Of a stretch of 64,000 nt of DNA, positions 1 to 64,000 are shown in pieces (position 1 is the first letter of the stretch; the number at the start of each line of letters is the position of its first letter). Where the stretch lies: contig CAWDMF010000007.1 in assembly GCA_963803185.1 (NCBI GenBank), positions 2,718 through 66,717 on the forward strand, read 5' to 3'. Position numbers and translations under genes: made by a program. The notes below the pieces were generated by a model. The model did not search any database and was not told where the DNA came from. It worked only from the letters and a program-made list of their open reading frames with translations. This DNA comes from an uncultured Gammaproteobacteria bacterium. GTDB lineage: Bacteria > Pseudomonadota > Gammaproteobacteria > SZUA-229.

Positions 1-80
1 CATGCTGATATCAGAAAAATTATTAATAAAGCCGCCAGTGTCGGTGTGAATCGATTTTTTTGTAAACGGATGTTTATCAT
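1..80 (-). CDS. N-terminal end of a third paralogous surface lipoprotein gene (partial, runs off window start)
   Basis: Reverse complement of 1-80 reads MINIRLQKNRFTPTLAALLIIFLISAC: lipoprotein signal peptide with ISAC lipobox; positions 81-200 carry the same conserved leader found upstream of the two downstream paralogs. Confidence 0.5.
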   Translation of the reverse strand, partial: MINIRLQKNRFTPTLAALLIIFLISA

Positions 81-280
81 TGTGCTCTTTAACCTACGTA
101 CAAAACGTATTACACAGTAAGAGCTGTGCTCAAACTGAGTGCAATAAATATGGGATTAAATTTTAGTTTTTGAGCATTTAGAGGCTAAAATCTGGCACGA
201 TTTTTGTGCTGCAGGATGCCTCGAATCTATCAGGTTTTGATTGATTGCATCAAAACCTGATAGAGTAGGAATGTTTTGAT

Positions 281-715
281 TTAGACTGCTATTACAACTT
301 CAGGTGAAAACTGGCTCTCTCGTCCGTCAGTATCTAAGGTAGTCATAACCAAGTAATAGGTGCCGGTAGGCAAATTTGTGAGAGTATAACTGGTGGCAGT
401 AGCGTCATTAATGGTGACGCTGCTAGTGTACTGGCCTTGTACCTTTCCATAAAATACCTGGTAACCGGCAATCTCAGACAATAATATTGACGAACTGTCT
501 TCTCGTTCTGCTGGCGCAGCCCAGGACAGTTTAGCATCAGCGACTGTGCTATTTATGCCAGTGTCAGTGTCAGTGTTTGTGCTCAGCTCTGGATTGATAT
601 TGCTAGTAGCGGCGGCAGGATTGTCTTTAGTGCCGCACGCAGATATTTGCAAAGTTATAAATAAAGTAATTAGGATTAATGTAAGACGTTGATTTCGTAA
701 AAGGGAAATTATCAT
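281..715 (-). CDS. small surface lipoprotein, fibronectin-III-like domain (paralog of C-terminus of 1094..2842)
   Basis: Signal peptide with ISAC lipobox; C-terminal segment LSWAAPAERED...GYQVFYG...TYYLVMTTLDTDGRES nearly identical to C-terminus of the larger paralog. Confidence 0.6.
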   Translation of the reverse strand: MIISLLRNQRLTLILITLFITLQISACGTKDNPAAATSNINPELSTNTDTDTGINSTVADAKLSWAAPAEREDSSSILLSEIAGYQVFYGKVQGQYTSSVTINDATATSYTLTNLPTGTYYLVMTTLDTDGRESQFSPEVVIAV

Positions 716-1093
716 TGGCGCTCTTTAACCTACGAGTAAAACGCATAATCAGTATGATACTGAGCTCACACTGAGTGCTATTAATTAAGGAATATATTAG
801 TATTTTTGAGCATTTAGGAATCGATTGGCTTGATACTTCGTGAGCTGAAGATCCTTGCCCGGCCAATCGAAGTCGGCATTATACAATGGCTATTAATCTC
901 TGTGAAGGTTTTTGTTGAGGAAATGACAGTTTTTGTTGAAGTAATGACGAGCGTGATTGAGTAAAAGGCATTACCCGGATAGGAATGTGTACTCTAAAGG
1001 GAAAATAAAGTGTCATTTATAATATTGGATTGTTCGCACCTGATCGAGCTCGATCAGGTGTGTCTGCTTTCAGTAAAAGTGCATTGAGCTAAT

Positions 1094-2842
1094 TTAGAGG
1101 ATTATTTTAACTTCAGTAGAATACTGACTCTCGCGGCCTTCGGTATCTAAAGTAGTCACAACAAAATAATAGGTGCCAGCAGGAAAATCTGTATAAGTAT
1201 AACCGACGGCAGTACCATCATTGATGGTGGTGCTATTAATGTATTGGCCTTGCGTCATGCCATAAGACACTTTGTAACCAGCAATTTCCGATAACGATAT
1301 CGCCGAATTGTCTTCTCTTTCTGCTGGTGCAACCCAGGATAGGTGAATATCGGAGAGTGCATTATTTTCGTCAGTACCGGTGATGGTAATTTTTACGGTA
1401 TGTGTTGTACCATCCACGCTGCTGATAATCAGGCTTTCTGTTAATGTGGCACCCGTGGCCAGATTCTGGATGAGGCTCTGGTTATTAGCGGCAGCGTAGT
1501 TCCAGTTTCCTGTAGTGTTTATGGTGAGACTGCCATAGTTGCCTGTGACTGTCCTGGCTGTAAAAGCGGCTTCACCGGCGTCGCTATCAGTGATATTTAG
1601 TTTACCGTCGATTTCTAACAGGTTATCGCCATCGGGGTCGACATCTTCAGTTACGCTGGCGCGATCAAGGCCGGTGATTAGTGCTGGATTATTGGCTTCG
1701 TCGACGCCATTGATCGTTACCACGACAGTATGGGCTGTACCGTCAACGCTGTTGACGAGCAGTCTGTCGGTTAATGTCGCACCAGTGTTTAGATTCTGTA
1801 TCACGCTCTGGTTGTTATTGGCGGCGAAGTTCCAGTATCCAGTAGTGTTTATGGTGAGCCTGCCGTAGTTACCGTTGACTGTTTTTGCAATAAAGGTCGC
1901 TTCACCGGCATCGCTATCAGTGATATTTAGTTTACCGCCAACCTCTAACAGGTTATCAGTATCGGGATCGATATCTTCAGTTACGCTGGCGCGATCAATC
2001 CCCGTGATGACTGCAGTCTGATTTACTTCATTAGCGCCCCAGATAGTGATAGTTATGTTATGCGTGGTGCCATCCACGCTGCTGATAACCAGGGTGTCCT
2101 TCACTGAATCTACTTCATTTAAACTCTGTATTGCAGGTAAACTGTTATTTAAGACATAAAACCAGTTGCCGCTGATGTCAATGTTAAGTGCGCCATAATT
2201 GCCATTTACTGTCACACCAATAAAAGCAGCCTGACCTGCGTCACTGTCTGTGATGTTAAGTTTACCTATGGAGCGTACTAGATTGTTATAGGTGAAGAGA
2301 TCTTCCTGGATATTACTAAGATCATTGCCGGTTATTACGGCAGCATTGTTTAAATTGCCTGAATCAATAACACCTATTATTGTGATCGTAATAGTATGTG
2401 TTGTACCGTCAACGCTACTGACTACCAGGTTCTCAGTCAGGGTTGCATTGCTTGCCAGGTTTTGAATAGCGCTCTGCTGGTTACCGGCCGCATAGTTCCA
2501 GTTTCCGGCAGTGTCTATATCAAAAATACCATAGTCGCCGTTAACCGTCTTTGCTATAAAGGCTTCTTCACCAGGATCGTTGTCCGTGATATCTAATTTA
2601 CCACTAACTTCTAAAAGGTTGTCGCCATCGGGGTCAGAATCCTCGATAACATTAGCAGAATCTACTCCGTTAATTTTAGCTGTGAGGTTGATGCCGTTAA
2701 TATCGGGTTCTGTGTCTGAGCCAATTTCCGGAGTAATTGCGGCTAGAAAGTCCTCAGTGCTGCAAGCGGGCAAATGCAGCGTCACAAATATAATAAACAG
2801 AATAGACTTGAAACGAGGTTTTAACAAACAGGAAGCTATCAT
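1094..2842 (-). CDS. large surface lipoprotein with four ~95-aa Ig/VCBS-like tandem repeats and FN3-like C-terminal domain
   Basis: Start moved to Met at 2842 (MIASCLL..LPAC lipobox) directly after conserved leader ...ccaATG; four internal repeats (..GKLNITDSDAGEAAF..TVNGNYG..NW..SVDGTTHT..). Confidence 0.7.
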   Translation of the reverse strand: MIASCLLKPRFKSILFIIFVTLHLPACSTEDFLAAITPEIGSDTEPDINGINLTAKINGVDSANVIEDSDPDGDNLLEVSGKLDITDNDPGEEAFIAKTVNGDYGIFDIDTAGNWNYAAGNQQSAIQNLASNATLTENLVVSSVDGTTHTITITIIGVIDSGNLNNAAVITGNDLSNIQEDLFTYNNLVRSIGKLNITDSDAGQAAFIGVTVNGNYGALNIDISGNWFYVLNNSLPAIQSLNEVDSVKDTLVISSVDGTTHNITITIWGANEVNQTAVITGIDRASVTEDIDPDTDNLLEVGGKLNITDSDAGEATFIAKTVNGNYGRLTINTTGYWNFAANNNQSVIQNLNTGATLTDRLLVNSVDGTAHTVVVTINGVDEANNPALITGLDRASVTEDVDPDGDNLLEIDGKLNITDSDAGEAAFTARTVTGNYGSLTINTTGNWNYAAANNQSLIQNLATGATLTESLIISSVDGTTHTVKITITGTDENNALSDIHLSWVAPAEREDNSAISLSEIAGYKVSYGMTQGQYINSTTINDGTAVGYTYTDFPAGTYYFVVTTLDTEGRESQYSTEVKIIL

Positions 2843-3353
2843 TGGTGCTCTCCAACCTACGGGTTGTACGCATCGCATCAGAGGAGTGACTCAAGCTGAA
2901 TGCGATTAAATACGGAAAAAGTATTAGTTTGCGAGCAATTAGGAATCGACCGGTTTATATTTTGTGCAATGAGAATCACTGCATTAACGATTGATGTAGG
3001 AACTATAGCATAGTGTAAAGAATATGATGCATATCTTGTTGAAAATGTGACACAGGTTGTTGGTGAAATGACAGTTTAATATCGATAAAATTTAAAAAAA
3101 CTAATAAAAACAAATAATTATGGATTTTAAATTTTTTAAATATTTATCAGGAGATAATATGGTTTCTGTATAAAAATCAACCAATAAATCAAAGTGAATT
3201 CATTGTTTTATGGCTTTTCTTGGTAAATGTATTGCAATCGAAAATGGGCGGGCCTTTCAGAAAACTCATTATGCTGCATTACATAAGTTTGTGCTGTGGG
3301 GTAAAGTAAAGTGATTCTGATGGTTAAACATATCTAATGTAATAGAGCAGGTA

Positions 3354-4235
3354 ATGACAGAATATTTACAGGCAGATGCGTTAAAAGCCATAGTCGCAGG
3401 GCAAAATGGTATCAACATGGACGTTGTTGTACATAAATCTATTGATTCGACCAATAGTTGGTCTTTGCAGCAATGCAGGGCAGGAAAAATATTACCATTT
3501 GCCTGCTTTGCTGAAGAGCAAAAAGCGGGCCGCGGCAGGCGTGGTAAACAATGGTTGATGTCGGCTGGCACCAATATCGCGCTGAGTATAAGTTGGTCTT
3601 TTGATTTATCGTATCAAAAATTACACTTGTTACCGCTGTCAATTGCGTTGGCAGTTGTTGCTACGTTAGAAGGTTTAAATTTGAAACATGTGCAGATAAA
3701 GTGGCCAAATGATGTTTATGTACGGGGTAAAAAAATTGCTGGTATCTTGATTGAGGCGCAACCTGTTAAAGCGAAATCTGCCGATGGAATAACAGTGGAC
3801 AAATCACCCTTAGGTAAAGTGCGGACCGCAATGGTAATAGGTATTGGTCTAAACTATGACATGTCTTCGTTTGCGGCCATACTGGAGCATAAAAGATATC
3901 AAATACTACCAGATCTGACGGATGTAGAGCATGAAATGAAAAGGCAAGCTATTGAGCAAAAAACAGACCGAATAATTGTGGCATCATCACTGCTGCAAAA
4001 TGTAGTTGAAGTGTGTCAGAATTTTCCGCAAGACTCAAATCAATATTTGGGAAAATTTCGTAAGCAATATGATTTTTGTGAAAACAAAACAGTAGAAATT
4101 GTTCTGGATGATCTGAGGGGGGTAACGGGCATCGCGCAAGGTGTAAGTGATAACGCTGAATTGATCGTACTGATAGATGGTAAAGAGCGGCTGTTTAACA
4201 GTGCGGAAGTAAGTGTGAAAGCTAGCCTGGAATAA
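3354..4235 (+). CDS. birA: biotin--[acetyl-CoA-carboxylase] ligase (no N-terminal HTH)
   Basis: Motifs IDSTNSW, QKAGRGRRGKQW, KWPNDVY typical of BirA catalytic domain; followed by coaX as in many genomes. Confidence 0.8.
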   Translation: MTEYLQADALKAIVAGQNGINMDVVVHKSIDSTNSWSLQQCRAGKILPFACFAEEQKAGRGRRGKQWLMSAGTNIALSISWSFDLSYQKLHLLPLSIALAVVATLEGLNLKHVQIKWPNDVYVRGKKIAGILIEAQPVKAKSADGITVDKSPLGKVRTAMVIGIGLNYDMSSFAAILEHKRYQILPDLTDVEHEMKRQAIEQKTDRIIVASSLLQNVVEVCQNFPQDSNQYLGKFRKQYDFCENKTVEIVLDDLRGVTGIAQGVSDNAELIVLIDGKERLFNSAEVSVKASLE

Positions 4236-4281
4236 TCCTGAGCTATTCTGAGTGGTCATCAGATTTGTCGGATAATAATAA

Positions 4282-5049
4282 ATGATATTAACAGTGGATA
4301 TAGGAAACAGCCGAATCAAATGGGCTTCATGGCAGGCGGAAAAAATTGTCGCACAAGGGGTTGCTGCGTATAAGGCAGATAAAAGTGCAGATGTGTTTGA
4401 TAAATTATTCTCAGCGGTAGAAAAGCCAACGTTTATATTTGCGCTATGTGTTGCCGGAAATAAATTATCTCAGGGGTTGCTCGCATGGAGTAAACAGAAC
4501 TGGCAGCTTGATGTTGAATTCCTGAAAACAGAAAAAAAATTTAATAATGTAATTAATGCCTACGATGATCCCGGGGAGCATGGCGTAGATCGATGGGCAG
4601 CAGTTGTCGCTAGTCACCAAAGTCACCCGGATTTTTCAGTTTGTGTCATTAATGCCGGAACAGCCATAACATTTGATTTAATTAATAAAAATGGGCGGCA
4701 TCTGGGTGGTTATATATTGCCTTCATACGTTACTATGCATAAGGCGTTGTTGATGGATACAGCGAATGTGAAGTCTGCTTTAAATGTGAAGTTTTGCGAA
4801 AACGGTGTGCCGAACAATACTAATGATGCTGTCAATCTGGGGCTGCACAAATTATTGCAGGCAGGTATTCGAGAAATTTGTCAGTTTGCAAAACAAAAAA
4901 TGGATTCTCCAATGCAAATAATTATTAGCGGTGGTTTTGCTGAAACTATTCTGGGCTATCCGGACATGCCGGCCATGCTATACCAGCCGGATTTAGTTAT
5001 GCAGGGTTTGTTTCAGATTATGAAACAGCGGATATCTGAGGGCGAGTAG
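4282..5049 (+). CDS. coaX: type III pantothenate kinase
   Basis: N-terminus MILTVDIGNSRIKWA and overall length match CoaX/Baf family. Confidence 0.85.
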   Translation: MILTVDIGNSRIKWASWQAEKIVAQGVAAYKADKSADVFDKLFSAVEKPTFIFALCVAGNKLSQGLLAWSKQNWQLDVEFLKTEKKFNNVINAYDDPGEHGVDRWAAVVASHQSHPDFSVCVINAGTAITFDLINKNGRHLGGYILPSYVTMHKALLMDTANVKSALNVKFCENGVPNNTNDAVNLGLHKLLQAGIREICQFAKQKMDSPMQIIISGGFAETILGYPDMPAMLYQPDLVMQGLFQIMKQRISEGE

Positions 5050-5051
5050 CT

Positions 5052-5972
5052 ATGCGTTGGTTATTTTTAATCGTACTTTTTCTAAACCTTGCTTATATAG
5101 CGTGGCAAGCAACCAGGCCGGTAACGCAATCATATGAGAATGTGCAGCCACTAAAAAATGTACGGCCCATTGTCCTGTTGAGCGAGTTAAAGCGGCAGGC
5201 ACAGGGTACCGCTACAGCACAAATACCTTCACAGCAGAATGATGATGCAGATAAGCAGCAGTCATCACCACAAATAGTAAAAGTCGAAGAAATTGCAGAA
5301 GCTGCAGAAATCACTTCAGTTAAAAAGTCAGAACAAATAAAACAGCCTGCTTTGCCATCAGATGAAAACAAGATGGTCGCCGAGATTAAGCCACTAAAAA
5401 CGCCAAACGAATCGCAGCAAGAGCCACATATGTCTATGGATGAAGAGGGTTTCGCAGTGAGCCAGGAAGGCGGTGCGATTCTAAAGGAGAGCTGCTTCAC
5501 ATTGGGTCCTTTTCGAGATCTGGATAAATTAAGAAGCTTAACGCGTGAAATAAAGCCTTATGTGGTAGCTACTGATTTTCGTGGTCGTGAACAACGTGAG
5601 CAATATTTATACTGGGTTTATATCCAGCCGCATAAAAATCGTAAAAAAGCGATTGAAACAGGAAATCGCCTGAAAGCAAAAAAAATAAAAGATTACTATG
5701 TCATTCGTGAAGGCGAAAAAATACATGGAGTTTCACTGGGTCGCTTCAGGAATATAAACAGTGCTAATCGACTGGCGAAAAAAGTCAAAAAATTAGGATT
5801 TGATGTGACCGTTGAGCCTGTGTTTAAAAGCTATACTGTATACTGGCTGGACTACCAGCTTGCTGACGGAGTGAACATACCTGAGACGCTTTTTGAGGCT
5901 TACACTCAAACGGCTAACAATGGTAAAGTCAGCCGCTTGCAGCGAGCTTGTGGCACCGCGATAGACCAATAA
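5052..5972 (+). CDS. SPOR-domain membrane protein (cell-division associated)
   Basis: N-terminal TM helix, low-complexity linker, C-terminal SPOR-like fold (YWVYIQP..HGVSLGRFRNINSANRLAKKVKKLGFDVTVEPV). Confidence 0.6.
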   Translation: MRWLFLIVLFLNLAYIAWQATRPVTQSYENVQPLKNVRPIVLLSELKRQAQGTATAQIPSQQNDDADKQQSSPQIVKVEEIAEAAEITSVKKSEQIKQPALPSDENKMVAEIKPLKTPNESQQEPHMSMDEEGFAVSQEGGAILKESCFTLGPFRDLDKLRSLTREIKPYVVATDFRGREQREQYLYWVYIQPHKNRKKAIETGNRLKAKKIKDYYVIREGEKIHGVSLGRFRNINSANRLAKKVKKLGFDVTVEPVFKSYTVYWLDYQLADGVNIPETLFEAYTQTANNGKVSRLQRACGTAIDQ

Positions 5973-6091
5973 TTTTTTAAGGAATCGCCAGGCAACTCAA
6001 TTGGCCAGCATAATCTGGCCCTGTTCACAGCTGAGCTTTCGCAAGAAACTGGATTATTTTAAAAAAAACACCTTATTTGTCCTGAATCGTA

Positions 6092-6120
6092 TTGCTTTCA
6101 GTTGATTGATTCCCTACAAT
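6092..6120 (+). promoter_or_regulatory. sigma70-type promoter of the tRNA/tufB operon with GC-rich discriminator
   Basis: TTGCTT -35 (6092-6097), 17-bp spacer, TACAAT -10 (6115-6120), then GCGCCCC discriminator and tRNA start at 6131; A/T-rich UP-like tract upstream. Confidence 0.4.
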
Positions 6121-6130
6121 TGCGCCCCTT

Positions 6131-6206
6131 GCCGGTGTAGCTCAGTTGGTAGAGCGCCTCACTTGTAATGAGGATGTCGTGGGTTCAACTCCTGTCACCG
6201 GCTCCA
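6131..6206 (+). tRNA. tRNA-Thr (anticodon TGT)
   Basis: Cloverleaf with GCCGGTG/CACCGGC acceptor, anticodon loop CTTGTAA, GGTTCAACTCC T-arm, CCA end; near-identical to E. coli thrU. Confidence 0.9.
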
Positions 6207-6424
6207 TATACTGCCCATAGACCCAGTATTATAAATAACGAGGCTATGGGTATTTTGATTCTGACTCTTTAACGTTTGATATTTATTAATAGGGCGGTTT
6301 AAGAACAGATACCGGATAAGCTGGCATTGCTTGCAGCTTTCTGACGCTAAAAAATATTCGCCGTATCAGCGCGTTACGGTTGACAGATGCGCTGTGCTCA
6401 AGCAAAATACTCGGCTTGATTTTT

Positions 6425-6509
6425 GGAGGGGTTCCCGAGCGGTCAAAGGGGGCAGATTGTAAATCTGCTGGTTCTACCTTCGGAGGTTCAAATCCTCCCC
6501 CCTCCACCA
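6425..6509 (+). tRNA. tRNA-Tyr (anticodon GTA), long variable arm
   Basis: GGAGGGGTTCCCGAGCGG.. anticodon loop GATTGTAAATC, 85 nt with variable arm, CCA end; matches E. coli tyrU. Confidence 0.9.
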
Positions 6510-6740
6510 GAAATTTTTACAGGTGCTGGCAAGGTTAACAGGCTATGCAGTGGGTAGGCTCTCTCAGATAGGGAGGGTTTGAACCGATAAGAGGCCATGT
6601 GATCGGTTTGGCAAAATTGCCGGGAGCAATTTTGAACGTTGCGTTTATTGCAACGGCCCGAAGGGCGGAGAACAGGATGTTCGGAGTAATCCTCCCCTCC
6701 ATCAAAAAGCTAGAAAAGGGAGTCATTCGCAAGTTGATTT

Positions 6741-6814
6741 GCGGGTGTAGTTCAATGGTAGAACTTCAGCCTTCCAAGCTGAATACGTGGGTTCGATTCC
6801 CATCACCCGCTCCA
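6741..6814 (+). tRNA. tRNA-Gly (anticodon TCC)
   Basis: GCGGGTG..CACCCGC acceptor, anticodon loop CTTCCAA, GGTTCGATTCC T-arm, CCA. Confidence 0.9.
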
Positions 6815-6864
6815 TATTTGGTGTGTAAGGTTTGATAAGCCAGGCGGGAATGCTAAGGGTTTTG

Positions 6865-6940
<76 letters not shown>

Positions 6941-7048
6941 GTTGTAGTTTTAAGTTGCGGCTTTATGCTGTGTCAGCTTAAAAAGCATGAATTTTTTTTA
7001 AATATTTGTTTATTAATTTAGATTAATACTTTCGGGGGGGCACTAGAC

Positions 7049-8239
7049 ATGTCTAAGGAAAAGTTTGAAAGAACCAAGCCACACGTAAACGTAGGCACAA
7101 TTGGTCACGTAGACCACGGTAAAACCACACTGACAGCAGCGATGACGAAAGTTATGGCAGAAGCGCAGGGCGGTGAAGTGAAAGCCTTTGATCAAATTGA
7201 TAATGCACCGGAAGAGCGTGCACGCGGCATCACCATCGCGACCTCACACGTGGAGTATGAGAGCCCGAACCGTCACTATGCGCACGTTGACTGTCCTGGA
7301 CACGCCGACTATGTGAAGAACATGATTACCGGTGCAGCGCAGATGGACGGTGCTATCCTGGTTGTATCAGCTGCAGATGGCCCGATGCCTCAGACCCGTG
7401 AGCACATTCTGCTGTCACGCCAGGTTGGTGTGCCATACGTGCTTGTTTACATGAACAAGGCGGACATGGTTGACGACGAAGAGCTGTTAGAGCTGGTTGA
7501 GATGGAAATCCGTGAGCTGTTAGACGCTTATGAATTCCCGGGCGATGACACCCCGATCATTATTGGCTCAGCACTGAAAGCATTAGAAGGCGACACCAGT
7601 GAAATCGGCACGCCATCAATCATCAAGCTGGTAGAGGCGATGGATGACTACATTCCGCAGCCAGAGCGTGCGGTAGATCAGCCATTTTTGATGCCTGTTG
7701 AGGACGTATTCTCGATCTCGGGTCGCGGTACGGTGGTAACCGGTCGTATCGAGCGTGGAGTGATCAACGTTGGTGAAGAGATCGAGATCGTCGGCATCCG
7801 TGACACCCAGACAACAACCTGTACCGGTGTTGAGATGTTCCGCAAATTGCTGGACACAGGTGAAGCCGGTGATAACGTTGGCCTGTTGCTGCGTGGCCTG
7901 AAGCGTGAACAGGTTGAGCGCGGCCAGGTATGCTGTAAGCCGGGTTCTGTTAACCCGCACACCAAGTTTGAGTGTGAAGTTTACATATTAAGTAAAGATG
8001 AAGGTGGTCGTCACACGCCATTCTTCAATAACTACCGTCCACAGTTCTACTTCCGTACGACTGACGTGACAGGTGCATGTGATCTGCCGGAAGGTACCGA
8101 GATGGTAATGCCTGGCGATAACATAAAAATGATAGTGACCCTGATCAACCCGATTGCGATGGAAGAAGGTTTACGCTTTGCGATTCGTGAAGGTGGTCGT
8201 ACCGTTGGTGCGGGTGTGGTTGCTAAAATTATTGAGTAA
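7049..8239 (+). CDS. tuf: elongation factor Tu (copy 1, tufB-like position)
   Basis: [11 protein letters not shown]-loop, DCPGH, NKAD motifs; 396 aa. Confidence 0.97.
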
Positions 8240-8295
8240 TTGTTTGCTCTAAATGAGTATGGCGGGAGGTAAGACCATGTCCTACCTCTCGTTAC

Positions 8296-8480
8296 GACGT
8301 ACATGGATGTGGCAAGTGCGGAAAATGCAGGAGCGATTTTCAGCCGACGTACATGGATGTGGCAAGTGCGGAAAATGCAGGAGCGATTTTCAGCCGACGT
8401 ACATGGATGTGGCAAGTGCGGAAAATGCAGGAGCATTTTTTCCGCCAAGTACATGGATGTGGGAAATGCAGGTATTGCAT
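8296..8480. repeat. tandem repeat, 50-bp unit x ~3.7
   Basis: ACATGGATGT starts at 8301, 8351, 8401, 8451 (exact 50-bp period); unit cgacgtacatggatgtggcaagtgcggaaaatgcaggagcgattttcagc, last copy degenerate. Confidence 0.85.
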
Positions 8481-8499
8481 AAGCAAATATCTGCCTGTT

Positions 8500-8575
8500 A
8501 GGCCAGTGGCTCAATTGGTAGAGCAGCGGTCTCCAAAACCGCAGGTTGGGGGTTCGAGTCCCTCCTGGCCTGCCA
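8500..8575 (+). tRNA. tRNA-Trp (anticodon CCA)
   Basis: AGGCCAG..CTGGCCT acceptor, anticodon loop CTCCAAA, GGTTCGAGTCC T-arm, CCA. Confidence 0.9.
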
Positions 8576-8602
8576 ATATTAATAAGATGGCAGGTGGTTA
8601 AA

Positions 8603-8980
8603 ATGGTCGCCAAGACCGAAGAAGTAGTTTCAAGCAAACTGGATACATTCAAGTTGATGCTAGCAATAGCGGTACTGATATTCGGTATTGTTGGCTTTTA
8701 TTACTACGAAGCTGAATCGCAGTTATATCGCGTGCTGGGCGTCGTGTTTGCGGTGCTGGTAGCTATCGCTATCAGTTCTACCACGCGTTTAGGGCAGGGT
8801 TTAATAGGTTTTGGTCGTGAAGCGCGTATGGAAGTGCGGAAAGTGGTATGGCCAACGCGTCAGGAAACCGTGCAGACAACCTTTATGGTTATTGTTGCTG
8901 TAATTATTATCGGTATCTTTCTCTGGTTAATTGATATGTTGCTTTCGCAGGCAATACAGTTAATAACGGGAGGCGCATAG
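8603..8980 (+). CDS. secE: preprotein translocase subunit SecE
   Basis: Start trimmed to Met after tRNA-Trp; conserved [18 protein letters not shown] motif; precedes nusG. Confidence 0.85.
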
Positions 8981-8982
8981 GT

Positions 8983-9516
8983 ATGGCAAAGCAGTGGTAT
9001 GTTGTGCACGCGTATTCAAATTTTGAAGGCAAAGTTAAGGCTTCATTAGAGGAGCATATTCGCCTTGCGGGCATGGAGGACATGTTCGGTCAGATCCTGA
9101 TTCCGACTGAAGAAGTGGTTGAAATCAAAGATGGTGTTAAGCGTCGTTCAGAGCGTAAATTTTTCCCTGGTTATGTGCTAGTGGAAATGGAGATGAATGA
9201 TGAGACCTGGCACATGGTAAAAGATGTGCCTAAAGTGATGGGTTTTATTGGTGGCACAAAAAGTCAGCCAGCACCGATTTCAGAAAAAGAAGCGATGAAT
9301 ATTATTAATGCTGTCGCTGAAGGTGTAGAGAAGCCAAAGCCGAAAGTTTTATATCAGCCTGGTGAAGTGGTGCGTGTTACTGATGGACCATTCAATGACT
9401 TTAATGGTGTGGTAGAAGAAGTGGATTATGATCGCAATCGTTTGAAAGTTGCGGTACTGATTTTCGGTCGTTCAACACCGGTAGATTTAGAGTTTAGCCA
9501 GGTAGAGAAAGGTTAA
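8983..9516 (+). CDS. nusG: transcription termination/antitermination factor NusG
   Basis: [14 protein letters not shown] domain; canonical position. Confidence 0.95.
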
Positions 9517-9687
9517 AAGATAGTTTTAAGTTTGCAGTTGAGTTGGCAAGTTAAAAGTTTGTTTTTACTGCACAACTGAAAACTCAAACTTTTTGCATGT
9601 GAAATCAGATTTTTTAAAACTGATTAATTATTAATAAAACGGGGAGCCCGAACGAATGAGTCAGGCGTTGGTACCCGGGAGAGAAAA

Positions 9688-10122
9688 ATGGCTAAAAAAG
9701 TCGATGCATACATCAAGCTGCAGGTGCCTGCAGCTGAAGCAAACCCAAGTCCACCGGTTGGTCCTGCATTAGGTCAACACGGTGTAAATATCATGGAATT
9801 CTGTAAAGCATTTAATGCCAAGACGCAGAAGATGGAAAAGGGTATGCCTATTCCTGTTGTTATTACTGTGTATAGCGACAAAAGCTTTACCTTTATCACC
9901 AAAACTCCACCTGCTTCTATTCTTTTAAAGAAAGCTGCTGGTGTCTCTAAGGGCAGTGGTGAGCCGCATATTAATAAAGTGGGTAAAGTTAACCGTGCGC
10001 AATTAGAAGAAATTGCAACCACTAAAATGCCGGATCTAACAGCGGCAGATATGGATGCTGCAGTTCGCACCATCGCTGGCAGTGCACGTAGTATGGGTCT
10101 CGAGACAGAGGGTGTGAAATAA
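9688..10122 (+). CDS. rplK: 50S ribosomal protein L11
   Basis: Sequence and operon position. Confidence 0.95.
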
Positions 10123-10814
10123 TGGCTAAGTTATCAAAACGCAATAAAGCAATTGCTGAAAAAATTGATAAAGAAAAAGTTTACTCATTGGAAGATGCGC
10201 TGGCTTTATTAAAAGAAGTCGCTTCAGCTAAATTCAACGAATCAGTTGACATCAGTGTAAACCTTGGTCTGGATCCTAAAAAGAGTGACCAGGTCGTTCG
10301 TGGTGCAACCGTATTACCAAATGGTAGTGGTAAAGAAGTTCGCGTGGCCGTTTTCACTGATGGCGATAATGCTAAAGCAGCAATAGAAGCCGGTGCTGAT
10401 ATCGTAGGCATGGATGATCTCGCGGCTGAGGTTAAAAAAGGCATCATGGACTTTGATGTTGTTATTGCTTCACCAGATGCAATGCGTGTCGTTGGTCAGC
10501 TGGGTCAGATCCTGGGTCCGCGCGGTTTAATGCCTAACCCTAAAGTGGGCACGGTAACGCCTGACGTTGCTGGCGCTGTTAAAAATGCTAAATCAGGTCA
10601 GGTTCGTTACCGTGTAGATAAGGCCGGTATCATTCATTGTTCTGTTGGTGTGGTTAAGTTTGACGTGCCGCAGTTAAAAGAAAATATTGAAAGTTTGATT
10701 GCTGATTTAATTAAAGCAAAACCAACTGCTGCAAAAGGTGTGTTTGTTAAGAAAATTTCTGTTTCAACGACAATGGGTCCTGGCCTGGTTGTTGATCAAT
10801 CAGTGTACGCATAA
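10122..10814 (+). CDS. rplA: 50S ribosomal protein L1
   Basis: Sequence and operon position. Confidence 0.95.
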
Positions 10815-11154
10815 GCGCGAACACGAAACTAAATTTTAAGTTGTAGCAGCGGACTTATTTGCTAATAGTGGGCTCCGCAATGTCTGTTTGACGCATACAG
10901 CCTATAAAGGTTGCGCCAAATGACTACAACTTTTAATGATTTGACAGCCGAGTTAGTGTTTATACACGCCGGTGTCGTCAGAGACCGTAGGTGTAACAAA
11001 AGCTGGAAGTGTTTTCAGTTGAAATTACTTAATTTCCTACGTAGATGGTGAATTTCGAAAGAAAGCACCTTTTTGGATTATGCATGTTGCATAGTCTATT
11101 TAAACTTGGCTGGGTTAATAATTATTAATCCTGGCTTTTAACAGGAGAGCTAAA

Positions 11155-11685
11155 GTGGCACTAAATCTTGAAAGCAAGAAAGCTATTGTCGCTGAAGTTT
11201 CTACAATTGCCGCCAGTGCGCTTTCAGCAGTTGCTGCTGAATATCGTGGCGTTACTGTAGGAGACATGACTGAGTTACGCGCTAAAGCACGTAATGAAGG
11301 CGTTTATCTTAAAGTTGCGAAAAACTCACTGGTAAAACGTGCAGTTGAAGGTACTGAATTCGAGTGTATGCAGGATGAACTGAAAGGGCCGCTGATTATG
11401 GCGTTCTCTCAGCAAGATCCAGGCGCAGCCGCTCGGCTTATTAAGGATTTTTCAAAAGGTAATGACAAACTAATAGCTAAAGTAATTGCAATTGGTGGTG
11501 AAGTTTTACCTGTCGAGCAACTGGAGGCACTTTCTAAATTGCCAACACGCGATCAAGCGATTGCAATGTTGATGGCGGTGATGAAAGCACCTATCGAAAA
11601 ATTCGTTCGTACTCTCAACGAGCCACACGCGAAACTGGTTCGCACTGTGGCTGCTGTACGTGATCAAAAGCAGGCAAGCGCGTAG
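11155..11685 (+). CDS. rplJ: 50S ribosomal protein L10 (GTG start)
   Basis: Sequence; preceded by long (340 bp) leader as expected for L10 autoregulation. Confidence 0.93.
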   Translation: MALNLESKKAIVAEVSTIAASALSAVAAEYRGVTVGDMTELRAKARNEGVYLKVAKNSLVKRAVEGTEFECMQDELKGPLIMAFSQQDPGAAARLIKDFSKGNDKLIAKVIAIGGEVLPVEQLEALSKLPTRDQAIAMLMAVMKAPIEKFVRTLNEPHAKLVRTVAAVRDQKQASA

Positions 11686-11760
11686 ATACAGATACGCAAG
11701 TAGTGACCTTGGCTTTGCACATACTATTATTAACATTTAAATTTTAAACTGGAGAAAATC

Positions 11761-12138
11761 ATGGCTGTTTCAAAAGATGAGATTCTGGAAACTATCTCTA
11801 ACATGTCTGTAATGGAAGTTGTCGATCTTATCGAGGCAATGGAAGAGAAATTTGGCGTATCTGCAGCGGTTGCTGTAGCTGCGGCACCCGCTGCTGGCGA
11901 TGGTGGTGGTGAAGCCGCTGCTGAAAAAGATGAGTTTGATGTTGTACTAACGAGCTTTGGCGCTAATAAAGTTGCTGTTATTAAAGCTGTTCGTGCAATC
12001 ACAGGCTTGGGTCTGAAAGAAGCGAAAGATGCAGTAGAAGGCGCGCCTACTACGGTTAAAGAAGCAGCATCAAAAGCTGATGCAGAAACAGTGCAGAAGC
12101 AGCTTGAAGAAGCTGGCGCATCTGTCGAGCTTAAGTAG
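11761..12138 (+). CDS. rplL: 50S ribosomal protein L7/L12
   Basis: Ala-rich hinge, C-terminal domain ..EAGASVELK. Confidence 0.95.
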
Positions 12139-12199
12139 AGGCATCGCGCTGAGCTTGATGACCCTTACAGGGTTGGCGAAATCAGTGACTGGACAGGCT

Positions 12200-12240
12200 G
12201 GAAACACTGTTGAAAGACAGTGTTTTCCCGGCCTTTTCCT
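12200..12240 (+). terminator. rplL-rpoB intergenic attenuator hairpin
   Basis: GGAAACACTGTtgaaagACAGTGTTTTCC stem-loop followed by CGGCCTTTTCCTGTTTC. Confidence 0.5.
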
Positions 12241-12460
12241 GTTTCTATATGGGAATTCCAGGTGGAAGCAGTTGAATAGTGATTAAGTAATAAATAGTGA
12301 TTAAGTAATAACTGTTCAGATTGCTTCTAAAACTAGTTAGTTCAAGGCGAAAAATGTGAATTTATTATAAATAAATGAACATTTTTTAACGAAGAAATAA
12401 TAAGTTTTAGAGGCGAGTTGAGTAGTTATAAAATAAATTTAGATTAAACGAGGAAGACTG

Positions 12461-15400
12461 ATGACATATTCTTTTACCGAGAAAAAACGGCTCCGCAAGG
12501 ATTTCGGTAAGCGTCCACCTGTGCTGGATGTTCCCTATTTGTTATCAATGCAAATTGATTCATTTCGTGGTTTTTTACAATCAGAAAATATAGCGATACA
12601 ACGTTTACCGACAGGGTTACAGGGTGCTTTTGAATCAGTATTCCCCATTGTAAGTTACTCAGGTCACGTGAAGTTACAGTTTGTTGAGTACAAACTGGGT
12701 AAGCCTGTGTTTGATGTAAAAGAGTGTCAGCTTCGTGGCATGACTTATGCTGCGCCGCTGCGTGTGATTTTGCGTCTTGAAATATATGACAAAGACAGTA
12801 AAAAGAAAACCACACCAAAAGAAGTGAAAGAGCAGGAAGTCTTTATGGGCGAAATGCCTTTAATGACCGACAACGGTACTTTTGTTATAAATGGTACGGA
12901 ACGTGTCATTGTGTCTCAGTTGCATCGTTCACCGGGTGTGTTATTTGACCATGATAAAGGCAAAACACACTCCTCCGGCAAGATCTTATACTCGGCACGC
13001 GTTATCCCTTACCGTGGTTCGTGGCTTGATTTTGAATTCGATCCTAAAGACGCGGTATTTGTTCGAATTGACCGTCGTCGTAAATTGCCGGCATCAATTT
13101 TGTTACGCTCTCTGGGTTATAACAATGAAGAGATTCTTGATATTTTCTTTGAAAGTATTGAATACACTTTTACCAAGGATGGTGTGAGTTTTAAATTAGT
13201 GCCCGAGCGTTTACGTGGTGATACCGCTAGTTTTGATATTACTGCGGGCAAAGAGGTTATTGTTGAAACCGGCAAACGTGTGACTATGCGTCACATTAAA
13301 ATGCTGGAGAAGAAAAAAGTTAATAAACTGAATGCGCCGCTGGATTACCTGGTCGGTAAAGTGCTGGCAACTGATCTCATTGATGAAGAGACCGGTGAAG
13401 TAATGGTGCCGGCTAATTCAGAATTCACTGAAGAGTTAATCGCTTTTGTGCAGGAAAAGGGCATTAAAAGCGTCAATGTGATCTATACCAACGATCTCGA
13501 TACCGGGCCGTTTATCTCTAATACCTTAACGGTTGATAGCACGACAACCAAACTCGAAGCGCAGATAGAAATATATCGTATGATGCGTCCGGGTGAGCCG
13601 CCAACAAAAGACGCGGCTGAGAATTTATTCAATAATCTGTTTTTCTCTGCTGACCGTTACGATATTTCAAAAGTGGGTCGGATGAAGTTTAATCGTCGTT
13701 TGCAGCGCGATACCTCTGAAGGTCCCGGTGTGCTTTATGATCATCGTCATTTTAGTACGCGTAAAGATGATTATGCAAAAGAATTATGTGAAACACTGGG
13801 TGAGACCTCAGATATTATTTCAGTAATGAAGGAACTGATCTCGATTCGAAATGGTACTGGTACGGTAGATGATATTGATCACCTGGGTAATCGCCGTATC
13901 CGAAGTGTTGGTGAGATGGCAGAAAATGTTTTCCGTGTTGGTCTGGTTCGTGTTGAGCGTGCAGTGAAAGAACGTTTGACTACCGCTGAACAGGATGGTT
14001 TGATGCCGCAGGATCTTATCAATGCTAAACCGGTTGCTGCTGCGGTGAAAGAATTTTTTGGTTCCAGCCAGTTATCTCAATTTATGGATCAGAATAATCC
14101 ATTATCAGAAGTGACTCATAAACGCCGTATTTCTGCTTTGGGCCCCGGCGGTCTGACACGTGAACGTGCTGGTTTTGAAGTGCGTGACGTGCATCCAACG
14201 CATTACGGTCGAGTTTGTCCTATTGAAACACCTGAGGGACCCAATATTGGTTTGATCAACTCATTGTCTGTGTATGCGCGCACCAATGCATACGGTTTCC
14301 TGGAGACTCCTTATCGTAAAATTGTAAATGGAGTTGCAACGGATGAAATAGATTATCTGTCTGCGATTGAAGAAGGCGCTTTTGTTATTGCGCAGGCAAA
14401 TGCCACCATGGATGCCAAGGGTAAGTTGCTCGATGAGATGGTGTCATGTCGTCATTTGAATGAATTCTCATTATCTTCACCTGTTGATGTGCAGTATATG
14501 GATGTATCACCAAGACAGATTGTATCTGTTGCGGCGTCGCTGATTCCGTTCCTTGAGCACGACGATGCAAACCGTGCCTTGATGGGGTCGAACATGCAAC
14601 GTCAGGCAGTCCCCACTTTACGTGCGGATAAACCGCTTGTGGGTACTGGCATGGAGCGTGCTGTTGCGCATGATTCTGGCGCCTCTGTGGTTGCCACACG
14701 TGGTGGTATTATTGATTCAGTGGATGCTTCACGCATAGTAATTCGTGCCCATGACGCTGAAGCGGCTGATGCTGCTACCGGTGTTGATATTTACAATCTG
14801 ACTAAATATACACGTTCAAATCAGAACACCTGTATTAATCAGCGTCCCCTGGTGCGTATTGGAGATAGCGTGCAACGTGGTGATATTATTGCTGATGGTC
14901 CATCAACAGACATGGGTGAGCTGGCATTGGGCCAAAACATGCTGGTGGCATACATGGCGTGGAATGGCTACAATTTCGAGGACTCCATCATTATTTCTGA
15001 GCGTGTGGTAGAAGAAGATCGTTATACCACCATCCATATTCAGGAATTAAGCAGTGTTGCACGTGATACTAAACTGGGTTCTGAAGAAATTACCGCTGAT
15101 ATTCCAAATGTCAGTGAAAGCCTGTTATCCAAACTGGATGAGTCCGGTGTGGTTTATGTCGGTGCAGAGGTTAAGCCGGGTGATATTCTGGTTGGTAAAG
15201 TGACGCCAAAAGGTGAGACCCAGTTAACCGCCGAAGAAAAACTGTTGCGTGCTATTTTCGGTGAAAAAGCCTCTGATGTTAAAGATTCATCATTGCGTGT
15301 ATCAGGTAGTACTTACGGCACTGTTATCGGTGTCCAGGTGTTCACCCGTGATGGTGTAGAAAAAGATAAACGTGCAATCGAAATTGAGGAAGAAGAGATC

Positions 15401-16609
15401 ATTTCAGTGAAGAAAGATGTCGATGCTCAATGGCGCATTATCGAACAGGATTTGTTTGCTCGTATGGAAAACGTATTTACAGGTAAACAGGCAGCTGGTG
15501 GTCCGGCCGGGCTGAAGTCGGGTGATAAAATTACAGCGGCATACCTGAAAGAGCTGGATCATAAAGACTGGATGCAGATTCGTCTTAAAGATGAGCAGGA
15601 AAATGCGCGTATCGAAGAGCTGGCGAAACAGCATAAAGAGCAACGTGAACTGCTGGATGCCTACTTTACTGAAAAGAAAGACAAACTTACCGCAGGTGAT
15701 GACCTGGCACCCGGTGTGTTGAAGATGGTTAAAGTTTATCTTGCTGTTAAACGTCGTATGCAACCAGGCGATAAAATGGCGGGGCGTCATGGTAATAAAG
15801 GTGTGGTTTCAACCATCGTACCGGTTGAAGATATGCCGCACACTGCGGATGGTATCCCGGTTGATATTATTCTCAATCCGCTGGGTGTGCCTTCACGTAT
15901 GAACGTCGGTCAGGTTTTAGAAACCCATCTTGGTCTGGCTGCAAAAGGCCTGGGTGATGTCATCAGCAAGATGCTCGATGATAAAGCGCCGGTAGCAGAT
16001 GTCCGCAACTTCCTGAACGAGATATACAACCACGATGAAAATAAAGTGGATCTTAAATCATTCAGCGATGAAGAGCTGATGGATATGGCGCAAAATCTGC
16101 GTAAAGGTGTGCCCATGGCGACGCCGGTATTCGATGGCGCAGATGAGGAAGAAATTCACCGCATGCTTGAGCTTGCCGGCTTACCAATCAGTGGCCAGAC
16201 CACGTTGTATGATGGTCGCACCGGTCAGCAGTTTGATAATCCAGTCACCATTGGTTACAAATACATGCTGAAACTTAATCACCTGATTGATGACAAGATG
16301 CATGCACGTTCTACCGGTCCTTACAGCCTGGTAACGCAGCAGCCATTAGGTGGTAAAGCACAGTTTGGCGGTCAGCGCTTTGGTGAGATGGAAGTGTGGG
16401 CGCTGGAAGCATACGGCGCGGCTTATACCTTGCAGGAAATGTTAACAGTCAAGTCTGATGATGTGGCTGGTCGTAACAAGATGTACAAAAACATTGTTGA
16501 TGGTAATCATCATATGGAACCGGGAATGCCGGAGTCCTTCAATGTATTACTTAAAGAGATTCGTGCTTTAGGTATCAACATTGAACTGGAGCTGGAGAAC
16601 AAGTCCTAA
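12461..16609 (+). CDS. rpoB: DNA-directed RNA polymerase subunit beta
   Basis: 1382 aa, conserved RpoB blocks. Confidence 0.97.
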
Positions 16610-16681
16610 CGGATAATCTTCAGGCACATACCGTACGCGTTGCGTAACCATAGATAAATAAATTTAGACAGGATCAGGGCA

Positions 16682-19600
16682 ATGAAAGACTTACTTAAGC
16701 TCATAAAACAACCAGGCCAGAACGAAGACTTTGATGCAATTAAAATCAGTCTTGCGTCACCATCGCAGGTGCAGTCCTGGTCTTTCGGTGAAGTGAAAAA
16801 ACCGGAAACAATTAACTACCGTACCTTTAAACCAGAACGTGACGGCCTGTTCTGTGCCAAAATATTTGGTCCGGTTAAAGACTATGAATGTTTATGCGGT
16901 AAATATAAACGCCTGAAACATCGCGGTGTGGTTTGTGAGAAATGCGGCGTAGAAGTGACTCAGTCAAAAGTGCGTCGTGAGCGTATGGGTCATATTGACC
17001 TGGCTAGCCCGGTTGCACACATCTGGTATCTGAAGTCATTGCCATCACGTATCGGTCTGCTGTTAGACATGACATTACGTGAAATCGAACGCATCCTGTA
17101 TTTCGAGGCATTTGTAGTTATTGAGCCGGGTTTGACCACGCTTGAAAAAGGCCAGTTATTAACGGATGAAACTTATCTTGAAGCCATTGAAGAGCATGGT
17201 GATGAGTTCGATGCGCGCATGGGTGCAGAAGCCGTTCATGAAATGCTGAAGAGCCTGGTGCTGGAAGAAGAAAAAATCCAGATTCGTGAAGACATGGGTG
17301 CCACCAAGTCTGAAACCAAACTGAAACGTCTGGCAAAACGCCTTAAATTAGTTGAGTCATTTATTGCTTCAGGTAATCGTCCGGAATGGATGATTATGAC
17401 TATTCTGCCGGTGTTGCCACCCGATTTACGTCCCCTGGTGCCATTGGACGGTGGCCGTTTTGCCACTTCTGATCTAAATGATTTATACCGTCGTGTAATC
17501 AATCGTAACAATCGTCTGAAACGGTTGCTGGAGTTGTACGCGCCTGACATTATTGTGCGTAATGAAAAGCGTATGTTGCAGGAATCCGTTGATGCACTGA
17601 TGGATAACGGTCGTCGTGGTCGCGCTATTACCGGCACCAACAAGCGTCCGCTGAAATCGTTAGCTGACATGATTAAAGGCAAGCAGGGTCGTTTCCGTCA
17701 GAACCTGCTGGGTAAACGTGTTGATTATTCTGGCCGTTCAGTGATTGTAGTTGGCCCAACACTAAAACTGCACCAGTGTGGATTGCCGAAGAAAATGTCA
17801 CTTGAATTGTTCAAGCCCTTTATCTTTAACAAATTATTGCGTCGCGGTCTGGCAACAACCATTAAAGCCGCGAAGAAAATGGTTGAGAAAGAAGGTGTGG
17901 AAGTATGGGATATTCTTGATGAAGTTATCCGCGAGCATCCCGTTATGCTTAACCGTGCACCAACACTTCATCGATTAGGCATTCAGGCATTTGAGCCAGT
18001 ACTGATCGAAGGTAAAGCAATTCAGTTGCACCCGTTAGTCTGTACTGCGTTTAACGCCGACTTCGACGGTGACCAGATGGCGGTTCATGTACCGTTGTCA
18101 ATTGAAGCGCAATTAGAAGCGCGTACCTTAATGCTGGCGACAAACAACATCCTGTCACCTGCATCGGGCGATCCGATTATCGTACCTTCACAGGATATCG
18201 TGTTAGGCCTCTACTATATGACGCGTGAGTCGATCAACGTTAAAGGTGAAGGCATGGTCTTTGCTGATGTTGATGAGGTGCATCGTGCCTATGATGCTGG
18301 TGTTGCAGATTTGCAGGCTAAAGTTAAGGCGCGAATTAAAGAAGTCTTATTTAATGAAGATGGTGAGCTGGAGGAGCGTCACACTATTGTCGATACCACG
18401 GTAGGTCGCGCCATTCTGTCTGAAATTATTCCTGCCGGTATTCCTTATGAATTAGTCAATCAGGACCTGGGTAAAAAAGCTATTTCAAATCTAATTAACT
18501 CCTGTTACCGTCAGGTGGGTTTGAAAGAAACCGTTATTTTTGCTGACCATTTAATGTATACCGGTTTCAGGTATTCAACACGTTCAGGAATTTCCATCTG
18601 TATCAATGATATGGTCATTCCTGAAGAAAAAGAAACCTTGCTGAATGCTGCCGATGCTGAAGTAAAAGAAATTCAGCAGCAATACTCATCTGGTCTGGTC
18701 ACTAACGGTGAACGTTATAACAAAGTAGTGGATATCTGGTCGCATGCCAATGAGGCGGTTGCTAAAGCCATGATGGATAAGCTCAGCACTGTTGAAGTGG
18801 AAGATGCTGAAGGTAACATGGTTAAACAGCCATCATTTAATAATATTTTTGTGATGGCCGATTCCGGTGCACGTGGTTCAGCAGCGCAGATTCGTCAGTT
18901 AGCGGGTATGCGCGGCTTGATGGCGAAACCGGACGGTTCGATTATTGAAACACCCATTACAGCGAACTTCCGTGAAGGCTTGAACGTATTACAGTACTTT
19001 ATTTCTACACACGGTGCTCGTAAAGGCCTGGCGGATACCGCGTTAAAAACGGCGAACTCCGGTTACCTGACGCGTCGCCTGGTAGATGTTGCGCAGGACA
19101 TGGTTATCCTGAAGCATGACTGCAAAACTGAAAAAGGCATGCTGGTGCAGTCAATCATTGAAGGTGGCGACGTTATTATGCCATTGAGTGAGCTGGTGCT
19201 TGGTCGTGTAGTGGCTCGCGATGTAGTTAATACCGATGATGAGATATTGATTCCACGTGGTACTTTGCTAGATGAACAATGGGTAGAGCAGCTCGACGAA
19301 CTGGGTGTTGATGAAATCTTTGTGCGTTCAGTTATTACCTGTGAAAATAAACAGGGTGTCTGCTCCATGTGTTACGGCCGTGATCTGGCTCGTGGCCATC
19401 TGGTCAACCATGGTGAAGCGGTGGGTGTCATTGCCGCGCAGTCGATTGGTGAGCCGGGTACACAGTTGACCATGCGTACTTTCCATATTGGGGGTGCCGC
19501 AAGTCGTTCTGCTGCTGCTAACAGTATTAGTGTGAAAACGACCGGTACCGTTCGTTTGCATAACATTAATGTTGTGCCTCAGACCAGTGGTAACCTGGTA

Positions 19601-20962
19601 GCCGTTTCCCGTTCAGGTGAACTGGGTGTAACTGATGAGCATGGCCGTGAGCGTGAGTTATATAAAATTCCTTATGGCGCGGTGATTTCTGTTGAAGAAG
19701 GCGGTGCGGTTACCGGTGGACAGGTTGTCGCAACCTGGGATCCGCATACACACCCGATTATTACCGAGGTAGAAGGCAAGGTTAAATTTACTGATTTTGC
19801 TGATGGCATCAGTGTTCAGAAAGAAACGGATGAGATTACCGGATTATCATCCATAGTGATTATTGATCCTAAGCAACGTCCAACAGCGGGTAAAGATATG
19901 CGTCCGTTGATTACATTGGTGGATGCAAAAGGCAAAGACCTTAATATTGCCGGTACTGAGCAACCTGCTCGATACTTCCTGCCATCCGGTGCGATTATTA
20001 ATATCGACGATGGTAATGATGTATCTGTGGGCGACGTTATTGCGCGTATTCCTCAGGCATCCAGTAAAACGCGTGATATTACCGGTGGTCTGCCACGTGT
20101 TGCTGACCTGTTTGAGGCGCGTAAACCGAAAGAGCCGGCCATTATGGCTGAGGCTTCCGGTGTTATCAGTTTTGGTAAAGAAACCAAAGGTAAGCAACGC
20201 CTGGTGATTACCAAGGATAGTTCAGAGGCTGTCGAATCACTGATTCCTAAATGGCGTCACATCAATGTATTTGAAGGTGAGCGTGTGGAGCAGGGTGAGG
20301 TGATTGCTGATGGCGAGCGCAGTGCGCATGACATTTTGCGCCTGCTGGGTGCAGAAGCATTAGCCGAGTACCTGGTGAATGAGATTCAGGACGTTTATCG
20401 CTTACAGGGTGTGAAAATTAATGATAAACATATCGAGGTAATTATTCGTCAAATGCTGCGTAAATGTGAAATCATTGAAGGTGGTGATTCCAATTACCTG
20501 AAAGGTGAAATTGTAGAGCGTGCACGCGTCATTGATGAATGCGCGCAACTGGAAGCGGAAGGTAAGGAGCCTGCTATCTTTGAGCCAATACTGTTAGGTA
20601 TTACCAAAGGTTCACTGGTGACTGAGTCCTTTATATCGGCTGCTTCTTTCCAGGAAACCACCCGGGTATTGACCGAAGCATCGGTTCGTGGTGGCAGCGA
20701 TCCATTACGTGGCCTGAAAGAAAACGTTATTGTGGGTCGTTTGATTCCAGCAGGTACAGGCCTGGCTTATCATGAAGAAAGGCAGCGTCAGCGTACTGCT
20801 GACATTGAGGCGGCTTTTATCACTGAAGAAGAAGCCAGTGTAGAATTGAGCGCTGAGCTGACTGAAGAGCTGAATGATGCAGAAATGCCAACAGAAATCA
20901 TTGAAACCTCCGATGCAGCTGAAATGAATGCGGAAGCTGAGCAGCCTAAGCAGGACGCTTAA
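16682..20962 (+). CDS. rpoC: DNA-directed RNA polymerase subunit beta'
   Basis: 1426 aa, Zn-finger CxxC..CxxC, NADFDGD active site. Confidence 0.97.
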
Positions 20963-20968
20963 GAAACG

Positions 20969-21075
20969 TTTTACCGCCGAGACGCAGAGACGCAGAGTTA
21001 ATAAGTGTTTGTTGCGCCTGCGGCGCCACAAACTTATAAGAGTTTTTCTCTGCGTCTCGGCGGTAAAAAATGCTT
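20969..21075 (+). terminator. rpoBC operon terminator: long nested inverted repeat
   Basis: 21-bp perfect stem TTTTACCGCCGAGACGCAGAG / CTCTGCGTCTCGGCGGTAAAA enclosing inner hairpin, followed by A/T run. Confidence 0.6.
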
Positions 21076-21265
21076 TTAAATTGCGCTTATCCGGCCGTTA
21101 GTAACTTGACAGTTACCGGCAGTGAGCATAGAATTGCGCCTCTTTTGACAGGCCCCCGAGTAATATCCTGGGCCTGTTGTTTATTTTGAGCCCGCAGTAA
21201 ATACCAGTGGGCGCCGTTAAGCTTTTGATGCCTATATCAATTTTTGGCGGAATTTGGAGTTATAG

Positions 21266-21640
21266 ATGACAACAATTAACCAGTTAGTGCGTAAACCGCG
21301 CCGTAGTAAAGTTGTAAAAAGCAACGTTCCTGCATTAGAGGCCTGTCCGCAAAGACGCGGGGTGTGTACACGTGTTTATACAACAACACCTAAAAAGCCA
21401 AACTCAGCAATGCGTAAAGTTGCTCGTGTGCGTTTAACTAACGCTTTTGAAGTGACCAGTTATATTGGTGGTGAGGGTCATAACCTGCAGGAGCACAGTG
21501 TGGTGCTTATTCGCGGTGGCCGTGTAAAAGATTTACCGGGTGTACGTTATCACGTTGTTCGCGGTAGCCTGGATACGCAGGGTGTTGAATCACGTCGCCA
21601 GGGCCGTTCAAAGTACGGTACTAAGCGACCTAAGAGTTAA
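21266..21640 (+). CDS. rpsL: 30S ribosomal protein S12
   Basis: Sequence. Confidence 0.97.
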
Positions 21641-21682
21641 TTTTTAGAGTATCGCTTATTTAAGCGGTTTACAGAGAAAGCT

Positions 21683-22153
21683 ATGCCAAGAAGAAGAGAA
21701 GTCCCGAAAAGAGAAGTATTACCTGATCCAAAATTCGGTAGTACTCAAATTACAAAATTCGTTAACATGATCATGAAAAGCGGTAAGAAATCAGTTGCTG
21801 AATCTATCATGTATAACGCATTGGACCGCATTAATGATAAAGCCACAGGCGAACCAATGGATGTTCTTGATAAGGCATTGGAAAACGTCAGTCCAATGGT
21901 CGAGGTTAAATCTCGCCGTGTCGGTGGTGCGACCTACCAGGTGCCTGTCGAGGTACGTGCTAACCGCCGTACTACATTAGCTATGCGCTGGTTGATTGAT
22001 GCGGCGCGAAAACGTGGTGAAAAATCCATGCAGTTGAAATTGGCTGGTGAGCTAATGGATGCTTCAGAAAATCGTGGCAATGCTGTTAAAAAACGTGAAG
22101 ATACGCACCGTATGGCTGAGGCGAATAAAGCTTTTGCGCATTTCCGCTGGTAG
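21683..22153 (+). CDS. rpsG: 30S ribosomal protein S7
   Basis: Sequence. Confidence 0.97.
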
Positions 22154-22226
22154 TCTTCGCGGGTAGTTTAAATAAGGTAGCAGGCCTGACTACAACAGGC
22201 CTGGTTATAAAGTAGGAACTGAGGCC

Positions 22227-24332
22227 ATGGCTCGTATCACGCCGATCAAACGTTATCGTAACATTGGTATCATGGCGCATATTGATGCGGGCAAGACCAC
22301 AACAACCGAACGTATCCTGTATTACACAGGAATATCTCACAAAATAGGTGAGGTGCATGACGGAGCTGCTACCATGGACTGGATGGAGCAGGAGCAGGAG
22401 CGTGGAATTACTATTACTTCTGCAGCAACCACCTGTTTCTGGAAAGGCATGGATAAGCAGTATGATCAGCACCGTATTAATATAATTGATACGCCCGGGC
22501 ACGTTGACTTCACTATTGAAGTTGAGCGTTCTTTGCGTGTGCTAGACGGTGCTTGCGCCGTTTTTTGTGCTGTAGGTGGTGTTGAGCCGCAGTCTGAAAC
22601 AGTGTGGCGGCAGGCCAATAAATATCATGTGCCACGCATGGCCTTTGTCAACAAGATGGATCGTCCGGGTGCGGATTTTCTGCGTGTAGTAGGGCAAATT
22701 AAACAGCGTTTAGGCGCTAATCCGATAGCCATGCAAATTGCTATTGGCGCAGAAGAGCACTTCGAAGGCGTCGTTGATCTCGTTAAGATGAAAGCGATTC
22801 GCTGGAAAGAGGAAAATATGGGCTCGGATTTCATCGAAGGTGATATTCCGGCTGAATTGCTCGAATTGAGTAAAAAGCAGCGCGAAATCATGGTGGAGGC
22901 GGCAGCTGAGGCCAGTGAAGAGCTGATGGATAAATATCTTGAGAGTGGCGAGTTAGACGCTGAAGATATAAAACGGGGCATTCGCCTTAGAACATTGGCC
23001 AACGAAGTGGTGCCGACATTTTGCGGTAGTGCGTTTAAGAATAAAGGCGTGCAGGCGATGCTTGATGGGTTCATCGATTATATGCCGTCACCGGTCGATG
23101 TGCCTGCCATTACCGGGCACCTCGATGATAAAGATGAAACAGTAGCTGAAAGGCCGGCTGATGATAAAGCGCCATTTGCAGCACTGGGTTTTAAGATTGC
23201 GACTGATCCATTTGTCGGAAACCTGACCTTTTTTCGTGTTTATTCGGGGGTATTAAAAACCGGCGATACCGTTTTTAACCCGGTAAAAGCTAAAAAAGAG
23301 CGAGTTGGCCGTATCGTGCAGATGCACGCCAACCATCGTGAAGAGATTAAAGAAGTGCTTGCCGGTGATATCGCTGCAGCAATCGGCCTGAAAGACGTCA
23401 CTACTGGTGATACTTTGTGTGATCCGAATGCGGTGATAACACTGGAGAAGATGGATTTTCCAGATCCGGTCATATCGGTAGCAGTTGAGCCGAAGACCAA
23501 AGCAGACCAGGAAAAGATGGGTGTAGCTCTGGGTAAGCTGGCAAATGAGGATCCATCGTTCCGCGTGCATACCGATGAAGAATCGGGTCAGACCATTATT
23601 TCCGGCATGGGCGAGCTTCACCTGGAAATCATCATTGATCGTATGCTGCGTGAGTTCAGCGTGAATGCCAATATTGGTAATCCGCAGGTTGCTTACCGTG
23701 AAGCGCTGACAAAAACGGTGGAACACGAGGCAAAATTTGCCAGACAGTCAGGTGGTCGTGGGCAGTATGGTCATGTTTACCTGAGAATTGAACCGCGGAA
23801 GCCGGGTTCGGGTTATGAGTTTGTTAATGAGATCGTTGGCGGAGCAGTACCTAAAGAATATATCCCGGCGGTTGATAAAGGGGTACAGGAGCAGATGCGC
23901 AGTGGCGTACTGGCCGGTTACCCGATCGAAGATGTAAAGGTTGCCTTGTATGACGGCTCCTACCACGATGTGGATTCGAGCGAGATGGCGTTCAAGATAG
24001 CCGGTTCGATGTGCTTCAGGCAGGGTGCGCTGGAAGCAGGACCCACCATTCTTGAGCCGTTGATGAAGGTCGAGGTGGTGACACCGGAGGAGTACATGGG
24101 CGACGTTATGGGTGATCTGAGCCGGCGTCGCGGCATCCTTCATGGAATGGACGATACGGTGGCGGGTAAGATTATCCGTGCAGATGTGCCGTTATCAGAG
24201 ATGTTTGGTTATTCCACATCGCTGCGCTCGGCTACACAGGGAAGGGCGACTTACTCGATGGAGTTCAAAAAGTATGCTGAGGCACCGAAAGTGATTTCGG
24301 ATGCGGTAGTTTCCAGCAAGACTGGTATGTAA
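22227..24332 (+). CDS. fusA: elongation factor G
   Basis: [13 protein letters not shown]-domain, 701 aa. Confidence 0.97.
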
Positions 24333-24473
24333 CGAATAGATTAGCATCGCGGCGTACAATACGCGATAGCAGGTTTGCAGATGGGTGCGATAAAAATACC
24401 GGTCTGCAGGCAAAGATTAAAATAAACCTGATTTATTAAACATTTAAGATAAAAAAGAGAAGAGGTAATAGCA

Positions 24474-25664
24474 GTGTCTAAGGAAAAGTTTGAAAGAACC
24501 AAGCCACACGTAAACGTAGGCACAATTGGTCACGTAGACCACGGTAAAACCACACTGACAGCAGCGATGACGAAAGTTATGGCAGAAGCGCAGGGCGGTG
24601 AAGTGAAAGCCTTTGATCAAATTGATAATGCACCGGAAGAGCGTGCACGCGGCATCACCATCGCGACCTCACACGTGGAGTATGAGAGCCCGAACCGTCA
24701 CTATGCGCACGTTGACTGTCCTGGACACGCCGACTATGTGAAGAACATGATTACCGGTGCAGCGCAGATGGACGGTGCTATCCTGGTTGTATCAGCTGCG
24801 GATGGCCCAATGCCTCAGACCCGTGAGCACATCCTGCTGTCACGCCAGGTTGGTGTGCCATACGTGCTTGTTTATATGAACAAGGCCGACATGGTTGATG
24901 ACGAAGAGCTGTTAGAGCTGGTTGAAATGGAAATCCGTGAGCTGTTAGACGCTTATGAATTCCCTGGCGATGACACCCCGATCATTATTGGCTCAGCACT
25001 GAAAGCATTAGAAGGCGACACCAGTGAAATCGGCACGCCATCAATCATCAAGCTGGTAGAGGCGATGGATAACTACATTCCGCAGCCAGAGCGCGCGGTA
25101 GACCAGCCATTTTTGATGCCTGTTGAGGACGTATTCTCAATCTCGGGTCGCGGTACGGTGGTAACCGGTCGTATCGAGCGTGGAGTGATCAACGTTGGTG
25201 AAGAGATCGAGATCGTCGGCATCCGTGACACCCAGACAACAACCTGTACCGGTGTTGAGATGTTCCGCAAATTGCTGGACACAGGTGAAGCCGGTGATAA
25301 CGTTGGCCTGTTGCTGCGTGGCCTGAAGCGTGAACAGGTTGAGCGCGGCCAGGTATGCTGTAAGCCGGGTTCTGTTAACCCGCACACCAAGTTTGAGTGT
25401 GAAGTTTACATATTAAGTAAAGATGAAGGTGGTCGTCACACGCCATTCTTCAATAACTACCGTCCACAGTTCTACTTCCGTACGACTGACGTGACAGGTG
25501 CATGTGATCTGCCGGAAGGTACCGAGATGGTAATGCCTGGCGATAACATAAAAATGATAGTGACCCTGATCAACCCGATTGCGATGGAAGAAGGTTTACG
25601 CTTTGCGATTCGTGAAGGTGGTCGTACCGTTGGTGCAGGTGTGGTTGCTAAAATTATTGAGTAA
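24474..25664 (+). CDS. tuf: elongation factor Tu (copy 2, GTG start)
   Basis: Protein identical to copy 1 except D/N at one position; nucleotide ends identical, a few synonymous changes centrally. Confidence 0.97.
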
Positions 25665-25674
25665 TAACAGCTCA

Positions 25675-25770
25675 GCTCGCCACTGAGGCGCGTCATTTCT
25701 TCGTTGGAAAATGGTCGTTTACACCTGTAAACTCACATTTTCCGCCTCGAACTGACGCGCCTCAGCAGCA
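25675..25770. repeat. structured palindromic intergenic repeat element, copy A (tuf-rpsJ spacer)
   Basis: Outer stem CACTGAGGCGCGTCA / TGACGCGCCTCAG flanking inner hairpin GAAAATGgtcGTTTACAccTGTAAACtcaCATTTTC; second copy at 34200-34292 with compensatory changes. Confidence 0.6.
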
Positions 25771-25809
25771 ATCTGAATTGTTATCGTTATTTAAAGTTAA
25801 GAGAAAATT

Positions 25810-26121
25810 ATGGCTAATCAACACATTAGAATTCGTTTAAAAGCTTTCGATCACCACCTGATTGATAAATCAGCACACGAGATCGTCGAAACAGCAAAAC
25901 GTACGGGTGCGCATGTTAAAGGTCCTATTCCGTTACCAACGAAAAAAGAACGTTTTACTATTCTGATTTCTCCGCACGTGAACAAGGATGCCCGTGATCA
26001 GTACGAAATTCGCACGCATAAGCGTATGATGGATATTATTGATCCAACAGATAAAACAGTGGATGCTTTGATGAAGCTTGACCTGTCTGCTGGTGTTGAT
26101 GTGCAAATTAAACTAAATTAA
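25810..26121 (+). CDS. rpsJ: 30S ribosomal protein S10
   Basis: Sequence. Confidence 0.97.
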
Positions 26122-26551
26122 TAGTAATTGCTCAGCTGGTCCTTGAAATCTGAGTAGCTACTCCTGATTTTGGCTGATCGCTGGTTAGTTACAAATTATT
26201 TTATAGATTTTTCGGTTTCACTCTTTAATTTAGACAAGAAACTGTTTATAATAGCTGGCTTTGCTGCCTGGCTAATAACAGAGCAACCTATGGTGGTTCT
26301 GTTATTTAAAGTTACGGCGCAAAGTACCTGATTATCGTAAGTCCTGAGTTTTTATTAAGGCAGGGATACTGCGACAACTGCAATCTGGCAAAGATTGTTT
26401 ATTGAAAGTTCGGTATAAATTTAATTCATTAATCACGACGGCTGTGAAAAGCGGTGTTCGTGATTAGATTACTGGCTCGCCTTAATATTTCTTCGGAAGT
26501 TTTATTTGCGGCTGGTTTTTTTATTAGTAGGTTTTGGTAGTAGGCACAGAT

Positions 26552-27203
26552 ATGACTATTGGTGTTATTGGTAGAAAAGCGGGTATGACGCGCGTATTCA
26601 CTGAAGAGGGCGGTTCAATTCCTGTCAGTGTTATCGAGGTTTCGTCTAACCGTATTACCCAGATTAAAACTGAAGAAACTGATGGTTATCAGGCGATTCA
26701 GATTACTACAGGTTCTAGAAAAGCATCTCGCGTCAATAAACCAATGGCTGGGCATTTTGCCAAAGCCGGTGTAGAAGCGGGTCGTGGCCTGTGGGAATTT
26801 CGCATAGAAGGTGATGAGGCTGCTGAGCTGGCTGTTGGTGGTGAAGTGTCTATCGATATATTTGAGGCGGGCCAAAAGATTGATGTTACCGGTACTACCA
26901 TAGGTAAGGGTTTTCAGGGTGGTATCAAGCGTCACAACTTTACTATGCAGGATGCTACACATGGTAACTCGATTTCGCATCGTTCAAACGGTTCCATAGG
27001 TATGTGTCAGACACCGGGTCGTGTGATCAAGGGTAAAAAAATGTCAGGTCACATGGGTAATGACGCGGCGCACGATACAGTCGCTGGAACTGGTGTCTGT
27101 AGATGCTGAGCGAGGCCTGTTATTAATCAAGGGTTCTGTGCCAGGATCAAAGGGCGGTAATGTAATTATTAAGCCGGCTGTTAAGGCTAAAAAAGCCAAA
27201 TAA
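26552..27203 (+). CDS. rplC: 50S ribosomal protein L3, with apparent +1-bp frameshift near 27065-27071 (GCGGCG)
   Basis: Frame 1 gives ..GHMGND then nonsense; frame 2 continues [36 protein letters not shown] matching L3 C-terminus. Confidence 0.85.
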
Positions 27204-27271
27204 TTTACGGATTACACTTTCCGACTAATTTTAGATAATACGTTTTTAAAGATTAAGCATAGAGATTAACC

Positions 27272-27931
27272 ATGGATCTGCAATTACATAATAGTAAAGA
27301 AACAATCGCTGTATCTGATGCAGTGTTTGGTCTTGAATACAAAGAAAGTCTGATTCATCAACTGGTGACTGCTTACATGGCTGCTGGTCGCGCAGGTACA
27401 GTTGCGCAGAAAAATCGTTCTGCAGTACGAGGCGGTGGTGCTAAGCCATGGAATCAAAAAGGTACGGGCCGTGCACGCGCGGGTACAAGTCGTAGTCCAC
27501 TGTGGCGTAGTGGTGGTACAACCTTTGCTGCTCAGCCGCGTGATTACAGGCAAAAGTTAAATAAAAAAATGTATAGAGCGGGTGTTCGTTCTATTTTGTC
27601 TGAATTGAACCGTCAGCAGCGTTTAATTGTTGTAGATGATATTACTGTTGATGCGCCTAAGACAAAACAGATGGCGGCTAAACTGGCTGAGCTGGGTGTG
27701 GCAGGTTCAGACAGAAGCGGGCCTTTAATTATTACTGAAACAGGCGATGAAAAATTATATTTATCTGCTCGCAATCTGCCACATGTAGAAGTGTGTGATG
27801 TTGCCGGTATGAATCCAGTGAATTTAGTTAGATCTGAGCATGTAGTGGTCACCGTTGGTGCAATACGTGCGATTGAAGAGCATCTTGATCAGCAGCAGTC
27901 TGGCCAGAAAAAAGATGGGGAGAGTGAATAA
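27272..27931 (+). CDS. rplD: 50S ribosomal protein L4
   Basis: Sequence. Confidence 0.95.
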
Positions 27932-28227
27932 TGAATCAGGAGCGCATGCATCAGATTATAGTGTCGCCACATGTGTCTGAAAAAGGTAGCCTGCTGGCAG
28001 ATGAACAAAATCAACATGTCTTTAAAGTGCTGTCTACAGCAACGAAGACTGAAGTAAAACAAGCTGTTGAAGGTATGTTTAAAGTTAAAGTTGAAAAAGT
28101 ACGCATTTTAAACACTAAAGGTAAAGTTAAACGTTTTAGTGGTCGCATGGGTAAGCGCTCTGACATGCGGAAAGCTTACGTTACCTTAATGGCTGATAAT
28201 GATATTGATTTCTCTGGTTCGAAATAA
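27931..28227 (+). CDS. rplW: 50S ribosomal protein L23
   Basis: Sequence. Confidence 0.95.
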   Translation: MNQERMHQIIVSPHVSEKGSLLADEQNQHVFKVLSTATKTEVKQAVEGMFKVKVEKVRILNTKGKVKRFSGRMGKRSDMRKAYVTLMADNDIDFSGSK

Positions 28228-28255
28228 GCGAGACTGAGACAGAAGCGAGTTACTG

Positions 28256-29080
28256 ATGGCAATTGTAAAAACCAAACCAACATCACCTGGACGTCGATTT
28301 GTCGTTAAGGTTGTTAATAAAGAATTACATAAAGGTGCGCCTGAGCGAGCCCTGACTGAAAGTAAGAGTAAGTCCGGAGGTCGTAATAATGCAGGGCGTA
28401 TTAGTGTTCGCCACATTGGTGGTGGTCACAAGCAGCACTATCGTATTATCGACTTCAAGCGTAATAAGGATGGTATTCCTGCACGTGTAGAGCGAATTGA
28501 GTACGATCCGAATCGTACCGCAAACATCGCTCTGCTGGTTTATAAAGACGGTGTAAAGACTTACATTATTGCACCAAAAGGTGTTAAGGCAGGTGATACG
28601 CTGCAATCGGGTGCCGATGCACCGATTCGTGCCGGTAATACATTACCTATTGCCAATATTCCAGTTGGTTCGCAGATTCATTGCATTGAAATGAAGCCGG
28701 GTAAAGGTGCGCAGATTGCGCGTAGCGCCGGTACCACAGCGCAGTTGCTGGCACGTGAGGGCATGTATGCTACCTTGCGTTTACGTTCAGGTGAAATGCG
28801 CAAGATTCATACTGATTGTCGTGCAACGATTGGTGAAGTAGGTAATTCAGAGCATTCGTTGCGGTCATTAGGTAAAGCAGGTGCTACTCGCTGGCGCGGA
28901 GTGCGACCAACTGTTCGTGGTGTAGTTATGAATCCAGTTGATCATCCGCATGGTGGTGGTGAAGGTCGTACCTCCGGTGGTCGTCACCCTGTGTCACCAT
29001 GGGGTATGCCTACTAAAGGTTACCGAACACGCAGTAATAAGCGTACAGATAATATGATTTTGCGTCGCCGAAATAAATAA
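28256..29080 (+). CDS. rplB: 50S ribosomal protein L2
   Basis: Sequence. Confidence 0.97.
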
Positions 29081-29121
29081 TTACGCATAAATAGTAACAG
29101 CGAATAATTGAGGAAAGTTAA

Positions 29122-29394
29122 GTGCCACGTTCATTAAAAAAAGGTCCCTTTATTGATCATCATTTGATCACTAAAGTGAACAAAGCGGTAGAGACTAAAG
29201 ATCGCAAACCAATTAAAACCTGGTCACGTCGTTCAACAGTTTTCCCTGAAATGGTCGGTTTGACCATAGCGGTGCATAATGGTAGACAGCATGTACCGGT
29301 TCTGGTTAACGAAAACATGGTAGGTCATAAGTTGGGTGAGTTTGCTTTAACCCGTACTTATAGAGGCCATACTGCAAACAAGAAAGTAAAGTAA
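29122..29394 (+). CDS. rpsS: 30S ribosomal protein S19
   Basis: Sequence. Confidence 0.97.
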
Positions 29395-29405
29395 AAGGTG
29401 TCATT

Positions 29406-29738
29406 GTGGAAGTTATTGCAAAACATAGATACGCGCGTATTTCTCCTCAGAAATGTCGTTTGATTGCGGATCAAATACGTGGCTTACCTGTTGATAAAGC
29501 ATTAGATGCGTTAAATTTTGGCGTAACTAAATCATCAGACTTGATGAAAAAAGTACTGGAGTCTGCAATTGCTAATGCAGAACACAACGAAGGTGCTGAT
29601 ATTGATGAGCTTCATATTGCAAAAGTATTTGTAGATGAAGGGCCAACAATGAAGCGAATTCAGCCACGTGCGAAAGGCCGTGCTAACAGAATTTTAAAAC
29701 GTACAAGCCATATAACGGTTTGTGTGTCTGATCGTTAA
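29406..29738 (+). CDS. rplV: 50S ribosomal protein L22
   Basis: Sequence. Confidence 0.95.
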
Positions 29739-29787
29739 CCGCAACGATTCATAATGATAAAGATCGGCCAATAAAGAGAACTGAATA

Positions 29788-30489
29788 ATGGGTCAAAAAG
29801 TACATCCAGTAGGTATGCGTTTAGGTATTTCAGCAGATTGGAATGCGAAGTGGTATGCATCAACAAAAGATTTTCCGAATCTTCTGAATGCAGACATACA
29901 GGTACGCGAGTTTTTGCATAAAAAACTGGCTAATGCCAATGTAAGCCGCATTCAAATTGAGCGCCCTACCGGCTCAGCAAATATCACTATACACACCGCT
30001 CGTCCTGGTGTGGTTATTGGTAAGAAAGGCGCAGACATAGAAGTACTGCGTAAAGAAATTGCAAAAATTATAGGTTTGCATGTCAACAGTGTCAAAGTAA
30101 ACATTGAAGAAATTCGTAAACCTGAACTTGATGCAAAATTAGTTGCTGAGAGTATTGCGCAGCAGCTTGAACGTCGTGTGATGTTCAGGCGTGCAATGAA
30201 ACGTGCTATTCAAAATACTATGCGCATGGGTGCGCAAGGCATAAAAATAAAAATTGGCGGCCGTTTGAATGGTGCTGAAATTGCACGTAGTGAGATGTAT
30301 CACGAAGGTCGCGTACCTTTGCATACCTTACGTGCAGATATTGATTACGGCACTTTCGAGGCGTTAACCACCTACGGAATTTTAGGTATTAAGGTCTGGA
30401 TTTATAAAGGTGAAGTTTTTGATCTTTATAAAGAAAAAGAGACAAAAGACGCTGCTAAAACAGGTGCTGGCGTGGCTGTTGGTAAGTAA
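29788..30489 (+). CDS. rpsC: 30S ribosomal protein S3
   Basis: Sequence. Confidence 0.97.
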
Positions 30490-30530
30490 ATACCAGGTAT
30501 CAGCCGAAGTCATAATTAGAGGATTATAAA

Positions 30531-30944
30531 GTGTTACAACCTAAGCGTACAAAATTTCGCAAAATGTTCAAAGGCAAGAACCGTGGTTTTGCTCAGAATG
30601 GCAATAAAGTCAGTTTTGGTGAATACGGTTTGAAAGCTACTGAACGTGGCCGTGTCTCAGCTCGCCAAATTGAAGCAGCTCGTCGTGCGATGACACGTAA
30701 AGTAAAACGTAGCGGTAAAATCTGGATTCGTATATTTCCTGATGTGCCTATTTCAAGCAAGCCGCTTGAAGTTCGTATGGGTAAAGGTAAGGGTAATGTT
30801 GATTACTGGTGTTCTAAAGTACAGCCAGGTACCGTTTTATATGAAATGGAAGGTGTGTCTGAAGAACTGGCACGTGAAGCTTTCCGGCTAGCGGCAACCA
30901 AGCTGTCAATTAAAACAACTTTTGTAATTCGTGCGGTGATGTAA
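30531..30944 (+). CDS. rplP: 50S ribosomal protein L16
   Basis: Sequence. Confidence 0.97.
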
Positions 30945-31186
30945 TGGCTTCTGCTCAAGAATATAGAAATATGTCTGAAAAAGATTTAAATGCTGAATTG
31001 TTAAACTTACGTCGTGAACAATTTAACCTGCGTATGCAACTGGGTTCGGGTAATACACCAAAAATTCATCGCTTTAGCATGGTTCGTCATGACATTGCGC
31101 GTATAAAAACAGTATTAACTGAAAAAACTCAACCAGGTAAAGCGGCAACTAAGCCATCGAAAATTAAACAAGCGGGTGATGCATAA
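30944..31186 (+). CDS. rpmC: 50S ribosomal protein L29
   Basis: Sequence (C-terminal extension relative to E. coli). Confidence 0.9.
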
Positions 31187-31479
31187 TGACCAGTGTTGAT
31201 ACAACAGCCGTTGCAGGAAATGAAGCAGCAAGCAAGCGAACTCTGCAGGGTGTGGTAACAAGTAGTGCTGGTGATAAATCAGCAACAATTATGATTGAGC
31301 GTCGCATTAAACATCCTATTTATGGAAAGTTTATTAAACGCTCAACCAAGATTCGACTTCACGATGAAGCAAACGAGTGTAATAAAGGTGACACAATCTT
31401 AATAGAAGAGTGTCGTCCTATGTCCAAGACCAAGTCCTGGAAGCTTGTAAAAGTTGTTGAAAAAGCTGCTGAGCTTTAA
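31186..31479 (+). CDS. rpsQ: 30S ribosomal protein S17
   Basis: Sequence. Confidence 0.93.
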
Positions 31480-31534
31480 CGGCTAGACTGTAACGCTTAG
31501 GCTTTGATAATTAAAAGCAGGTAGAAATACAACC

Positions 31535-31903
31535 ATGATTCAAATGCAAACAATTTTAAATTCTGCTGATAACAGTGGCGCACGCAGCATGATGTGCATC
31601 AAAGTATTGGGTGGATCACATCGTCGTTATGCTCGTGTTGGTGATGTCATTAAAGTAAGTATTAAAGATGCGATACCTCGCGGTAAAGTAAAAAAAGGTG
31701 AAGTTTATAACGCAGTTGTAGTACGTACCAAAAAAGGTGTGCGTCGTTCTGATGGTTCAACAATTCGCTTTGATAGCAATGCTGCTGTTATTTTAAATGC
31801 TAATTTACAGCCAGTAGGTACACGTATTTTTGGCCCGGTAACACGTGAATTGCGCAATGAAAAATTTATGAAAATTGTTTCACTTGCACCGGAAGTACTG
31901 TAA
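31535..31903 (+). CDS. rplN: 50S ribosomal protein L14
   Basis: Sequence. Confidence 0.97.
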
Positions 31904-31955
31904 TTAAATTATCGCAAACGAGCGCAAATTCCAGATATTAGTTGGATAGAAGAGT

Positions 31956-32270
31956 ATGAAACGTATTAAAAAAGGTGATCAGGTCATCGTTATTACTGGC
32001 AAGGATAAAGGTCGTCAAGGTACAGTATTAAATGTAGCTGATGATAGTGTTCTTGTTGAGGCTATAAATATGGCTAAGAAGCACACCAAAGCAAATCCTA
32101 TGGCAGGCATTGAAGGTGGTATTGTGGATATGGCAATGCCATTGAACATATCAAATGTGATGCTGTTTAATCCAATGACCAATAAAGGCGATCGTATTGG
32201 TTTTAAAACGCTGGAAGACGGTCGTAAAGTGCGTTACTTCAAGTCTAACGGCGAAGTCGTAGACGTATAA
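31956..32270 (+). CDS. rplX: 50S ribosomal protein L24
   Basis: Sequence. Confidence 0.95.
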
Positions 32271-32281
32271 GGTAAAGAATA

Positions 32282-32842
32282 ATGTCAAGATTACAAGAAT
32301 TTTATCGTGATACAGTCGTTAAGAATCTAATGGCTACAGGCGCTTACAAAAATGTAATGGACGTGCCTCGTATTACTAAAATCACTATAAACATGGGTTT
32401 GGGTGAGGCGATTGGTGATAAAAAAGTATTAGAAAATGCTTTGTCAGACATGGAAAAAATTGCTGGTCAAAAACCGGTAACAACATTGGCGCGTAAATCT
32501 GTCGCTTCGTTTAAAGTACGTGATGGTTACCCAATCGGCTGTAAAGTAACGCTACGCAGTGAAAGAATGTACGAGTTTCTGGACCGTTTAATCAGTATCT
32601 CTGTGCCACGTATTCGAGATTTTCGCGGTTTAAATCCAAAATCATTTGATGGTCGTGGTAACTACAACATGGGCGTTAAAGAGCAGATTATTTTTCCTGA
32701 AATCGAATATGAAAAAATCGACAAAATCCGCGGAATGGATATTTGTATAACAACAACTGCAGCGGATAACGAAAGTGGTCTTGCATTGTTAAAAGAGTTT
32801 AATTTCCCCTTCAAAGGCGAAAACAAGCAGGGTAATAAATAA
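32282..32842 (+). CDS. rplE: 50S ribosomal protein L5
   Basis: Sequence. Confidence 0.95.
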
Positions 32843-32843
32843 C

Positions 32844-33149
32844 ATGGCAAAGAAATCTATGGTTGCTCGCGAGCACAAACGTACTCGCCTGGTAGAACAA
32901 TACGCTGACAAGCGTGCAAAGTTTAAAGCAGTACTGATTGATCAAAATGCAAGTTTTGATGAAAAAATGGAAGCACAACGTCAGTTGCAAACATTGCCTA
33001 GAGATTCCAGCCGTTCACGTGGTCGTAATAGATGCCGCATAACCGGACGTCCACACGGTGTATTTCGTAAGTTTGGTTTATGCAGAAATAAATTACGTGA
33101 AGCTGCAATGCGTGGCGATATTCCTGGCCTTGTTAAGGCCAGTTGGTAG
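32844..33149 (+). CDS. rpsN: 30S ribosomal protein S14
   Basis: Sequence. Confidence 0.95.
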
Positions 33150-33161
33150 AGGTATTTCATT

Positions 33162-33552
33162 ATGATGACAGATCCTATAGCAGATATGCTAACACGCGTT
33201 CGAAATGCGCAAGCAGCATCAAAAGTTGATGTTACGATGCCATCGTCCAAGTTAAAGCTTTCTATTGCAAAAGTATTGCAGGATGAAGGTTATATTGCGG
33301 GTTATTCAAGTGACAACGCAGTTAAGCCAACTTTAACGGTCACTTTGAAATATTATGAAGGACGCCCGGTTATTGACGAGTTAAAACGTATAAGTCGTCC
33401 TGGTTTGCGTATTTATAAAAATAAAAACGAATTGCCAAAAATCCTTAAATGGTTTAGGTATTGCCATTGTGTCAACATCTGCGGGTGTAATGACAGATCG
33501 AGAAGCGCGCGACTCTGGTCGCGGTGGTGAAATCATTTGCACCGTTTCGTAA
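33162..33552 (+). CDS. rpsH: 30S ribosomal protein S8, with apparent 1-bp insertion in AAA run near 33447
   Basis: Annotated frame ends in ..[30 protein letters not shown]; alternate frame gives canonical [34 protein letters not shown] ending at 33552. Confidence 0.85.
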
Positions 33553-33651
33553 AAGTCGAATTTTTGATAACGGGCTTTTGATAAAGCATAAACTGATTGA
33601 ATTATAGAAATATACTGAGCTGTAACAAGCTTATAAACATAGAGAAAAACA

Positions 33652-34185
33652 ATGTCTCGTATTGCTAAACAACCTGTGGAACTGGTACCTGGTGTGGAAG
33701 TTAACATCAGCGGTCAGTCTATTACTGCAAAAGGTAAAAAAGAATCCTTATCACTGAAATTGCATGAAACAGTGAGTGTGAAACAGGAAGACGGTGCGCT
33801 TACTTTTTCACCAAATGATGATTCAAAAGGCAGTATGGCAATGGCTGGAACAATGCGTTCTCTGTTCAATAACATGGTGATTGGTGTTAGTGAAGGTTAT
33901 AGCAGGCAGTTGCAGTTAGTCGGCGTGGGTTACAGAGCACAAATGCAGGGCAACGTTCTTGATTTGTCTTTAGGCTTTTCACACCCGGTTAAGTATGCGA
34001 TACCAGAAGGCATCACTATTGAAACGCCCAGCCAGACAGAAATTAACGTAAAAGGCGCTGACAAACAAAAAGTTGGTCAGGTCTGTGCAGAGATTAGAGC
34101 TTATCGTCCACCAGAGCCATATAAAGGTAAAGGTGTCAGATATTCAGATGAGCGTGTAATACGCAAAGAAGCGAAGAAAAAATAA
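33652..34185 (+). CDS. rplF: 50S ribosomal protein L6
   Basis: Sequence. Confidence 0.95.
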
Positions 34186-34199
34186 TGTAATAGCTCATA

Positions 34200-34292
34200 T
34201 CACCACTGAAATACGCCGGCACTGCGTTAAAAAATGTTTATTTACACTTGTAAATGCACATTTTTCGCCTTGATCTGACAAATTTCAGCGGT
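34200..34292. repeat. structured palindromic intergenic repeat element, copy B (rplF-rplR spacer)
   Basis: CCACTGAAAT...AAAAATGtttATTTACActTGTAAATgcaCATTTTT...ATTTCAGCGG; same architecture as 25675-25770 with base-pair covariation. Confidence 0.6.
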
Positions 34293-34337
34293 AATCTGAA
34301 CCATTACAAAGATGCAAAGTAAATATAGAGCAAGATT

Positions 34338-34694
34338 ATGATATCTAAAAAAGCAAATAGAATGCGACGTGCAAAAAGAACGCGCGCAAAAATAAGTGAA
34401 CTGGGCGCGCATCGTTTAACTGTTCATCGTACGCCTCGTCATATTTATGCGCAGGTAGTTTCCCCTGATGGCAGTAAAGTTGTTGCAGCCGCTTCAACAG
34501 TGCAAAAAGATATTGCTAGTGATGCAAAATATACAGGCAATACTGATGCCGCATCATTAGTCGGTAAAGCAATTGCTGAAAAATCAAAATCTGCAGGTAT
34601 TACTACTGTAGCGTTTGATCGCTCAGGTTTTCGTTACCACGGTCGTGTGAAAGCGTTAGCAGAAGCAGCTCGTGAAAGCGGGTTAGAGTTTTAG
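34338..34694 (+). CDS. rplR: 50S ribosomal protein L18
   Basis: Sequence. Confidence 0.95.
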
Positions 34695-34772
34695 TCGCCG
34701 TTTTATAAGTACAACGGTTTATACAGGTTTATAAGCGGATTAATCATAAAAGATTAAATATAGGGTTTAAGC

Positions 34773-35279
34773 ATGGCACAAGCAGATAATTCAGCAAATA
34801 AAGATGACTTCATTGAAAAATTAGTTGCTGTTAATCGTGTAGCAAAGGTAGTCAAAGGTGGTCGTCAATTTGGTTTTACTGCACTAACAGTAGTTGGTGA
34901 TGGTAACGGTACAATTGGTTTTGGTTACGGTAAAGCAAAAGAAGTGCCGCTGGCTATTCAGAAAGCAATGGATAAAGCGCGCAAAAACATGAAAGCAGTT
35001 CCATTAAAAGGTGATACTTTGCAACACGCTATTACAGGTATACATGGCGCAGCTAATGTGTACATGCAGCCTGCATCTGACGGTACCGGTATTATTGCAG
35101 GTGGTGCGATGCGTGCAGTATTCGAAGCGGTTGGTGTGAAAAATGTACTGGCTAAAATTAATGGCACGCGTAACCCGGTGAATGTTGTGCGTGCGACAAT
35201 TAATGGTCTTTCAGCTATGTCGTCACCCGAATATGTTGCTGCTAAACGTGGCAAGAAAATTGAAGAAATCATAGGCTAG
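34773..35279 (+). CDS. rpsE: 30S ribosomal protein S5
   Basis: Sequence. Confidence 0.97.
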
Positions 35280-35373
35280 AATTCAGTTTACATAGCGAAT
35301 TAAAATCGCCAGGTAGAGTAGATAATACTGGTAGATAGAAGCAGCTGGTAGAAACAAGTAGGTAAAGATAAGC

Positions 35374-35559
35374 ATGGCTAACAAACAATTAAAAGTAACG
35401 CTAACTAAAAGCATCATCGGCCGCTTAAAAGCTCACAAAGCTTGCGCGCGTGGTTTAGGTTTATTGCGTACACATCATACCGTTACTGTTCAGGATACGC
35501 CTGAAAACCGTGGCATGATTAACAAGATTTATTACATGGTTAGTGTTGAGGAAGCCTAG
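35374..35559 (+). CDS. rpmD: 50S ribosomal protein L30
   Basis: Sequence. Confidence 0.93.
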
Positions 35560-35576
35560 TGATGGAAACAAATAAT

Positions 35577-36017
35577 ATGCATTTAAATACACTGCAACCT
35601 GCAGCAGGTAGTAAAAAGAATAGCAAGCGCGTAGGTCGCGGCATTGGTTCTGGTACAGGCAAGACCTGTGGTCGAGGCCACAAAGGTCAGAAATCCCGTT
35701 CAGGCGGATTCACTAAAGTTGGTTTTGAAGGTGGTCAAATGCCTTTGCAGCGTCGTCTGCCTAAAGTGGGTTTTGCATCGCGCTCTTCTAAATCAAGTGC
35801 AGAAGTACGCCTCTATGAGCTGACTAAAATAGATGCTGACATTATTGATCTGGATGCATTGATCAAAGCGAATATAGTGCCGGCAAATACACTAAAAGCG
35901 AAAGTAATTGCTTCTGGTGTGATTTCAAAAGCGGTACAACTAAAAGGTATTAAAGTGACACCCGGTGCGCGTAAAGCTATTGAAGCTGCTGGCGGTAAAA
36001 TCGAGGACGTTGCCTAG
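35577..36017 (+). CDS. rplO: 50S ribosomal protein L15
   Basis: Start trimmed to [14 protein letters not shown].. by homology to L15 N-terminus. Confidence 0.9.
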
Positions 36018-36090
36018 AATAGAGTTGCGAATAGCGGCGCTAGTACCTGGCAATATATATTAATGACAACGATTTGATGGCAACAACTTA

Positions 36091-37398
36091 ATGGCAAACG
36101 CAGGCAAATTTACTGAATTAAAACAACGCATCTTATTTGTTATTGGTGCATTGATTGTATTTAGAATAGGGACTTTTATTCCTGTTCCCGGTATTGATCC
36201 TACTGTGTTGTCATCACTCTTTGATCAGCAAAAGGGCAGCATCCTCGGTGTCTTTAATATGTTTTCTGGTGGCGCATTAGGACGTATGTCGCTGTTTGCA
36301 TTGGGTATCATGCCTTATATTTCGGCATCGATTATTATGCAGCTATTAGCTGTTACCGTGCCTTCACTGGAGCAGCTAAAGAAAGAAGGTGAACCGGGTC
36401 GGCGTAAAATAGCAATGTATACACGCTACTTTACACTGGTATTGGCCTCTTTTCAGGCAGTTGGTATTTCAACTGCATTGCAGGCGCAGTCTATTGGTGC
36501 CTCGCCACTGGTGATGAATCCCGGTATAAGTTTTATCTTTACTGCAGCGGTTACCCTGGTAACGGGTACCATGTTCTTAATGTGGTTAGGTGAACAGGTT
36601 ACGGAACGTGGTATTGGCAATGGTATATCCATTATCATCTTCGCCGGTATTGTTGCTGGTTTGCCAGCAGCGGTGGGTGGCACACTGGAACTGGTAAGAA
36701 CGGGTGAATTACATACACTGGCAACCCTGGTATTGTTTGTTTTAGCAGTTGCAGTAACAGCCTTTGTTGTCTTTATTGAAAGAGGGCAGCGCCGAATCAC
36801 GGTTAATTATGCGAAGAAGCAACAGGGTCGTCGTATGTACCAGGCGCAGAGTAGCCATTTGCCGTTGAAGCTGAATATGGCGGGTGTGATTCCACCTATT
36901 TTTGCTTCTAGTATAATTTTGTTTCCAGCCACCATGGCTAGCTGGACCGGGCAAACTGAAGGCATGGAATGGTTGTCAGATATCGCTGCCAAGATATCAC
37001 CGGGGCAACCGATTTATATAATCTTATTTGCTATTGCGATTATATTTTTCTGCTTCTTTTATACCGCGTTGCAGTTTAATGCGCGTGATACAGCAGACAA
37101 CCTGAAAAAAAGCGGTGCATTTGTACCGGGTATACGCCCAGGCGAACAAACTGCCAGGTATATTGATAAGGTAATGACACGATTAACATTTGTCGGTGCG
37201 TTATATATAACTTCTGTCTGTTTGTTGCCCGAATTTTTGATTTTGTACTGGAATGTTCCATTTTACTTTGGCGGTACATCACTACTGATTATCGTGGTGG
37301 TGGTAATGGACTTCATGGCACAGATACAGTCACACCTGATGTCGCACCAGTATGAAGGTATTATGAAAAAAGCCCACCTTGATGGCTATAAACGATAA
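36091..37398 (+). CDS. secY: preprotein translocase subunit SecY
   Basis: 435 aa, 10 TM segments, canonical position. Confidence 0.97.
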
Positions 37399-37498
37399 CA
37401 GGAAAATAACAGCCGGGTTTAGCCCGGTGTTACTAAGATTTTACAAAGTCAGGCTTTATTAAGTTTGTCTTTATATAGAAAGAAGCGAGATTAAGAAA

Positions 37499-37612
37499 AT
37501 GAAAGTACGTGCATCTGTAAAGAAAATGTGTCGCAACTGTAAAATTGTTAAACGTAGCGGTGTGGTACGTGTGATCTGTACTGATCCTCGACATAAACAA
37601 CGCCAGGGCTGA
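37499..37612 (+). CDS. rpmJ: 50S ribosomal protein L36
   Basis: [37 protein letters not shown]; too short for the ORF track. Confidence 0.93.
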
Positions 37613-37711
37613 TAAAACATCGTTCAGCGAACTGGTTGATACAATCCTATTGATTTAGGCCCATATTATTAGTAAAATTGCGCGCTTTGTCGCGATAAGA
37701 CGGAAACCATA

Positions 37712-38068
37712 ATGGCTCGTATTGCAGGTATAAATATTCCATCAAATAAGCACACCGTAATTGGCTTAAGATCCATATACGGCGTGGGACTGACCCGTGC
37801 TCAACAAATTTGCGCAGCAACAGGTATTGCTGAGAGCGCAAAAATTGGTGAACTTTCAGAAGAACAACTGGAAACATTACGTACTGAGGTAGGTAAATAT
37901 TCTGTTGAAGGCGACTTACGTCGTGAAGTTTCAATGAGCATTAAACGTTTGATGGATCTAGGTTGTTATCGTGGTATCCGTCACCGTCGTGGATTACCAC
38001 TACGTGGGCAGCGCACAAAAACAAATGCACGAACACGCAAAGGTCCACGTCGTCCCATAACGAGATAA
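37712..38068 (+). CDS. rpsM: 30S ribosomal protein S13
   Basis: Sequence. Confidence 0.97.
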
Positions 38069-38164
38069 AGCAGACCAGATAACAGACTAGATAAGTATAT
38101 ACGCTATTTAAACAGCATAGCGTGTATCATAATTCGTTACCCAACATATATATAGAGTATTCAC

Positions 38165-38548
38165 ATGGCGAAGCCTGAAGTAAAGAAAAAAATAAAACGT
38201 ACCGTGGTTGATGGTGTTGCACATGTCTATGCAACATTTAATAACACCATTATTACTATTACCGACCGTCAGGGTAACACTCTGTCCTGGGCGACCTCGG
38301 GTGGTTCAGGTTTCCGTGGTTCTCGCAAGAGCACTCCATTCGCTGCGCAGGTAGCAGCTGAACGTGCCGGTACGCGTGCAAAAGATTATGGTATGAAAAG
38401 TCTTGAAGTATTGGTTCGTGGTCCGGGCCCCGGACGTGATTCTGCTATTCGTTCATTGAATAACGCTGGTTTTAAAATTACCAATATTCAAGATGTAACA
38501 CCTATTCCACACAACGGCTGTCGTCCTCCTAAGCGACGTCGCGTTTAG
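38165..38548 (+). CDS. rpsK: 30S ribosomal protein S11
   Basis: Sequence. Confidence 0.97.
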
Positions 38549-38563
38549 ATTTGAGAAAATACC

Positions 38564-39184
38564 ATGGCTAAATATACTGGACCAAAATGTAAACTCAGTC
38601 GTCGTGAAGGCGTGGATTTAGAACTTAAATCTGCCTTACGTCCGCTTGATAGTAAATGTAAACTTGACCAGGTACCTGGTCAACATGGTGCGCGTCGCAC
38701 GCGTCTGTCTGACTATGCACTGCAGTTACGTGAGAAACAAAAAGTACGTCGTATATACGGTGTTCTGGAAAAACAATTCCGTAATTACTACAAAGAAGCG
38801 GCACGTCTTAAAGGCTCTACAGGTGAAAACCTGTTGCAACTATTAGAGCGTCGCCTTGATAATGTTGTTTATCGCTCAGGTTTTGGTTCAACACGTGCCG
38901 AAGCAAGACAAATGGTTAATCATAAGTTAATTATGGTTAATAACGTTGTTGTTAACATTCCTTCTTACCAGGTAAAAGCAAGTGATGTTATTACTATTCG
39001 AGAAAAAGCAAAAAAACAAACACGTATTGCCGATGCAATAAATATGGCAAAAGCAAATGGAATTGTAGACTGGATTTCTCTTGATGATTCCAAGCTTGAA
39101 GCTGTATATAAAAATGTTCCTGAGCGAGCTGAATTATCAGCAGACATCAACGAACAGTTAATCGTCGAACTTTATTCCAAGTAG
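38564..39184 (+). CDS. rpsD: 30S ribosomal protein S4
   Basis: Sequence. Confidence 0.97.
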
Positions 39185-39199
39185 TGGAGCAACTATTAC

Positions 39200-40195
39200 A
39201 TGTCAGCGACAGATGAACTTCTTACACCGCGTACTATTAACGTACAGTCTTATAGTGATACTCATGCAAAAGTTGCGTTGGAGCCGCTAGAACGTGGTTT
39301 TGGTCATACGCTAGGTAATGCCTTACGTAGAATTTTATTATCTTCAATAGAAGGCAGCGCTATTGTTGAAGCACAAATCGAAGGTGTTGTACATGAATAC
39401 AGCACGATAGAAGGTGTACAGGAAGATGTACTTGAAATCCTGTTAAACCTTAAAGGTGTGGCTCTAATCATGCATACAAATGAAGAGCAAACAATAAGTA
39501 TTAGTAAATCGGGTCCGGCTGTTGTTACAGCAGGCGATATTGAAACTGGCCATGATATTGAAATCGTAAACCCTGATCATGTTATTGCGAATGTAAACAG
39601 TGATGGCAAGCTGAATATTACCCTTAAGGTCGTTAAAGGCCGAGGCTATCAGCCTTCAAATGCACGTAATATAGACGCTGAAACTGCTACCATTGGTACT
39701 TTGCAGCTGGATGCATCATTCAGTCCTATTCGTCGTGTTTCATACAATGTTGAAAATGCACGTGTGGCACAAAGTACCAACCTGGATAAATTAATCATTG
39801 ATTTGCAGACTAACGGTACTGTCGACCCTGAAGAAGCGATTCGAACTGCAGCTACAATCCTGCAGGCCCAGCTTTCATCATTTGTTAATTTACAAAGCAT
39901 GGAAGATGAAGTTGCTGAAGATGAAGAAGCCGATATCGATCCAATTTTATTGCGTCCTGTAGACGAGCTTGAATTAACCGTACGTTCTGCAAACTGTTTG
40001 AAAGCAGAAAATATATACTATATTGGTGACTTGATTCAACGTACCGAGGTTGAATTATTAAGAACACCTAACTTGGGTAAAAAATCCTTAACTGAAATTA
40101 AAGACGTACTTGCATCACATGGACTGTCTCTGGGTATTCAGTTAGAAAATTGGCCACCTGCATCAATTCGTGAGAAAGAAGAAGCAGCAGTTTAA
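39200..40195 (+). CDS. rpoA: DNA-directed RNA polymerase subunit alpha
   Basis: Sequence. Confidence 0.97.
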
Positions 40196-40266
40196 TTTAA
40201 TACAGCCATTTAACAGTGGCACTTTGTATTGTTTACAATACGAAATACAGAAAAAGGTTATAAATC

Positions 40267-40653
40267 ATGCGTCATCATAAATCTGGCCGCAAACTAAATC
40301 GAAACAGCAGTCATCGTAAAGCGATGTTTAGCAATATGACTAATTCACTGTTTGATCATGAAATTATTAAAACGACATTGCCAAAAGCAAAAGAGTTGCG
40401 TCGTGTGGCTGAACCACTTATCACATTGGCTAAAAGTGATTCCGTTTCAAATCGTCGTTCAGCTTTTTCAAAATTACGTGATAAAGAAATGGTTGGCAAA
40501 CTGTTTGATGAATTAGCGCCACGCTATAAGGATCGTCCTGGTGGTTATACCCGTATCCTGAAATGTGGTTTTCGTTCAGGCGACGCTGCACCAATGGCTT
40601 ACATCGAGTTGGTTGATCGTCCTGAAGAAGCTATTGCGGCTGATTCTGAATAG
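40267..40653 (+). CDS. rplQ: 50S ribosomal protein L17
   Basis: Sequence. Confidence 0.97.
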
Positions 40654-40680
40654 TACGGGCGGCTGAGTATATAGACATTA

Positions 40681-40712
40681 AAAACCGGCTTTAAGCTGGT
40701 TTTTTTTCGGCC
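40681..40712 (+). terminator. rho-independent terminator of alpha operon
   Basis: AAAACCGGCTTTAAGCTGGTTTTTTTTCGG hairpin plus T-run. Confidence 0.7.
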
Positions 40713-41372
40713 TGTTAATTTTTTAAACTCTGCAGCTAAATCTACTCTGCTTAATTAGAACTTGATGAATTTGCAATAAATGGAACCATTTTCTGGTTTT
40801 ACACGTTAATTTTGTATGAGTTTTGTTAAATTTCACAGGCATTAAATGAAAAATGAGCAAATACTGCCTTTTTCACGCGGCTTAAGCTGATTGACGTATC
40901 GGGGGGATAAGCTGGCTTGCAATGATTTTGGTGATGGGCAAGGGGAGGTTGCAGGCATTGTGATCAACAATGCCTGGCCTCATTGCTTTAGCCGCTGAGT
41001 TCTAGCCGTTAATTTGCAAGCAGGATGGTCACATAATCAATAACAGTTGCCCTGCTCTCTCTTTGAGCTATTGTATTAAACCATAAGCTGCCATCGTGCA
41101 ACTTATGGTTTTTATGTATTATGAAACAGGTTATAAACATATTTATAATGTATGTCATTGAACGGGCAGGGATAACTCATCGAATCAGGGAAGCTCTGAG
41201 CCAGTTGAATAATTTTAGGCTGGCTGAAAAATAGTCCATATCATCCCGAAGATTGCCGTAATATAATAATTTATTACCCCTTACTTTGTGAGGCATATGA
41301 ACACATTCTGTGCACTGTTTTAATCAATATGGCTAATTAACTTAATCAGAGATTCCCTGGTAACAGCAGTTT

Positions 41373-41921
41373 ATGAGTATTGTTAATTTATTCAAATCAC
41401 GTGTTCAGCCTGCCGATCGGTTTGAACGGATTGTCTCACCGTATATCAATAATTTATACAATTTTGCCTTTCGCCTCTGTCCATGTGCTGATGATGCTGA
41501 GGAACTGGTGCAAATGCTATTAACACGCCTGTATCCAAAGTTAGAAGAACTGGAACAGGTGGAGTCACTTCGCCCCTGGTTAACGCGTTCATTATATAAC
41601 CTGTATGTCGATAGTTACCGTAAACAGCAGCGCACGATGGCGATTATCAGTCCGGAAGAAATGCCAGAAAATGTTATGTCACAGGATAAAACCCCGTATG
41701 AAAAAATTGAACTAACACACAATCAGCAAATCATTACGCAAGCCATGCTGCAGTTAAATGAAGACCAACGTCTAGTTATGATGTTACATGATGCAGAAGG
41801 TTATACGCTGATTGAGTTAGCGGACATCCTGCAAACACCGATTGGCACACTTAAATCACGTTTACACCGGGGCAGGAACCTGGTAAGAGAATTAACAGAA
41901 ATGGAACTATTTGATAACTAA
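41373..41921 (+). CDS. ECF (sigma-70 family group IV) sigma factor
   Basis: Region 2 and region 4 HTH (..GYTLIELADILQTPIGTLKSRLHRGRNLV..), 182 aa. Confidence 0.8.
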   Translation: MSIVNLFKSRVQPADRFERIVSPYINNLYNFAFRLCPCADDAEELVQMLLTRLYPKLEELEQVESLRPWLTRSLYNLYVDSYRKQQRTMAIISPEEMPENVMSQDKTPYEKIELTHNQQIITQAMLQLNEDQRLVMMLHDAEGYTLIELADILQTPIGTLKSRLHRGRNLVRELTEMELFDN

Positions 41922-41969
41922 ATACGTTCTATTACTAAGGGATATAGGAACTAAACAGGGTAAGAGCTA

Positions 41970-42644
41970 ATGAGTTGCGAACGAATACAGAATTTACTTA
42001 ACGATTATATTGATGACACACTTTCAGTTTTACATGCTGAAGTGGTTAAAAATCATTGCCACACATGTGATGACTGTGCGCGGCAGCTTAAGGGCTTACG
42101 CATACAGAAAGAGTCACTAAGCTCATTGCCGGTAGCGCCTGCATCTGATGGCTTTGAAAAACGGGTGTTTGCCAGGGCAATTCAAGAGGCCCCAGCAACG
42201 AAGAAGATCCATAGCAAATCAGGCAGTTTTTATAAATTGGCTACAGCGGCAATGCTTTCTGCACTGGTACTGTGGTTAGGCCTGTTTAATGATACAAAAA
42301 CAGGGAAAGATGATCTATACCTTGTAACTGTAGGTGATGAAGTGCGTACAATAAAAGTTGCCATAGACTCAGAGCAGGCGCTGGATGCGGTGAATATGCG
42401 AGTGGAACTGTCCGATAATCTTGAATTAAAGGGTTATGGAAACAAGAAACAAATTCACTGGACGACACACTTAAGCGAAGGTGTTAATGTGATTTCATTG
42501 CCGATTGTTGGCATCGCGCAGGGTGAGGGCGACATAACAACACGCATTGAACTAAATGGTAAAGAAAAAGTAATGCGTATAAAAACAGAGTATAAGCTGC
42601 CTGACAGTGTTCTGTATCAAGGTGATATGGTTCTGCAAGGATAG
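41970..42644 (+). CDS. zinc-finger (ZAS) anti-sigma factor, single-pass membrane protein
   Basis: N-terminal H-x3-C-x2-C motif (HCHTCDDC), central TM helix (LATAAMLSALVLWLGLF), periplasmic C-domain; immediately downstream of ECF sigma. Confidence 0.7.
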   Translation: MSCERIQNLLNDYIDDTLSVLHAEVVKNHCHTCDDCARQLKGLRIQKESLSSLPVAPASDGFEKRVFARAIQEAPATKKIHSKSGSFYKLATAAMLSALVLWLGLFNDTKTGKDDLYLVTVGDEVRTIKVAIDSEQALDAVNMRVELSDNLELKGYGNKKQIHWTTHLSEGVNVISLPIVGIAQGEGDITTRIELNGKEKVMRIKTEYKLPDSVLYQGDMVLQG

Positions 42645-42649
42645 TTTTT

Positions 42650-43126
42650 ATGAATGGCTTATTGAAAAAACGATTTATTTTGCCGTGTTGCGTAGTGTGT
42701 ATGTGTGCGCCATCGGTTTTGTTGGCCTCACCAGATGATTTAGATGAAATAACCATCCGTATAATCGAGGACGATGCCTATATCCCCGGTGTTCATAGCC
42801 TGGAACTGCCTGTTTTTGGCAATGATGATGACCGTGATAAGGATACTAAGGACGATGCTATTGATGACAGGAATGAGGATAAGGATGATATCGAAGAACA
42901 GGAAGATACTGACGAGACCGACGAACCTGATGAAGCAGATGATGATCGGGATGAGCTAGAGGAACCTGATGATCTGGATGAGCCAGATGAGCCAGATGAG
43001 CCAGATGAGCCAGATGAGCCAGATGAGCCAGATGAGCCAGATGAGCCAGATGAGCCAGATGAGCCAGATGAGCCAGATGAGCCAGATGAGCCAGATGACT
43101 ATGATGATCATGACGATCATGATTAG
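42650..43126 (+). CDS. secreted hyper-acidic repeat protein, (EPD)13 tract and DDHDDHD tail
   Basis: Sec signal peptide (..APSVLLASPDD), then >50% D/E; 13 tandem GATGAGCCA units encode EPDEPDEPD... Confidence 0.6.
   Translation: MNGLLKKRFILPCCVVCMCAPSVLLASPDDLDEITIRIIEDDAYIPGVHSLELPVFGNDDDRDKDTKDDAIDDRNEDKDDIEEQEDTDETDEPDEADDDRDELEEPDDLDEPDEPDEPDEPDEPDEPDEPDEPDEPDEPDEPDEPDEPDDYDDHDDHD
42977..43093 (+). repeat. 9-bp in-frame microsatellite (GATGAGCCA)x13
   Basis: Perfect 13-unit array inside CDS 42650..43126. Confidence 0.95.
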
Positions 43127-43321
43127 CCAGATGAGTCTGAGGAATCAGAAAAGTCAGAATCACCAGGAATAGCATTAGCAGCAAACATGTCATATCCGTT
43201 GCCCGGGTTTTTAATGTATTAGCACTGGATTTCCTTTAGCCTGCTGCCGGGTAATTTATGGCAGCATAAAAGATTGCGGGGATATAGTTCAGAGGCAGCA
43301 TGTGCAATATAATGAGCACTT

Positions 43322-44674
43322 ATGGTTAAGTGTGAAAAATTTGTTTGCTCAGCGCTTCTGTTGCTAGTCCTTTTTGGCCAGCTTTCTGCTGAGCCTGTCT
43401 CCGTCTCGGTTCCAGTGTCGCCGGTCAGGCAGGAAAATACTCTCTCGGATAATCTGTCCCTTGCCGGCCAGCTATATAATCAGGGTGAATATGCACAGGC
43501 CAAAGTCTATTTTGAGCTCGCGTTAAATCAGGCTCAGCAGCAGGCAAAACCAGCACAAACGATTTATTATAATCTTGGTTCAGTTTGTTACCAGCTAAAG
43601 CAGTATGATGAAAGTAAGCTGTATTTTGAAAAGCTGCTTAATCATAATAAGCTGAAAGCCGTTGCCTACTATAACCTTGCTTTAATAGAGAATAAGCTGG
43701 GCAATAAAAAATCCACCATTGATTATTTACATCAAAGCAAAAACGCTTCACCCGACACGCAGCTAGCAAAACTGGTTGATCAGCAGTTACTGAAAATAAG
43801 TAATCAGGAACCACAAAGAAAAAAAGCAGTTACTTATAAAGACTGGAATGCCTATCTCTACCTTAGCCCCGGTTACGACTCAAATATAAAATTAGAACCC
43901 GCAGAAGTTGCTTCTAATGAATCCGGAAGCTTTTTGCAGTTTTACGGTCTTTTTGATAAGCGCATAGCTGGCAAAGGTTATGGAAAAAAAGATCCTGCCT
44001 TATTAATCACCTCGTCAGTATTTTTATCTAACTATTTTTCAACTGACTTTAATGATTACAATATATTCGATATAGGGCTGCGCTATTTATTCCCGGTAAA
44101 TAAGTGGCGAAATAGCATTGAATTTAATATAAAAAAATCTACCTATGGCCACAGAGACTACCAGCAATCTTACGCGGCAACGTTTAAGACGCGGCGCAGG
44201 TTTTCTGATGGCAATACGTTAAGGTTGCGTTATCGATATGAACAGCTAAACAGCCTGGATCCGCTGTTTGATTATCTTGAAGGTTACCGGCAAAAATTAA
44301 GACTGGGTTACCAGTTTAAGTTACAGAATGATGCTGTGAATCTCTGGTACGAGCTTGAATTAAACGACAGGCAAAACACGGCCAATCTCAATTATTCACC
44401 AACAAGAAATACCTTTCGTGTGCGTTATGAGAAAAAAATCAATGCCACAAATAAGGTGTATGGCGAGCTGGAGTATCGACACAGTGATTACGATCCAACT
44501 CCTGTCCAGGACAGGCTGGATAAACGATCAGGTTACCTGCTGGCTTACGTAAACGATGTGGCACGAGACTGGCAATTGTTGGCGAGATGGGGATTTAGAA
44601 GCAATAACTCCACAGAATCTGTTTATTCATATGACCGACACGTGGCACTGCTGACATTAAGAAAGTCATTCTAG
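43322..44674 (+). CDS. outer-membrane protein: N-terminal TPR repeats + C-terminal beta-barrel (possible Slam/DUF560-like translocator)
   Basis: Signal peptide; TPR-like helices (..YNQGEYAQAKVYFELAL.., ..AYYNLALIENKLGN..); C-terminal ~300 aa with alternating Y/R/N-rich strands, terminal ..LTLRKSF beta-signal. Confidence 0.45.
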   Translation: MVKCEKFVCSALLLLVLFGQLSAEPVSVSVPVSPVRQENTLSDNLSLAGQLYNQGEYAQAKVYFELALNQAQQQAKPAQTIYYNLGSVCYQLKQYDESKLYFEKLLNHNKLKAVAYYNLALIENKLGNKKSTIDYLHQSKNASPDTQLAKLVDQQLLKISNQEPQRKKAVTYKDWNAYLYLSPGYDSNIKLEPAEVASNESGSFLQFYGLFDKRIAGKGYGKKDPALLITSSVFLSNYFSTDFNDYNIFDIGLRYLFPVNKWRNSIEFNIKKSTYGHRDYQQSYAATFKTRRRFSDGNTLRLRYRYEQLNSLDPLFDYLEGYRQKLRLGYQFKLQNDAVNLWYELELNDRQNTANLNYSPTRNTFRVRYEKKINATNKVYGELEYRHSDYDPTPVQDRLDKRSGYLLAYVNDVARDWQLLARWGFRSNNSTESVYSYDRHVALLTLRKSF

Positions 44675-44841
44675 GTAAATCACATTTAAGCTGTAATTAT
44701 TGTTTTCAGATTGCCTGTCTTAGCTATAATTATTAGCTGCAATTCGGTGGGCAGTGTGTACAGACCGGAGACATAGGTTACACAACGTTCGGACACATAG
44801 GAAACACTTTTTTCTAAAATTAGGCATCAAATTGCTGACTG

Positions 44842-44987
44842 ATTTGCGCTATATGAAAATCGAGCCATTTTAATAAATCTTTTCTTTCCTGCTCTCGAGA
44901 TGACATACAGAAGAAGTGATTTTCAATCACTCTAATTTGCGCTATATGAAAATCGAGCCATTTTAATCAATCTTTTCTTTCCTGCTC
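44842..44987. repeat. two 53-bp direct repeats 93 bp apart in convergent intergenic region
   Basis: atttgcgctatatgaaaatcgagccattttaat(a/c)aatcttttctttcctgctc at 44842-44894 and 44935-44987. Confidence 0.8.
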
Positions 44988-45062
44988 ATCATTGCTGTTA
45001 GAGCAGCCAAATGCGCAGAGAATACTGAGACTGCCTATGAGTTTTTAATAAAAGTCGTCATC

Positions 45063-47909
45063 CTAGCCTGCTTTACGTTGCTCTGCGTTTAACATACGTT
45101 TTATGTACTTACCGGTAAATGACCCGGCTATCTGGGCAACCTCTTCCGGTGTACCGGTAGCAATAATCCGGCCGCCTTTGTAACCACCTTCCGGCCCCAA
45201 ATCGATAATCCAGTCGGCCATTTTTATTATGTCGAGATTGTGCTCAATAACGATCACCGTATTGCCATGATCACGCAGTCGTATCAGTACATCGAGTAAC
45301 TGCTGCACATCATAAAAATGCAGGCCGGTAGTCGGTTCATCAAGGATGTAGGCGGTTTGTCCGGTGTCTCGTTTAGACAGTTCTTTGGATAATTTAATGC
45401 GCTGGGCTTCACCGCCGGAGAGGGTGGTGGCGCGTTGGCCGAGGGTAATATAACCCAGTCCAACATCTATTAAGGTCTGTAATTTTCGTTTCAGCACCGG
45501 AATAGCATCGAAAAAAACCAGTGCATCTTCAATGGTCATTTCCAGTACCTGGTGAATATTTTTGCCTTTGTATTTTATTTCCAGTGTTTCGCGATTGTAT
45601 CGTTGCGATTTACAAACATCACACTCCACATAAACATCCGGTAGAAAATGCATTTCGACTTTAATCACACCGTCACCCTGGCAGGCTTCGCAGCGTCCGC
45701 CTTTAACATTAAAACTGAAACGGCCAGGTTTGTAACCCCGGGAGCGTGATTCCTGTGTCGCAGAAAATAACTCGCGTATCGGCGTAAACAGGCCGGTGTA
45801 GGTCGCCGGGTTAGATCGTGGCGTACGTCCAATAGGGGACTGGTCTATATCAACCACTTTATCGAAATGTTCAACACCGGCAAATGATTGGTGAGGTGCG
45901 GCTGACATCGAATTATTATTGATCGCCCGGGCAAGAATCGGGTACAGCGTATCGTTAATCAGTGTTGATTTTCCCGAGCCGGAAACACCGGTGATGCAGG
46001 TAAATAATCCTACCGGAATATCGACATCAACATCCTGCAAATTATTGCCGCTGGCACCTTTAATACTAAAAATATCACTACTGCGTGCAGTACGTTTTGC
46101 CGGCACCTCGATTTTTTTCACGCCGGCCAGGTACTGTCCTGTTAGCGACTTCTTGTTCTTCATGATCTCCTGCGGCGTGCCCGAGGCAATGATCTCACCA
46201 CCATGGACGCCAGCCCCGGGACCGATGTCAATGACATGATCGGCAGATAAAATCGCATCTTCATCATGTTCCACCACGATCACCGTATTGCCTATATCGC
46301 GCAGGTGATTCAGGGTATTAATCAGGCGATCGTTATCGCGCTGGTGTAAACCGATGGACGGTTCATCAAGAATATACATTACCCCAACCAGGCCGGCGCC
46401 AATTTGACTCGCCAGGCGAATACGTTGAGCTTCACCACCGGACAGCGTGTCAGAGCCACGATCCAGGGTAAGATAATCGAGTCCAACATTGACCAGAAAG
46501 TTTAACCGTGAAGAAATCTCGCGATTAATTTTTTCTGCAATTTCACCGCGATGGCCGCTTAACTGCAGTGAGTCAAAAAATTCAAATGAATGCTGTATTG
46601 GCATTGCCGTTAATTCGGCCAGTGTCTTGTCCAGCACAAAAACATGGCGTGCCGCTTCATTTAAACGCGTGCCATGACATACCGGGCAGGGCTGGATGGA
46701 AAGAAACTTGGCCAGCTCTTCACGCACCAGGTTGGATTCCGTTTCGCGGTATCGCCGCTCCATGGTATGTAATACACCTTCAAAAGCATGCGTGCGTTGT
46801 TTACCACGTCGGCCAGCGTGCCCCGGGTAATTGAAAACGACTTTTTCCTTTGCGCTGCCGTACAATAATATCTGCTGAATATTGTTGCTTAACGCTTTAA
46901 AAGGAACATTAACATCGAAGTCAAAATGTTTGGCTAAAGACTGAATGATGCTGAAATAATAAGCATTGCGACGATCCCAGCCGCGAATGGCACCACCGGC
47001 AAGACTTAAATGCGCACTGACGACACGCTCAGGATCAAAAAAATTGTTATGGCCAAGACCTTCACATTCGGGGCAGGCGCCGGCCGGGTTGTTGAACGAA
47101 AACAAACGCGGTTCCAGTTCTCGCAAACTATAACCGCAATGCGGACAGGCGAATTTGGCTGAAAAAATCAAATCAGCATTATTGCCGGCTTCATCTTCCA
47201 TCCAGGTGATGGTGGCAACATCATTCGCCAGTAATAAAGCGGTTTCGAATGATTCAGCAAGCCGTGTTTTGATGTCTTCCCTGACTTTAAAACGGTCAAC
47301 CACGACTTCAATGGTGTGTTTCTTTTTGGCATCAAGTTCGGGTACTTCATCCAGCTCAAAAACCGAACCATCAACGCGAACCCGGATAAAACCCTGCTGT
47401 TTAAAATCGCTAAATAAATTTAAGTGTTCTCCCTTACGGTCGCGAATCACCGGCGCTAACAGCATTAATTTACTGCCTTCCGGTAATGCCAGCACCTGGT
47501 CAACCATCTGGCTGATGGTCTGTGCCTGTAATTCACTGCCATGCGCCGGGCAACGCGGCGTACCGGCGCGGGCAAACAGCAGACGCAGGTAATCATAAAT
47601 CTCGGTAATGGTGCCCACGGTCGAGCGTGGATTATGCGAGGTGGTTTTCTGCTCAATAGAAATCGCCGGTGACAGGCCTTCAATGGTATCCACATCCGGT
47701 TTTTCCATCATCGACAGAAACTGACGAGCATAAGTCGACAACGACTGCACATAACGCCGCTGGCCCTCTGCGAAAATGGTATCAAAGGCCAGCGAAGACT
47801 TGCCTGAGCCGGACAAACCGGTAATCACAATCAGCTTGTCGCGCGGAATATCACAATCAATATTTTTAAGATTATGGGTGCGCGCCCCCCGAATTTGGAT
47901 AGTATCCAT
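45063..47909 (-). CDS. uvrA: excinuclease ABC subunit A
   Basis: 948 aa, two ABC ATPase modules, Zn-finger CxxC pairs. Confidence 0.97.
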
Positions 47910-48018
47910 AATGTGTTCAGCGTTGTTAGCAATCTGCTAGAATGCCTGTTTTTAGTACCTTCGGCAATAGTTACAGCTGTTTATTTACCTTATTTAGTCG
48001 TTTTATGCCAATCCAATA

Positions 48019-49386
48019 ATGAATCATCAAGTAGCAAACAATCTGGCCTCACAGGAGCGGCGCGCAGCACTTTCGCTGGCGATGATCTATGCCTTCCGTA
48101 TGCTGGGCCTGTTCATGATTCTGCCAGTATTTGCGCTTTATGCTGAAGAGCTGCCAGGCGCCACGCCTTTTCTAATGGGGCTGGCACTGGGTATTTATGG
48201 CCTGACACAGGCCGTCCTGCAAATACCCTTTGGCATGTGGTCCGATCGCATCGGGCGCAAACCGGTAATATTAATCGGTCTGCTCATATTTGCTGCTGGT
48301 TCGCTGGTAGCCGGCAGTGCGCATAGCATAGAAGGTATTATCATTGGACGGGCGATACAGGGTGCTGGAGCCATTGCTGCCGCCTTAATGGCGCTGGCGG
48401 CAGACCTGTCACGTGAAGAACATCGCACAAAAATGATGGCATTCATCGGCGTCAGTATTGGCGTCTCATTTGCTATATCCATGGTGCTTGGACCACTGCT
48501 GAATGACTGGATAGGCATAAGTGGCATTTTTTACAGTACTGCAGTATTAGCACTGGTGGGCATCGCTATCCTGTTCTTTTTTGTGCCTGACCCCGTGCAT
48601 AGCCATTTTCACCGTGATGCTGAAGTAGAAACGCAGTCACTGTTCTCCGTGTTAAAAAACCCACAGTTATTGCGCCTCGATATGGGCATTCTCAGCCTGC
48701 ATTTTGTCCTGATGTGTGTGTTTCTGGTGTTGCCGCTGGAACTGAAAAACACCATGGGTGTTGCAGCCGGCAATCACTGGCAAATTTATCTGCCGGTGTT
48801 TGCACTATCACTGCTTATCATGGTGCCGTTTATCATCGTCGCCGAGCGCAAGCAGGCAATGAAACTGGTGTTTAATGGTGCCATTATCAGCCTCATCATA
48901 GCGACATTATTCTTTCTTTATAGCCAGACACTGTGGCTCACCATACTGGCGCTGGTCATCTTTTTCGCAGGCTTTAACCTGTTAGAAGCATCACTGCCAT
49001 CATTGATCTCAAAAACCGCACCCGCAACCCAAAAAGGCACTGCCATGGGCATGTATTCCAGCAGCCAGTTTTTTGGTGCTTTTGCTGGTGGCACAATAGG
49101 TGGTTACGCGCATCAAAACTGGGGCATTCAGGGCGTGTATCTAACCGTGATGTTTGTATTAGTGCTCTGGCTTTTACTGGCAATAACCATGAAAAAACCT
49201 TCATTTTTAAGCACTTATCTATTAAATGTCGAGGGTGTTAGTGTTGAACAATTACTGGCGGTTGAAGGCGTTATTGAAGCAACGCTAGTTGATGATGAGA
49301 ATGAGTCCGGGGTAGTTGCCTATTTAAAAGTCAAAAAACGTATCCTTGATGAAGAAAAATTGTTATCTTTAGCTACCTCAAATTGA
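48019..49386 (+). CDS. MFS transporter
   Basis: 12 predicted TM helices, MFS motif G..R.GRKP after TM2. Confidence 0.8.
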   Translation: MNHQVANNLASQERRAALSLAMIYAFRMLGLFMILPVFALYAEELPGATPFLMGLALGIYGLTQAVLQIPFGMWSDRIGRKPVILIGLLIFAAGSLVAGSAHSIEGIIIGRAIQGAGAIAAALMALAADLSREEHRTKMMAFIGVSIGVSFAISMVLGPLLNDWIGISGIFYSTAVLALVGIAILFFFVPDPVHSHFHRDAEVETQSLFSVLKNPQLLRLDMGILSLHFVLMCVFLVLPLELKNTMGVAAGNHWQIYLPVFALSLLIMVPFIIVAERKQAMKLVFNGAIISLIIATLFFLYSQTLWLTILALVIFFAGFNLLEASLPSLISKTAPATQKGTAMGMYSSSQFFGAFAGGTIGGYAHQNWGIQGVYLTVMFVLVLWLLLAITMKKPSFLSTYLLNVEGVSVEQLLAVEGVIEATLVDDENESGVVAYLKVKKRILDEEKLLSLATSN

Positions 49387-49479
49387 GAGCTTTGCCCCTA
49401 TTAGCATGACATGGTGCGAGCAGATAATTTAAACCATAAGTAAATAGTAATACGACGATAAATATAAGGTGAAAAGAAC

Positions 49480-49947
49480 ATGGCACAACGTGGCGTAAAC
49501 AAAGTAATTCTACTCGGTAACCTGGGTAAAGACCCGGAAGTTAAATACATGCCAAATGGCAATGCAGTGGCAAATATAACACTGGCAACCTCAGAAACAT
49601 GGAACGATAAAAGCTCTGGTGAAAAGAAAGAAAAAACCGAATGGCACCGTGTCGTGTTCTTCGGCAAACTGGCAGAAATAGTCGCCCAGTACCTCAAAAA
49701 AGGCTCAAAAGTTTACATTGAAGGCAAACTGCAAACCCGTAAATGGCAAGGGCAGGACGGACAGGATCGCTACACCACAGAAGTGGTAGTCGATATCGGT
49801 GGCACCATGCAGATGCTGGATAGCCGAGGTGGTGAAGGTGGATTTGCGCCGGCGCAATCAGCACAGCAGTCAGCGCCGTCACAGCAAAAAGCACAACCCG
49901 CACCGGCGATGGTTGATGATGGCTTTGATGATGATATTCCTTTTTGA
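49480..49947 (+). CDS. ssb: single-stranded DNA-binding protein
   Basis: OB-fold N-terminus, Gly/Gln-rich linker, acidic tip ..DDDIPF. Confidence 0.95.
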
Positions 49948-50000
49948 CCCTTACCTTGTCATTCCGGCATGTTTTGGTCGGAATCTATAGGTAAAAAGAA

Positions 50001-50030
50001 AGGCGCTTTTTTTAAAGCGCCTTTTTTGAT
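50001..50030 (+). terminator. rho-independent terminator after ssb
   Basis: AAAGGCGCTTTTTTTAAAGCGCCTTTTTTG. Confidence 0.75.
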
Positions 50031-50104
50031 GTTGCAGCTACCGTTTATATTGAAATATCACAGCAAATTATCCAACGGGCTGTTTACAGAAATACCTGGT
50101 TTGT

Positions 50105-50330
50105 TCAGCACATGCGTATACGATGTTCAGGACGAACAAGTGTCTCGGGAGGCAGGAAGCCGGGAGAGACAATCATGGTGGTAGAAACATCGGCATGACC
50201 GAGTAATTCCTGCACCGTCTTACCCCGTTAGAACACACTGCCAAAATACAATTTTATGTGTGCTTTCTAACGGGCGAATATCATAACCGGATTCCAGTAG
50301 TGGGTCGCAAAGGCTAATGGGGTCAAGTCG
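50105..50330 (-). pseudogene. decayed C-terminal remnant of a tyrosine recombinase
   Basis: Minus-strand frames read ..AFATH.. and ..GKTVQELLGHADVSTTMI.. (box II / LLGH..TT.IY motif) interrupted by stops; no intact ORF. Confidence 0.55.
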
Positions 50331-50419
50331 TACATATCACATCAATTGCTTTAACAGCCTGACTAATAAAAGTGTCAAATGTAAGACTTGACCACCATAC
50401 CTTTAACGGGACGGTCGTG

Positions 50420-50812
50420 TTACCAGATATAATCGATCACAGCCTGGATCTGTTGTGAATTTAGCTCCCAGTAATATTTATCAAACGCCTCTTTTTTCCT
50501 TTTACGATGTTGTAAATTAATCACTCCACCAGAACCTTCATCCAGGTCCTGTAGTAAATCAAAATATTGCGGTTCATTTAAAATAATCCTGCCTGACTTA
50601 TCAAAATAATAGATGCCGCCTTCAATACGCGGGCAATAATCAGGTTTTTTATTTTCAAGTAATAAATAGGCGTGAGCAATATGAATAGATGCATTTGAAA
50701 ATTCTTTAACAGACTCTTTACCTGAGCTGATACGTTTCCATTTTGCATAAGGTATGCGAGTAACATTACCAGCATCAGAAAAGTAAAAAATATAAACAGT
50801 GTGGCTAGTCAT
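50420..50812 (-). CDS. hypothetical protein immediately downstream of intI (start overlaps intI stop)
   Basis: 130-aa ORF, no recognisable motifs; ATG overlaps TGA of intI C-terminal fragment. Confidence 0.4.
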   Translation of the reverse strand: MTSHTVYIFYFSDAGNVTRIPYAKWKRISSGKESVKEFSNASIHIAHAYLLLENKKPDYCPRIEGGIYYFDKSGRIILNEPQYFDLLQDLDEGSGGVINLQHRKRKKEAFDKYYWELNSQQIQAVIDYIW

Positions 50813-52228
50813 TATTCACTAAAATCATCCAGCGGGCTTTTTATATTGTCATGGTTCTTTTGCATCACGTGTGTGTAGATTTCTGTGGTTTTAACATCGT
50901 TATGCCCTAACAATACCTGTAACACCCGAATATTTTCACCATTTTCTAATAAGTGTGTGGCAAAGCTATGTCTATTATTCCGAGCTCGGAATAATAGACA
51001 TAATGCCGAGTTCCGGATTATTCCGAGTAGCAAACCGAAACACGGTGAATCACGGGATCTTGAGTACATCGAACTCGGCATAATCAGAGGCTATTCAGAA
51101 AAGCCAGTAGCTGATCATCGGGCCGATAACGTGCCATGGGTATATTTGAAGGAGTTGTCGTCGCCAAGGCTTTTTCTTTAAGTTTTAGATCTGCGTGGAG
51201 ATAGATATAGGTTGTTTCTACAGACTCATGACCAAGCCAGAGCGCAATAACAGTGTGATCAAAGCCAATAAAAGAAGACAGCCTGATTATTCCGAGTAAT
51301 CAAGCAGTGGATACCCTCATAAACCATTGAATGTAGGTATATGTCAGACGCATGTCAACATGCTACTCGGAATAATCCGGAACTCGGCATTATGTCTAAG
51401 CGTATGTGGCGAAGTGCGTTTAATGATCCCGGCCTTAATTCTTGCACTTGATACCGCTTTTTGTAGTGCGCTTTTATTAAGATGATGTCGCATAACTTTC
51501 CCGGAGCGCGGATCAGTCGAGCGTACTTTAGAAGGAAACAAATATTGCCAGCCCAATGAAATGTTTGCTTTGCTGTATTTACGACTTAATGCTGTCGGCA
51601 AATAAACTTCACCATAACCATCGGCTAAATCTTTATTGTGCAGTTGCTTTACCACTTCAATTTGGTCACGAATGGGTTGATGCAAAGCATCAGGGAAAAT
51701 TGTAGTGCGATCTTTGTCGCCTTTGGCATTTCTGACATAAATTTGATTATTTTCAAAATCAATGTCATGAATGCGTAAACGAATAACTTCCAACGAGCGT
51801 AAACCAGAGCCATACATCAAGTAGGCTAATGTTTTTGCCGTGCCCGACATGCAGGTCAACAAGGACTTTACTTCATCTTTACTTAATACGGTAGGCAGTC
51901 TTTTCCCTTTAGTTGTACGCCTGGCGCGGATATCAAGATCCATTGGCATATCAAGTACTTTTTTATAAAGGAACATAATGGCATTAAATGCCTGGTTCTG
52001 AGTTGAAGCTGCGACGTTGCGATTAACCGCAAGATGGCTTAAGAACCGTTCAATTTCAAACTTACCCATCTCCCTGGGGTGTTTCTTTCCATTGAAACGA
52101 ATAAATTTTAAGATCCATTCAACATACGATTTTTCAGTATTGTATGCGTAATGATAAAACCGAAGTGTTTCGCGTACCTGATCCATTAATCTGGTCGCAG
52201 TGGGTCGAAACGTAACTGACTCATCCAT
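50812..52228 (-). pseudogene. intI: integron integrase gene interrupted by a ~425-bp MITE insertion
   Basis: N-terminal part 51393-52228 has IntI signature (LPTALSRKYSKANISLGWQYLFPS, additional domain) and ends ..SPHTLRH then runs into element; C-terminal part ([36 protein letters not shown]) resumes at 50970 in continuity. Confidence 0.85.
50971..51398. mobile_element. non-autonomous MITE-like element with 36-bp perfect terminal inverted repeats and subterminal ATTATTCCGAG repeats
   Basis: TIR AGACATAATGCCGAGTTCCGGATTATTCCGAGTAGC at 50996-51031 and reverse-complemented at 51363-51398; ATGTCT present at both junctions; no coding capacity. Confidence 0.75.
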
Positions 52229-52547
52229 GATAAAAATCCTTTTAATTGGTGTATTAGCAATAGCTTAACTTATGGCTACTTTTGCCCTTAAATATCGTAA
52301 TAGGGCGCCTTGGTTAAAAATTCTTACATTACAAGGCTACTTTACCCCTTAAATATCGCAATAGGTAGCCATAGTCATGTAATATGATAAATATTCTAAA
52401 TTTAAGCACTGTCTGAGGCGTCTTTTACCCCTTAAATATCGTAATAGGGCGCCTTATAGGGTGTATATTATAAAAAATAGGACGCCTTAGAAGGCGTCAT
52501 ATCGACAAGTTAGCTTCATAAAAAAATACATCTTAGGGAATTTTATA
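52229..52547. promoter_or_regulatory. attI-like region with three ~40-bp direct repeats and a GTTAGCT core next to first cassette
   Basis: GGCTACTTT(g/a)CCCTTAAATATCG(t/c)AATAGG repeated at 52272, 52333, 52412; palindrome GACGCCTTAGAAGGCGTC; lies between intI start and first cassette. Confidence 0.5.
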
Positions 52548-53222
52548 ATGGGAAAGTACTCTCTTAAAAAAGAATTAGATACAACAGAGTTAATTAAATG
52601 GGGTAGCGCTGTTATAGGTGGTCTAGCCATATTTTTAGTGATAACTCTAAAAGATTATGAATTAAAAAAATACGAAATTCTTGAAAAAGAGGCCGTATTA
52701 ATAGAGAAGGCTGGTAACCAATTATTAAAAGGGTTTGAGTTAATGAAAAATTACAAGCCCAGTATAGATGTCCACTACACCAATATGCTATCCGAAAAAG
52801 CTGATGAACTTCACATTAGAGTTTATATCAAATCTACATCAAAAAACGATATATATATTTTTCCTCCAAAGTTGACTTTAATTGATGTAGAGGGAAATGA
52901 GATTGATACCAATCTGTATAAAGCTGGTGATATAAAATCATTTAAAGGAAGTATTAGTCCAGAGTCATCGTTTCAAATAAATTATAAAATATTCTTGCTA
53001 AATATAGACACTGATAAAATTGGCAATGTACAGCTTGACTATGAGGTTCAAATAGATCAACTGGCTTCAGCACCTATAAAGATGTACTTTGAAGAATATG
53101 GATCGGAGAAGGAGAAAGAGCTCTTTAATGTGCTTAACTCTAAAAAGTATATTTATCGAGAAAGGGTATATGCTTATGCGGGTAATCCCATTTGGAATGA
53201 TTTTTGGGAAAATCCGAGATAA
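52548..53222 (+). CDS. integron cassette ORF 1, membrane-anchored hypothetical protein
   Basis: N-terminal TM helix, followed by attC. Confidence 0.6.
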   Translation: MGKYSLKKELDTTELIKWGSAVIGGLAIFLVITLKDYELKKYEILEKEAVLIEKAGNQLLKGFELMKNYKPSIDVHYTNMLSEKADELHIRVYIKSTSKNDIYIFPPKLTLIDVEGNEIDTNLYKAGDIKSFKGSISPESSFQINYKIFLLNIDTDKIGNVQLDYEVQIDQLASAPIKMYFEEYGSEKEKELFNVLNSKKYIYRERVYAYAGNPIWNDFWENPR

Positions 53223-53225
53223 CTA

Positions 53226-53286
53226 AGCTAACAAGTTAATTAACGGCGACCGCAAAAAACGCGTCGCGTTATTTTTAACGTTATGT
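53226..53286 (+). other. attC site 1
   Basis: Imperfect palindrome TAACAAG...GCGACCGC..GCGTCGCG...AACGTTATGT. Confidence 0.55.
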
Positions 53287-53293
53287 TTAAAAA

Positions 53294-53671
53294 ATGAATT
53301 GGAAAATAATGGAAATATTCAAAGGCATTGATCTTAATGATTCATTTGTTCTTTCATGGCATCAAGGAACAAACGAACTTACTTTCGAGCTCGAAACAAG
53401 CATTTGGCCAGAATCTACATACTATGAGAAACCTAAACCAAATGAACATACTTGTTATAAACGAGCTATTCTTTCATTTAAAAACATTAAAGAGCTAAAT
53501 GGTCTACTAGAACTAAATCAAGTAAAAGCCACAACTGATGCTTCTGGTGAAAAAGACTATGGAAACATAGATAACTTAGAACAAAATGATAAGGGTTTTC
53601 TAGTTGAAGGTGAATTTGGTTCAGTCTCAATTGCAGGCGGAGAAATAAGCTTTGAAATCAAAAAAACATAA
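53294..53671 (+). CDS. integron cassette ORF 2, hypothetical
   Basis: ORF bounded by attC sites. Confidence 0.55.
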   Translation: MNWKIMEIFKGIDLNDSFVLSWHQGTNELTFELETSIWPESTYYEKPKPNEHTCYKRAILSFKNIKELNGLLELNQVKATTDASGEKDYGNIDNLEQNDKGFLVEGEFGSVSIAGGEISFEIKKT

Positions 53672-53752
53672 CAAGGCAATCAAGTTCGCCCGTAAAAATC
53701 ACGGGCTTGGACGCGGCAAAAGACGCCGCGCCACTTATTTATAACGTTATGT
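53666..53752 (+). other. attC site 2 (family B)
   Basis: ACATAAC inverse core ... GTTATGT core, internal imperfect palindrome. Confidence 0.6.
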
Positions 53753-53779
53753 GTGAAAAAATAAAAATGAGAAAAATAA

Positions 53780-54040
53780 ATGAGTGATGAATTTGAAGTA
53801 AATATGTCACCACTATGCCAAACCATATCAAGTGGTGGCAAGACATTGCAGGTCGATATTTATGAAGATGGTAATGGCAAGTGGATTTTAGAGGTAGTGG
53901 ATGAATTTAATAACTCTACTGTATGGGACGATTCATTTGAAACAGATAAAGCTGCCTTAACAGAAGCTAAAAAAACAATATTATCTGAGGGTGCAAGTAT
54001 ATTAGTTGGGCCTGAGTCAGGTAAAGGCGAATGGAGTTAA
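53780..54040 (+). CDS. integron cassette ORF 3, hypothetical
   Basis: ORF bounded by attC sites. Confidence 0.55.
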   Translation: MSDEFEVNMSPLCQTISSGGKTLQVDIYEDGNGKWILEVVDEFNNSTVWDDSFETDKAALTEAKKTILSEGASILVGPESGKGEWS

Positions 54041-54050
54041 AAAATAAAAC

Positions 54051-54137
54051 ACATAACAAATCAATCAAGTTCGCCAGCAAAAGGCGCTGGCTTGGACTCC
54101 GCAAAAAACGCTCCGCCACTTATTTCGGACGTTATAT
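54051..54137 (+). other. attC site 3 (family B, similar to site 2)
   Basis: ACATAACAAATCAATCAAGTTCGCC...CCACTTATTTCGGACGTTATAT. Confidence 0.6.
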
Positions 54138-54154
54138 TTAAAAGATAAAAAAGC

Positions 54155-54412
54155 ATGAATGAAGAACAAATTCTAAATGTAGCAAAGGTACTCGAAGAGT
54201 GGAACCCACTTGGCGAGGCAGCTAATACTGTAGAGCAATTAGATGGTTACCGTTATGAGGCAATTGATATTATTTCAACAATCCAAATAGTTAATGGCCC
54301 AGGTAAAATAAAAGAATCAATAGAGCAGGTATTAACACAAGCATTCAATATTGAGCTTAATGAAGTTAAGCTTACTGAGGCAGAAAACAAAATAAAGAGC
54401 CTAATCAGTTAA
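54155..54412 (+). CDS. integron cassette ORF 4, hypothetical
   Basis: ORF bounded by attC sites. Confidence 0.55.
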   Translation: MNEEQILNVAKVLEEWNPLGEAANTVEQLDGYRYEAIDIISTIQIVNGPGKIKESIEQVLTQAFNIELNEVKLTEAENKIKSLIS

Positions 54413-54438
54413 TCATCATGCTCTTATTAAATAAAAAA

Positions 54439-54530
54439 TATAACAAGCCGCTCAACATTGACCGTTTTTACACGCCGCGCCGTTTCACTTTGCTCTGTGT
54501 AAAACCGTCAGGTTATGCTGAGCGTTATGC
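54439..54530 (+). other. attC site 4 (family A: CTCAACATTGACC..TTTACACGCCGC..)
   Basis: TAACAAG...GTTATGC; related to attC 7, 9, 12. Confidence 0.6.
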
Positions 54531-54574
54531 ACATAAAAAAACCCAGGTGTTAACAAAAATAAATTGGAGGCGTA

Positions 54575-54778
54575 ATGGATCCTGATAAAATGATGAGTGA
54601 CATTTCAAAAGAAATACTTACGGCATTAAAAGCAATGGCAAAAGCAAAAAACCCTGAAGAAAAACTGATACACAGTGAAATAGTAAAGAATCTATGTGAT
54701 TCACTTGGAGTTTTTCTTAGTTTAATAAGTGATATGGCTCTATATGATGATGACGATGATGAACCAATCCCATTTTAA
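54575..54778 (+). CDS. integron cassette ORF 5, small protein with acidic tail (DDDDDEPIPF)
   Basis: 67-aa ORF; near-identical second copy at 57200. Confidence 0.55.
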   Translation: MDPDKMMSDISKEILTALKAMAKAKNPEEKLIHSEIVKNLCDSLGVFLSLISDMALYDDDDDEPIPF

Positions 54779-54789
54779 AATCACGTTTG

Positions 54790-54875
54790 CATAACAAATA
54801 AATTAACGCAGATCGCCATAGACGCCGTTTGTTTTCAAATAGGCCGTGCAGCGGCTGGTTATTAAAACGTTATGT
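54790..54875 (+). other. attC site 5 (family C)
   Basis: CATAACAAATAAATTAACGCAGATCGCC...GGCTGGTTATTAAAACGTTATGT. Confidence 0.6.
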
Positions 54876-54896
54876 GTAAAAACCGAATCAAAAGAA

Positions 54897-55316
54897 ATGG
54901 ATATATTTAATAGTTTGGAGGTTGAAAAAGTATTTAATTCTTATCCGGATAATATCCGCATAAAAATGCTACTCCTTCGCCAGCTAGTTCTGGAAACAGC
55001 AGCGGAAATTGATAACGTTCAAAGCATTGAAGAAACTTTAAAATGGGGCGAGCCAAGCTATATAACAAAGCACGGGAGTACATTACGGATGGACTGGAAA
55101 AAATCAAATCCAGATCAATATGCAATGTACTTCCATTGTAAGACAAAACTTGTTGATACATTCAAAGAGCTTTATAAAGGCAAGTTCAAGTTTGAAGGCA
55201 ACAGAGCCATTGTATTTAATATAAAAGACAAAATACCAATTAATGAGCTAAAGCATTGTATTTCTTTATCTCTCACTTATCACAACATTAAACATCTACC
55301 AATGTTGGGTGTATGA
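54897..55316 (+). CDS. integron cassette ORF 6, possible DUF1801/YdhG-like protein
   Basis: Start moved to Met after attC; weak resemblance to DUF1801. Confidence 0.4.
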   Translation: MDIFNSLEVEKVFNSYPDNIRIKMLLLRQLVLETAAEIDNVQSIEETLKWGEPSYITKHGSTLRMDWKKSNPDQYAMYFHCKTKLVDTFKELYKGKFKFEGNRAIVFNIKDKIPINELKHCISLSLTYHNIKHLPMLGV

Positions 55317-55320
55317 TAAA

Positions 55321-55420
55321 AACACATAACAAGGCGCTGCACCGGAATTTTGCTTCGCTACGCTTCGCAAAATCCCGTGAGCTGGGTCGCTAGGGCCGTA
55401 AAAACAAGCAACTTGACATT
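55321..55420 (+). other. attC-like site 6 (lacks clear 3' GTTATG core)
   Basis: ACACATAACAAGG inverse core with internal palindrome but atypical 3' end. Confidence 0.35.
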
Positions 55421-55446
55421 CATCTAAATGTAAATACAATGTATTT

Positions 55447-55710
55447 ATGATTAAATTCGAATGGGATGCATCCAAAGCCACATCAAACAAAAGAAAACAT
55501 GGCGTTACTTTTGAAGAAGCACAGTCTGTGTTCTACGATGACTTTGCCATCCAGTTCTTTGATGATGAAAATTCAGAGCTAGAAGATAGGTTTCTTTTAC
55601 TAGGTCACAGTAACCAATCAAGGATATTACTTATCTGCCACTGTGAAAAAGAATCAGGCAATCTCATTCGAATCATATCAGCACGTAAAGCAACAGATAA
55701 AAGAGCGTAA
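55447..55710 (+). CDS. brnT: BrnT-family (DUF497) ribonuclease toxin
   Basis: FEWDxxKAxxNxxKHGVTFEEA motif. Confidence 0.8.
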   Translation: MIKFEWDASKATSNKRKHGVTFEEAQSVFYDDFAIQFFDDENSELEDRFLLLGHSNQSRILLICHCEKESGNLIRIISARKATDKRA

Positions 55711-55731
55711 GCTCTATAAAGGTGAAGCATA

Positions 55732-55957
55732 ATGAAAAAAGAATATGATTTATCTAAAATGAAATCACGTAAAAATCCATATGCATCAAAGCTCAAAAAG
55801 CCCGTAACAATGCGTCTTGGTGAGGATGTAATCAATTATTTTAAAGAGTATGGCTGAGGATTCAGGTGTACCTTATCAAAGCTTAATTAATTTATATCTT
55901 CGTGACTGTATTTCACAGCATCGTAAAGTAGATATATCTTGGAATCAAAAGCCCTAA
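55732..55957 (+). pseudogene. brnA: BrnA-family antitoxin with 1-bp frameshift in TTTTAAAG run (~55840)
   Basis: MKKEYDLSKMKSRKNPYASKLKKPVTMRLGEDVINYFK then frame switches to SMAEDSGVPYQSLINLYLRDC.. Confidence 0.7.
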
Positions 55958-56044
55958 CAATACGCTCAACATTGACCATTTTTACACGCCGCGCCACTTC
56001 GTTTTGCTCTGTGTAAAAACGTCAAGTTAGCTCCAACGTTTGGT
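55953..56044 (+). other. attC site 7 (family A)
   Basis: CTAACAATACGCTCAACATTGACCATTTTTACACGCCGCGCC...GTTTGGT. Confidence 0.5.
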
Positions 56045-56055
56045 GGAGGAAGACG

Positions 56056-56454
56056 ATGAAAACTCAAGTAACATTTCGATCAATGAATTTCCCTCCGTAC
56101 GATGGCGAAGAAGAGCAGATCAACCCAGGTCTCTGGGGCAAGAGGTTAGCTGAGTATTTTGTCGATAAACTGAAGCCACATGGCATCGAGACGGAAGAGA
56201 TCATTGCGGAAGATTGGGGATGGTACATTCCGATAAAGAACGAAGGATTCCGACTCGCTATTTGTTGTGGGCACCAAAATGGCGATGACGACGAGTTCTT
56301 GTGCTTCACCGACCCAGCAACACCAATAATCCGGAAATTCTTCAAGAAGATAAACGCGACACATGAGATCACGCGCGTCGTGGTCGCCATGGGTAATATA
56401 CTTTCGTCGGATCCAAGGATAACTGATATTGAGTGGACAGAAGTTGAGAAATGA
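56056..56454 (+). CDS. integron cassette ORF 8, hypothetical
   Basis: 132-aa ORF between attC sites. Confidence 0.55.
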   Translation: MKTQVTFRSMNFPPYDGEEEQINPGLWGKRLAEYFVDKLKPHGIETEEIIAEDWGWYIPIKNEGFRLAICCGHQNGDDDEFLCFTDPATPIIRKFFKKINATHEITRVVVAMGNILSSDPRITDIEWTEVEK

Positions 56455-56456
56455 CA

Positions 56457-56515
56457 CCGAACAAGGCTAATGCAGCCGACGCAAAAAGCCGCGCGGCTGA
56501 TTAGCAACGTTAGCA
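56457..56515 (+). other. attC site 8 (short)
   Basis: AACAAGG..GCCGCGCGGC..CAACGTTAGCA. Confidence 0.45.
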
Positions 56516-56568
56516 CCCATCAATACAAAAGTATGGCTATTTAGCCATATCAATGCTATATTTACCCT

Positions 56569-56859
56569 ATGAGTGAACAGGACTTCGAATGGGATGAGAC
56601 AAAAAACCAGGAAAATCAACGAAAACATGGCGTTACATTCTATGAAGCACAACATGCTTTCTTAGATACAAACCGTGTTATTGCTGAGGATTTGGAGCAT
56701 AGCCAGGCTGAAAAACGATATTATTGTTTCGGCTTAAATGAACAAGGCAATGGCATTCTTACTGTTCGGTTTACTTATCGGTCTGGTTGCATCCGTATAA
56801 TTGGTGCAGGTTATTGGCGCAAAGGTAAAAAGATCTATGAGCAAAACAATTCAATATAG
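56569..56859 (+). CDS. brnT: BrnT-family (DUF497) toxin, second copy
   Basis: FEWDETKNQENQRKHGVTFYEAQ. Confidence 0.8.
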   Translation: MSEQDFEWDETKNQENQRKHGVTFYEAQHAFLDTNRVIAEDLEHSQAEKRYYCFGLNEQGNGILTVRFTYRSGCIRIIGAGYWRKGKKIYEQNNSI

Positions 56860-57079
56860 TAACGAGCCAATCGGTGATTTAAAACTAATACCTGATTTTC
56901 TACCATCACCGGAAGAGCTCGCACTCAAACAACAAAATACTAAAGTCACAATATCTCTTAGTTCAGAGAGTGTTGCCTATTTTAAAGACACTGCAAAAAA
57001 ACATCACATGCAGTATCAAAAAATAATTCGGCAGTTACTCGATGAGTATGTGGCTCACCAAAAAAGTGCTAACAAGTAG
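56837..57079 (+). CDS. brnA: BrnA-family antitoxin, second copy (overlaps toxin 3' end)
   Basis: IPDFLPSPEEL..KVTISLSSESVAYFK, RHH/CopG-like; start at internal Met 56837. Confidence 0.7.
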   Translation: MSKTIQYSNEPIGDLKLIPDFLPSPEELALKQQNTKVTISLSSESVAYFKDTAKKHHMQYQKIIRQLLDEYVAHQKSANK

Positions 57080-57156
57080 CTCAACATTGACCATTTTATA
57101 CGCCGCTTCGTTTCACTTCGCAGCGTATAAAATGGCAAGTTAGCATGGCGTTATGC
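57076..57156 (+). other. attC site 9 (family A)
   Basis: CTCAACATTGACCATTTTATACGCCGCTTCGTTTCACT...GGCAAGTTAGCATGGCGTTATGC. Confidence 0.6.
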
Positions 57157-57199
57157 ACATAAAAACACCAGGTGTTAACAAAAATAAATTGGAGGAATA

Positions 57200-57373
57200 A
57201 TGGAACCTGATAAAATAATGAGTGACATTTCAAAAGAAATACTTACGGCATTAAAAGCAATGGCAAAAGCAAAAACCCCTGAAGAAAAACTGATACACAG
57301 TGAAATAGTAAAGAACCTATGTGATTCACTTGGAGTTTTTCTTGGTTTAATAAGTGATATGGCTCTATTATGA
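57200..57373 (+). pseudogene. duplicate of cassette ORF 5 with 1-bp insertion truncating the acidic tail
   Basis: MEPDKIMSDISKEILTALKAMAKAKTPEEKLIHSEIVKNLCDSLGVFLGLISDMALL*; TAT->TTAT shifts frame. Confidence 0.6.
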
Positions 57374-57415
57374 TGATGACGATGATGAATCAATCCCATT
57401 TTAAAATCACATTTG

Positions 57416-57501
57416 CATAACAAATAAATTAACGCAGGCCGCCATAGACGCCGTTTGTTTTCAAATAGGCCGTGCGGCGGCTGGTTATTAAAACGTTATG
57501 C
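57416..57501 (+). other. attC site 10 (family C, ~97% identical to attC 5)
   Basis: Direct alignment with 54790-54875. Confidence 0.6.
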
Positions 57502-57622
57502 CTATGAAGAGTTATGAGAGCTACTAAAGAGGACGTTCAACTCGGGTCAAGATGTTCTTGATTTGAACAAAAGATGGTGTTTATTCTTCCTGTACTTGTA
57601 CAATCAGATATTCAAAAAGGAT

Positions 57623-57838
57623 TTAATTGTACTCTCCAGGAAGATCGTTTTTTATAACAGTAACCTTGCCAAATTTCTTACCTGACATTCTCAATAATTC
57701 ATCACCTGAAAATTCAAAACCAAGCTTTAGTGCTATTCGCGCAACATCATCTGCAGTTGATGTTGCGAGCACCTCATTTTTAAGTGCAGGTTCAGACTGC
57801 ATTTTTATTAAAAATGCCTCGAGTTGATCTAATGCCAT
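57623..57838 (-). CDS. Nif11-domain-like small protein in an inverted-orientation cassette
   Basis: MALDQLEAFLIKMQSEPALKNEVLATSTADDVARIALKLGFEFSGDEL matches Nif11 N-terminal domain. Confidence 0.5.
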   Translation of the reverse strand: MALDQLEAFLIKMQSEPALKNEVLATSTADDVARIALKLGFEFSGDELLRMSGKKFGKVTVIKNDLPGEYN

Positions 57839-57979
57839 ATTTGAAATTCCTATTCTCGCTAGCTGTTCATATATTAAACAGAAAAACCATTACAGGTTTC
57901 TAGCAAATTCTACTATTCTTTCAAGATATAGGCAATGAGTGGAACTCCCGGAAGACTAGATATATTGTGCAAGAAAAGG

Positions 57980-58085
57980 CATAACAATGGCAATTGAGTG
58001 GGACTTGCCTTCCGCGGTGTTCGTTTGTGCTTGATAGCACAAGCCTCACCCCGCTCCGGCAAGCCCCTCATTGCGAGCGTTAGCA
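57980..58085 (+). other. attC site 11 (long)
   Basis: CATAACAATGG...GCGAGCGTTAGCA with internal palindromic arms. Confidence 0.45.
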
Positions 58086-58135
58086 TCTCAAAAACTACAT
58101 TGACAAGTGTAATCCAATGGATTATACTTGTAGTC

Positions 58136-58474
58136 ATGCAAGCCATAGTCGAACTACCTGAATTCCTGAGAAAATCTGATAAATTACTCAGCAATACAGA
58201 AAGACTAAGTATTATCAATTATTTAGCTGAGCATCCGGCGGCTGGCGATATCATGCAAGGCACTGGTGGTATTCGTAAATTAAGGTGGTCTGCACAAGGT
58301 AAAGGCAAAAGTGGCGGTGTACGTGTGATCTATTACCATCACAATGAATCAATGCCTTTATTTTTATTAACACTGTTTGGTAAAGGCGAAAAAGCCAACT
58401 TAACCAAATCTGAGAGTAACGATCTAGCCAAATTCACATCGTTATTAATTAAGAACTATGGAGGCCAAAAATGA
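58136..58474 (+). CDS. higB: RelE/ParE-superfamily toxin, HigB-like
   Basis: GGIRKLRWSAQGKGKSGGVRVIYY motif; start at internal Met 58136. Confidence 0.7.
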   Translation: MQAIVELPEFLRKSDKLLSNTERLSIINYLAEHPAAGDIMQGTGGIRKLRWSAQGKGKSGGVRVIYYHHNESMPLFLLTLFGKGEKANLTKSESNDLAKFTSLLIKNYGGQK

Positions 58475-58758
58475 GTAAAGCATTTGATAGTATCAAACAA
58501 GGCCTTGATGAAGCTTTAGAGTTTTCAAAAGGCAAAAAAGGAAAAGCAGTGGTGCATGAATTCACACCTTTAGATGTAAAAAACATTCGAGCCAAGGTAG
58601 GTATGTCACAAAATGAGTTCGCATCAGCATTCGGCATAAGTGTTAGCACACTCCGCCACTGGGAGCGCGGAGACAGAACACCACATGGCCCTGCATTAGT
58701 TTTATTAAATGTAGTCGCCAAAGAGCCCAAAGCAGTACTTAAAGCACTGAGTCACTAA
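58471..58758 (+). CDS. higA: XRE-family HTH antitoxin, HigA-like
   Basis: HTH (MSQNEFASAFGISVSTLRHWERGDRTP); 4-bp overlap with toxin. Confidence 0.7.
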   Translation: MSKAFDSIKQGLDEALEFSKGKKGKAVVHEFTPLDVKNIRAKVGMSQNEFASAFGISVSTLRHWERGDRTPHGPALVLLNVVAKEPKAVLKALSH

Positions 58759-58838
58759 GTGCTAACAAGTAGCTTAACTTTGACCATTTTATACGCCGCT
58801 TCGTTTCACTCCACTCTGTATAAAATGGCAAGTTAGCA
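58759..58838 (+). other. attC site 12 (family A), truncated by IS insertion
   Basis: Matches attC 9 up to GGCAAGTTAGCA then diverges into IS terminal repeat GGTTCCGTCGCAAA. Confidence 0.55.
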
Positions 58839-59636
58839 GGTTCCGTCGCAAATAAGTGAATTGGCGCCAACATTTCCTGAACGTCATTCCGCTTACGCAG
58901 CCAGGGCATAGAATTGATCAGCAAATGATAAATTACGCGAGATGTTTTTTTTCATTTGTCCTTTTTTGATCATAGCAACCAGCTCAATTCCAGCCAATGT
59001 GCTTTGAGCTGAATTGAAGTTTTTGAAGCCAAGCATTGGTCGTGTTAACCGTTTTATTCGTCGGTGATCCTGCTCTATGATGTTGTTCAAGTATTTACAT
59101 TGACGCACTTTAACTCGCTTATTGTTGTCTTCATTGAACTGAGTTAAAGCGGCTTTATTAGAGCCACTTTTATCGATGTTTACTAAGCCAGGCTTGCCGT
59201 TTCTTTCAATAGCTTTGGTGAAATATCTTAGCGCAGCCGCTTTATCGCGCTTGGCGGTGAGGAGGAAGTCGATGGTATTTCCCTGCTTATCGACAGCTCG
59301 GTAATAATATTTCCACTCGCCTTTAACCTTGATATAGGTCTCGTCCATTCTCCATCGATCACCTGGACGTCTCTTCTTTTGATGGAAAGCCTTTTCAAGT
59401 TGAGGCGAGTAGAAAGTAACCCAGCGATTCAATGTGCTATGATCAACCTCGATGCCTCGCTCTGCCACCATCTCTTCGATATTCCGATAGCTAAGGGCAT
59501 ATGCACAATACCATCTTACACATTGAAGAATAATTTCACGAGGGAAGTGTCGCGATTTAAAACTGATCATATGGAGCTACTTGAAGTAAAGTTGAGTTTC
59601 AACATTATACTCGAACGGCCTGAATGCGACAAAACC
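58839..59636 (-). mobile_element. IS6-family insertion sequence (~798 bp)
   Basis: 14-bp imperfect terminal IRs GGTTCCGTCGCAAA (58839) and GGTTTTGTCGCATT (revcomp at 59623-59636); single transposase ORF; no flanking 8-bp duplication. Confidence 0.75.
58893..59570 (-). CDS. IS6-family (IS26-like) DDE transposase
   Basis: MISFKSRHFPREIILQCVRWYCAYALSYRNIEEM..MDETYIKVKG..YYYRAVD typical of IS6 Tnp. Confidence 0.85.
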   Translation of the reverse strand: MISFKSRHFPREIILQCVRWYCAYALSYRNIEEMVAERGIEVDHSTLNRWVTFYSPQLEKAFHQKKRRPGDRWRMDETYIKVKGEWKYYYRAVDKQGNTIDFLLTAKRDKAAALRYFTKAIERNGKPGLVNIDKSGSNKAALTQFNEDNNKRVKVRQCKYLNNIIEQDHRRIKRLTRPMLGFKNFNSAQSTLAGIELVAMIKKGQMKKNISRNLSFADQFYALAA

Positions 59637-59690
59637 CCGGTAATTAGTCGAAATAACAAACCACATATTCAGCTTGAAAAAGGACAGTAT

Positions 59691-62600
59691 ATGATCACCG
59701 GGCAATTTAGCTGGGAACAGTGCCCAAAATCACTCTCTATTCCCAGTGAGACAGGCCTGGTTTATTTAACAATAGACAATACAAAAGTAGCGTTACCTGA
59801 CTTTCGCCAGGGCAAGTTGTGGCTAAAAACAACCAGCGCTTCAACACATCAAAACAACCGATTAGAGCTGCAGGTATTTAGAAAAATATCTGACACCATC
59901 CCCATGCGTGTTATCACGCAAATTAAACTTGATGTATCAGGTCAGCAACGTGAAATTATCCTCGATGGCGCTTTACTTAATGGCTTTAGCCCGAGTGCCA
60001 TTGATAGTCCTCTGCCATCACAGTTGGATAAAGGTGGACGTTTAAAAGTCCAGATAAGACCAGGGCAATGGACAGTTGATATCAGTGCTTTTAACCCGCG
60101 ACAACTAGAGTCGATTGTACTTCCTTCCTTTAAGACCCCCTGGCCAGGTAATGAAGTGTGGGTAGTAGACCAGCAGACACAGCTCCGCCTGATAAAAGTA
60201 GTCGACAAAAATAGTATTGATCCGAATCAAACACAACTGCCACAGCGTTGGAAATCCTATCCCGCATACAATATGCAAGGTGGTGAAAAATTATCGTTTA
60301 AAGTCATTAAACGTGGTGATCCTGACCCGGAGCCCGATCAATTAAGTATTAAAAAAAGAATATGGCTGGATTTTGATGGCAATGGATTTACCATAAACGA
60401 CAAACTCACCGGCACGCTTACAAAGCAATGGCGACTAAATGCGTCGTCAGATGTCTCGTTAGGACAGGTCACACTTAATGGTAAGCCACAATTTATAACA
60501 ACAGACAGCAATAATAAACAAGGCGTTGAGGTAAGACACGGGAATCTTGATCTATCCGCTGATAGTCGCGTAATAGGCGACACGCGAATACTGTCATCCG
60601 GTGGCTGGGATATGGACTTTAATCAGGCTGAGGCTACGCTATTTCTGCCGGCTGGGTGGCGGTTACTGTCTTTGACAGGTGCGAATACCAGCAACACCTG
60701 GATTGACAAATGGTCACTCCTGGATCTATTTATGGTGCTGATAACTGCGATTGCTATCTACAAGTTGTGGGGGATTCGATGGGGTGTATTAGGGTTGGTT
60801 GCCTTAATTATCTTGTGGCATGAGTACGATGCACCACAGTATATATGGATAAATCTGATCATCGCTATTGCCATGTTGCGATCTTTGCCACAGGGTCGTT
60901 TTTATAAAATTATCACTAGCTATCGTCTGTTGACATCTGTTGTTCTGTTGCTCATTACATTACCGTTTATCGTTAATCAGGCACGAACGGCCATTTATCC
61001 GCAACTCGAATTTAGTAACATGAGTGCAAGTAACTCCTTTGCACGGGATGCTGTCTACCCGGCTTCAACTGTATCTCCAGTACAAAAACTGTCTAGTTCG
61101 GTCGCTGAAAGGGCGTTAATGGCAGATGAGGAACCTATGCTCAGCAGTGTAGGACGAGGTAAGTCAGGCTATCTGTATGAAAAGAAACATAAGCAAATAA
61201 TCACCATCGATCCAGACGCGATGATACAAACCGGCCCAGGCCTGCCATCCTGGACACTGCATCAGTTTCACTTACGCTGGGATGGGCCTGTCCGTCACGA
61301 TCAGACGATTTCAATGACGTTGCTATCGCCGGCGATGAACTCACTGCTCAATATACTGAGAATCGCACTGGTATTGCTACTGGCCTGGCGTCTTCTTGAT
61401 ATTGGTTCATTGAAAATACCAAAACTTCCCGTTAAAGCAGAAAGCAAGACGTTAGTAACAATATTTCTAGTCGGTAGCCTGTTTGGTTTATCACCAACAC
61501 CTGCAGATGCTGCCTATCCGTCACAGGAAATGCTTAATCAATTATATGATGAGCTAACCAGGGAGCCAGAGTGTTTACCCCAGTGTGCGAGTATCGAGGC
61601 ACTGGATATTGATTTATCGTCGGAGCAGCTCACCCTGAACATGCGAGTTCATGCACATGAGAATGTCTCGCTGCCACTACCAGTCCCCGTTAAACAATGG
61701 TCCCCCTCTAAGATAAGCGTCGATGATAAATCTTCAGCCATCCTTTCGCGTCAGAGTGATTCGACACTATGGATCTATTTAACAGAAGGCAGTCACACGG
61801 TTAAATTTAGTGGTCGTGTAACAGCTTTAGATCTTCTGCAACTTAGCTTTCCATTAAAACCGCATCATATAGCATTAACCATGAAAGGTTGGACAGAGGA
61901 GGGTATGGACAGCCAGGCGTATAAAATTACAGCACTCTCTTTTCAACGGATTGCAGATAAAACCAGTCCTTCAAAGACTAATAAGATAGAGCAAAAAGAG
62001 ATTCCCGTTTATGCTGAAGTAACAAGAGAATTACAGCTGGGACTGGACTGGTACGTTACGACAACCGTACAAGGTGTTTCAGGTAGTGCTTACCCGGTTA
62101 TTTTAGAGATCCCCTTACTGACGGGTGAATCGGTGGTAACCGACAATATTAAAGTGGTTGATGGCCATGCAATCATTACACTCAGCCGCCCAGATCAGAA
62201 AATAAGGTGGACATCAAAACTTAAAATTAATGATCAGATTAACCTAAAGGCAAGTGAGCAGGGCAGGTTCATCGAGAAATGGTCACTCAATTCAAGTGCT
62301 ATCTGGCACATTGACTATGATGGTATACCTGTCATCTATCACCAACGGTATGCGAACCAGTGGCAGCCGGAATGGCAGCCATGGCCGGGTGAAGAGGTAG
62401 TCATTTATGTCAGCCGTCCTGAAGGGGTTAAGGGCAACACTATTACCATTGATAGCAGTAAGCTTTCATTAACACCTGGTGAGCAAATAACAGCATCAAA
62501 ACTGGCCTTTAATCTGCGCAGTAGCCTCGGTGGACAGCATACTATTAAGATTCCTGAAAACACTGATCTGCAGACGGTCATGATAAATGGTCAGAGTATG

Positions 62601-63392
62601 CCTATTCGGCGTACCGATGAAGGTATCGCTTTGCCGGTATCACCCGGTAATCAAAAAGTTGAAATAAACTGGCATGAGACACGTGGTATCAGTCCATTTT
62701 ATAAATCTTCTGAGGTTGATCTAGGAACGCAGAGTGTCAATCATGGGCTTCAAATTGAGCCAGGTTATAACCGTTGGGTATTATTTACATCAGGACCGAC
62801 TATGGGACCGGCTGTTTTATTCTGGGGTGTGTTTGGTGTAATTATTCTTATTGCTATCGGATTAGGACGTGTAAAAGGTACTCCGCTGAGTACACTTCAG
62901 TGGTTGATACTGGCAATTGGATTAAGCGCATCTGAACCCTGGGCCGTGATAATCATCGCCGTGTGTATCCTGGCACTTAAAGCGCGCGCTTCCCTAAACA
63001 CAGTGACTTTGAGCAATACAAAATTTAACTTTATCCAAATAGGACTTGTGGGCTTAATGTTCTTCTCGATCAGTACATTGATCGTAGCAATCCAACAAGG
63101 ACTGCTCGGTTCACCTGACATGCAAATCATTGGTAATGGATCCAACGCCAATCAACTCAACTGGTTTAGTGATCGCATATCATCAAATACACCATCTGCA
63201 TTGGTAATATCGGTACCTGTCTTTGCTTATCGTCTGATGATGCTGGCCTGGTCGATTTGGTTGGCATTTGCGCTTATAAAATGGGCACAATGGGGGTGGG
63301 GTAGCTTCACGAGCCAGGAGTATTGGCGAAACGTATCAATAAAGAACATCTCTACTAAGAAGAAAGGAGAGAGTGATGAATCAAAAAACTAG
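59691..63392 (+). CDS. giant (1233 aa) multi-pass membrane protein of unknown function; possibly 5'-truncated by the IS6 element
   Basis: Open frame is continuous back into the IS; first Met after IS end at 59691; TM cluster mid-protein and ~6 TM helices at C-terminus, no signal peptide. Confidence 0.5.
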   Translation: MITGQFSWEQCPKSLSIPSETGLVYLTIDNTKVALPDFRQGKLWLKTTSASTHQNNRLELQVFRKISDTIPMRVITQIKLDVSGQQREIILDGALLNGFSPSAIDSPLPSQLDKGGRLKVQIRPGQWTVDISAFNPRQLESIVLPSFKTPWPGNEVWVVDQQTQLRLIKVVDKNSIDPNQTQLPQRWKSYPAYNMQGGEKLSFKVIKRGDPDPEPDQLSIKKRIWLDFDGNGFTINDKLTGTLTKQWRLNASSDVSLGQVTLNGKPQFITTDSNNKQGVEVRHGNLDLSADSRVIGDTRILSSGGWDMDFNQAEATLFLPAGWRLLSLTGANTSNTWIDKWSLLDLFMVLITAIAIYKLWGIRWGVLGLVALIILWHEYDAPQYIWINLIIAIAMLRSLPQGRFYKIITSYRLLTSVVLLLITLPFIVNQARTAIYPQLEFSNMSASNSFARDAVYPASTVSPVQKLSSSVAERALMADEEPMLSSVGRGKSGYLYEKKHKQIITIDPDAMIQTGPGLPSWTLHQFHLRWDGPVRHDQTISMTLLSPAMNSLLNILRIALVLLLAWRLLDIGSLKIPKLPVKAESKTLVTIFLVGSLFGLSPTPADAAYPSQEMLNQLYDELTREPECLPQCASIEALDIDLSSEQLTLNMRVHAHENVSLPLPVPVKQWSPSKISVDDKSSAILSRQSDSTLWIYLTEGSHTVKFSGRVTALDLLQLSFPLKPHHIALTMKGWTEEGMDSQAYKITALSFQRIADKTSPSKTNKIEQKEIPVYAEVTRELQLGLDWYVTTTVQGVSGSAYPVILEIPLLTGESVVTDNIKVVDGHAIITLSRPDQKIRWTSKLKINDQINLKASEQGRFIEKWSLNSSAIWHIDYDGIPVIYHQRYANQWQPEWQPWPGEEVVIYVSRPEGVKGNTITIDSSKLSLTPGEQITASKLAFNLRSSLGGQHTIKIPENTDLQTVMINGQSMPIRRTDEGIALPVSPGNQKVEINWHETRGISPFYKSSEVDLGTQSVNHGLQIEPGYNRWVLFTSGPTMGPAVLFWGVFGVIILIAIGLGRVKGTPLSTLQWLILAIGLSASEPWAVIIIAVCILALKARASLNTVTLSNTKFNFIQIGLVGLMFFSISTLIVAIQQGLLGSPDMQIIGNGSNANQLNWFSDRISSNTPSALVISVPVFAYRLMMLAWSIWLAFALIKWAQWGWGSFTSQEYWRNVSIKNISTKKKGESDESKN

Positions 63393-64000
63393 TATGATGA
63401 GCCAGGAAACACAATCCACAGTTTTTGATTATCGATTATTACGACTTGTAATCGGTATTATCGCGTTGTCATTACCATTGGTTGTATGGATGTCTGCTGG
63501 TACCAAGCTTACCTCTATCAGTGCATCGTACTACACAGATGCGCGAAACTATTTTGTTGGGATGTTATTTGTGGTATCAGCATTCTTGCTGGCCTATAAC
63601 GGCCACTTTTTAAGGGAAGCATTAGCAAGCAAGATCGCTTCACTTGCTGCTGCGGGTATCGCGTTATTTCCTACGCTTTGTGATGAGGTCATAACCACGA
63701 ATATATGTTTAGCTTGTTCAACACTGAACACAGCCATCGTTCATTATGTGTGTGCATTTACTATGTTTGGTATTCTGGCTTATTTTTGTCTGGGTCCTTT
63801 TAGTGATAAGACAAAGACACGAGGGGCAATGTATGATCGCCGTCGATGGGTCTATCAAGTTTGTGGCTGGGGAATCATAGTCTCTTTTGCTTTAGGTGGA
63901 GTTACTATGATGATGTTTAAATATTTAGATATATCCAGTGATAATAGAATTTTATTTTGGGTTGAATCACTGGCGCTTATCTGCTTTGGTATTGCCTGGA
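63376..64000 (+). CDS. polytopic membrane protein of unknown function (partial, runs off window end)
   Basis: ATG at 63376 overlaps end of upstream gene; >=5 hydrophobic helices in first 200 aa. Confidence 0.5.
   Translation, partial: MNQKTSMMSQETQSTVFDYRLLRLVIGIIALSLPLVVWMSAGTKLTSISASYYTDARNYFVGMLFVVSAFLLAYNGHFLREALASKIASLAAAGIALFPTLCDEVITTNICLACSTLNTAIVHYVCAFTMFGILAYFCLGPFSDKTKTRGAMYDRRRWVYQVCGWGIIVSFALGGVTMMMFKYLDISSDNRILFWVESLALICFGIAW

What the first reader, a model, noticed from the sequence alone, without database searches (positions are those of the whole stretch)
52229..58838. Chromosomal integron array: about 12 cassettes, three distinct attC families, three toxin-antitoxin modules, mostly unknown ORFs
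Every unit is bounded by an inverse core ACATAAC / TAACAAG at one end and GTTATGY / GTTAGCA at the other. The attC sites fall into at least three sequence families: A at sites 4, 7, 9 and 12, B at 2 and 3, and C at 5 and 10. That mix suggests cassettes captured from several pools rather than a homogeneous sedentary array. The cassettes include brnTA twice, higBA, a Nif11-like gene on the opposite strand, a possible DUF1801 protein and five small unknown ORFs. The attI side carries three 40-bp direct repeats that could be IntI binding sites.
Basis: partly seen in the sequence, partly recalled or inferred. Interest (0 to 1): 0.55.

Follow-up and report, generated by a model that had tools for sequence, protein, structure and literature searches.

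The report
Decayed chromosomal integron, twelve cassettes
This is a real but ordinary integron (a bacterial gene-capture array of 12 mobile cassettes) in an uncultured gammaproteobacterium; its integrase gene has been knocked out by a small mobile element and its far end cut off by an insertion sequence.

Summary
Window 52229-58838 is the attI site plus 12 gene cassettes of an integron. Its integrase gene (intI, minus strand, 50812-52228) lies just left of the reported interval.

Evidence:
- An integron-integrase HMM hit, and an end-to-end alignment to VchIntIA.
- Each cassette's first bases match the inverse core of its own attC (0 of 100,000 permutations do as well).
- Bottom-strand folds with bulges on one arm.
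- Cassettes 10 and 11 recur at about 99% identity in other contigs, with homology ending at the predicted G|TT points.

Corrections:
- In attC family A, GTTAGC is the L' box. The true R' lies about 10 nt further on.
- attC6 has a mutated R' (GCT).
- attC12 lacks R' because an IS6 element cuts it at 58839.
- intI is split at its box II codons by a 416-bp derivative of a recombinase-in-trio (RIT) element, so the array cannot rearrange by itself.
- The attC families A, B and C recur in arrays of related integrases.

Side observations:
- The three attI-side repeats are conserved, dyad-flanked units.
- A 130-aa gene always follows intI.
- The RIT lineage appears to home into tyrosine-recombinase genes.

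Verdict: a new member of a known kind.

The parts
50053..50214 (-). Remnant of the last ~36 codons of a second, different integron integrase (TVQELLGHADVSTTMI / YTHVLNKPGISVNSPLDNLL*). It is itself split by a ~50-bp insert and lies directly after ssb.
   Evidence: Translation. About 75% identical to the C-termini of other IntI clades. Comparison with sister contig L081.
50420..50812 (-). orf130: a 130-aa gene of unknown function whose start overlaps the intI stop. It is conserved immediately downstream of intI in this integrase clade.
   Evidence: tblastn. 70 protein clusters, all hypothetical. Same position in L082 and L083, which have other chromosomal contexts. No Pfam, NCBIfam, PADLOC or PHROGs hit. 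AlphaFold pLDDT 89 but no convincing fold match.
50812..50967 (-). intI C-terminal part (SFATHLL...EIYTHV...SPLDDFSE*), which carries the catalytic tyrosine.
   Evidence: TIGR02249 positions 265-314, 78 bits. Reconstruction.
50967..51398 (.). 416-bp miniature derivative of a recombinase-in-trio (RIT) element, plus 8-bp repeats TATGTCTA at both junctions. Perfect 38-bp terminal inverted repeats lie at 50995-51032 and 51361-51398. It retains the last 60 codons of ritC (51083-51262, minus strand).
   Evidence: I1, I4. Relatives read uninterrupted through ...CTTAGACAT|AGCTTT.... The fragment matches the third gene of a recombinase trio. Full-length relative L104.
51392..52228 (-). intI N-terminal part (279 codons, ending ...SPHTLRH).
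   Evidence: TIGR02249 integron integrase, 342 bits against a cut-off of 265. The rejoined protein aligns over residues 15-326 with VchIntIA 2A3V, E=1.7e-86, with no gap in the IntI-specific segment.
52229..52515 (+). intI-attI intergenic region. It holds three dyad-flanked units (52267-52317, 52328-52378, 52410-52461), a conserved block GTATATTATAAAAAATAGG, and the attI core GACGCCTTAGAAGGCGTCATATCGACAAG|TTAGC with the crossover G at 52509.
   Evidence: Homology with six relatives ends at 52512-52513. The Nif11 cassette follows the same CATATCGACAAG|TTA junction in L088.
52510..53280 (+). Cassette 1: ORF 52548-53222 (224 aa, unknown function, hydrophobic N-terminal stretch). attC1 at 53226-53286 (61 nt, singleton).
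53281..53746 (+). Cassette 2: ORF 53294-53671 (125 aa, unknown). attC2 at 53666-53752 (family B, branched tip).
53747..54131 (+). Cassette 3: ORF 53780-54040 (86 aa, unknown). attC3 at 54051-54137 (family B).
   Evidence: 95.6% identical attC in L081 ending at the crossover.
54132..54524 (+). Cassette 4: ORF 54155-54412 (85 aa; weak sub-threshold DUF1871 hit). attC4 at 54438-54530 (family A).
54525..54869 (+). Cassette 5: ORF 54575-54778 (67 aa, unknown). attC5 at 54789-54875 (family C).
   Evidence: (D1/D2).
54870..55389 (+). Cassette 6: DUF1801 protein 54897-55316. attC6 at 55324-55395, whose R' is GCTAGGG (GTT mutated to GCT). Cassettes 6 and 7 are therefore probably fused.
   Evidence: Pfam PF08818, 41.7 bits. 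Junction test. Fold.
55390..56038 (+). Cassette 7: promoter-like TTGACA-16-TACAAT (55413-55440), brnT 55447-55710, and brnA 55732-55957 with a 1-nt frameshift. attC7 at 55952-56044 (family A).
56039..56509 (+). Cassette 8: ORF 56056-56454 (132 aa, unknown; GC 0.478, the highest in the array). attC8 at 56456-56515 (60 nt, singleton).
56510..57150 (+). Cassette 9: brnT 56569-56859 and brnA-like gene ending at 57079. attC9 at 57067-57156 (family A).
57151..57495 (+). Cassette 10: a 96% duplicate of cassette 5, with the ORF 57200-57373 frameshifted. attC10 at 57415-57501 (family C).
   Evidence: 99.1% identical to L001 6152-6500 over 57149-57498..
57496..58079 (-). Cassette 11: Nif11-domain gene 57623-57838 on the opposite strand. 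attC11 at 57979-58085 (107 nt, singleton).
   Evidence: Pfam PF07862, 54.7 bits. The same cassette at 98.8-99.1% identity in five other contigs, with different neighbours.
58080..58838 (+). Cassette 12: promoter-like TTGACA-17-TATACT (58100-58128), RelE-family toxin 58136-58474, and HTH/NadS-type antitoxin 58471-58758. attC12 at 58760-58838 (family A), cut after L' so that no R' remains.
58839..59636 (-). IS6-family insertion sequence (transposase 58893-59570; ends GGTTCCGTCGCA / GGTTTTGTCGCA). There is no 8-bp target duplication (AGTTAGCA against CCGGTAAT). It truncates both the array and the N-terminus of the large ORF to its right.
   Evidence: NF033587, 265.6 bits..

Best explanation
This is an integron on the chromosome of an uncultured gammaproteobacterium. 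The chromosomal flanks carry rpoA, uvrA and ssb.

How an integron works (established knowledge). The integrase IntI recombines the folded bottom strand of a cassette's attC site with attI, or with another attC. Cassettes enter at attI, stack up, and can be excised as circles. A promoter near attI expresses the proximal, promoterless cassettes. Toxin-antitoxin cassettes carry their own promoters and stabilise the array.

What is shown here:
- An IntI-type gene.
- An attI whose conservation among relatives stops at G|TTA.
- Twelve cassettes whose ends obey the circular-junction rule.
- attC sites with the R/L-box bulged hairpin.
- The same cassettes in other genomes, bounded at the same points.

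What is inferred:
- The platform is no longer autonomous. intI is split between HTLRH and SFATH by a RIT-derived miniature element, which separates the catalytic tyrosine from the rest of the protein.
- attC6 has lost its GTT.
- An IS6 element has removed the R' of attC12 and everything beyond it.
- The array can now change only through an integrase supplied in trans, homologous recombination between related attCs, or IS activity.
- The two toxin-antitoxin cassettes with near-consensus promoters (cassettes 7 and 12) are probably expressed regardless.

Expression of cassettes 1-6 from a promoter in the attI region is plausible but not demonstrated.
For: Integrase:
- TIGR02249, 342 bits against a cut-off of 265, for the N-part alone, plus 78 bits for the C-part.
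- The rejoined protein aligns to VchIntIA 2A3V at E=1.7e-86.

attI:
- The region is conserved in 11 relatives.
- Homology ends at 52512-52513.

Cassette boundaries:
- Own-junction complementarity is 5.5 of 7 against 2.74, with 0 of 100,000 permutations as good.

Folds:
- R stem, loop and L stem, with bulges only on the 3' arm of the bottom strand.
- Bottom-strand energy is at least as low as top-strand energy in 11 of 11 sites.

Mobility:
- Cassette 11 recurs at about 99% identity behind a family-A attC (L085), behind a family-B attC (L087), behind an attI (L088), and at a non-integron site (L086). Homology spans 57495-58078, against the predicted 57495 and 58079.
- Cassette 10 is 99.1% identical to a cassette in L001, over 57149-57498.

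Chromosomal location:
- tRNA cluster and ORFs matching rpoA, uvrA and ssb in the called genes of sister contig L081.
- An independent sister contig, L081, has the same ssb-integron junction at 97-98% identity.

Disruption:
- for the intI insertion.
- for IS6.

Toxin-antitoxin promoters: 11 of 12 consensus matches at 55413 and at 58100.
Against: - No curated attC covariance model could be run. Rfam has none, and IntegronFinder is not available here.
- Fold energies of attC1, 5, 6, 7 and 10 are not lower than those of shuffled sequence (z from -0.3 to -1.1). For those sites the case rests on architecture and junction logic, not on stability.
- The constrained fold of attC3 is not the canonical one.
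- The right-hand junction (array / IS6 / large ORF) is seen in this assembly only. The sister contig instead continues with at least 10 kb more of small genes. A repeat-induced misjoin at the IS cannot be excluded.
- No promoter for the cassettes has been established.
Confidence: 0.93

Rival explanations
1. The integron is intact and active. On this view the apparent interruption of intI and the frameshifts are assembly artefacts.
For: The source is a metagenome-assembled contig. Single-base frameshifts in brnA and in cassette 10 lie next to short homopolymers.
Against: The intI interruption is a 416-bp structured element with perfect 38-bp inverted repeats. It is present at the same site in the independently assembled sister contig L081/L084. 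It belongs to an element family found at the same codon position in other genes. None of this fits an assembly error.
Confidence: 0.03
2. The platform is a recently imported, horizontally moving integron rather than an ancient resident of this chromosome. This is compatible with the main explanation; it concerns the locus's history only.
For: - orf130-intI-attI is 92-95% identical at nucleotide level to L001 and L082, whose flanks are unrelated (RND efflux/purA in L082). Homology stops at 50417.
- The 3' end of a different intI sits between ssb and the platform, as if an older integron had been replaced.
- Cassette GC is 0.32-0.40 against 0.44 for the flank.
Against: - No transposition or conjugation genes, and no terminal repeats, delimit the platform.
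- The taxonomic distance between the window and L001/L082 is unknown, so 94% identity could partly reflect relatedness.
- The sister strain has the integron at the same site.
Confidence: 0.35
3. The repeats are ordinary intergenic palindromes (REP-like elements or terminators) next to an unrelated tyrosine recombinase, not attC sites.
For: Several sites have unremarkable folding energy. Some resemble terminators.
Against: - This cannot explain the own-junction complementarity.
- It cannot explain why bulges lie on one arm only.
- It cannot explain homology breakpoints at G|TT in other genomes.
- It cannot explain the integron-specific integrase model hit.
Confidence: 0.01
4. The end of the array at IS6 is an assembly misjoin. 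On this view the real array continues as it does in the sister strain.
For: IS copies are classic misassembly points. L084 continues with at least 10 kb of small genes after the Nif11 cassette. The IS has no target duplication.
Against: Absence of a duplication is also what an IS6-mediated deletion leaves behind. The window and L084 arrays already differ upstream of that point.
Confidence: 0.15

Closest known systems
Vibrio cholerae chromosomal integron (VchIntIA / VCR array)
   Same: - The integrase aligns end to end with the solved VchIntIA (2A3V, E=1.7e-86).
- It is on the chromosome.
- The cassettes are mostly small ORFs of unknown function.
- Toxin-antitoxin cassettes carry their own promoters.
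- The attC 5' arm reads TAACAA-N5-CTCAA. From my memory of the VCR sequence this resembles it, but I did not test that here.
   Different: - 12 cassettes rather than more than 100.
- The attC sites are heterogeneous (mean 59% identity) rather than more than 80% alike.
- The integrase is inactivated.
- The attI region has a different, repeat-rich architecture.
- No LexA box was evident on reading the intI upstream region. This was by eye only, not a formal scan.
attI1 of class 1 integrons (simple site plus DR1/DR2)
   Same: Directly repeated elements lie between intI and the crossover site. attI1 is described as a simple site with two direct repeats that bind IntI1 (PMC3146285).
   Different: DR1 and DR2 are 7-bp core-type sequences (GTTACGC / GTTATGG). 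Here the units are about 40 nt long. Each has a conserved centre (TTAAATATCGNAATAG), covarying 6-8-nt inverted arms, and no GTTRRRY. The IntI1 equivalog model is not reached (247 bits against a cut-off of 435).
Degenerate integrons and CALIN (Cury et al. 2016, PMC4889954)
   Same: A cassette array whose integrase is a pseudogene. Such decay is described as common in genomes.
   Different: Here both halves of intI are still present and the cause of inactivation can be read directly (a RIT-derived insertion). Under IntegronFinder's definitions it would still count as a complete integron.
RIT (recombinase in trio) elements (PMC3414803; PMC10214605)
   Same: The insert's ORF fragment matches the C-terminus of the third gene of a trio. 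Full-length relatives carry three overlapping recombinase genes between inverted repeats (L104). The terminal inverted repeats are 38 bp here, against 34 bp reported.
   Different: The copy in the window is a 416-bp deletion derivative with no intact gene. This lineage is found at one codon position of tyrosine-recombinase genes. The papers I could read list RIT target specificity as not tested.

Membership tests
Integron (intI + attI + attC cassettes; definitions as in PMC4889954) | Tyrosine recombinase of the IntI type, with the extra domain near patch III | tested here: met
   TIGR02249, 342 bits (cut-off 265) for the N-part. Gap-free alignment to VchIntIA through residues 195-235. The gene is interrupted.
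Integron | attC sites: R''-L''...L'-R' imperfect palindromes with AAC/GTT ends and extrahelical bases on one arm | tested here: met
   DNA folds of bottom strands. Canonical in 9 of 11 complete sites; attC2 has a branched tip; attC3 is ambiguous. Bulges lie only on the R''-L'' arm.
Integron | Detection by a curated attC covariance model (IntegronFinder) | not testable with these tools
   Rfam returned no attC match. MAFFT could not align the sites well enough for a model of my own.
Integron | Cassettes are discrete units: the start of each cassette derives from the R' of its own circular form | tested here: met
   (0 of 100,000 permutations). Homology breakpoints lie at G|TT in other contigs.
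Integron | attI next to intI, with the crossover at G|TTRRRY | tested here: met
   Conservation among relatives ends at GTTA, 52509-52512. L088 has a different first cassette at the same junction.
Integron | Cassette promoter Pc and integrase promoter PintI | tested here: inconclusive
   The consensus scan found nothing strong in 52229-52520. On reading, there are conserved -10-like hexamers after units 2 and 3 and upstream of intI. These are unverified.
Integron | Recombination activity | not testable with these tools
   There is only indirect evidence that the cassettes moved in the past. The present intI lacks its tyrosine-bearing end in frame.
Sedentary chromosomal integron (Vibrio type) | Large array with highly similar attC sites | tested here: not met
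   12 cassettes; mean pairwise attC identity 59%; three families plus four singletons. The array is truncated, so its original size is unknown.
Mobile integron classes 1-3 | IntI1-type integrase; carried on a transposon or plasmid | tested here: not met
   NF011946 scores 247 bits against a cut-off of 435. The flanks are housekeeping genes.
BrnT/BrnA toxin-antitoxin | BrnT toxin domain followed by a BrnA antitoxin | tested here: met
   PF04365 scores 93.9 and 78.1 bits (cut-off 34.5). BrnA/CopG hits for the second antitoxin are below cut-off (21.6 against 26.1). The first antitoxin aligns with L084 BrnA only across a frameshift.
HigB/HigA | HigB-family toxin upstream of an HTH antitoxin | tested here: inconclusive
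   Gene order fits. The toxin hits PF06296 (RelE, 31.1 bits, cut-off 27) with no HigB-named model among the hits. The antitoxin hits NadS NF041265 (66.8 bits, cut-off 60) and HTH_3.
RIT element | Three adjacent, overlapping tyrosine-recombinase genes between terminal inverted repeats | tested here: not met
   The window copy keeps only the inverted repeats and 60 codons of the third gene. The full trio is present in relative L104 with the same repeats. The window copy is therefore a derivative, not a complete member.
IS6 family | Single DDE transposase of about 220-230 aa, short terminal inverted repeats, about 0.8 kb | tested here: met
   NF033587, 265.6 bits, covering model positions 1-202 of 202. 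798 bp with 12-nt ends that match at 10 of 12 positions.

The most novel reading that the evidence does not exclude
The integron records a conflict between mobile elements. Its integrase was silenced by a RIT-family element whose lineage integrates site-specifically into the box II codons (H-x-L-R-H | S-F-A-T-H) of tyrosine-recombinase genes in general, in either orientation. This would give RIT elements a defined target, and a way to disable rival recombinases and freeze integron arrays.

Two further undescribed features are conserved on the platform:
- A dyad-flanked unit of about 40 nt, at fixed positions between intI and attI, shared by two distant IntI clades.
- A 130-aa gene following intI (start overlapping the intI stop here), whose predicted fold matches nothing solved.
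Probability: 0.5. Interest if true: 0.65.

Novelty: new member of a known kind. Interest (0 to 1): 0.38.

Why it matters
As an integron it adds little. Environmental chromosomal integrons with toxin-antitoxin cassettes and unknown cassettes are common, and none of the cassette proteins hits a resistance or defence model.

Its value is as a well-resolved example of integron decay. The integrase has been knocked out by another mobile element, one attC carries a point mutation, and an IS has truncated the array. Sister contigs show that the same cassettes circulate among co-occurring bacteria.

The side observations could matter more:
- A target-site rule for RIT elements. The literature I could read lists their mobility and specificity as untested.
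- A conserved attI architecture, for a class of integrons whose attI sites are otherwise described as unknown.
- An integrase-linked gene of unknown function.

Tried and rejected
- Rfam scan of 49.5-60.5 kb at E<=1 gave only a chance miRNA hit on the RIT palindrome. It returned no attC match.
- My own R-box-plus-fold detector was neither sensitive nor specific: 4 true sites against 5 hits elsewhere. In an array, R' belongs to the next cassette, so R''/R' complementarity is not required. I dropped it.
- A chain-walking script that followed junction complementarity picked wrong R' candidates on the positive control. Dropped.
- The MAFFT alignment of the 11 attCs misaligned the L' arms, so I built no attC covariance model.
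- PADLOC and PHROGs found nothing for the unknown cassette ORFs or orf130. The only hit was a 16-bit chance match.
- Exact-protein look-ups of the MFS transporter and of orf130 found nothing.
- A full-text search for the attI unit and core sequences found no paper.
- Ricker et al. 2013 on RIT elements is not held.
- I considered whether the hairpin plus T-run at 52481-52498 (minus strand) is a terminator. Its stem is not conserved in L005 or L007, so I did not pursue it.
- I considered IHF, LexA and core-site (GTTRRRY) matches in the attI units by reading. None fits.

Full report
**Context.** The window is chromosomal.
- It carries a tRNA cluster and large ORFs of the sizes expected for a ribosomal-protein/rpoBC region.
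- Just left of the finding it carries uvrA, an MFS transporter and ssb.
- Exact-sequence look-ups place the window on a 90,156-bp metagenome-assembled contig. Related proteins are labelled only 'Gammaproteobacteria bacterium'.
- An independently assembled sister contig (L081/L084, 249 kb) is 97-98% identical through rpoA...ssb. It also continues into an integron-like array.

**The integrase.**
- An ORF on the minus strand (51344-52228) matches the integron-integrase model TIGR02249 at 342 bits (cut-off 265). The match stops at model position 267 of 315. The missing end (positions 265-314, 78 bits) lies in a separate ORF at 50812-50967.
- Rejoining the two parts gives a 330-aa protein. It aligns over residues 15-326 with the solved Vibrio cholerae integrase VchIntIA (2A3V, E=1.7e-86) with no gap in the integron-specific segment.
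- The class-1-type equivalog is not reached (247 bits against 435).
- Between the parts lies a 416-bp insert bounded by 8-bp repeats TATGTCTA, with perfect 38-bp terminal inverted repeats.
- Eleven relatives found through the protein (IntI 65-96% identical, all from uncultured bacteria) read straight through ...CCACATACGCTTAGACAT|AGCTTTGCC.... The insert is therefore specific to this lineage.
- It separates HTLRH from SFATH...EIYTHV, so the catalytic tyrosine is not translated with the rest of the protein. The sister contig has the same insert.

**attI.**
- The 280 nt between the intI start and the first cassette are conserved in the relatives.
- Nucleotide homology with L002, L003, L005, L007, L008 and L082 ends at 52512-52513, inside GTTA of CATATCGACAAG|TTAGC. 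After that point each genome has a different first cassette.
- In L088 the Nif11 cassette of this window sits directly behind the same CATATCGACAAG|TTA junction.

**Cassette boundaries.**
- I placed the R'' (…AAC) and R' (G|TT…) boxes of 12 sites.
- A cassette excised as a circle carries the TTRRRY of its own R'. In an array, therefore, the first bases of each cassette should be the reverse complement of the inverse core of that same cassette's attC.
- This holds for all twelve. The mean is 5.5 of 7 identities at positions 4-10, against 2.74 for non-own pairs, and 0 of 100,000 permutations reach the observed total.
- The test also settles three details:
1. The R' is about 10 nt further on (GTTATGC, GTTTGGT).
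  2. Site 6 has GCTAGGG where its partner predicts GTTAGGG, so the invariant triplet carries a point mutation.
  3. Site 12 ends at L', because an IS6 element begins at 58839.

**Folding.**
- With DNA parameters, the bottom strands fold into a terminal R-box stem, an internal loop, and an L-box stem. The stem is interrupted by one to three single-base bulges, all on the 3' (R''-L'') arm, and is followed by a variable tip.
- This is clear for sites 1 and 4-11.
- Site 2 forms the R stem and a short L stem around a two-hairpin tip.
- The constrained optimum for site 3 is a different fold, so that site is ambiguous on its own, although it is 80% identical to site 2.
- The bottom strand is at least as stable as the top strand in all eleven complete sites.
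- Energies alone are not exceptional for sites 1, 5, 6, 7 and 10 (z from -0.3 to -1.1 against shuffles). For those the argument rests on architecture and junction logic.
- No curated attC model was available. Rfam gave nothing, and my attempts at a home-made detector or model failed.

**Independent evidence that the units are mobile.**
- Cassette 11 (57496-58079) recurs at 98.8-99.1% identity in five other contigs.
- In L086 the homology spans 57495-58078, which is the predicted crossover points to the base.
- Its upstream neighbour differs each time:
  - a family-A attC in L085;
  - a family-B attC in L087;
  - an attI in L088;
  - unrelated sequence at the start of the cassette in L084;
  - non-integron DNA in L086.
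- Cassette 10 is 99.1% identical to a cassette of L001 over 57149-57498.

**Content.**
- Pfam and NCBIfam confirm:
  - BrnT in cassettes 7 and 9 (93.9 and 78.1 bits);
  - a BrnA-like antitoxin, below cut-off in cassette 9 and readable only across a 1-nt frameshift in cassette 7;
  - DUF1801 (41.7 bits);
  - a Nif11-domain protein on the opposite strand (54.7 bits);
  - a toxin-first pair in cassette 12: RelE family PF06296 at 31.1 bits, and a NadS/MqsA-type HTH at 66.8 bits.
- Cassettes 1-5 and 8 have no significant hit in Pfam, NCBIfam, PADLOC or PHROGs.
- Cassette 10 is a 96% copy of cassette 5 with a 1-nt insertion. Given the metagenomic source, the two frameshifts may be assembly errors.
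- Near-consensus sigma-70-like sites (11 of 12 matches) precede the toxin genes of cassettes 7 and 12. The total number of promoter-like sites in the region is not above chance.
- Cassette GC is 0.32-0.40 (0.478 for cassette 8), against 0.44 for the flank.

**attC families and the 'several pools' idea.**
- The families are real: A 66-81% identity, B 80%, C 95%. Four sites are singletons, and the mean pairwise identity is 59%.
- By the usual criterion (PMC4889954) this is not a homogeneous Vibrio-type array.
- However, families A, B and C also occur in the arrays of L001 (IntI 96% identical), L002 and L008, and in L085 and L087. The mixture therefore belongs to the cassette pool of this integrase lineage, rather than showing capture from unrelated sources.

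**Right end.**
- The IS6 element (58839-59636; transposase NF033587, 265.6 bits) has no 8-bp target duplication.
- It also truncates the large ORF on its right.
- This fits an IS-mediated deletion, but a misjoin at a repeat cannot be ruled out. In the sister contig at least 10 kb of further small genes follow the Nif11 cassette.

**Left end.**
- Homology with the relatives stops at 50417, just past a 130-aa ORF whose start overlaps the intI stop.
- Between that point and ssb lie two imperfect inverted repeats and the last ~36 codons of a different intI.
- This suggests that an older integron occupied the site. The sister contig has a shorter, recombinant version of this region.

**Side observation 1: the attI repeats.**
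- Each unit is a 6-8-nt arm, 8 nt, the centre TTAAATATCGNAATAG, and then the complementary arm.
- In the gammaproteobacterial clade the units lie about 62, 124 and 207 nt from the intI start codon. L001 and L011 have one unit.
- A similar unit occurs in a second clade (IntI 53-61% identical; contigs labelled Desulfobacterota or 'Deltaproteobacteria', and one Scalindua). There it lies at 12 and 83 nt and has entirely different arms (TTTTCCAY / RTGGAAAA). The first arm overlaps the intI start codon.
- On 47 units chosen by their centre only:
  - 82.7% of arm cells pair, against 58.6% in shuffles and 39-49% when the partner is slid;
  - the covariation score is 0.595 against 0.207, with 0 of 500 shuffles as high;
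  - the cells are 283 Watson-Crick, 28 G-T and 12 A-C.
- A covariance model built from the units hits only the intI-attI spacer in 1.04 Mb of loci.
- The centre resembles the left half of the attI core (ATATCG-ACAA-GTTAGC). The units contain no GTTRRRY.
- On reading, units 2 and 3 are each followed at the same distance by a -10-like hexamer, and unit 1 abuts a conserved TAATAC upstream of intI.
- My best guess is that these are accessory sites for the recombinase, or for a regulator that sets integrase and cassette transcription. This is inference only.
- I found no paper containing these sequences. attI is stated to be unknown for most integrons (PMC4889954).

**Side observation 2: orf130.**
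- It follows intI in L001, L004, L006, L008, L009, L010, L035, L082 and L083, in different chromosomal contexts.
- It forms about 70 clusters of hypothetical proteins.
- It is predicted with confidence (pLDDT 89), but it has no convincing structural neighbour.
- It is absent from L002, L003, L005 and L007, which still have the units. It is therefore not the obligatory partner of the units.

**Side observation 3: the insert in intI.**
- Its 60-codon ORF fragment matches the C-terminus of the third of three overlapping tyrosine-recombinase genes on rhizobial plasmids. That arrangement is a RIT element (PMC3414803).
- A metagenome scan with the repeat core found 19 contigs. These include full-length copies with the trio (L103, L104).
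- At 14 element ends the flanking sequence encodes H-x-L-[RK]-H immediately before the repeat, in at least eight different genes.
- At six other ends the flank on the other strand encodes RHSFATHLL. There is one exception.
- This lineage therefore appears to integrate into the box II codons of tyrosine-recombinase genes, in either orientation.
- The papers I could read give RIT target specificity as not tested (PMC10214605, Table 1). They cite insertions in a transposase gene and in radC (PMC3414803). I could not read Ricker et al. 2013.

**Verdict.**
- It is a new member of a known kind, and it is in a state of decay.
- The cassettes offer nothing surprising.
- The interest lies in the three side observations, which need dedicated follow-up.

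Noticed in passing
window 50967-51398; loci L090-L108 (e.g. L104 928-4318): The element that splits intI is a 416-bp derivative of a RIT (recombinase-in-trio) element. In 19 metagenome contigs the same terminal repeat abuts H-x-L-[RK]-H codons at 14 ends and RHSFATHLL codons at 6 ends, in at least 8 different tyrosine-recombinase genes. This suggests site-specific homing to the box II codons.
   Followed up: partly
window 52267-52317, 52328-52378, 52410-52461; same position in L001-L009, L011, L035, L082, and in L014, L020, L023-L033: The attI-side repeats are units of about 40 nt with a conserved centre and covarying inverted arms. They sit at fixed distances from the intI start in two distant integrase clades. 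In 1 Mb of loci they are found nowhere else. Their function is unknown.
   Followed up: partly
[not shown]
   Followed up: partly
window 50053-50214 (-): The last ~36 codons of a second, different integron integrase lie between ssb and the present platform. They are themselves split by a ~50-bp hairpin-containing insert (GTCTC...GAGAC). The sister contig L081 has a recombinant, shorter version of this region.
   Followed up: partly
window 50224-50274 and 50310-50404: Two imperfect inverted repeats (24-nt arms with a 3-nt gap; 32-nt arms with a 31-nt gap) lie in the 200 bp between the old intI remnant and orf130. This is where homology with other integrons ends.
   Followed up: no
L086 9761-10344: The Nif11 cassette of this window (99% identical) sits alone between a dus gene and carboxysome-shell genes, outside any integron. 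Its junctions are ...GACTT|GTTATGCC and GCGAGC|AATCGG, so it may be a cassette inserted at a secondary genomic site.
   Followed up: no
L081/L084 (ENA ERZ25039514 contig_54754): A sister strain with 97-98% identical flanks has the integron at the same locus. Most of its intI is deleted and its RIT remnant is inverted and 212 bp longer. It carries two IS (DDE_Tnp_1) copies and a largely different, longer run of small genes. It shares only the Nif11 cassette and an attC3-like site.
   Followed up: partly
window 59379-63392 (+): A very large ORF (reading frame open for 1337 aa) lies to the right of the IS6 element. It has several hydrophobic stretches and no Pfam hit. Its true N-terminus appears to have been removed by the IS.
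   Followed up: no
window 56532-56549: A perfect palindrome TATGGCTA-AATAGCCATA lies just upstream of the second brnT (cassette 9). It could be an operator for the antitoxin rather than a terminator.
   Followed up: no

Follow-up and report, generated by a model that had tools for sequence, protein, structure and literature searches.

Results

Within the window, by which we mean the whole 64,000-bp stretch of DNA analysed here, an insertion sequence (IS) of the IS6 family lies between the end of an integron cassette array and the 3′ part of a large gene for a secreted or membrane protein (Table 1). To the left of the IS are the last gene cassette of the array, which carries a toxin–antitoxin pair, and the array's final attC site, attC 12. 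At least 10 more attC-like sites are present between the integrase gene intI and attC 12.

Table 1. Features of the integron, the insertion sequence and the adjoining large gene (window coordinates)
Feature	Position	Strand	Basis or remark
Integrase gene intI	51344-52228	opposite strand to attC 12	TIGR02249, 342 bits
Last gene cassette	58081-58832	+	From TT of the attC 11 R′ core to G of the attC 12 R′ core
RelE-like toxin gene, in last cassette	58136-58474		Pfam RelE
NadS/Xre-type antitoxin gene, in last cassette	58471-58758		Pfam HTH_3/MqsA_antitoxin
attC 12, final attC of the array, complete	58760-58838	+	R″ TGCTAAC 58760-58766; R′ GTTAGCA 58832-58838; reverse complement TGCTAACTTGCCATTTTATAC
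8-bp flank on the IRR side, AGTTAGCA	58831-58838		Direct reading; differs from the other flank
IS6-family insertion sequence, 798 bp, no name yet	58839-59636	minus	Inverted repeat pair and copies with the same ends
Inverted repeats IRR and IRL	58839-58856; 59619-59636		GGTTCCGTCGCA / GGTTTTGTCGCA
Transposase gene, intact, 225 aa	58893-59570	minus	678-bp ORF between the inverted repeats
Probable transposase promoter, TTGTCG-17-TATAAT	59604-59632	minus	Consensus scan, 10/12 matches
8-bp flank on the IRL side, CCGGTAAT	59637-59644		Nucleotides 343-350 of the intact gene
3′ part (codons 115-1365) of large secreted/membrane protein gene	59637-63392	+	Colinearity with L022-L029 by blastn

attC 12 lies directly 3′ of the antitoxin stop codon. 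The sequence from 58757 to 58838 is 91% identical to the attC at 57064-57145 as far as ...GGCAAGTTAGCA. The R′ core of attC 12 is whole and complementary to R″ at 7/7 positions, and the two core sites fit the inverted R″ (RYYYAAC) and R′ (GTTRRRY) pattern except that the outermost base of each is off the R/Y consensus. The attC at 57064-57145 has the same cores, and attC 11 combines the R′ core GTTAGCA with the R″ core GCATAAC. The bottom strand of attC 12 folds with the entire 7-bp R box and 11-13 bp of the L stem paired, interrupted by single-base bulges; the folding z-score is −2.55 for attC 12 and −5.7 for its sister attC. The two preceding attC sites of the same class also end in GTTAGCA, followed by T and then the next cassette, attC 11 ending in ...GCGTTAGCA followed by T at 58080-58086. 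Because the R′ core is whole and ends like the preceding sites, the IS immediately follows the core, which places its first base 6 bp beyond the crossover point between G and TT. Thus, while the preliminary description rightly placed the IS at attC 12, the element is not inserted into this site, which is intact through GTTAGCA, but lies outside it.

The toxin–antitoxin pair in the last cassette is 91.5% identical to a pair in a related integron (L030), in which the pair is followed by an attC of another class. This type of pair is very widespread, with 3273 antitoxin matches at E ≤ 1e-10, many of them at ≥90% identity. The antitoxin was considered as a marker for the same array end in other genomes and was rejected because the family is too common.

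intI is split, with residues 1-280 encoded at 52228 to 51389 and residues 267-330 at 51024 to 50815 (50815-52228 overall). The splitting sequence is an insert of ∼364 bp (∼51025-51388) with long terminal inverted repeats (…ATAATGCCGAGTTCCGGATTATTCCGAGTAGC…). Both ends of this insert match the ends of a 3.4-kb element that occupies the same intI site in L030 and contains three tyrosine-recombinase genes. The insert resembles a miniature form of such a recombinase-trio element from which internal sequence has been deleted. With respect to its own cassettes, the integron is probably unable to mobilize them.

Several repeats were also observed in the window. Within the array, ∼340 bp occur twice (54536-54874 and 57161-57500) with 96% identity, in what looks like a duplicated cassette, and include an 87-nt attC (54789-54875 and 57415-57501). 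Outside the array, there are two tandem repeats, one at 42896-43192 with ∼22 copies of a 9-bp unit and one at 8245-8494 with ∼4-5 copies of a 50-bp unit, and a 300-bp dispersed repeat (7039-7338 and 24464-24763) of 98% identity with its copies 17 kb apart.

The assignment of the element to the IS6 family in the preliminary description is borne out by its transposase, which matches the NCBIfam equivalog NF033587 (transpos_IS6; cutoff 125 bits) with 265.6 bits over profile positions 1-202 of 202 and Pfam PF13610 (DDE_Tnp_IS240) at 1.5e-43. IS6-family elements are ∼700-890 bp in size and have a single ORF that fills most of the element (PMC7986276). The element agrees with the family in its DDE transposase type, its size with a single ORF, and its short inverted repeats starting with GG. 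These repeats match at 10 of the first 12 positions and both open with GG; GGTTCCGTCGCA begins at base 58839 and its inverted partner, TGCGACAAAACC, finishes at 59636. These limits are set by nine further complete copies, ∼98-99% identical, with the same first and last base (ends fixed with L012-L018, L047, L048 and L055). The −35 element of the predicted transposase promoter falls within IRL. On the plus strand, a consensus scan predicted no promoter, hybrid promoters included, that would read out of the IS into the truncated gene.

The contig collection contains 41 blocks that encode exactly this transposase, and ∼20 distinct flanks of the element were recovered, which demonstrates its mobility. 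Among plasmid-borne IS6 transposases, the nearest share ∼65% aa identity with that of the window; by this sequence comparison, the element is a new, unnamed IS. No target preference, whether for attC-like sites or for another consensus, was evident across the ∼20 IS flanks.

As noted in the preliminary description, the IS is not flanked by a target duplication: the adjoining 8-mers, AGTTAGCA and CCGGTAAT, neither match nor share a register. The left octamer given in that description, GTTAGCAG, was shifted by one base into the IS, and the mismatch holds either way. In the IS6 family, simple insertion creates direct target repeats of 8 bp. A matching 8-mer duplication was found in 0/10 complete copies of this IS (that of the window, L012-L015, L017, L018, L047, L048 and the second copy in L055), and the inverted pair of IS copies in L055 has no direct or inverted 8-bp signature. 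IS26 in multi-copy genomes has likewise been reported without duplications (He et al. 2015, PMC4471558), and unmatched flanks can reflect unresolved cointegrates as well as intramolecular events in cis (deletion) or in trans (inversion) (PMC4471558). Because the duplication is absent from all ten copies, its absence is not diagnostic, and concluding from it that intramolecular transposition with deletion took place, as was originally done, is a weak inference. The evidence of a rearrangement is the truncated gene rather than the absent duplication.

Other loci with this IS, or parts of it, were also informative. At least one other copy, that in L014, adjoins a gene that is cut to profile positions 1-87 of 245. 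Solo IRR-end fragments of 31-35 bp without an IS body are present in L015 (3174-3204) and L053 (5676-5710) and are likely scars of earlier IS-mediated deletions. In L013, L047 and L048 (also L034), flank pairings differ: L047 combines, through the IS, the left flank seen in L013 with the right flank seen in L048. Such shuffling reflects either recombination between copies in the population or chimeras in short contigs. A second IS6-family element with ∼75% nucleotide identity is present in L024 (14392-14646), ∼300 bp 3′ of the large gene in L024-L027. This second element also adjoins the IS in L017 (383-1060), and the locus borders IS6-rich DNA. The junction between attC 12 and the IS had 0 matches in JGI metagenomes. 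In a scan of IRR ends at 19 loci, all from other samples, the reciprocal junction that an inversion would produce, with IRR followed by ATTACCGG..., was found in none.

On the right side of the IS, colinearity with the relatives L022-L029 begins exactly at 59637, which corresponds to nucleotide 343 of their gene, and continues at 97% nucleotide identity. In these relatives, the protein has 1365 aa and 97% aa identity (one cluster, P0001). At the breakpoint, the relatives read ...AAAGCAATA followed by CCGGTCATTAGTCG, whereas the window reads ...GACAAAACC followed by CCGGTAATTAGTCG, and the relatives' sequence 5′ of nucleotide 343 is unrelated to that of the window. At this site, the large gene lacks a promoter, a start codon, a signal peptide and the first 114 codons, and the break is exact to the base. 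The missing 114 residues start with MECLSRLKQFTAIIFFFAVIITSSAANA... (P0127/P0128) and comprise a typical signal peptide followed by a conserved Cys-containing segment. The N-terminal 114 aa with the signal peptide are kept in all relatives, near and distant. In distant relatives from gammaproteobacterial MAGs (55-63% identity), the ORFs are 1371-1429 aa long and include a conserved N-terminal extension, and the reading frame in the window aligns to them only from PVISRNNKP..., that is, from the first codon after the IS. A database search returned 862 homologues at E ≤ 1e-20, the best 120 of which are almost all 1343-1444 aa.

The large ORF remains open back to a TTG at 59379 within the IS, as the preliminary description had stated; its further statement that the ORF lacks a signal peptide and a proper N-terminus is confirmed by the 114-aa N-terminus of the relatives. 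The comparison with relatives suggested there, namely whether these have the same N-terminus without the IS, gave the opposite result (1365 aa, colinear from 59637), and the original proposal has withstood it. The first in-frame ATG is at 59691; the protein that starts there has the same sequence as P0130, which belongs to the 97% cluster, is 1233 aa long and comes from a contig of 90,156 bp. The Met at 59691 is also present in some intact alleles (P0128), and the Shine-Dalgarno-like context of this ATG is therefore incidental.

The truncated gene has no internal stops, and eight hydrophobic segments were found in its protein. With respect to relaxed selection, the ratio of nonsynonymous to synonymous differences (N/S) is 26/30 in the window lineage versus 28/65 in three relatives (Fisher p = 0.054); differences that are clustered within the first 500 nt of the truncated gene and look like allelic recombination confound this comparison. 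We regard the remnant as most likely a recent pseudogene. The family to which the gene belongs has no functional annotation and no Pfam or NCBIfam match, is widespread in gammaproteobacterial MAGs, and is characterized by a signal peptide and two clusters of hydrophobic segments. In a further, near-identical allele of the large gene, two ORFs of 607 and 757 aa were called (P0128 and P0124, each on a 5574-bp contig, probably one and the same), reflecting either a frameshifted allele or a sequencing error.

Further downstream, L022 (sample ERZ25083860), in which the gene is intact, and L019 (sample SRR22302361) share the sequence of the window up to position 64000. From 79 bp past this position (∼64079), both contain the same IS, inverted relative to that of the window and with IRL facing the gene (L019 1451-2194, L022 5170-5223). 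The IRL flank of this copy, AATGAGCT, is not the reverse complement of the IRR flank in the window (TGCTAACT). The two should be complementary if the downstream copy in L019 and L022 were ancestral and a simple insertion; this copy is thus not itself a simple insertion. If the source genome also has this downstream IS, the 4.4-kb gene remnant would be bracketed by inverted IS copies.

On the other side of the intact gene, the 10 kb of upstream DNA in five close relatives encode DUF4942, Toprim, Endonuclease_NS and Pom proteins. No integron or attC was found in these 10 kb in the five relatives, and the 10 kb have no match anywhere in the 64-kb window. The related integrons L030-L033 (IntI with ∼90-95% aa identity) differ in their arrays; their contigs end in or near the array, and only the toxin–antitoxin cassette is shared (91.5%). 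Accordingly, the state of the integron side before the event was not found among them, and a replicon with both present flanks colinear and the intervening DNA in place was present neither among the relatives of the gene nor among those of the integron.

Discussion

Here, we identify a region in which the end of an integron cassette array is joined through an IS6-family element to the 3′ part of a large gene, and we consider it probable that the region is a breakpoint produced by this active IS. The outer edge of the last attC, which belongs to a sedentary and apparently chromosomal integron, meets the IS at IRR, and nucleotide 343 of a 4.1-kb gene meets it at IRL, with both joints at the IS tips. 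Joints at the IS tips combined with unrelated 8-bp flanks argue that the region did not arise by simple insertion. Transposition in the IS6 family is replicative; its intramolecular form produces deletions (in cis) or inversions (in trans) that have no abutting 8-bp repeats, and residual partial genes are an accepted sign of such events (PMC4471558, PMC7986276). We suggest that a replicative, Shapiro-type and cointegrate-forming transposase, as in IS6 and IS26-like elements, attacked a target on its own replicon, in which case the IS would carry one "old" and one "new" flank. This replicative mechanism with an 8-bp stagger is assumed for the element on the basis of its family membership. The two branches of the mechanism, inversion in trans and deletion in cis, appear about equally likely to us, and we infer a slight lean toward trans.

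In the trans branch, the event would start from an IS copy 4.4 kb downstream, as is present in the two closest relatives. Attack on the gene would split it and invert the 4.4-kb segment between two inverted IS copies without loss of DNA, thereby bringing the integron end beside the 3′ part of the gene. The left half of the predicted product would read D′, IS (IRR left, IRL right), gene from nucleotide 343 to its end and downstream gene; the right half would read IS (IRL left), reverse complement of gene nucleotides 1-350 and reverse complement of the upstream genes. The window would then correspond to the left half, with D′ being the array end, and the second copy would start ∼79 bp past the end of the window. 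The inverted IS downstream of the gene in L019 and L022 has the geometry predicted by this route, and on the gene side one event from the observed state would suffice. Weighing against this route are the absence of the reciprocal junction from ∼20 IRR flanks, all from other samples, and the lack of complementarity between the IRL flank of the L019 and L022 copy and the IRR flank in the window. In the cis branch, an IS already beside the attC or in the gene would remove everything between the two, possibly including further cassettes. Of the reading proposed in the preliminary description, the 5′ truncation of the gene at the IS end is supported, whereas the adjacent deletion is one candidate route, with inversion at least as likely.

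Cis intramolecular replicative transposition, in which the interval between the attC end and the gene was lost as a circle, is a tentative but credible explanation of the junction. The loss could possibly extend to further cassettes and to the upstream region of the gene, together with the first 342 bp of the gene itself. The window contains one IS, whose 8-bp flanks are unrelated and one end of which abuts a partial gene, a combination accepted as the signature of such a deletion (PMC4471558). Neither the 5′ part of the gene nor the genes upstream of it occur within the 64 kb of the window, and this IS does leave deletions, as is shown by the solo IRR remnants and by the other gene that is cut off where an IS ends. 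However, with no integron or attC within 10 kb upstream of the gene in five relatives, either the deleted interval exceeded 10 kb or the ancestor was arranged differently. Moreover, the closest relatives contain, 4.4 kb downstream, an inverted copy of the IS with the same end directed inward, which must be a coincidence if a deletion occurred, and the absent duplication, being common to all 10 copies, is not specific to deletion. Alternatively, two prior IS copies, one at the attC end and one in the gene, each with its own 8-bp duplication, could have undergone homologous recombination, giving a deletion if the copies were direct and an inversion if they were inverted, with no role for the transposase in the final step. 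Numerous copies that are ∼98-99% identical over 798 bp offer ample substrate, the varying flank combinations (L013 left with L048 right in L047) are what exchange between copies would give, and the product is indistinguishable from that of one-step transposition (PMC4471558). We nevertheless consider this route unlikely: it calls for two independent prior insertions at exactly these sites and is less parsimonious than one intramolecular event, its starting material, a copy with an intact 8-bp duplication, was seen in 0/10 copies, and the shuffled flanks in L047, a short contig of 1.1 kb, could be an assembly artefact.

The same flank inconsistency (L013/L047/L048) could be taken to indicate that the junction itself is an assembly chimera, in which the assembler crossed via the 798-bp repeat between two real IS copies, one beside attC 12 and the other a simple insertion in the gene. 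The IS is multi-copy with nearly identical copies, and the short-read contigs of relatives typically stop within it (L016, L019-L022). Even so, the gene would be interrupted at nucleotide 343 by an IS end, so that the truncation is no artefact; the copies in L053-L055, which we take to be long-read-like from their "contig_" naming, also lack duplications, extending this observation beyond SPAdes-style (NODE_) contigs; and the source contig runs through the IS over a total of 90,156 bp, which is unusual for a short-read assembly. We therefore regard a chimera as quite improbable. That the IS simply inserted into an existing junction between attC and a naturally short gene, and later lost its duplication by mutation, has practically no probability. 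This reading accounts for the superficial picture of one IS between two features, but it is refuted by the family length, with the best 120 of 862 members almost all 1343-1444 aa and possessing the 114-aa N-terminus, by the colinearity that starts at 59637, and by the relatives of 97% identity, which continue 5′ of nucleotide 343 with unrelated sequence; in addition, the two 8-mers share no register. Altogether, an intramolecular rearrangement made by the IS itself is the reading that we favor.

The element resembles IS26, IS6, IS257, IS431 and IS6100 in being ∼800 bp long with one DDE transposase ORF and short terminal inverted repeats starting with GG and, as in IS26 and the IS6 family, the transposase promoter is predicted to lie in IRL. 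As described for IS26, it is multi-copy, has copies without abutting 8-bp repeats and is associated with partial genes at IS ends (PMC7986276, PMC4471558). In contrast to IS26, the IS in the window is found in an uncultured environmental gammaproteobacterium and in an apparently chromosomal setting rather than on a resistance plasmid. It also differs from IS26 and the other IS6-family elements in that none of its ten copies has an 8-bp duplication and in that no hybrid outward promoter was detected. Intramolecular transposition of IS26 in Klebsiella and Enterobacter plasmids yields, as in the window, lone IS copies that have unmatched flanks and adjoin a partial gene, and also segments enclosed between inverted copies that face them with the same end (He et al. 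2015, PMC4471558); unlike in those cases, only one side of the event is visible in the window.

Mobile elements at attC sites of integron arrays are also known from other families, and the location of the IS beside attC 12 is similar in this respect. The IS1111-attC group of the IS110 family and group IIC-attC introns insert site-specifically inside attC sites, and these families are unrelated to IS6. By contrast, the IS in the window, with its DDE transposase, belongs to IS6; it is situated just beyond an attC that is intact, and ∼20 other flanks of this IS reveal no preference for attC. It is highly doubtful that this IS6 lineage moves almost only without abutting duplication, by intramolecular or targeted-conservative transposition, an idea prompted by the 0/10 copies with a duplication, and that the folded or cruciform attC at an array end is a favored target. 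If this were true, the joining of chromosomal genes to the far end of sedentary integrons would be a routine outcome of IS6 activity and a way of placing new DNA beside an attC.

The breakpoint has direct consequences for how the region is to be read. The 1233-aa "gene" in the annotation is the 3′ remnant of a gene for a 1365-aa protein and should be marked as a pseudogene. The cassette array no longer stops at its native end and, with a split intI as well, the integron is impaired in two ways. In addition, the analysis adds to the record a highly mobile IS6-family element, as yet without a name, from gammaproteobacteria of marine or sediment origin that are uncultured. Its behavior is standard for IS6 and IS26 elements, as seen for IS26 on clinical plasmids, in an environmental and apparently chromosomal setting. 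The finding is a useful but unsurprising extension of IS-driven genome rearrangement of a well-understood kind.
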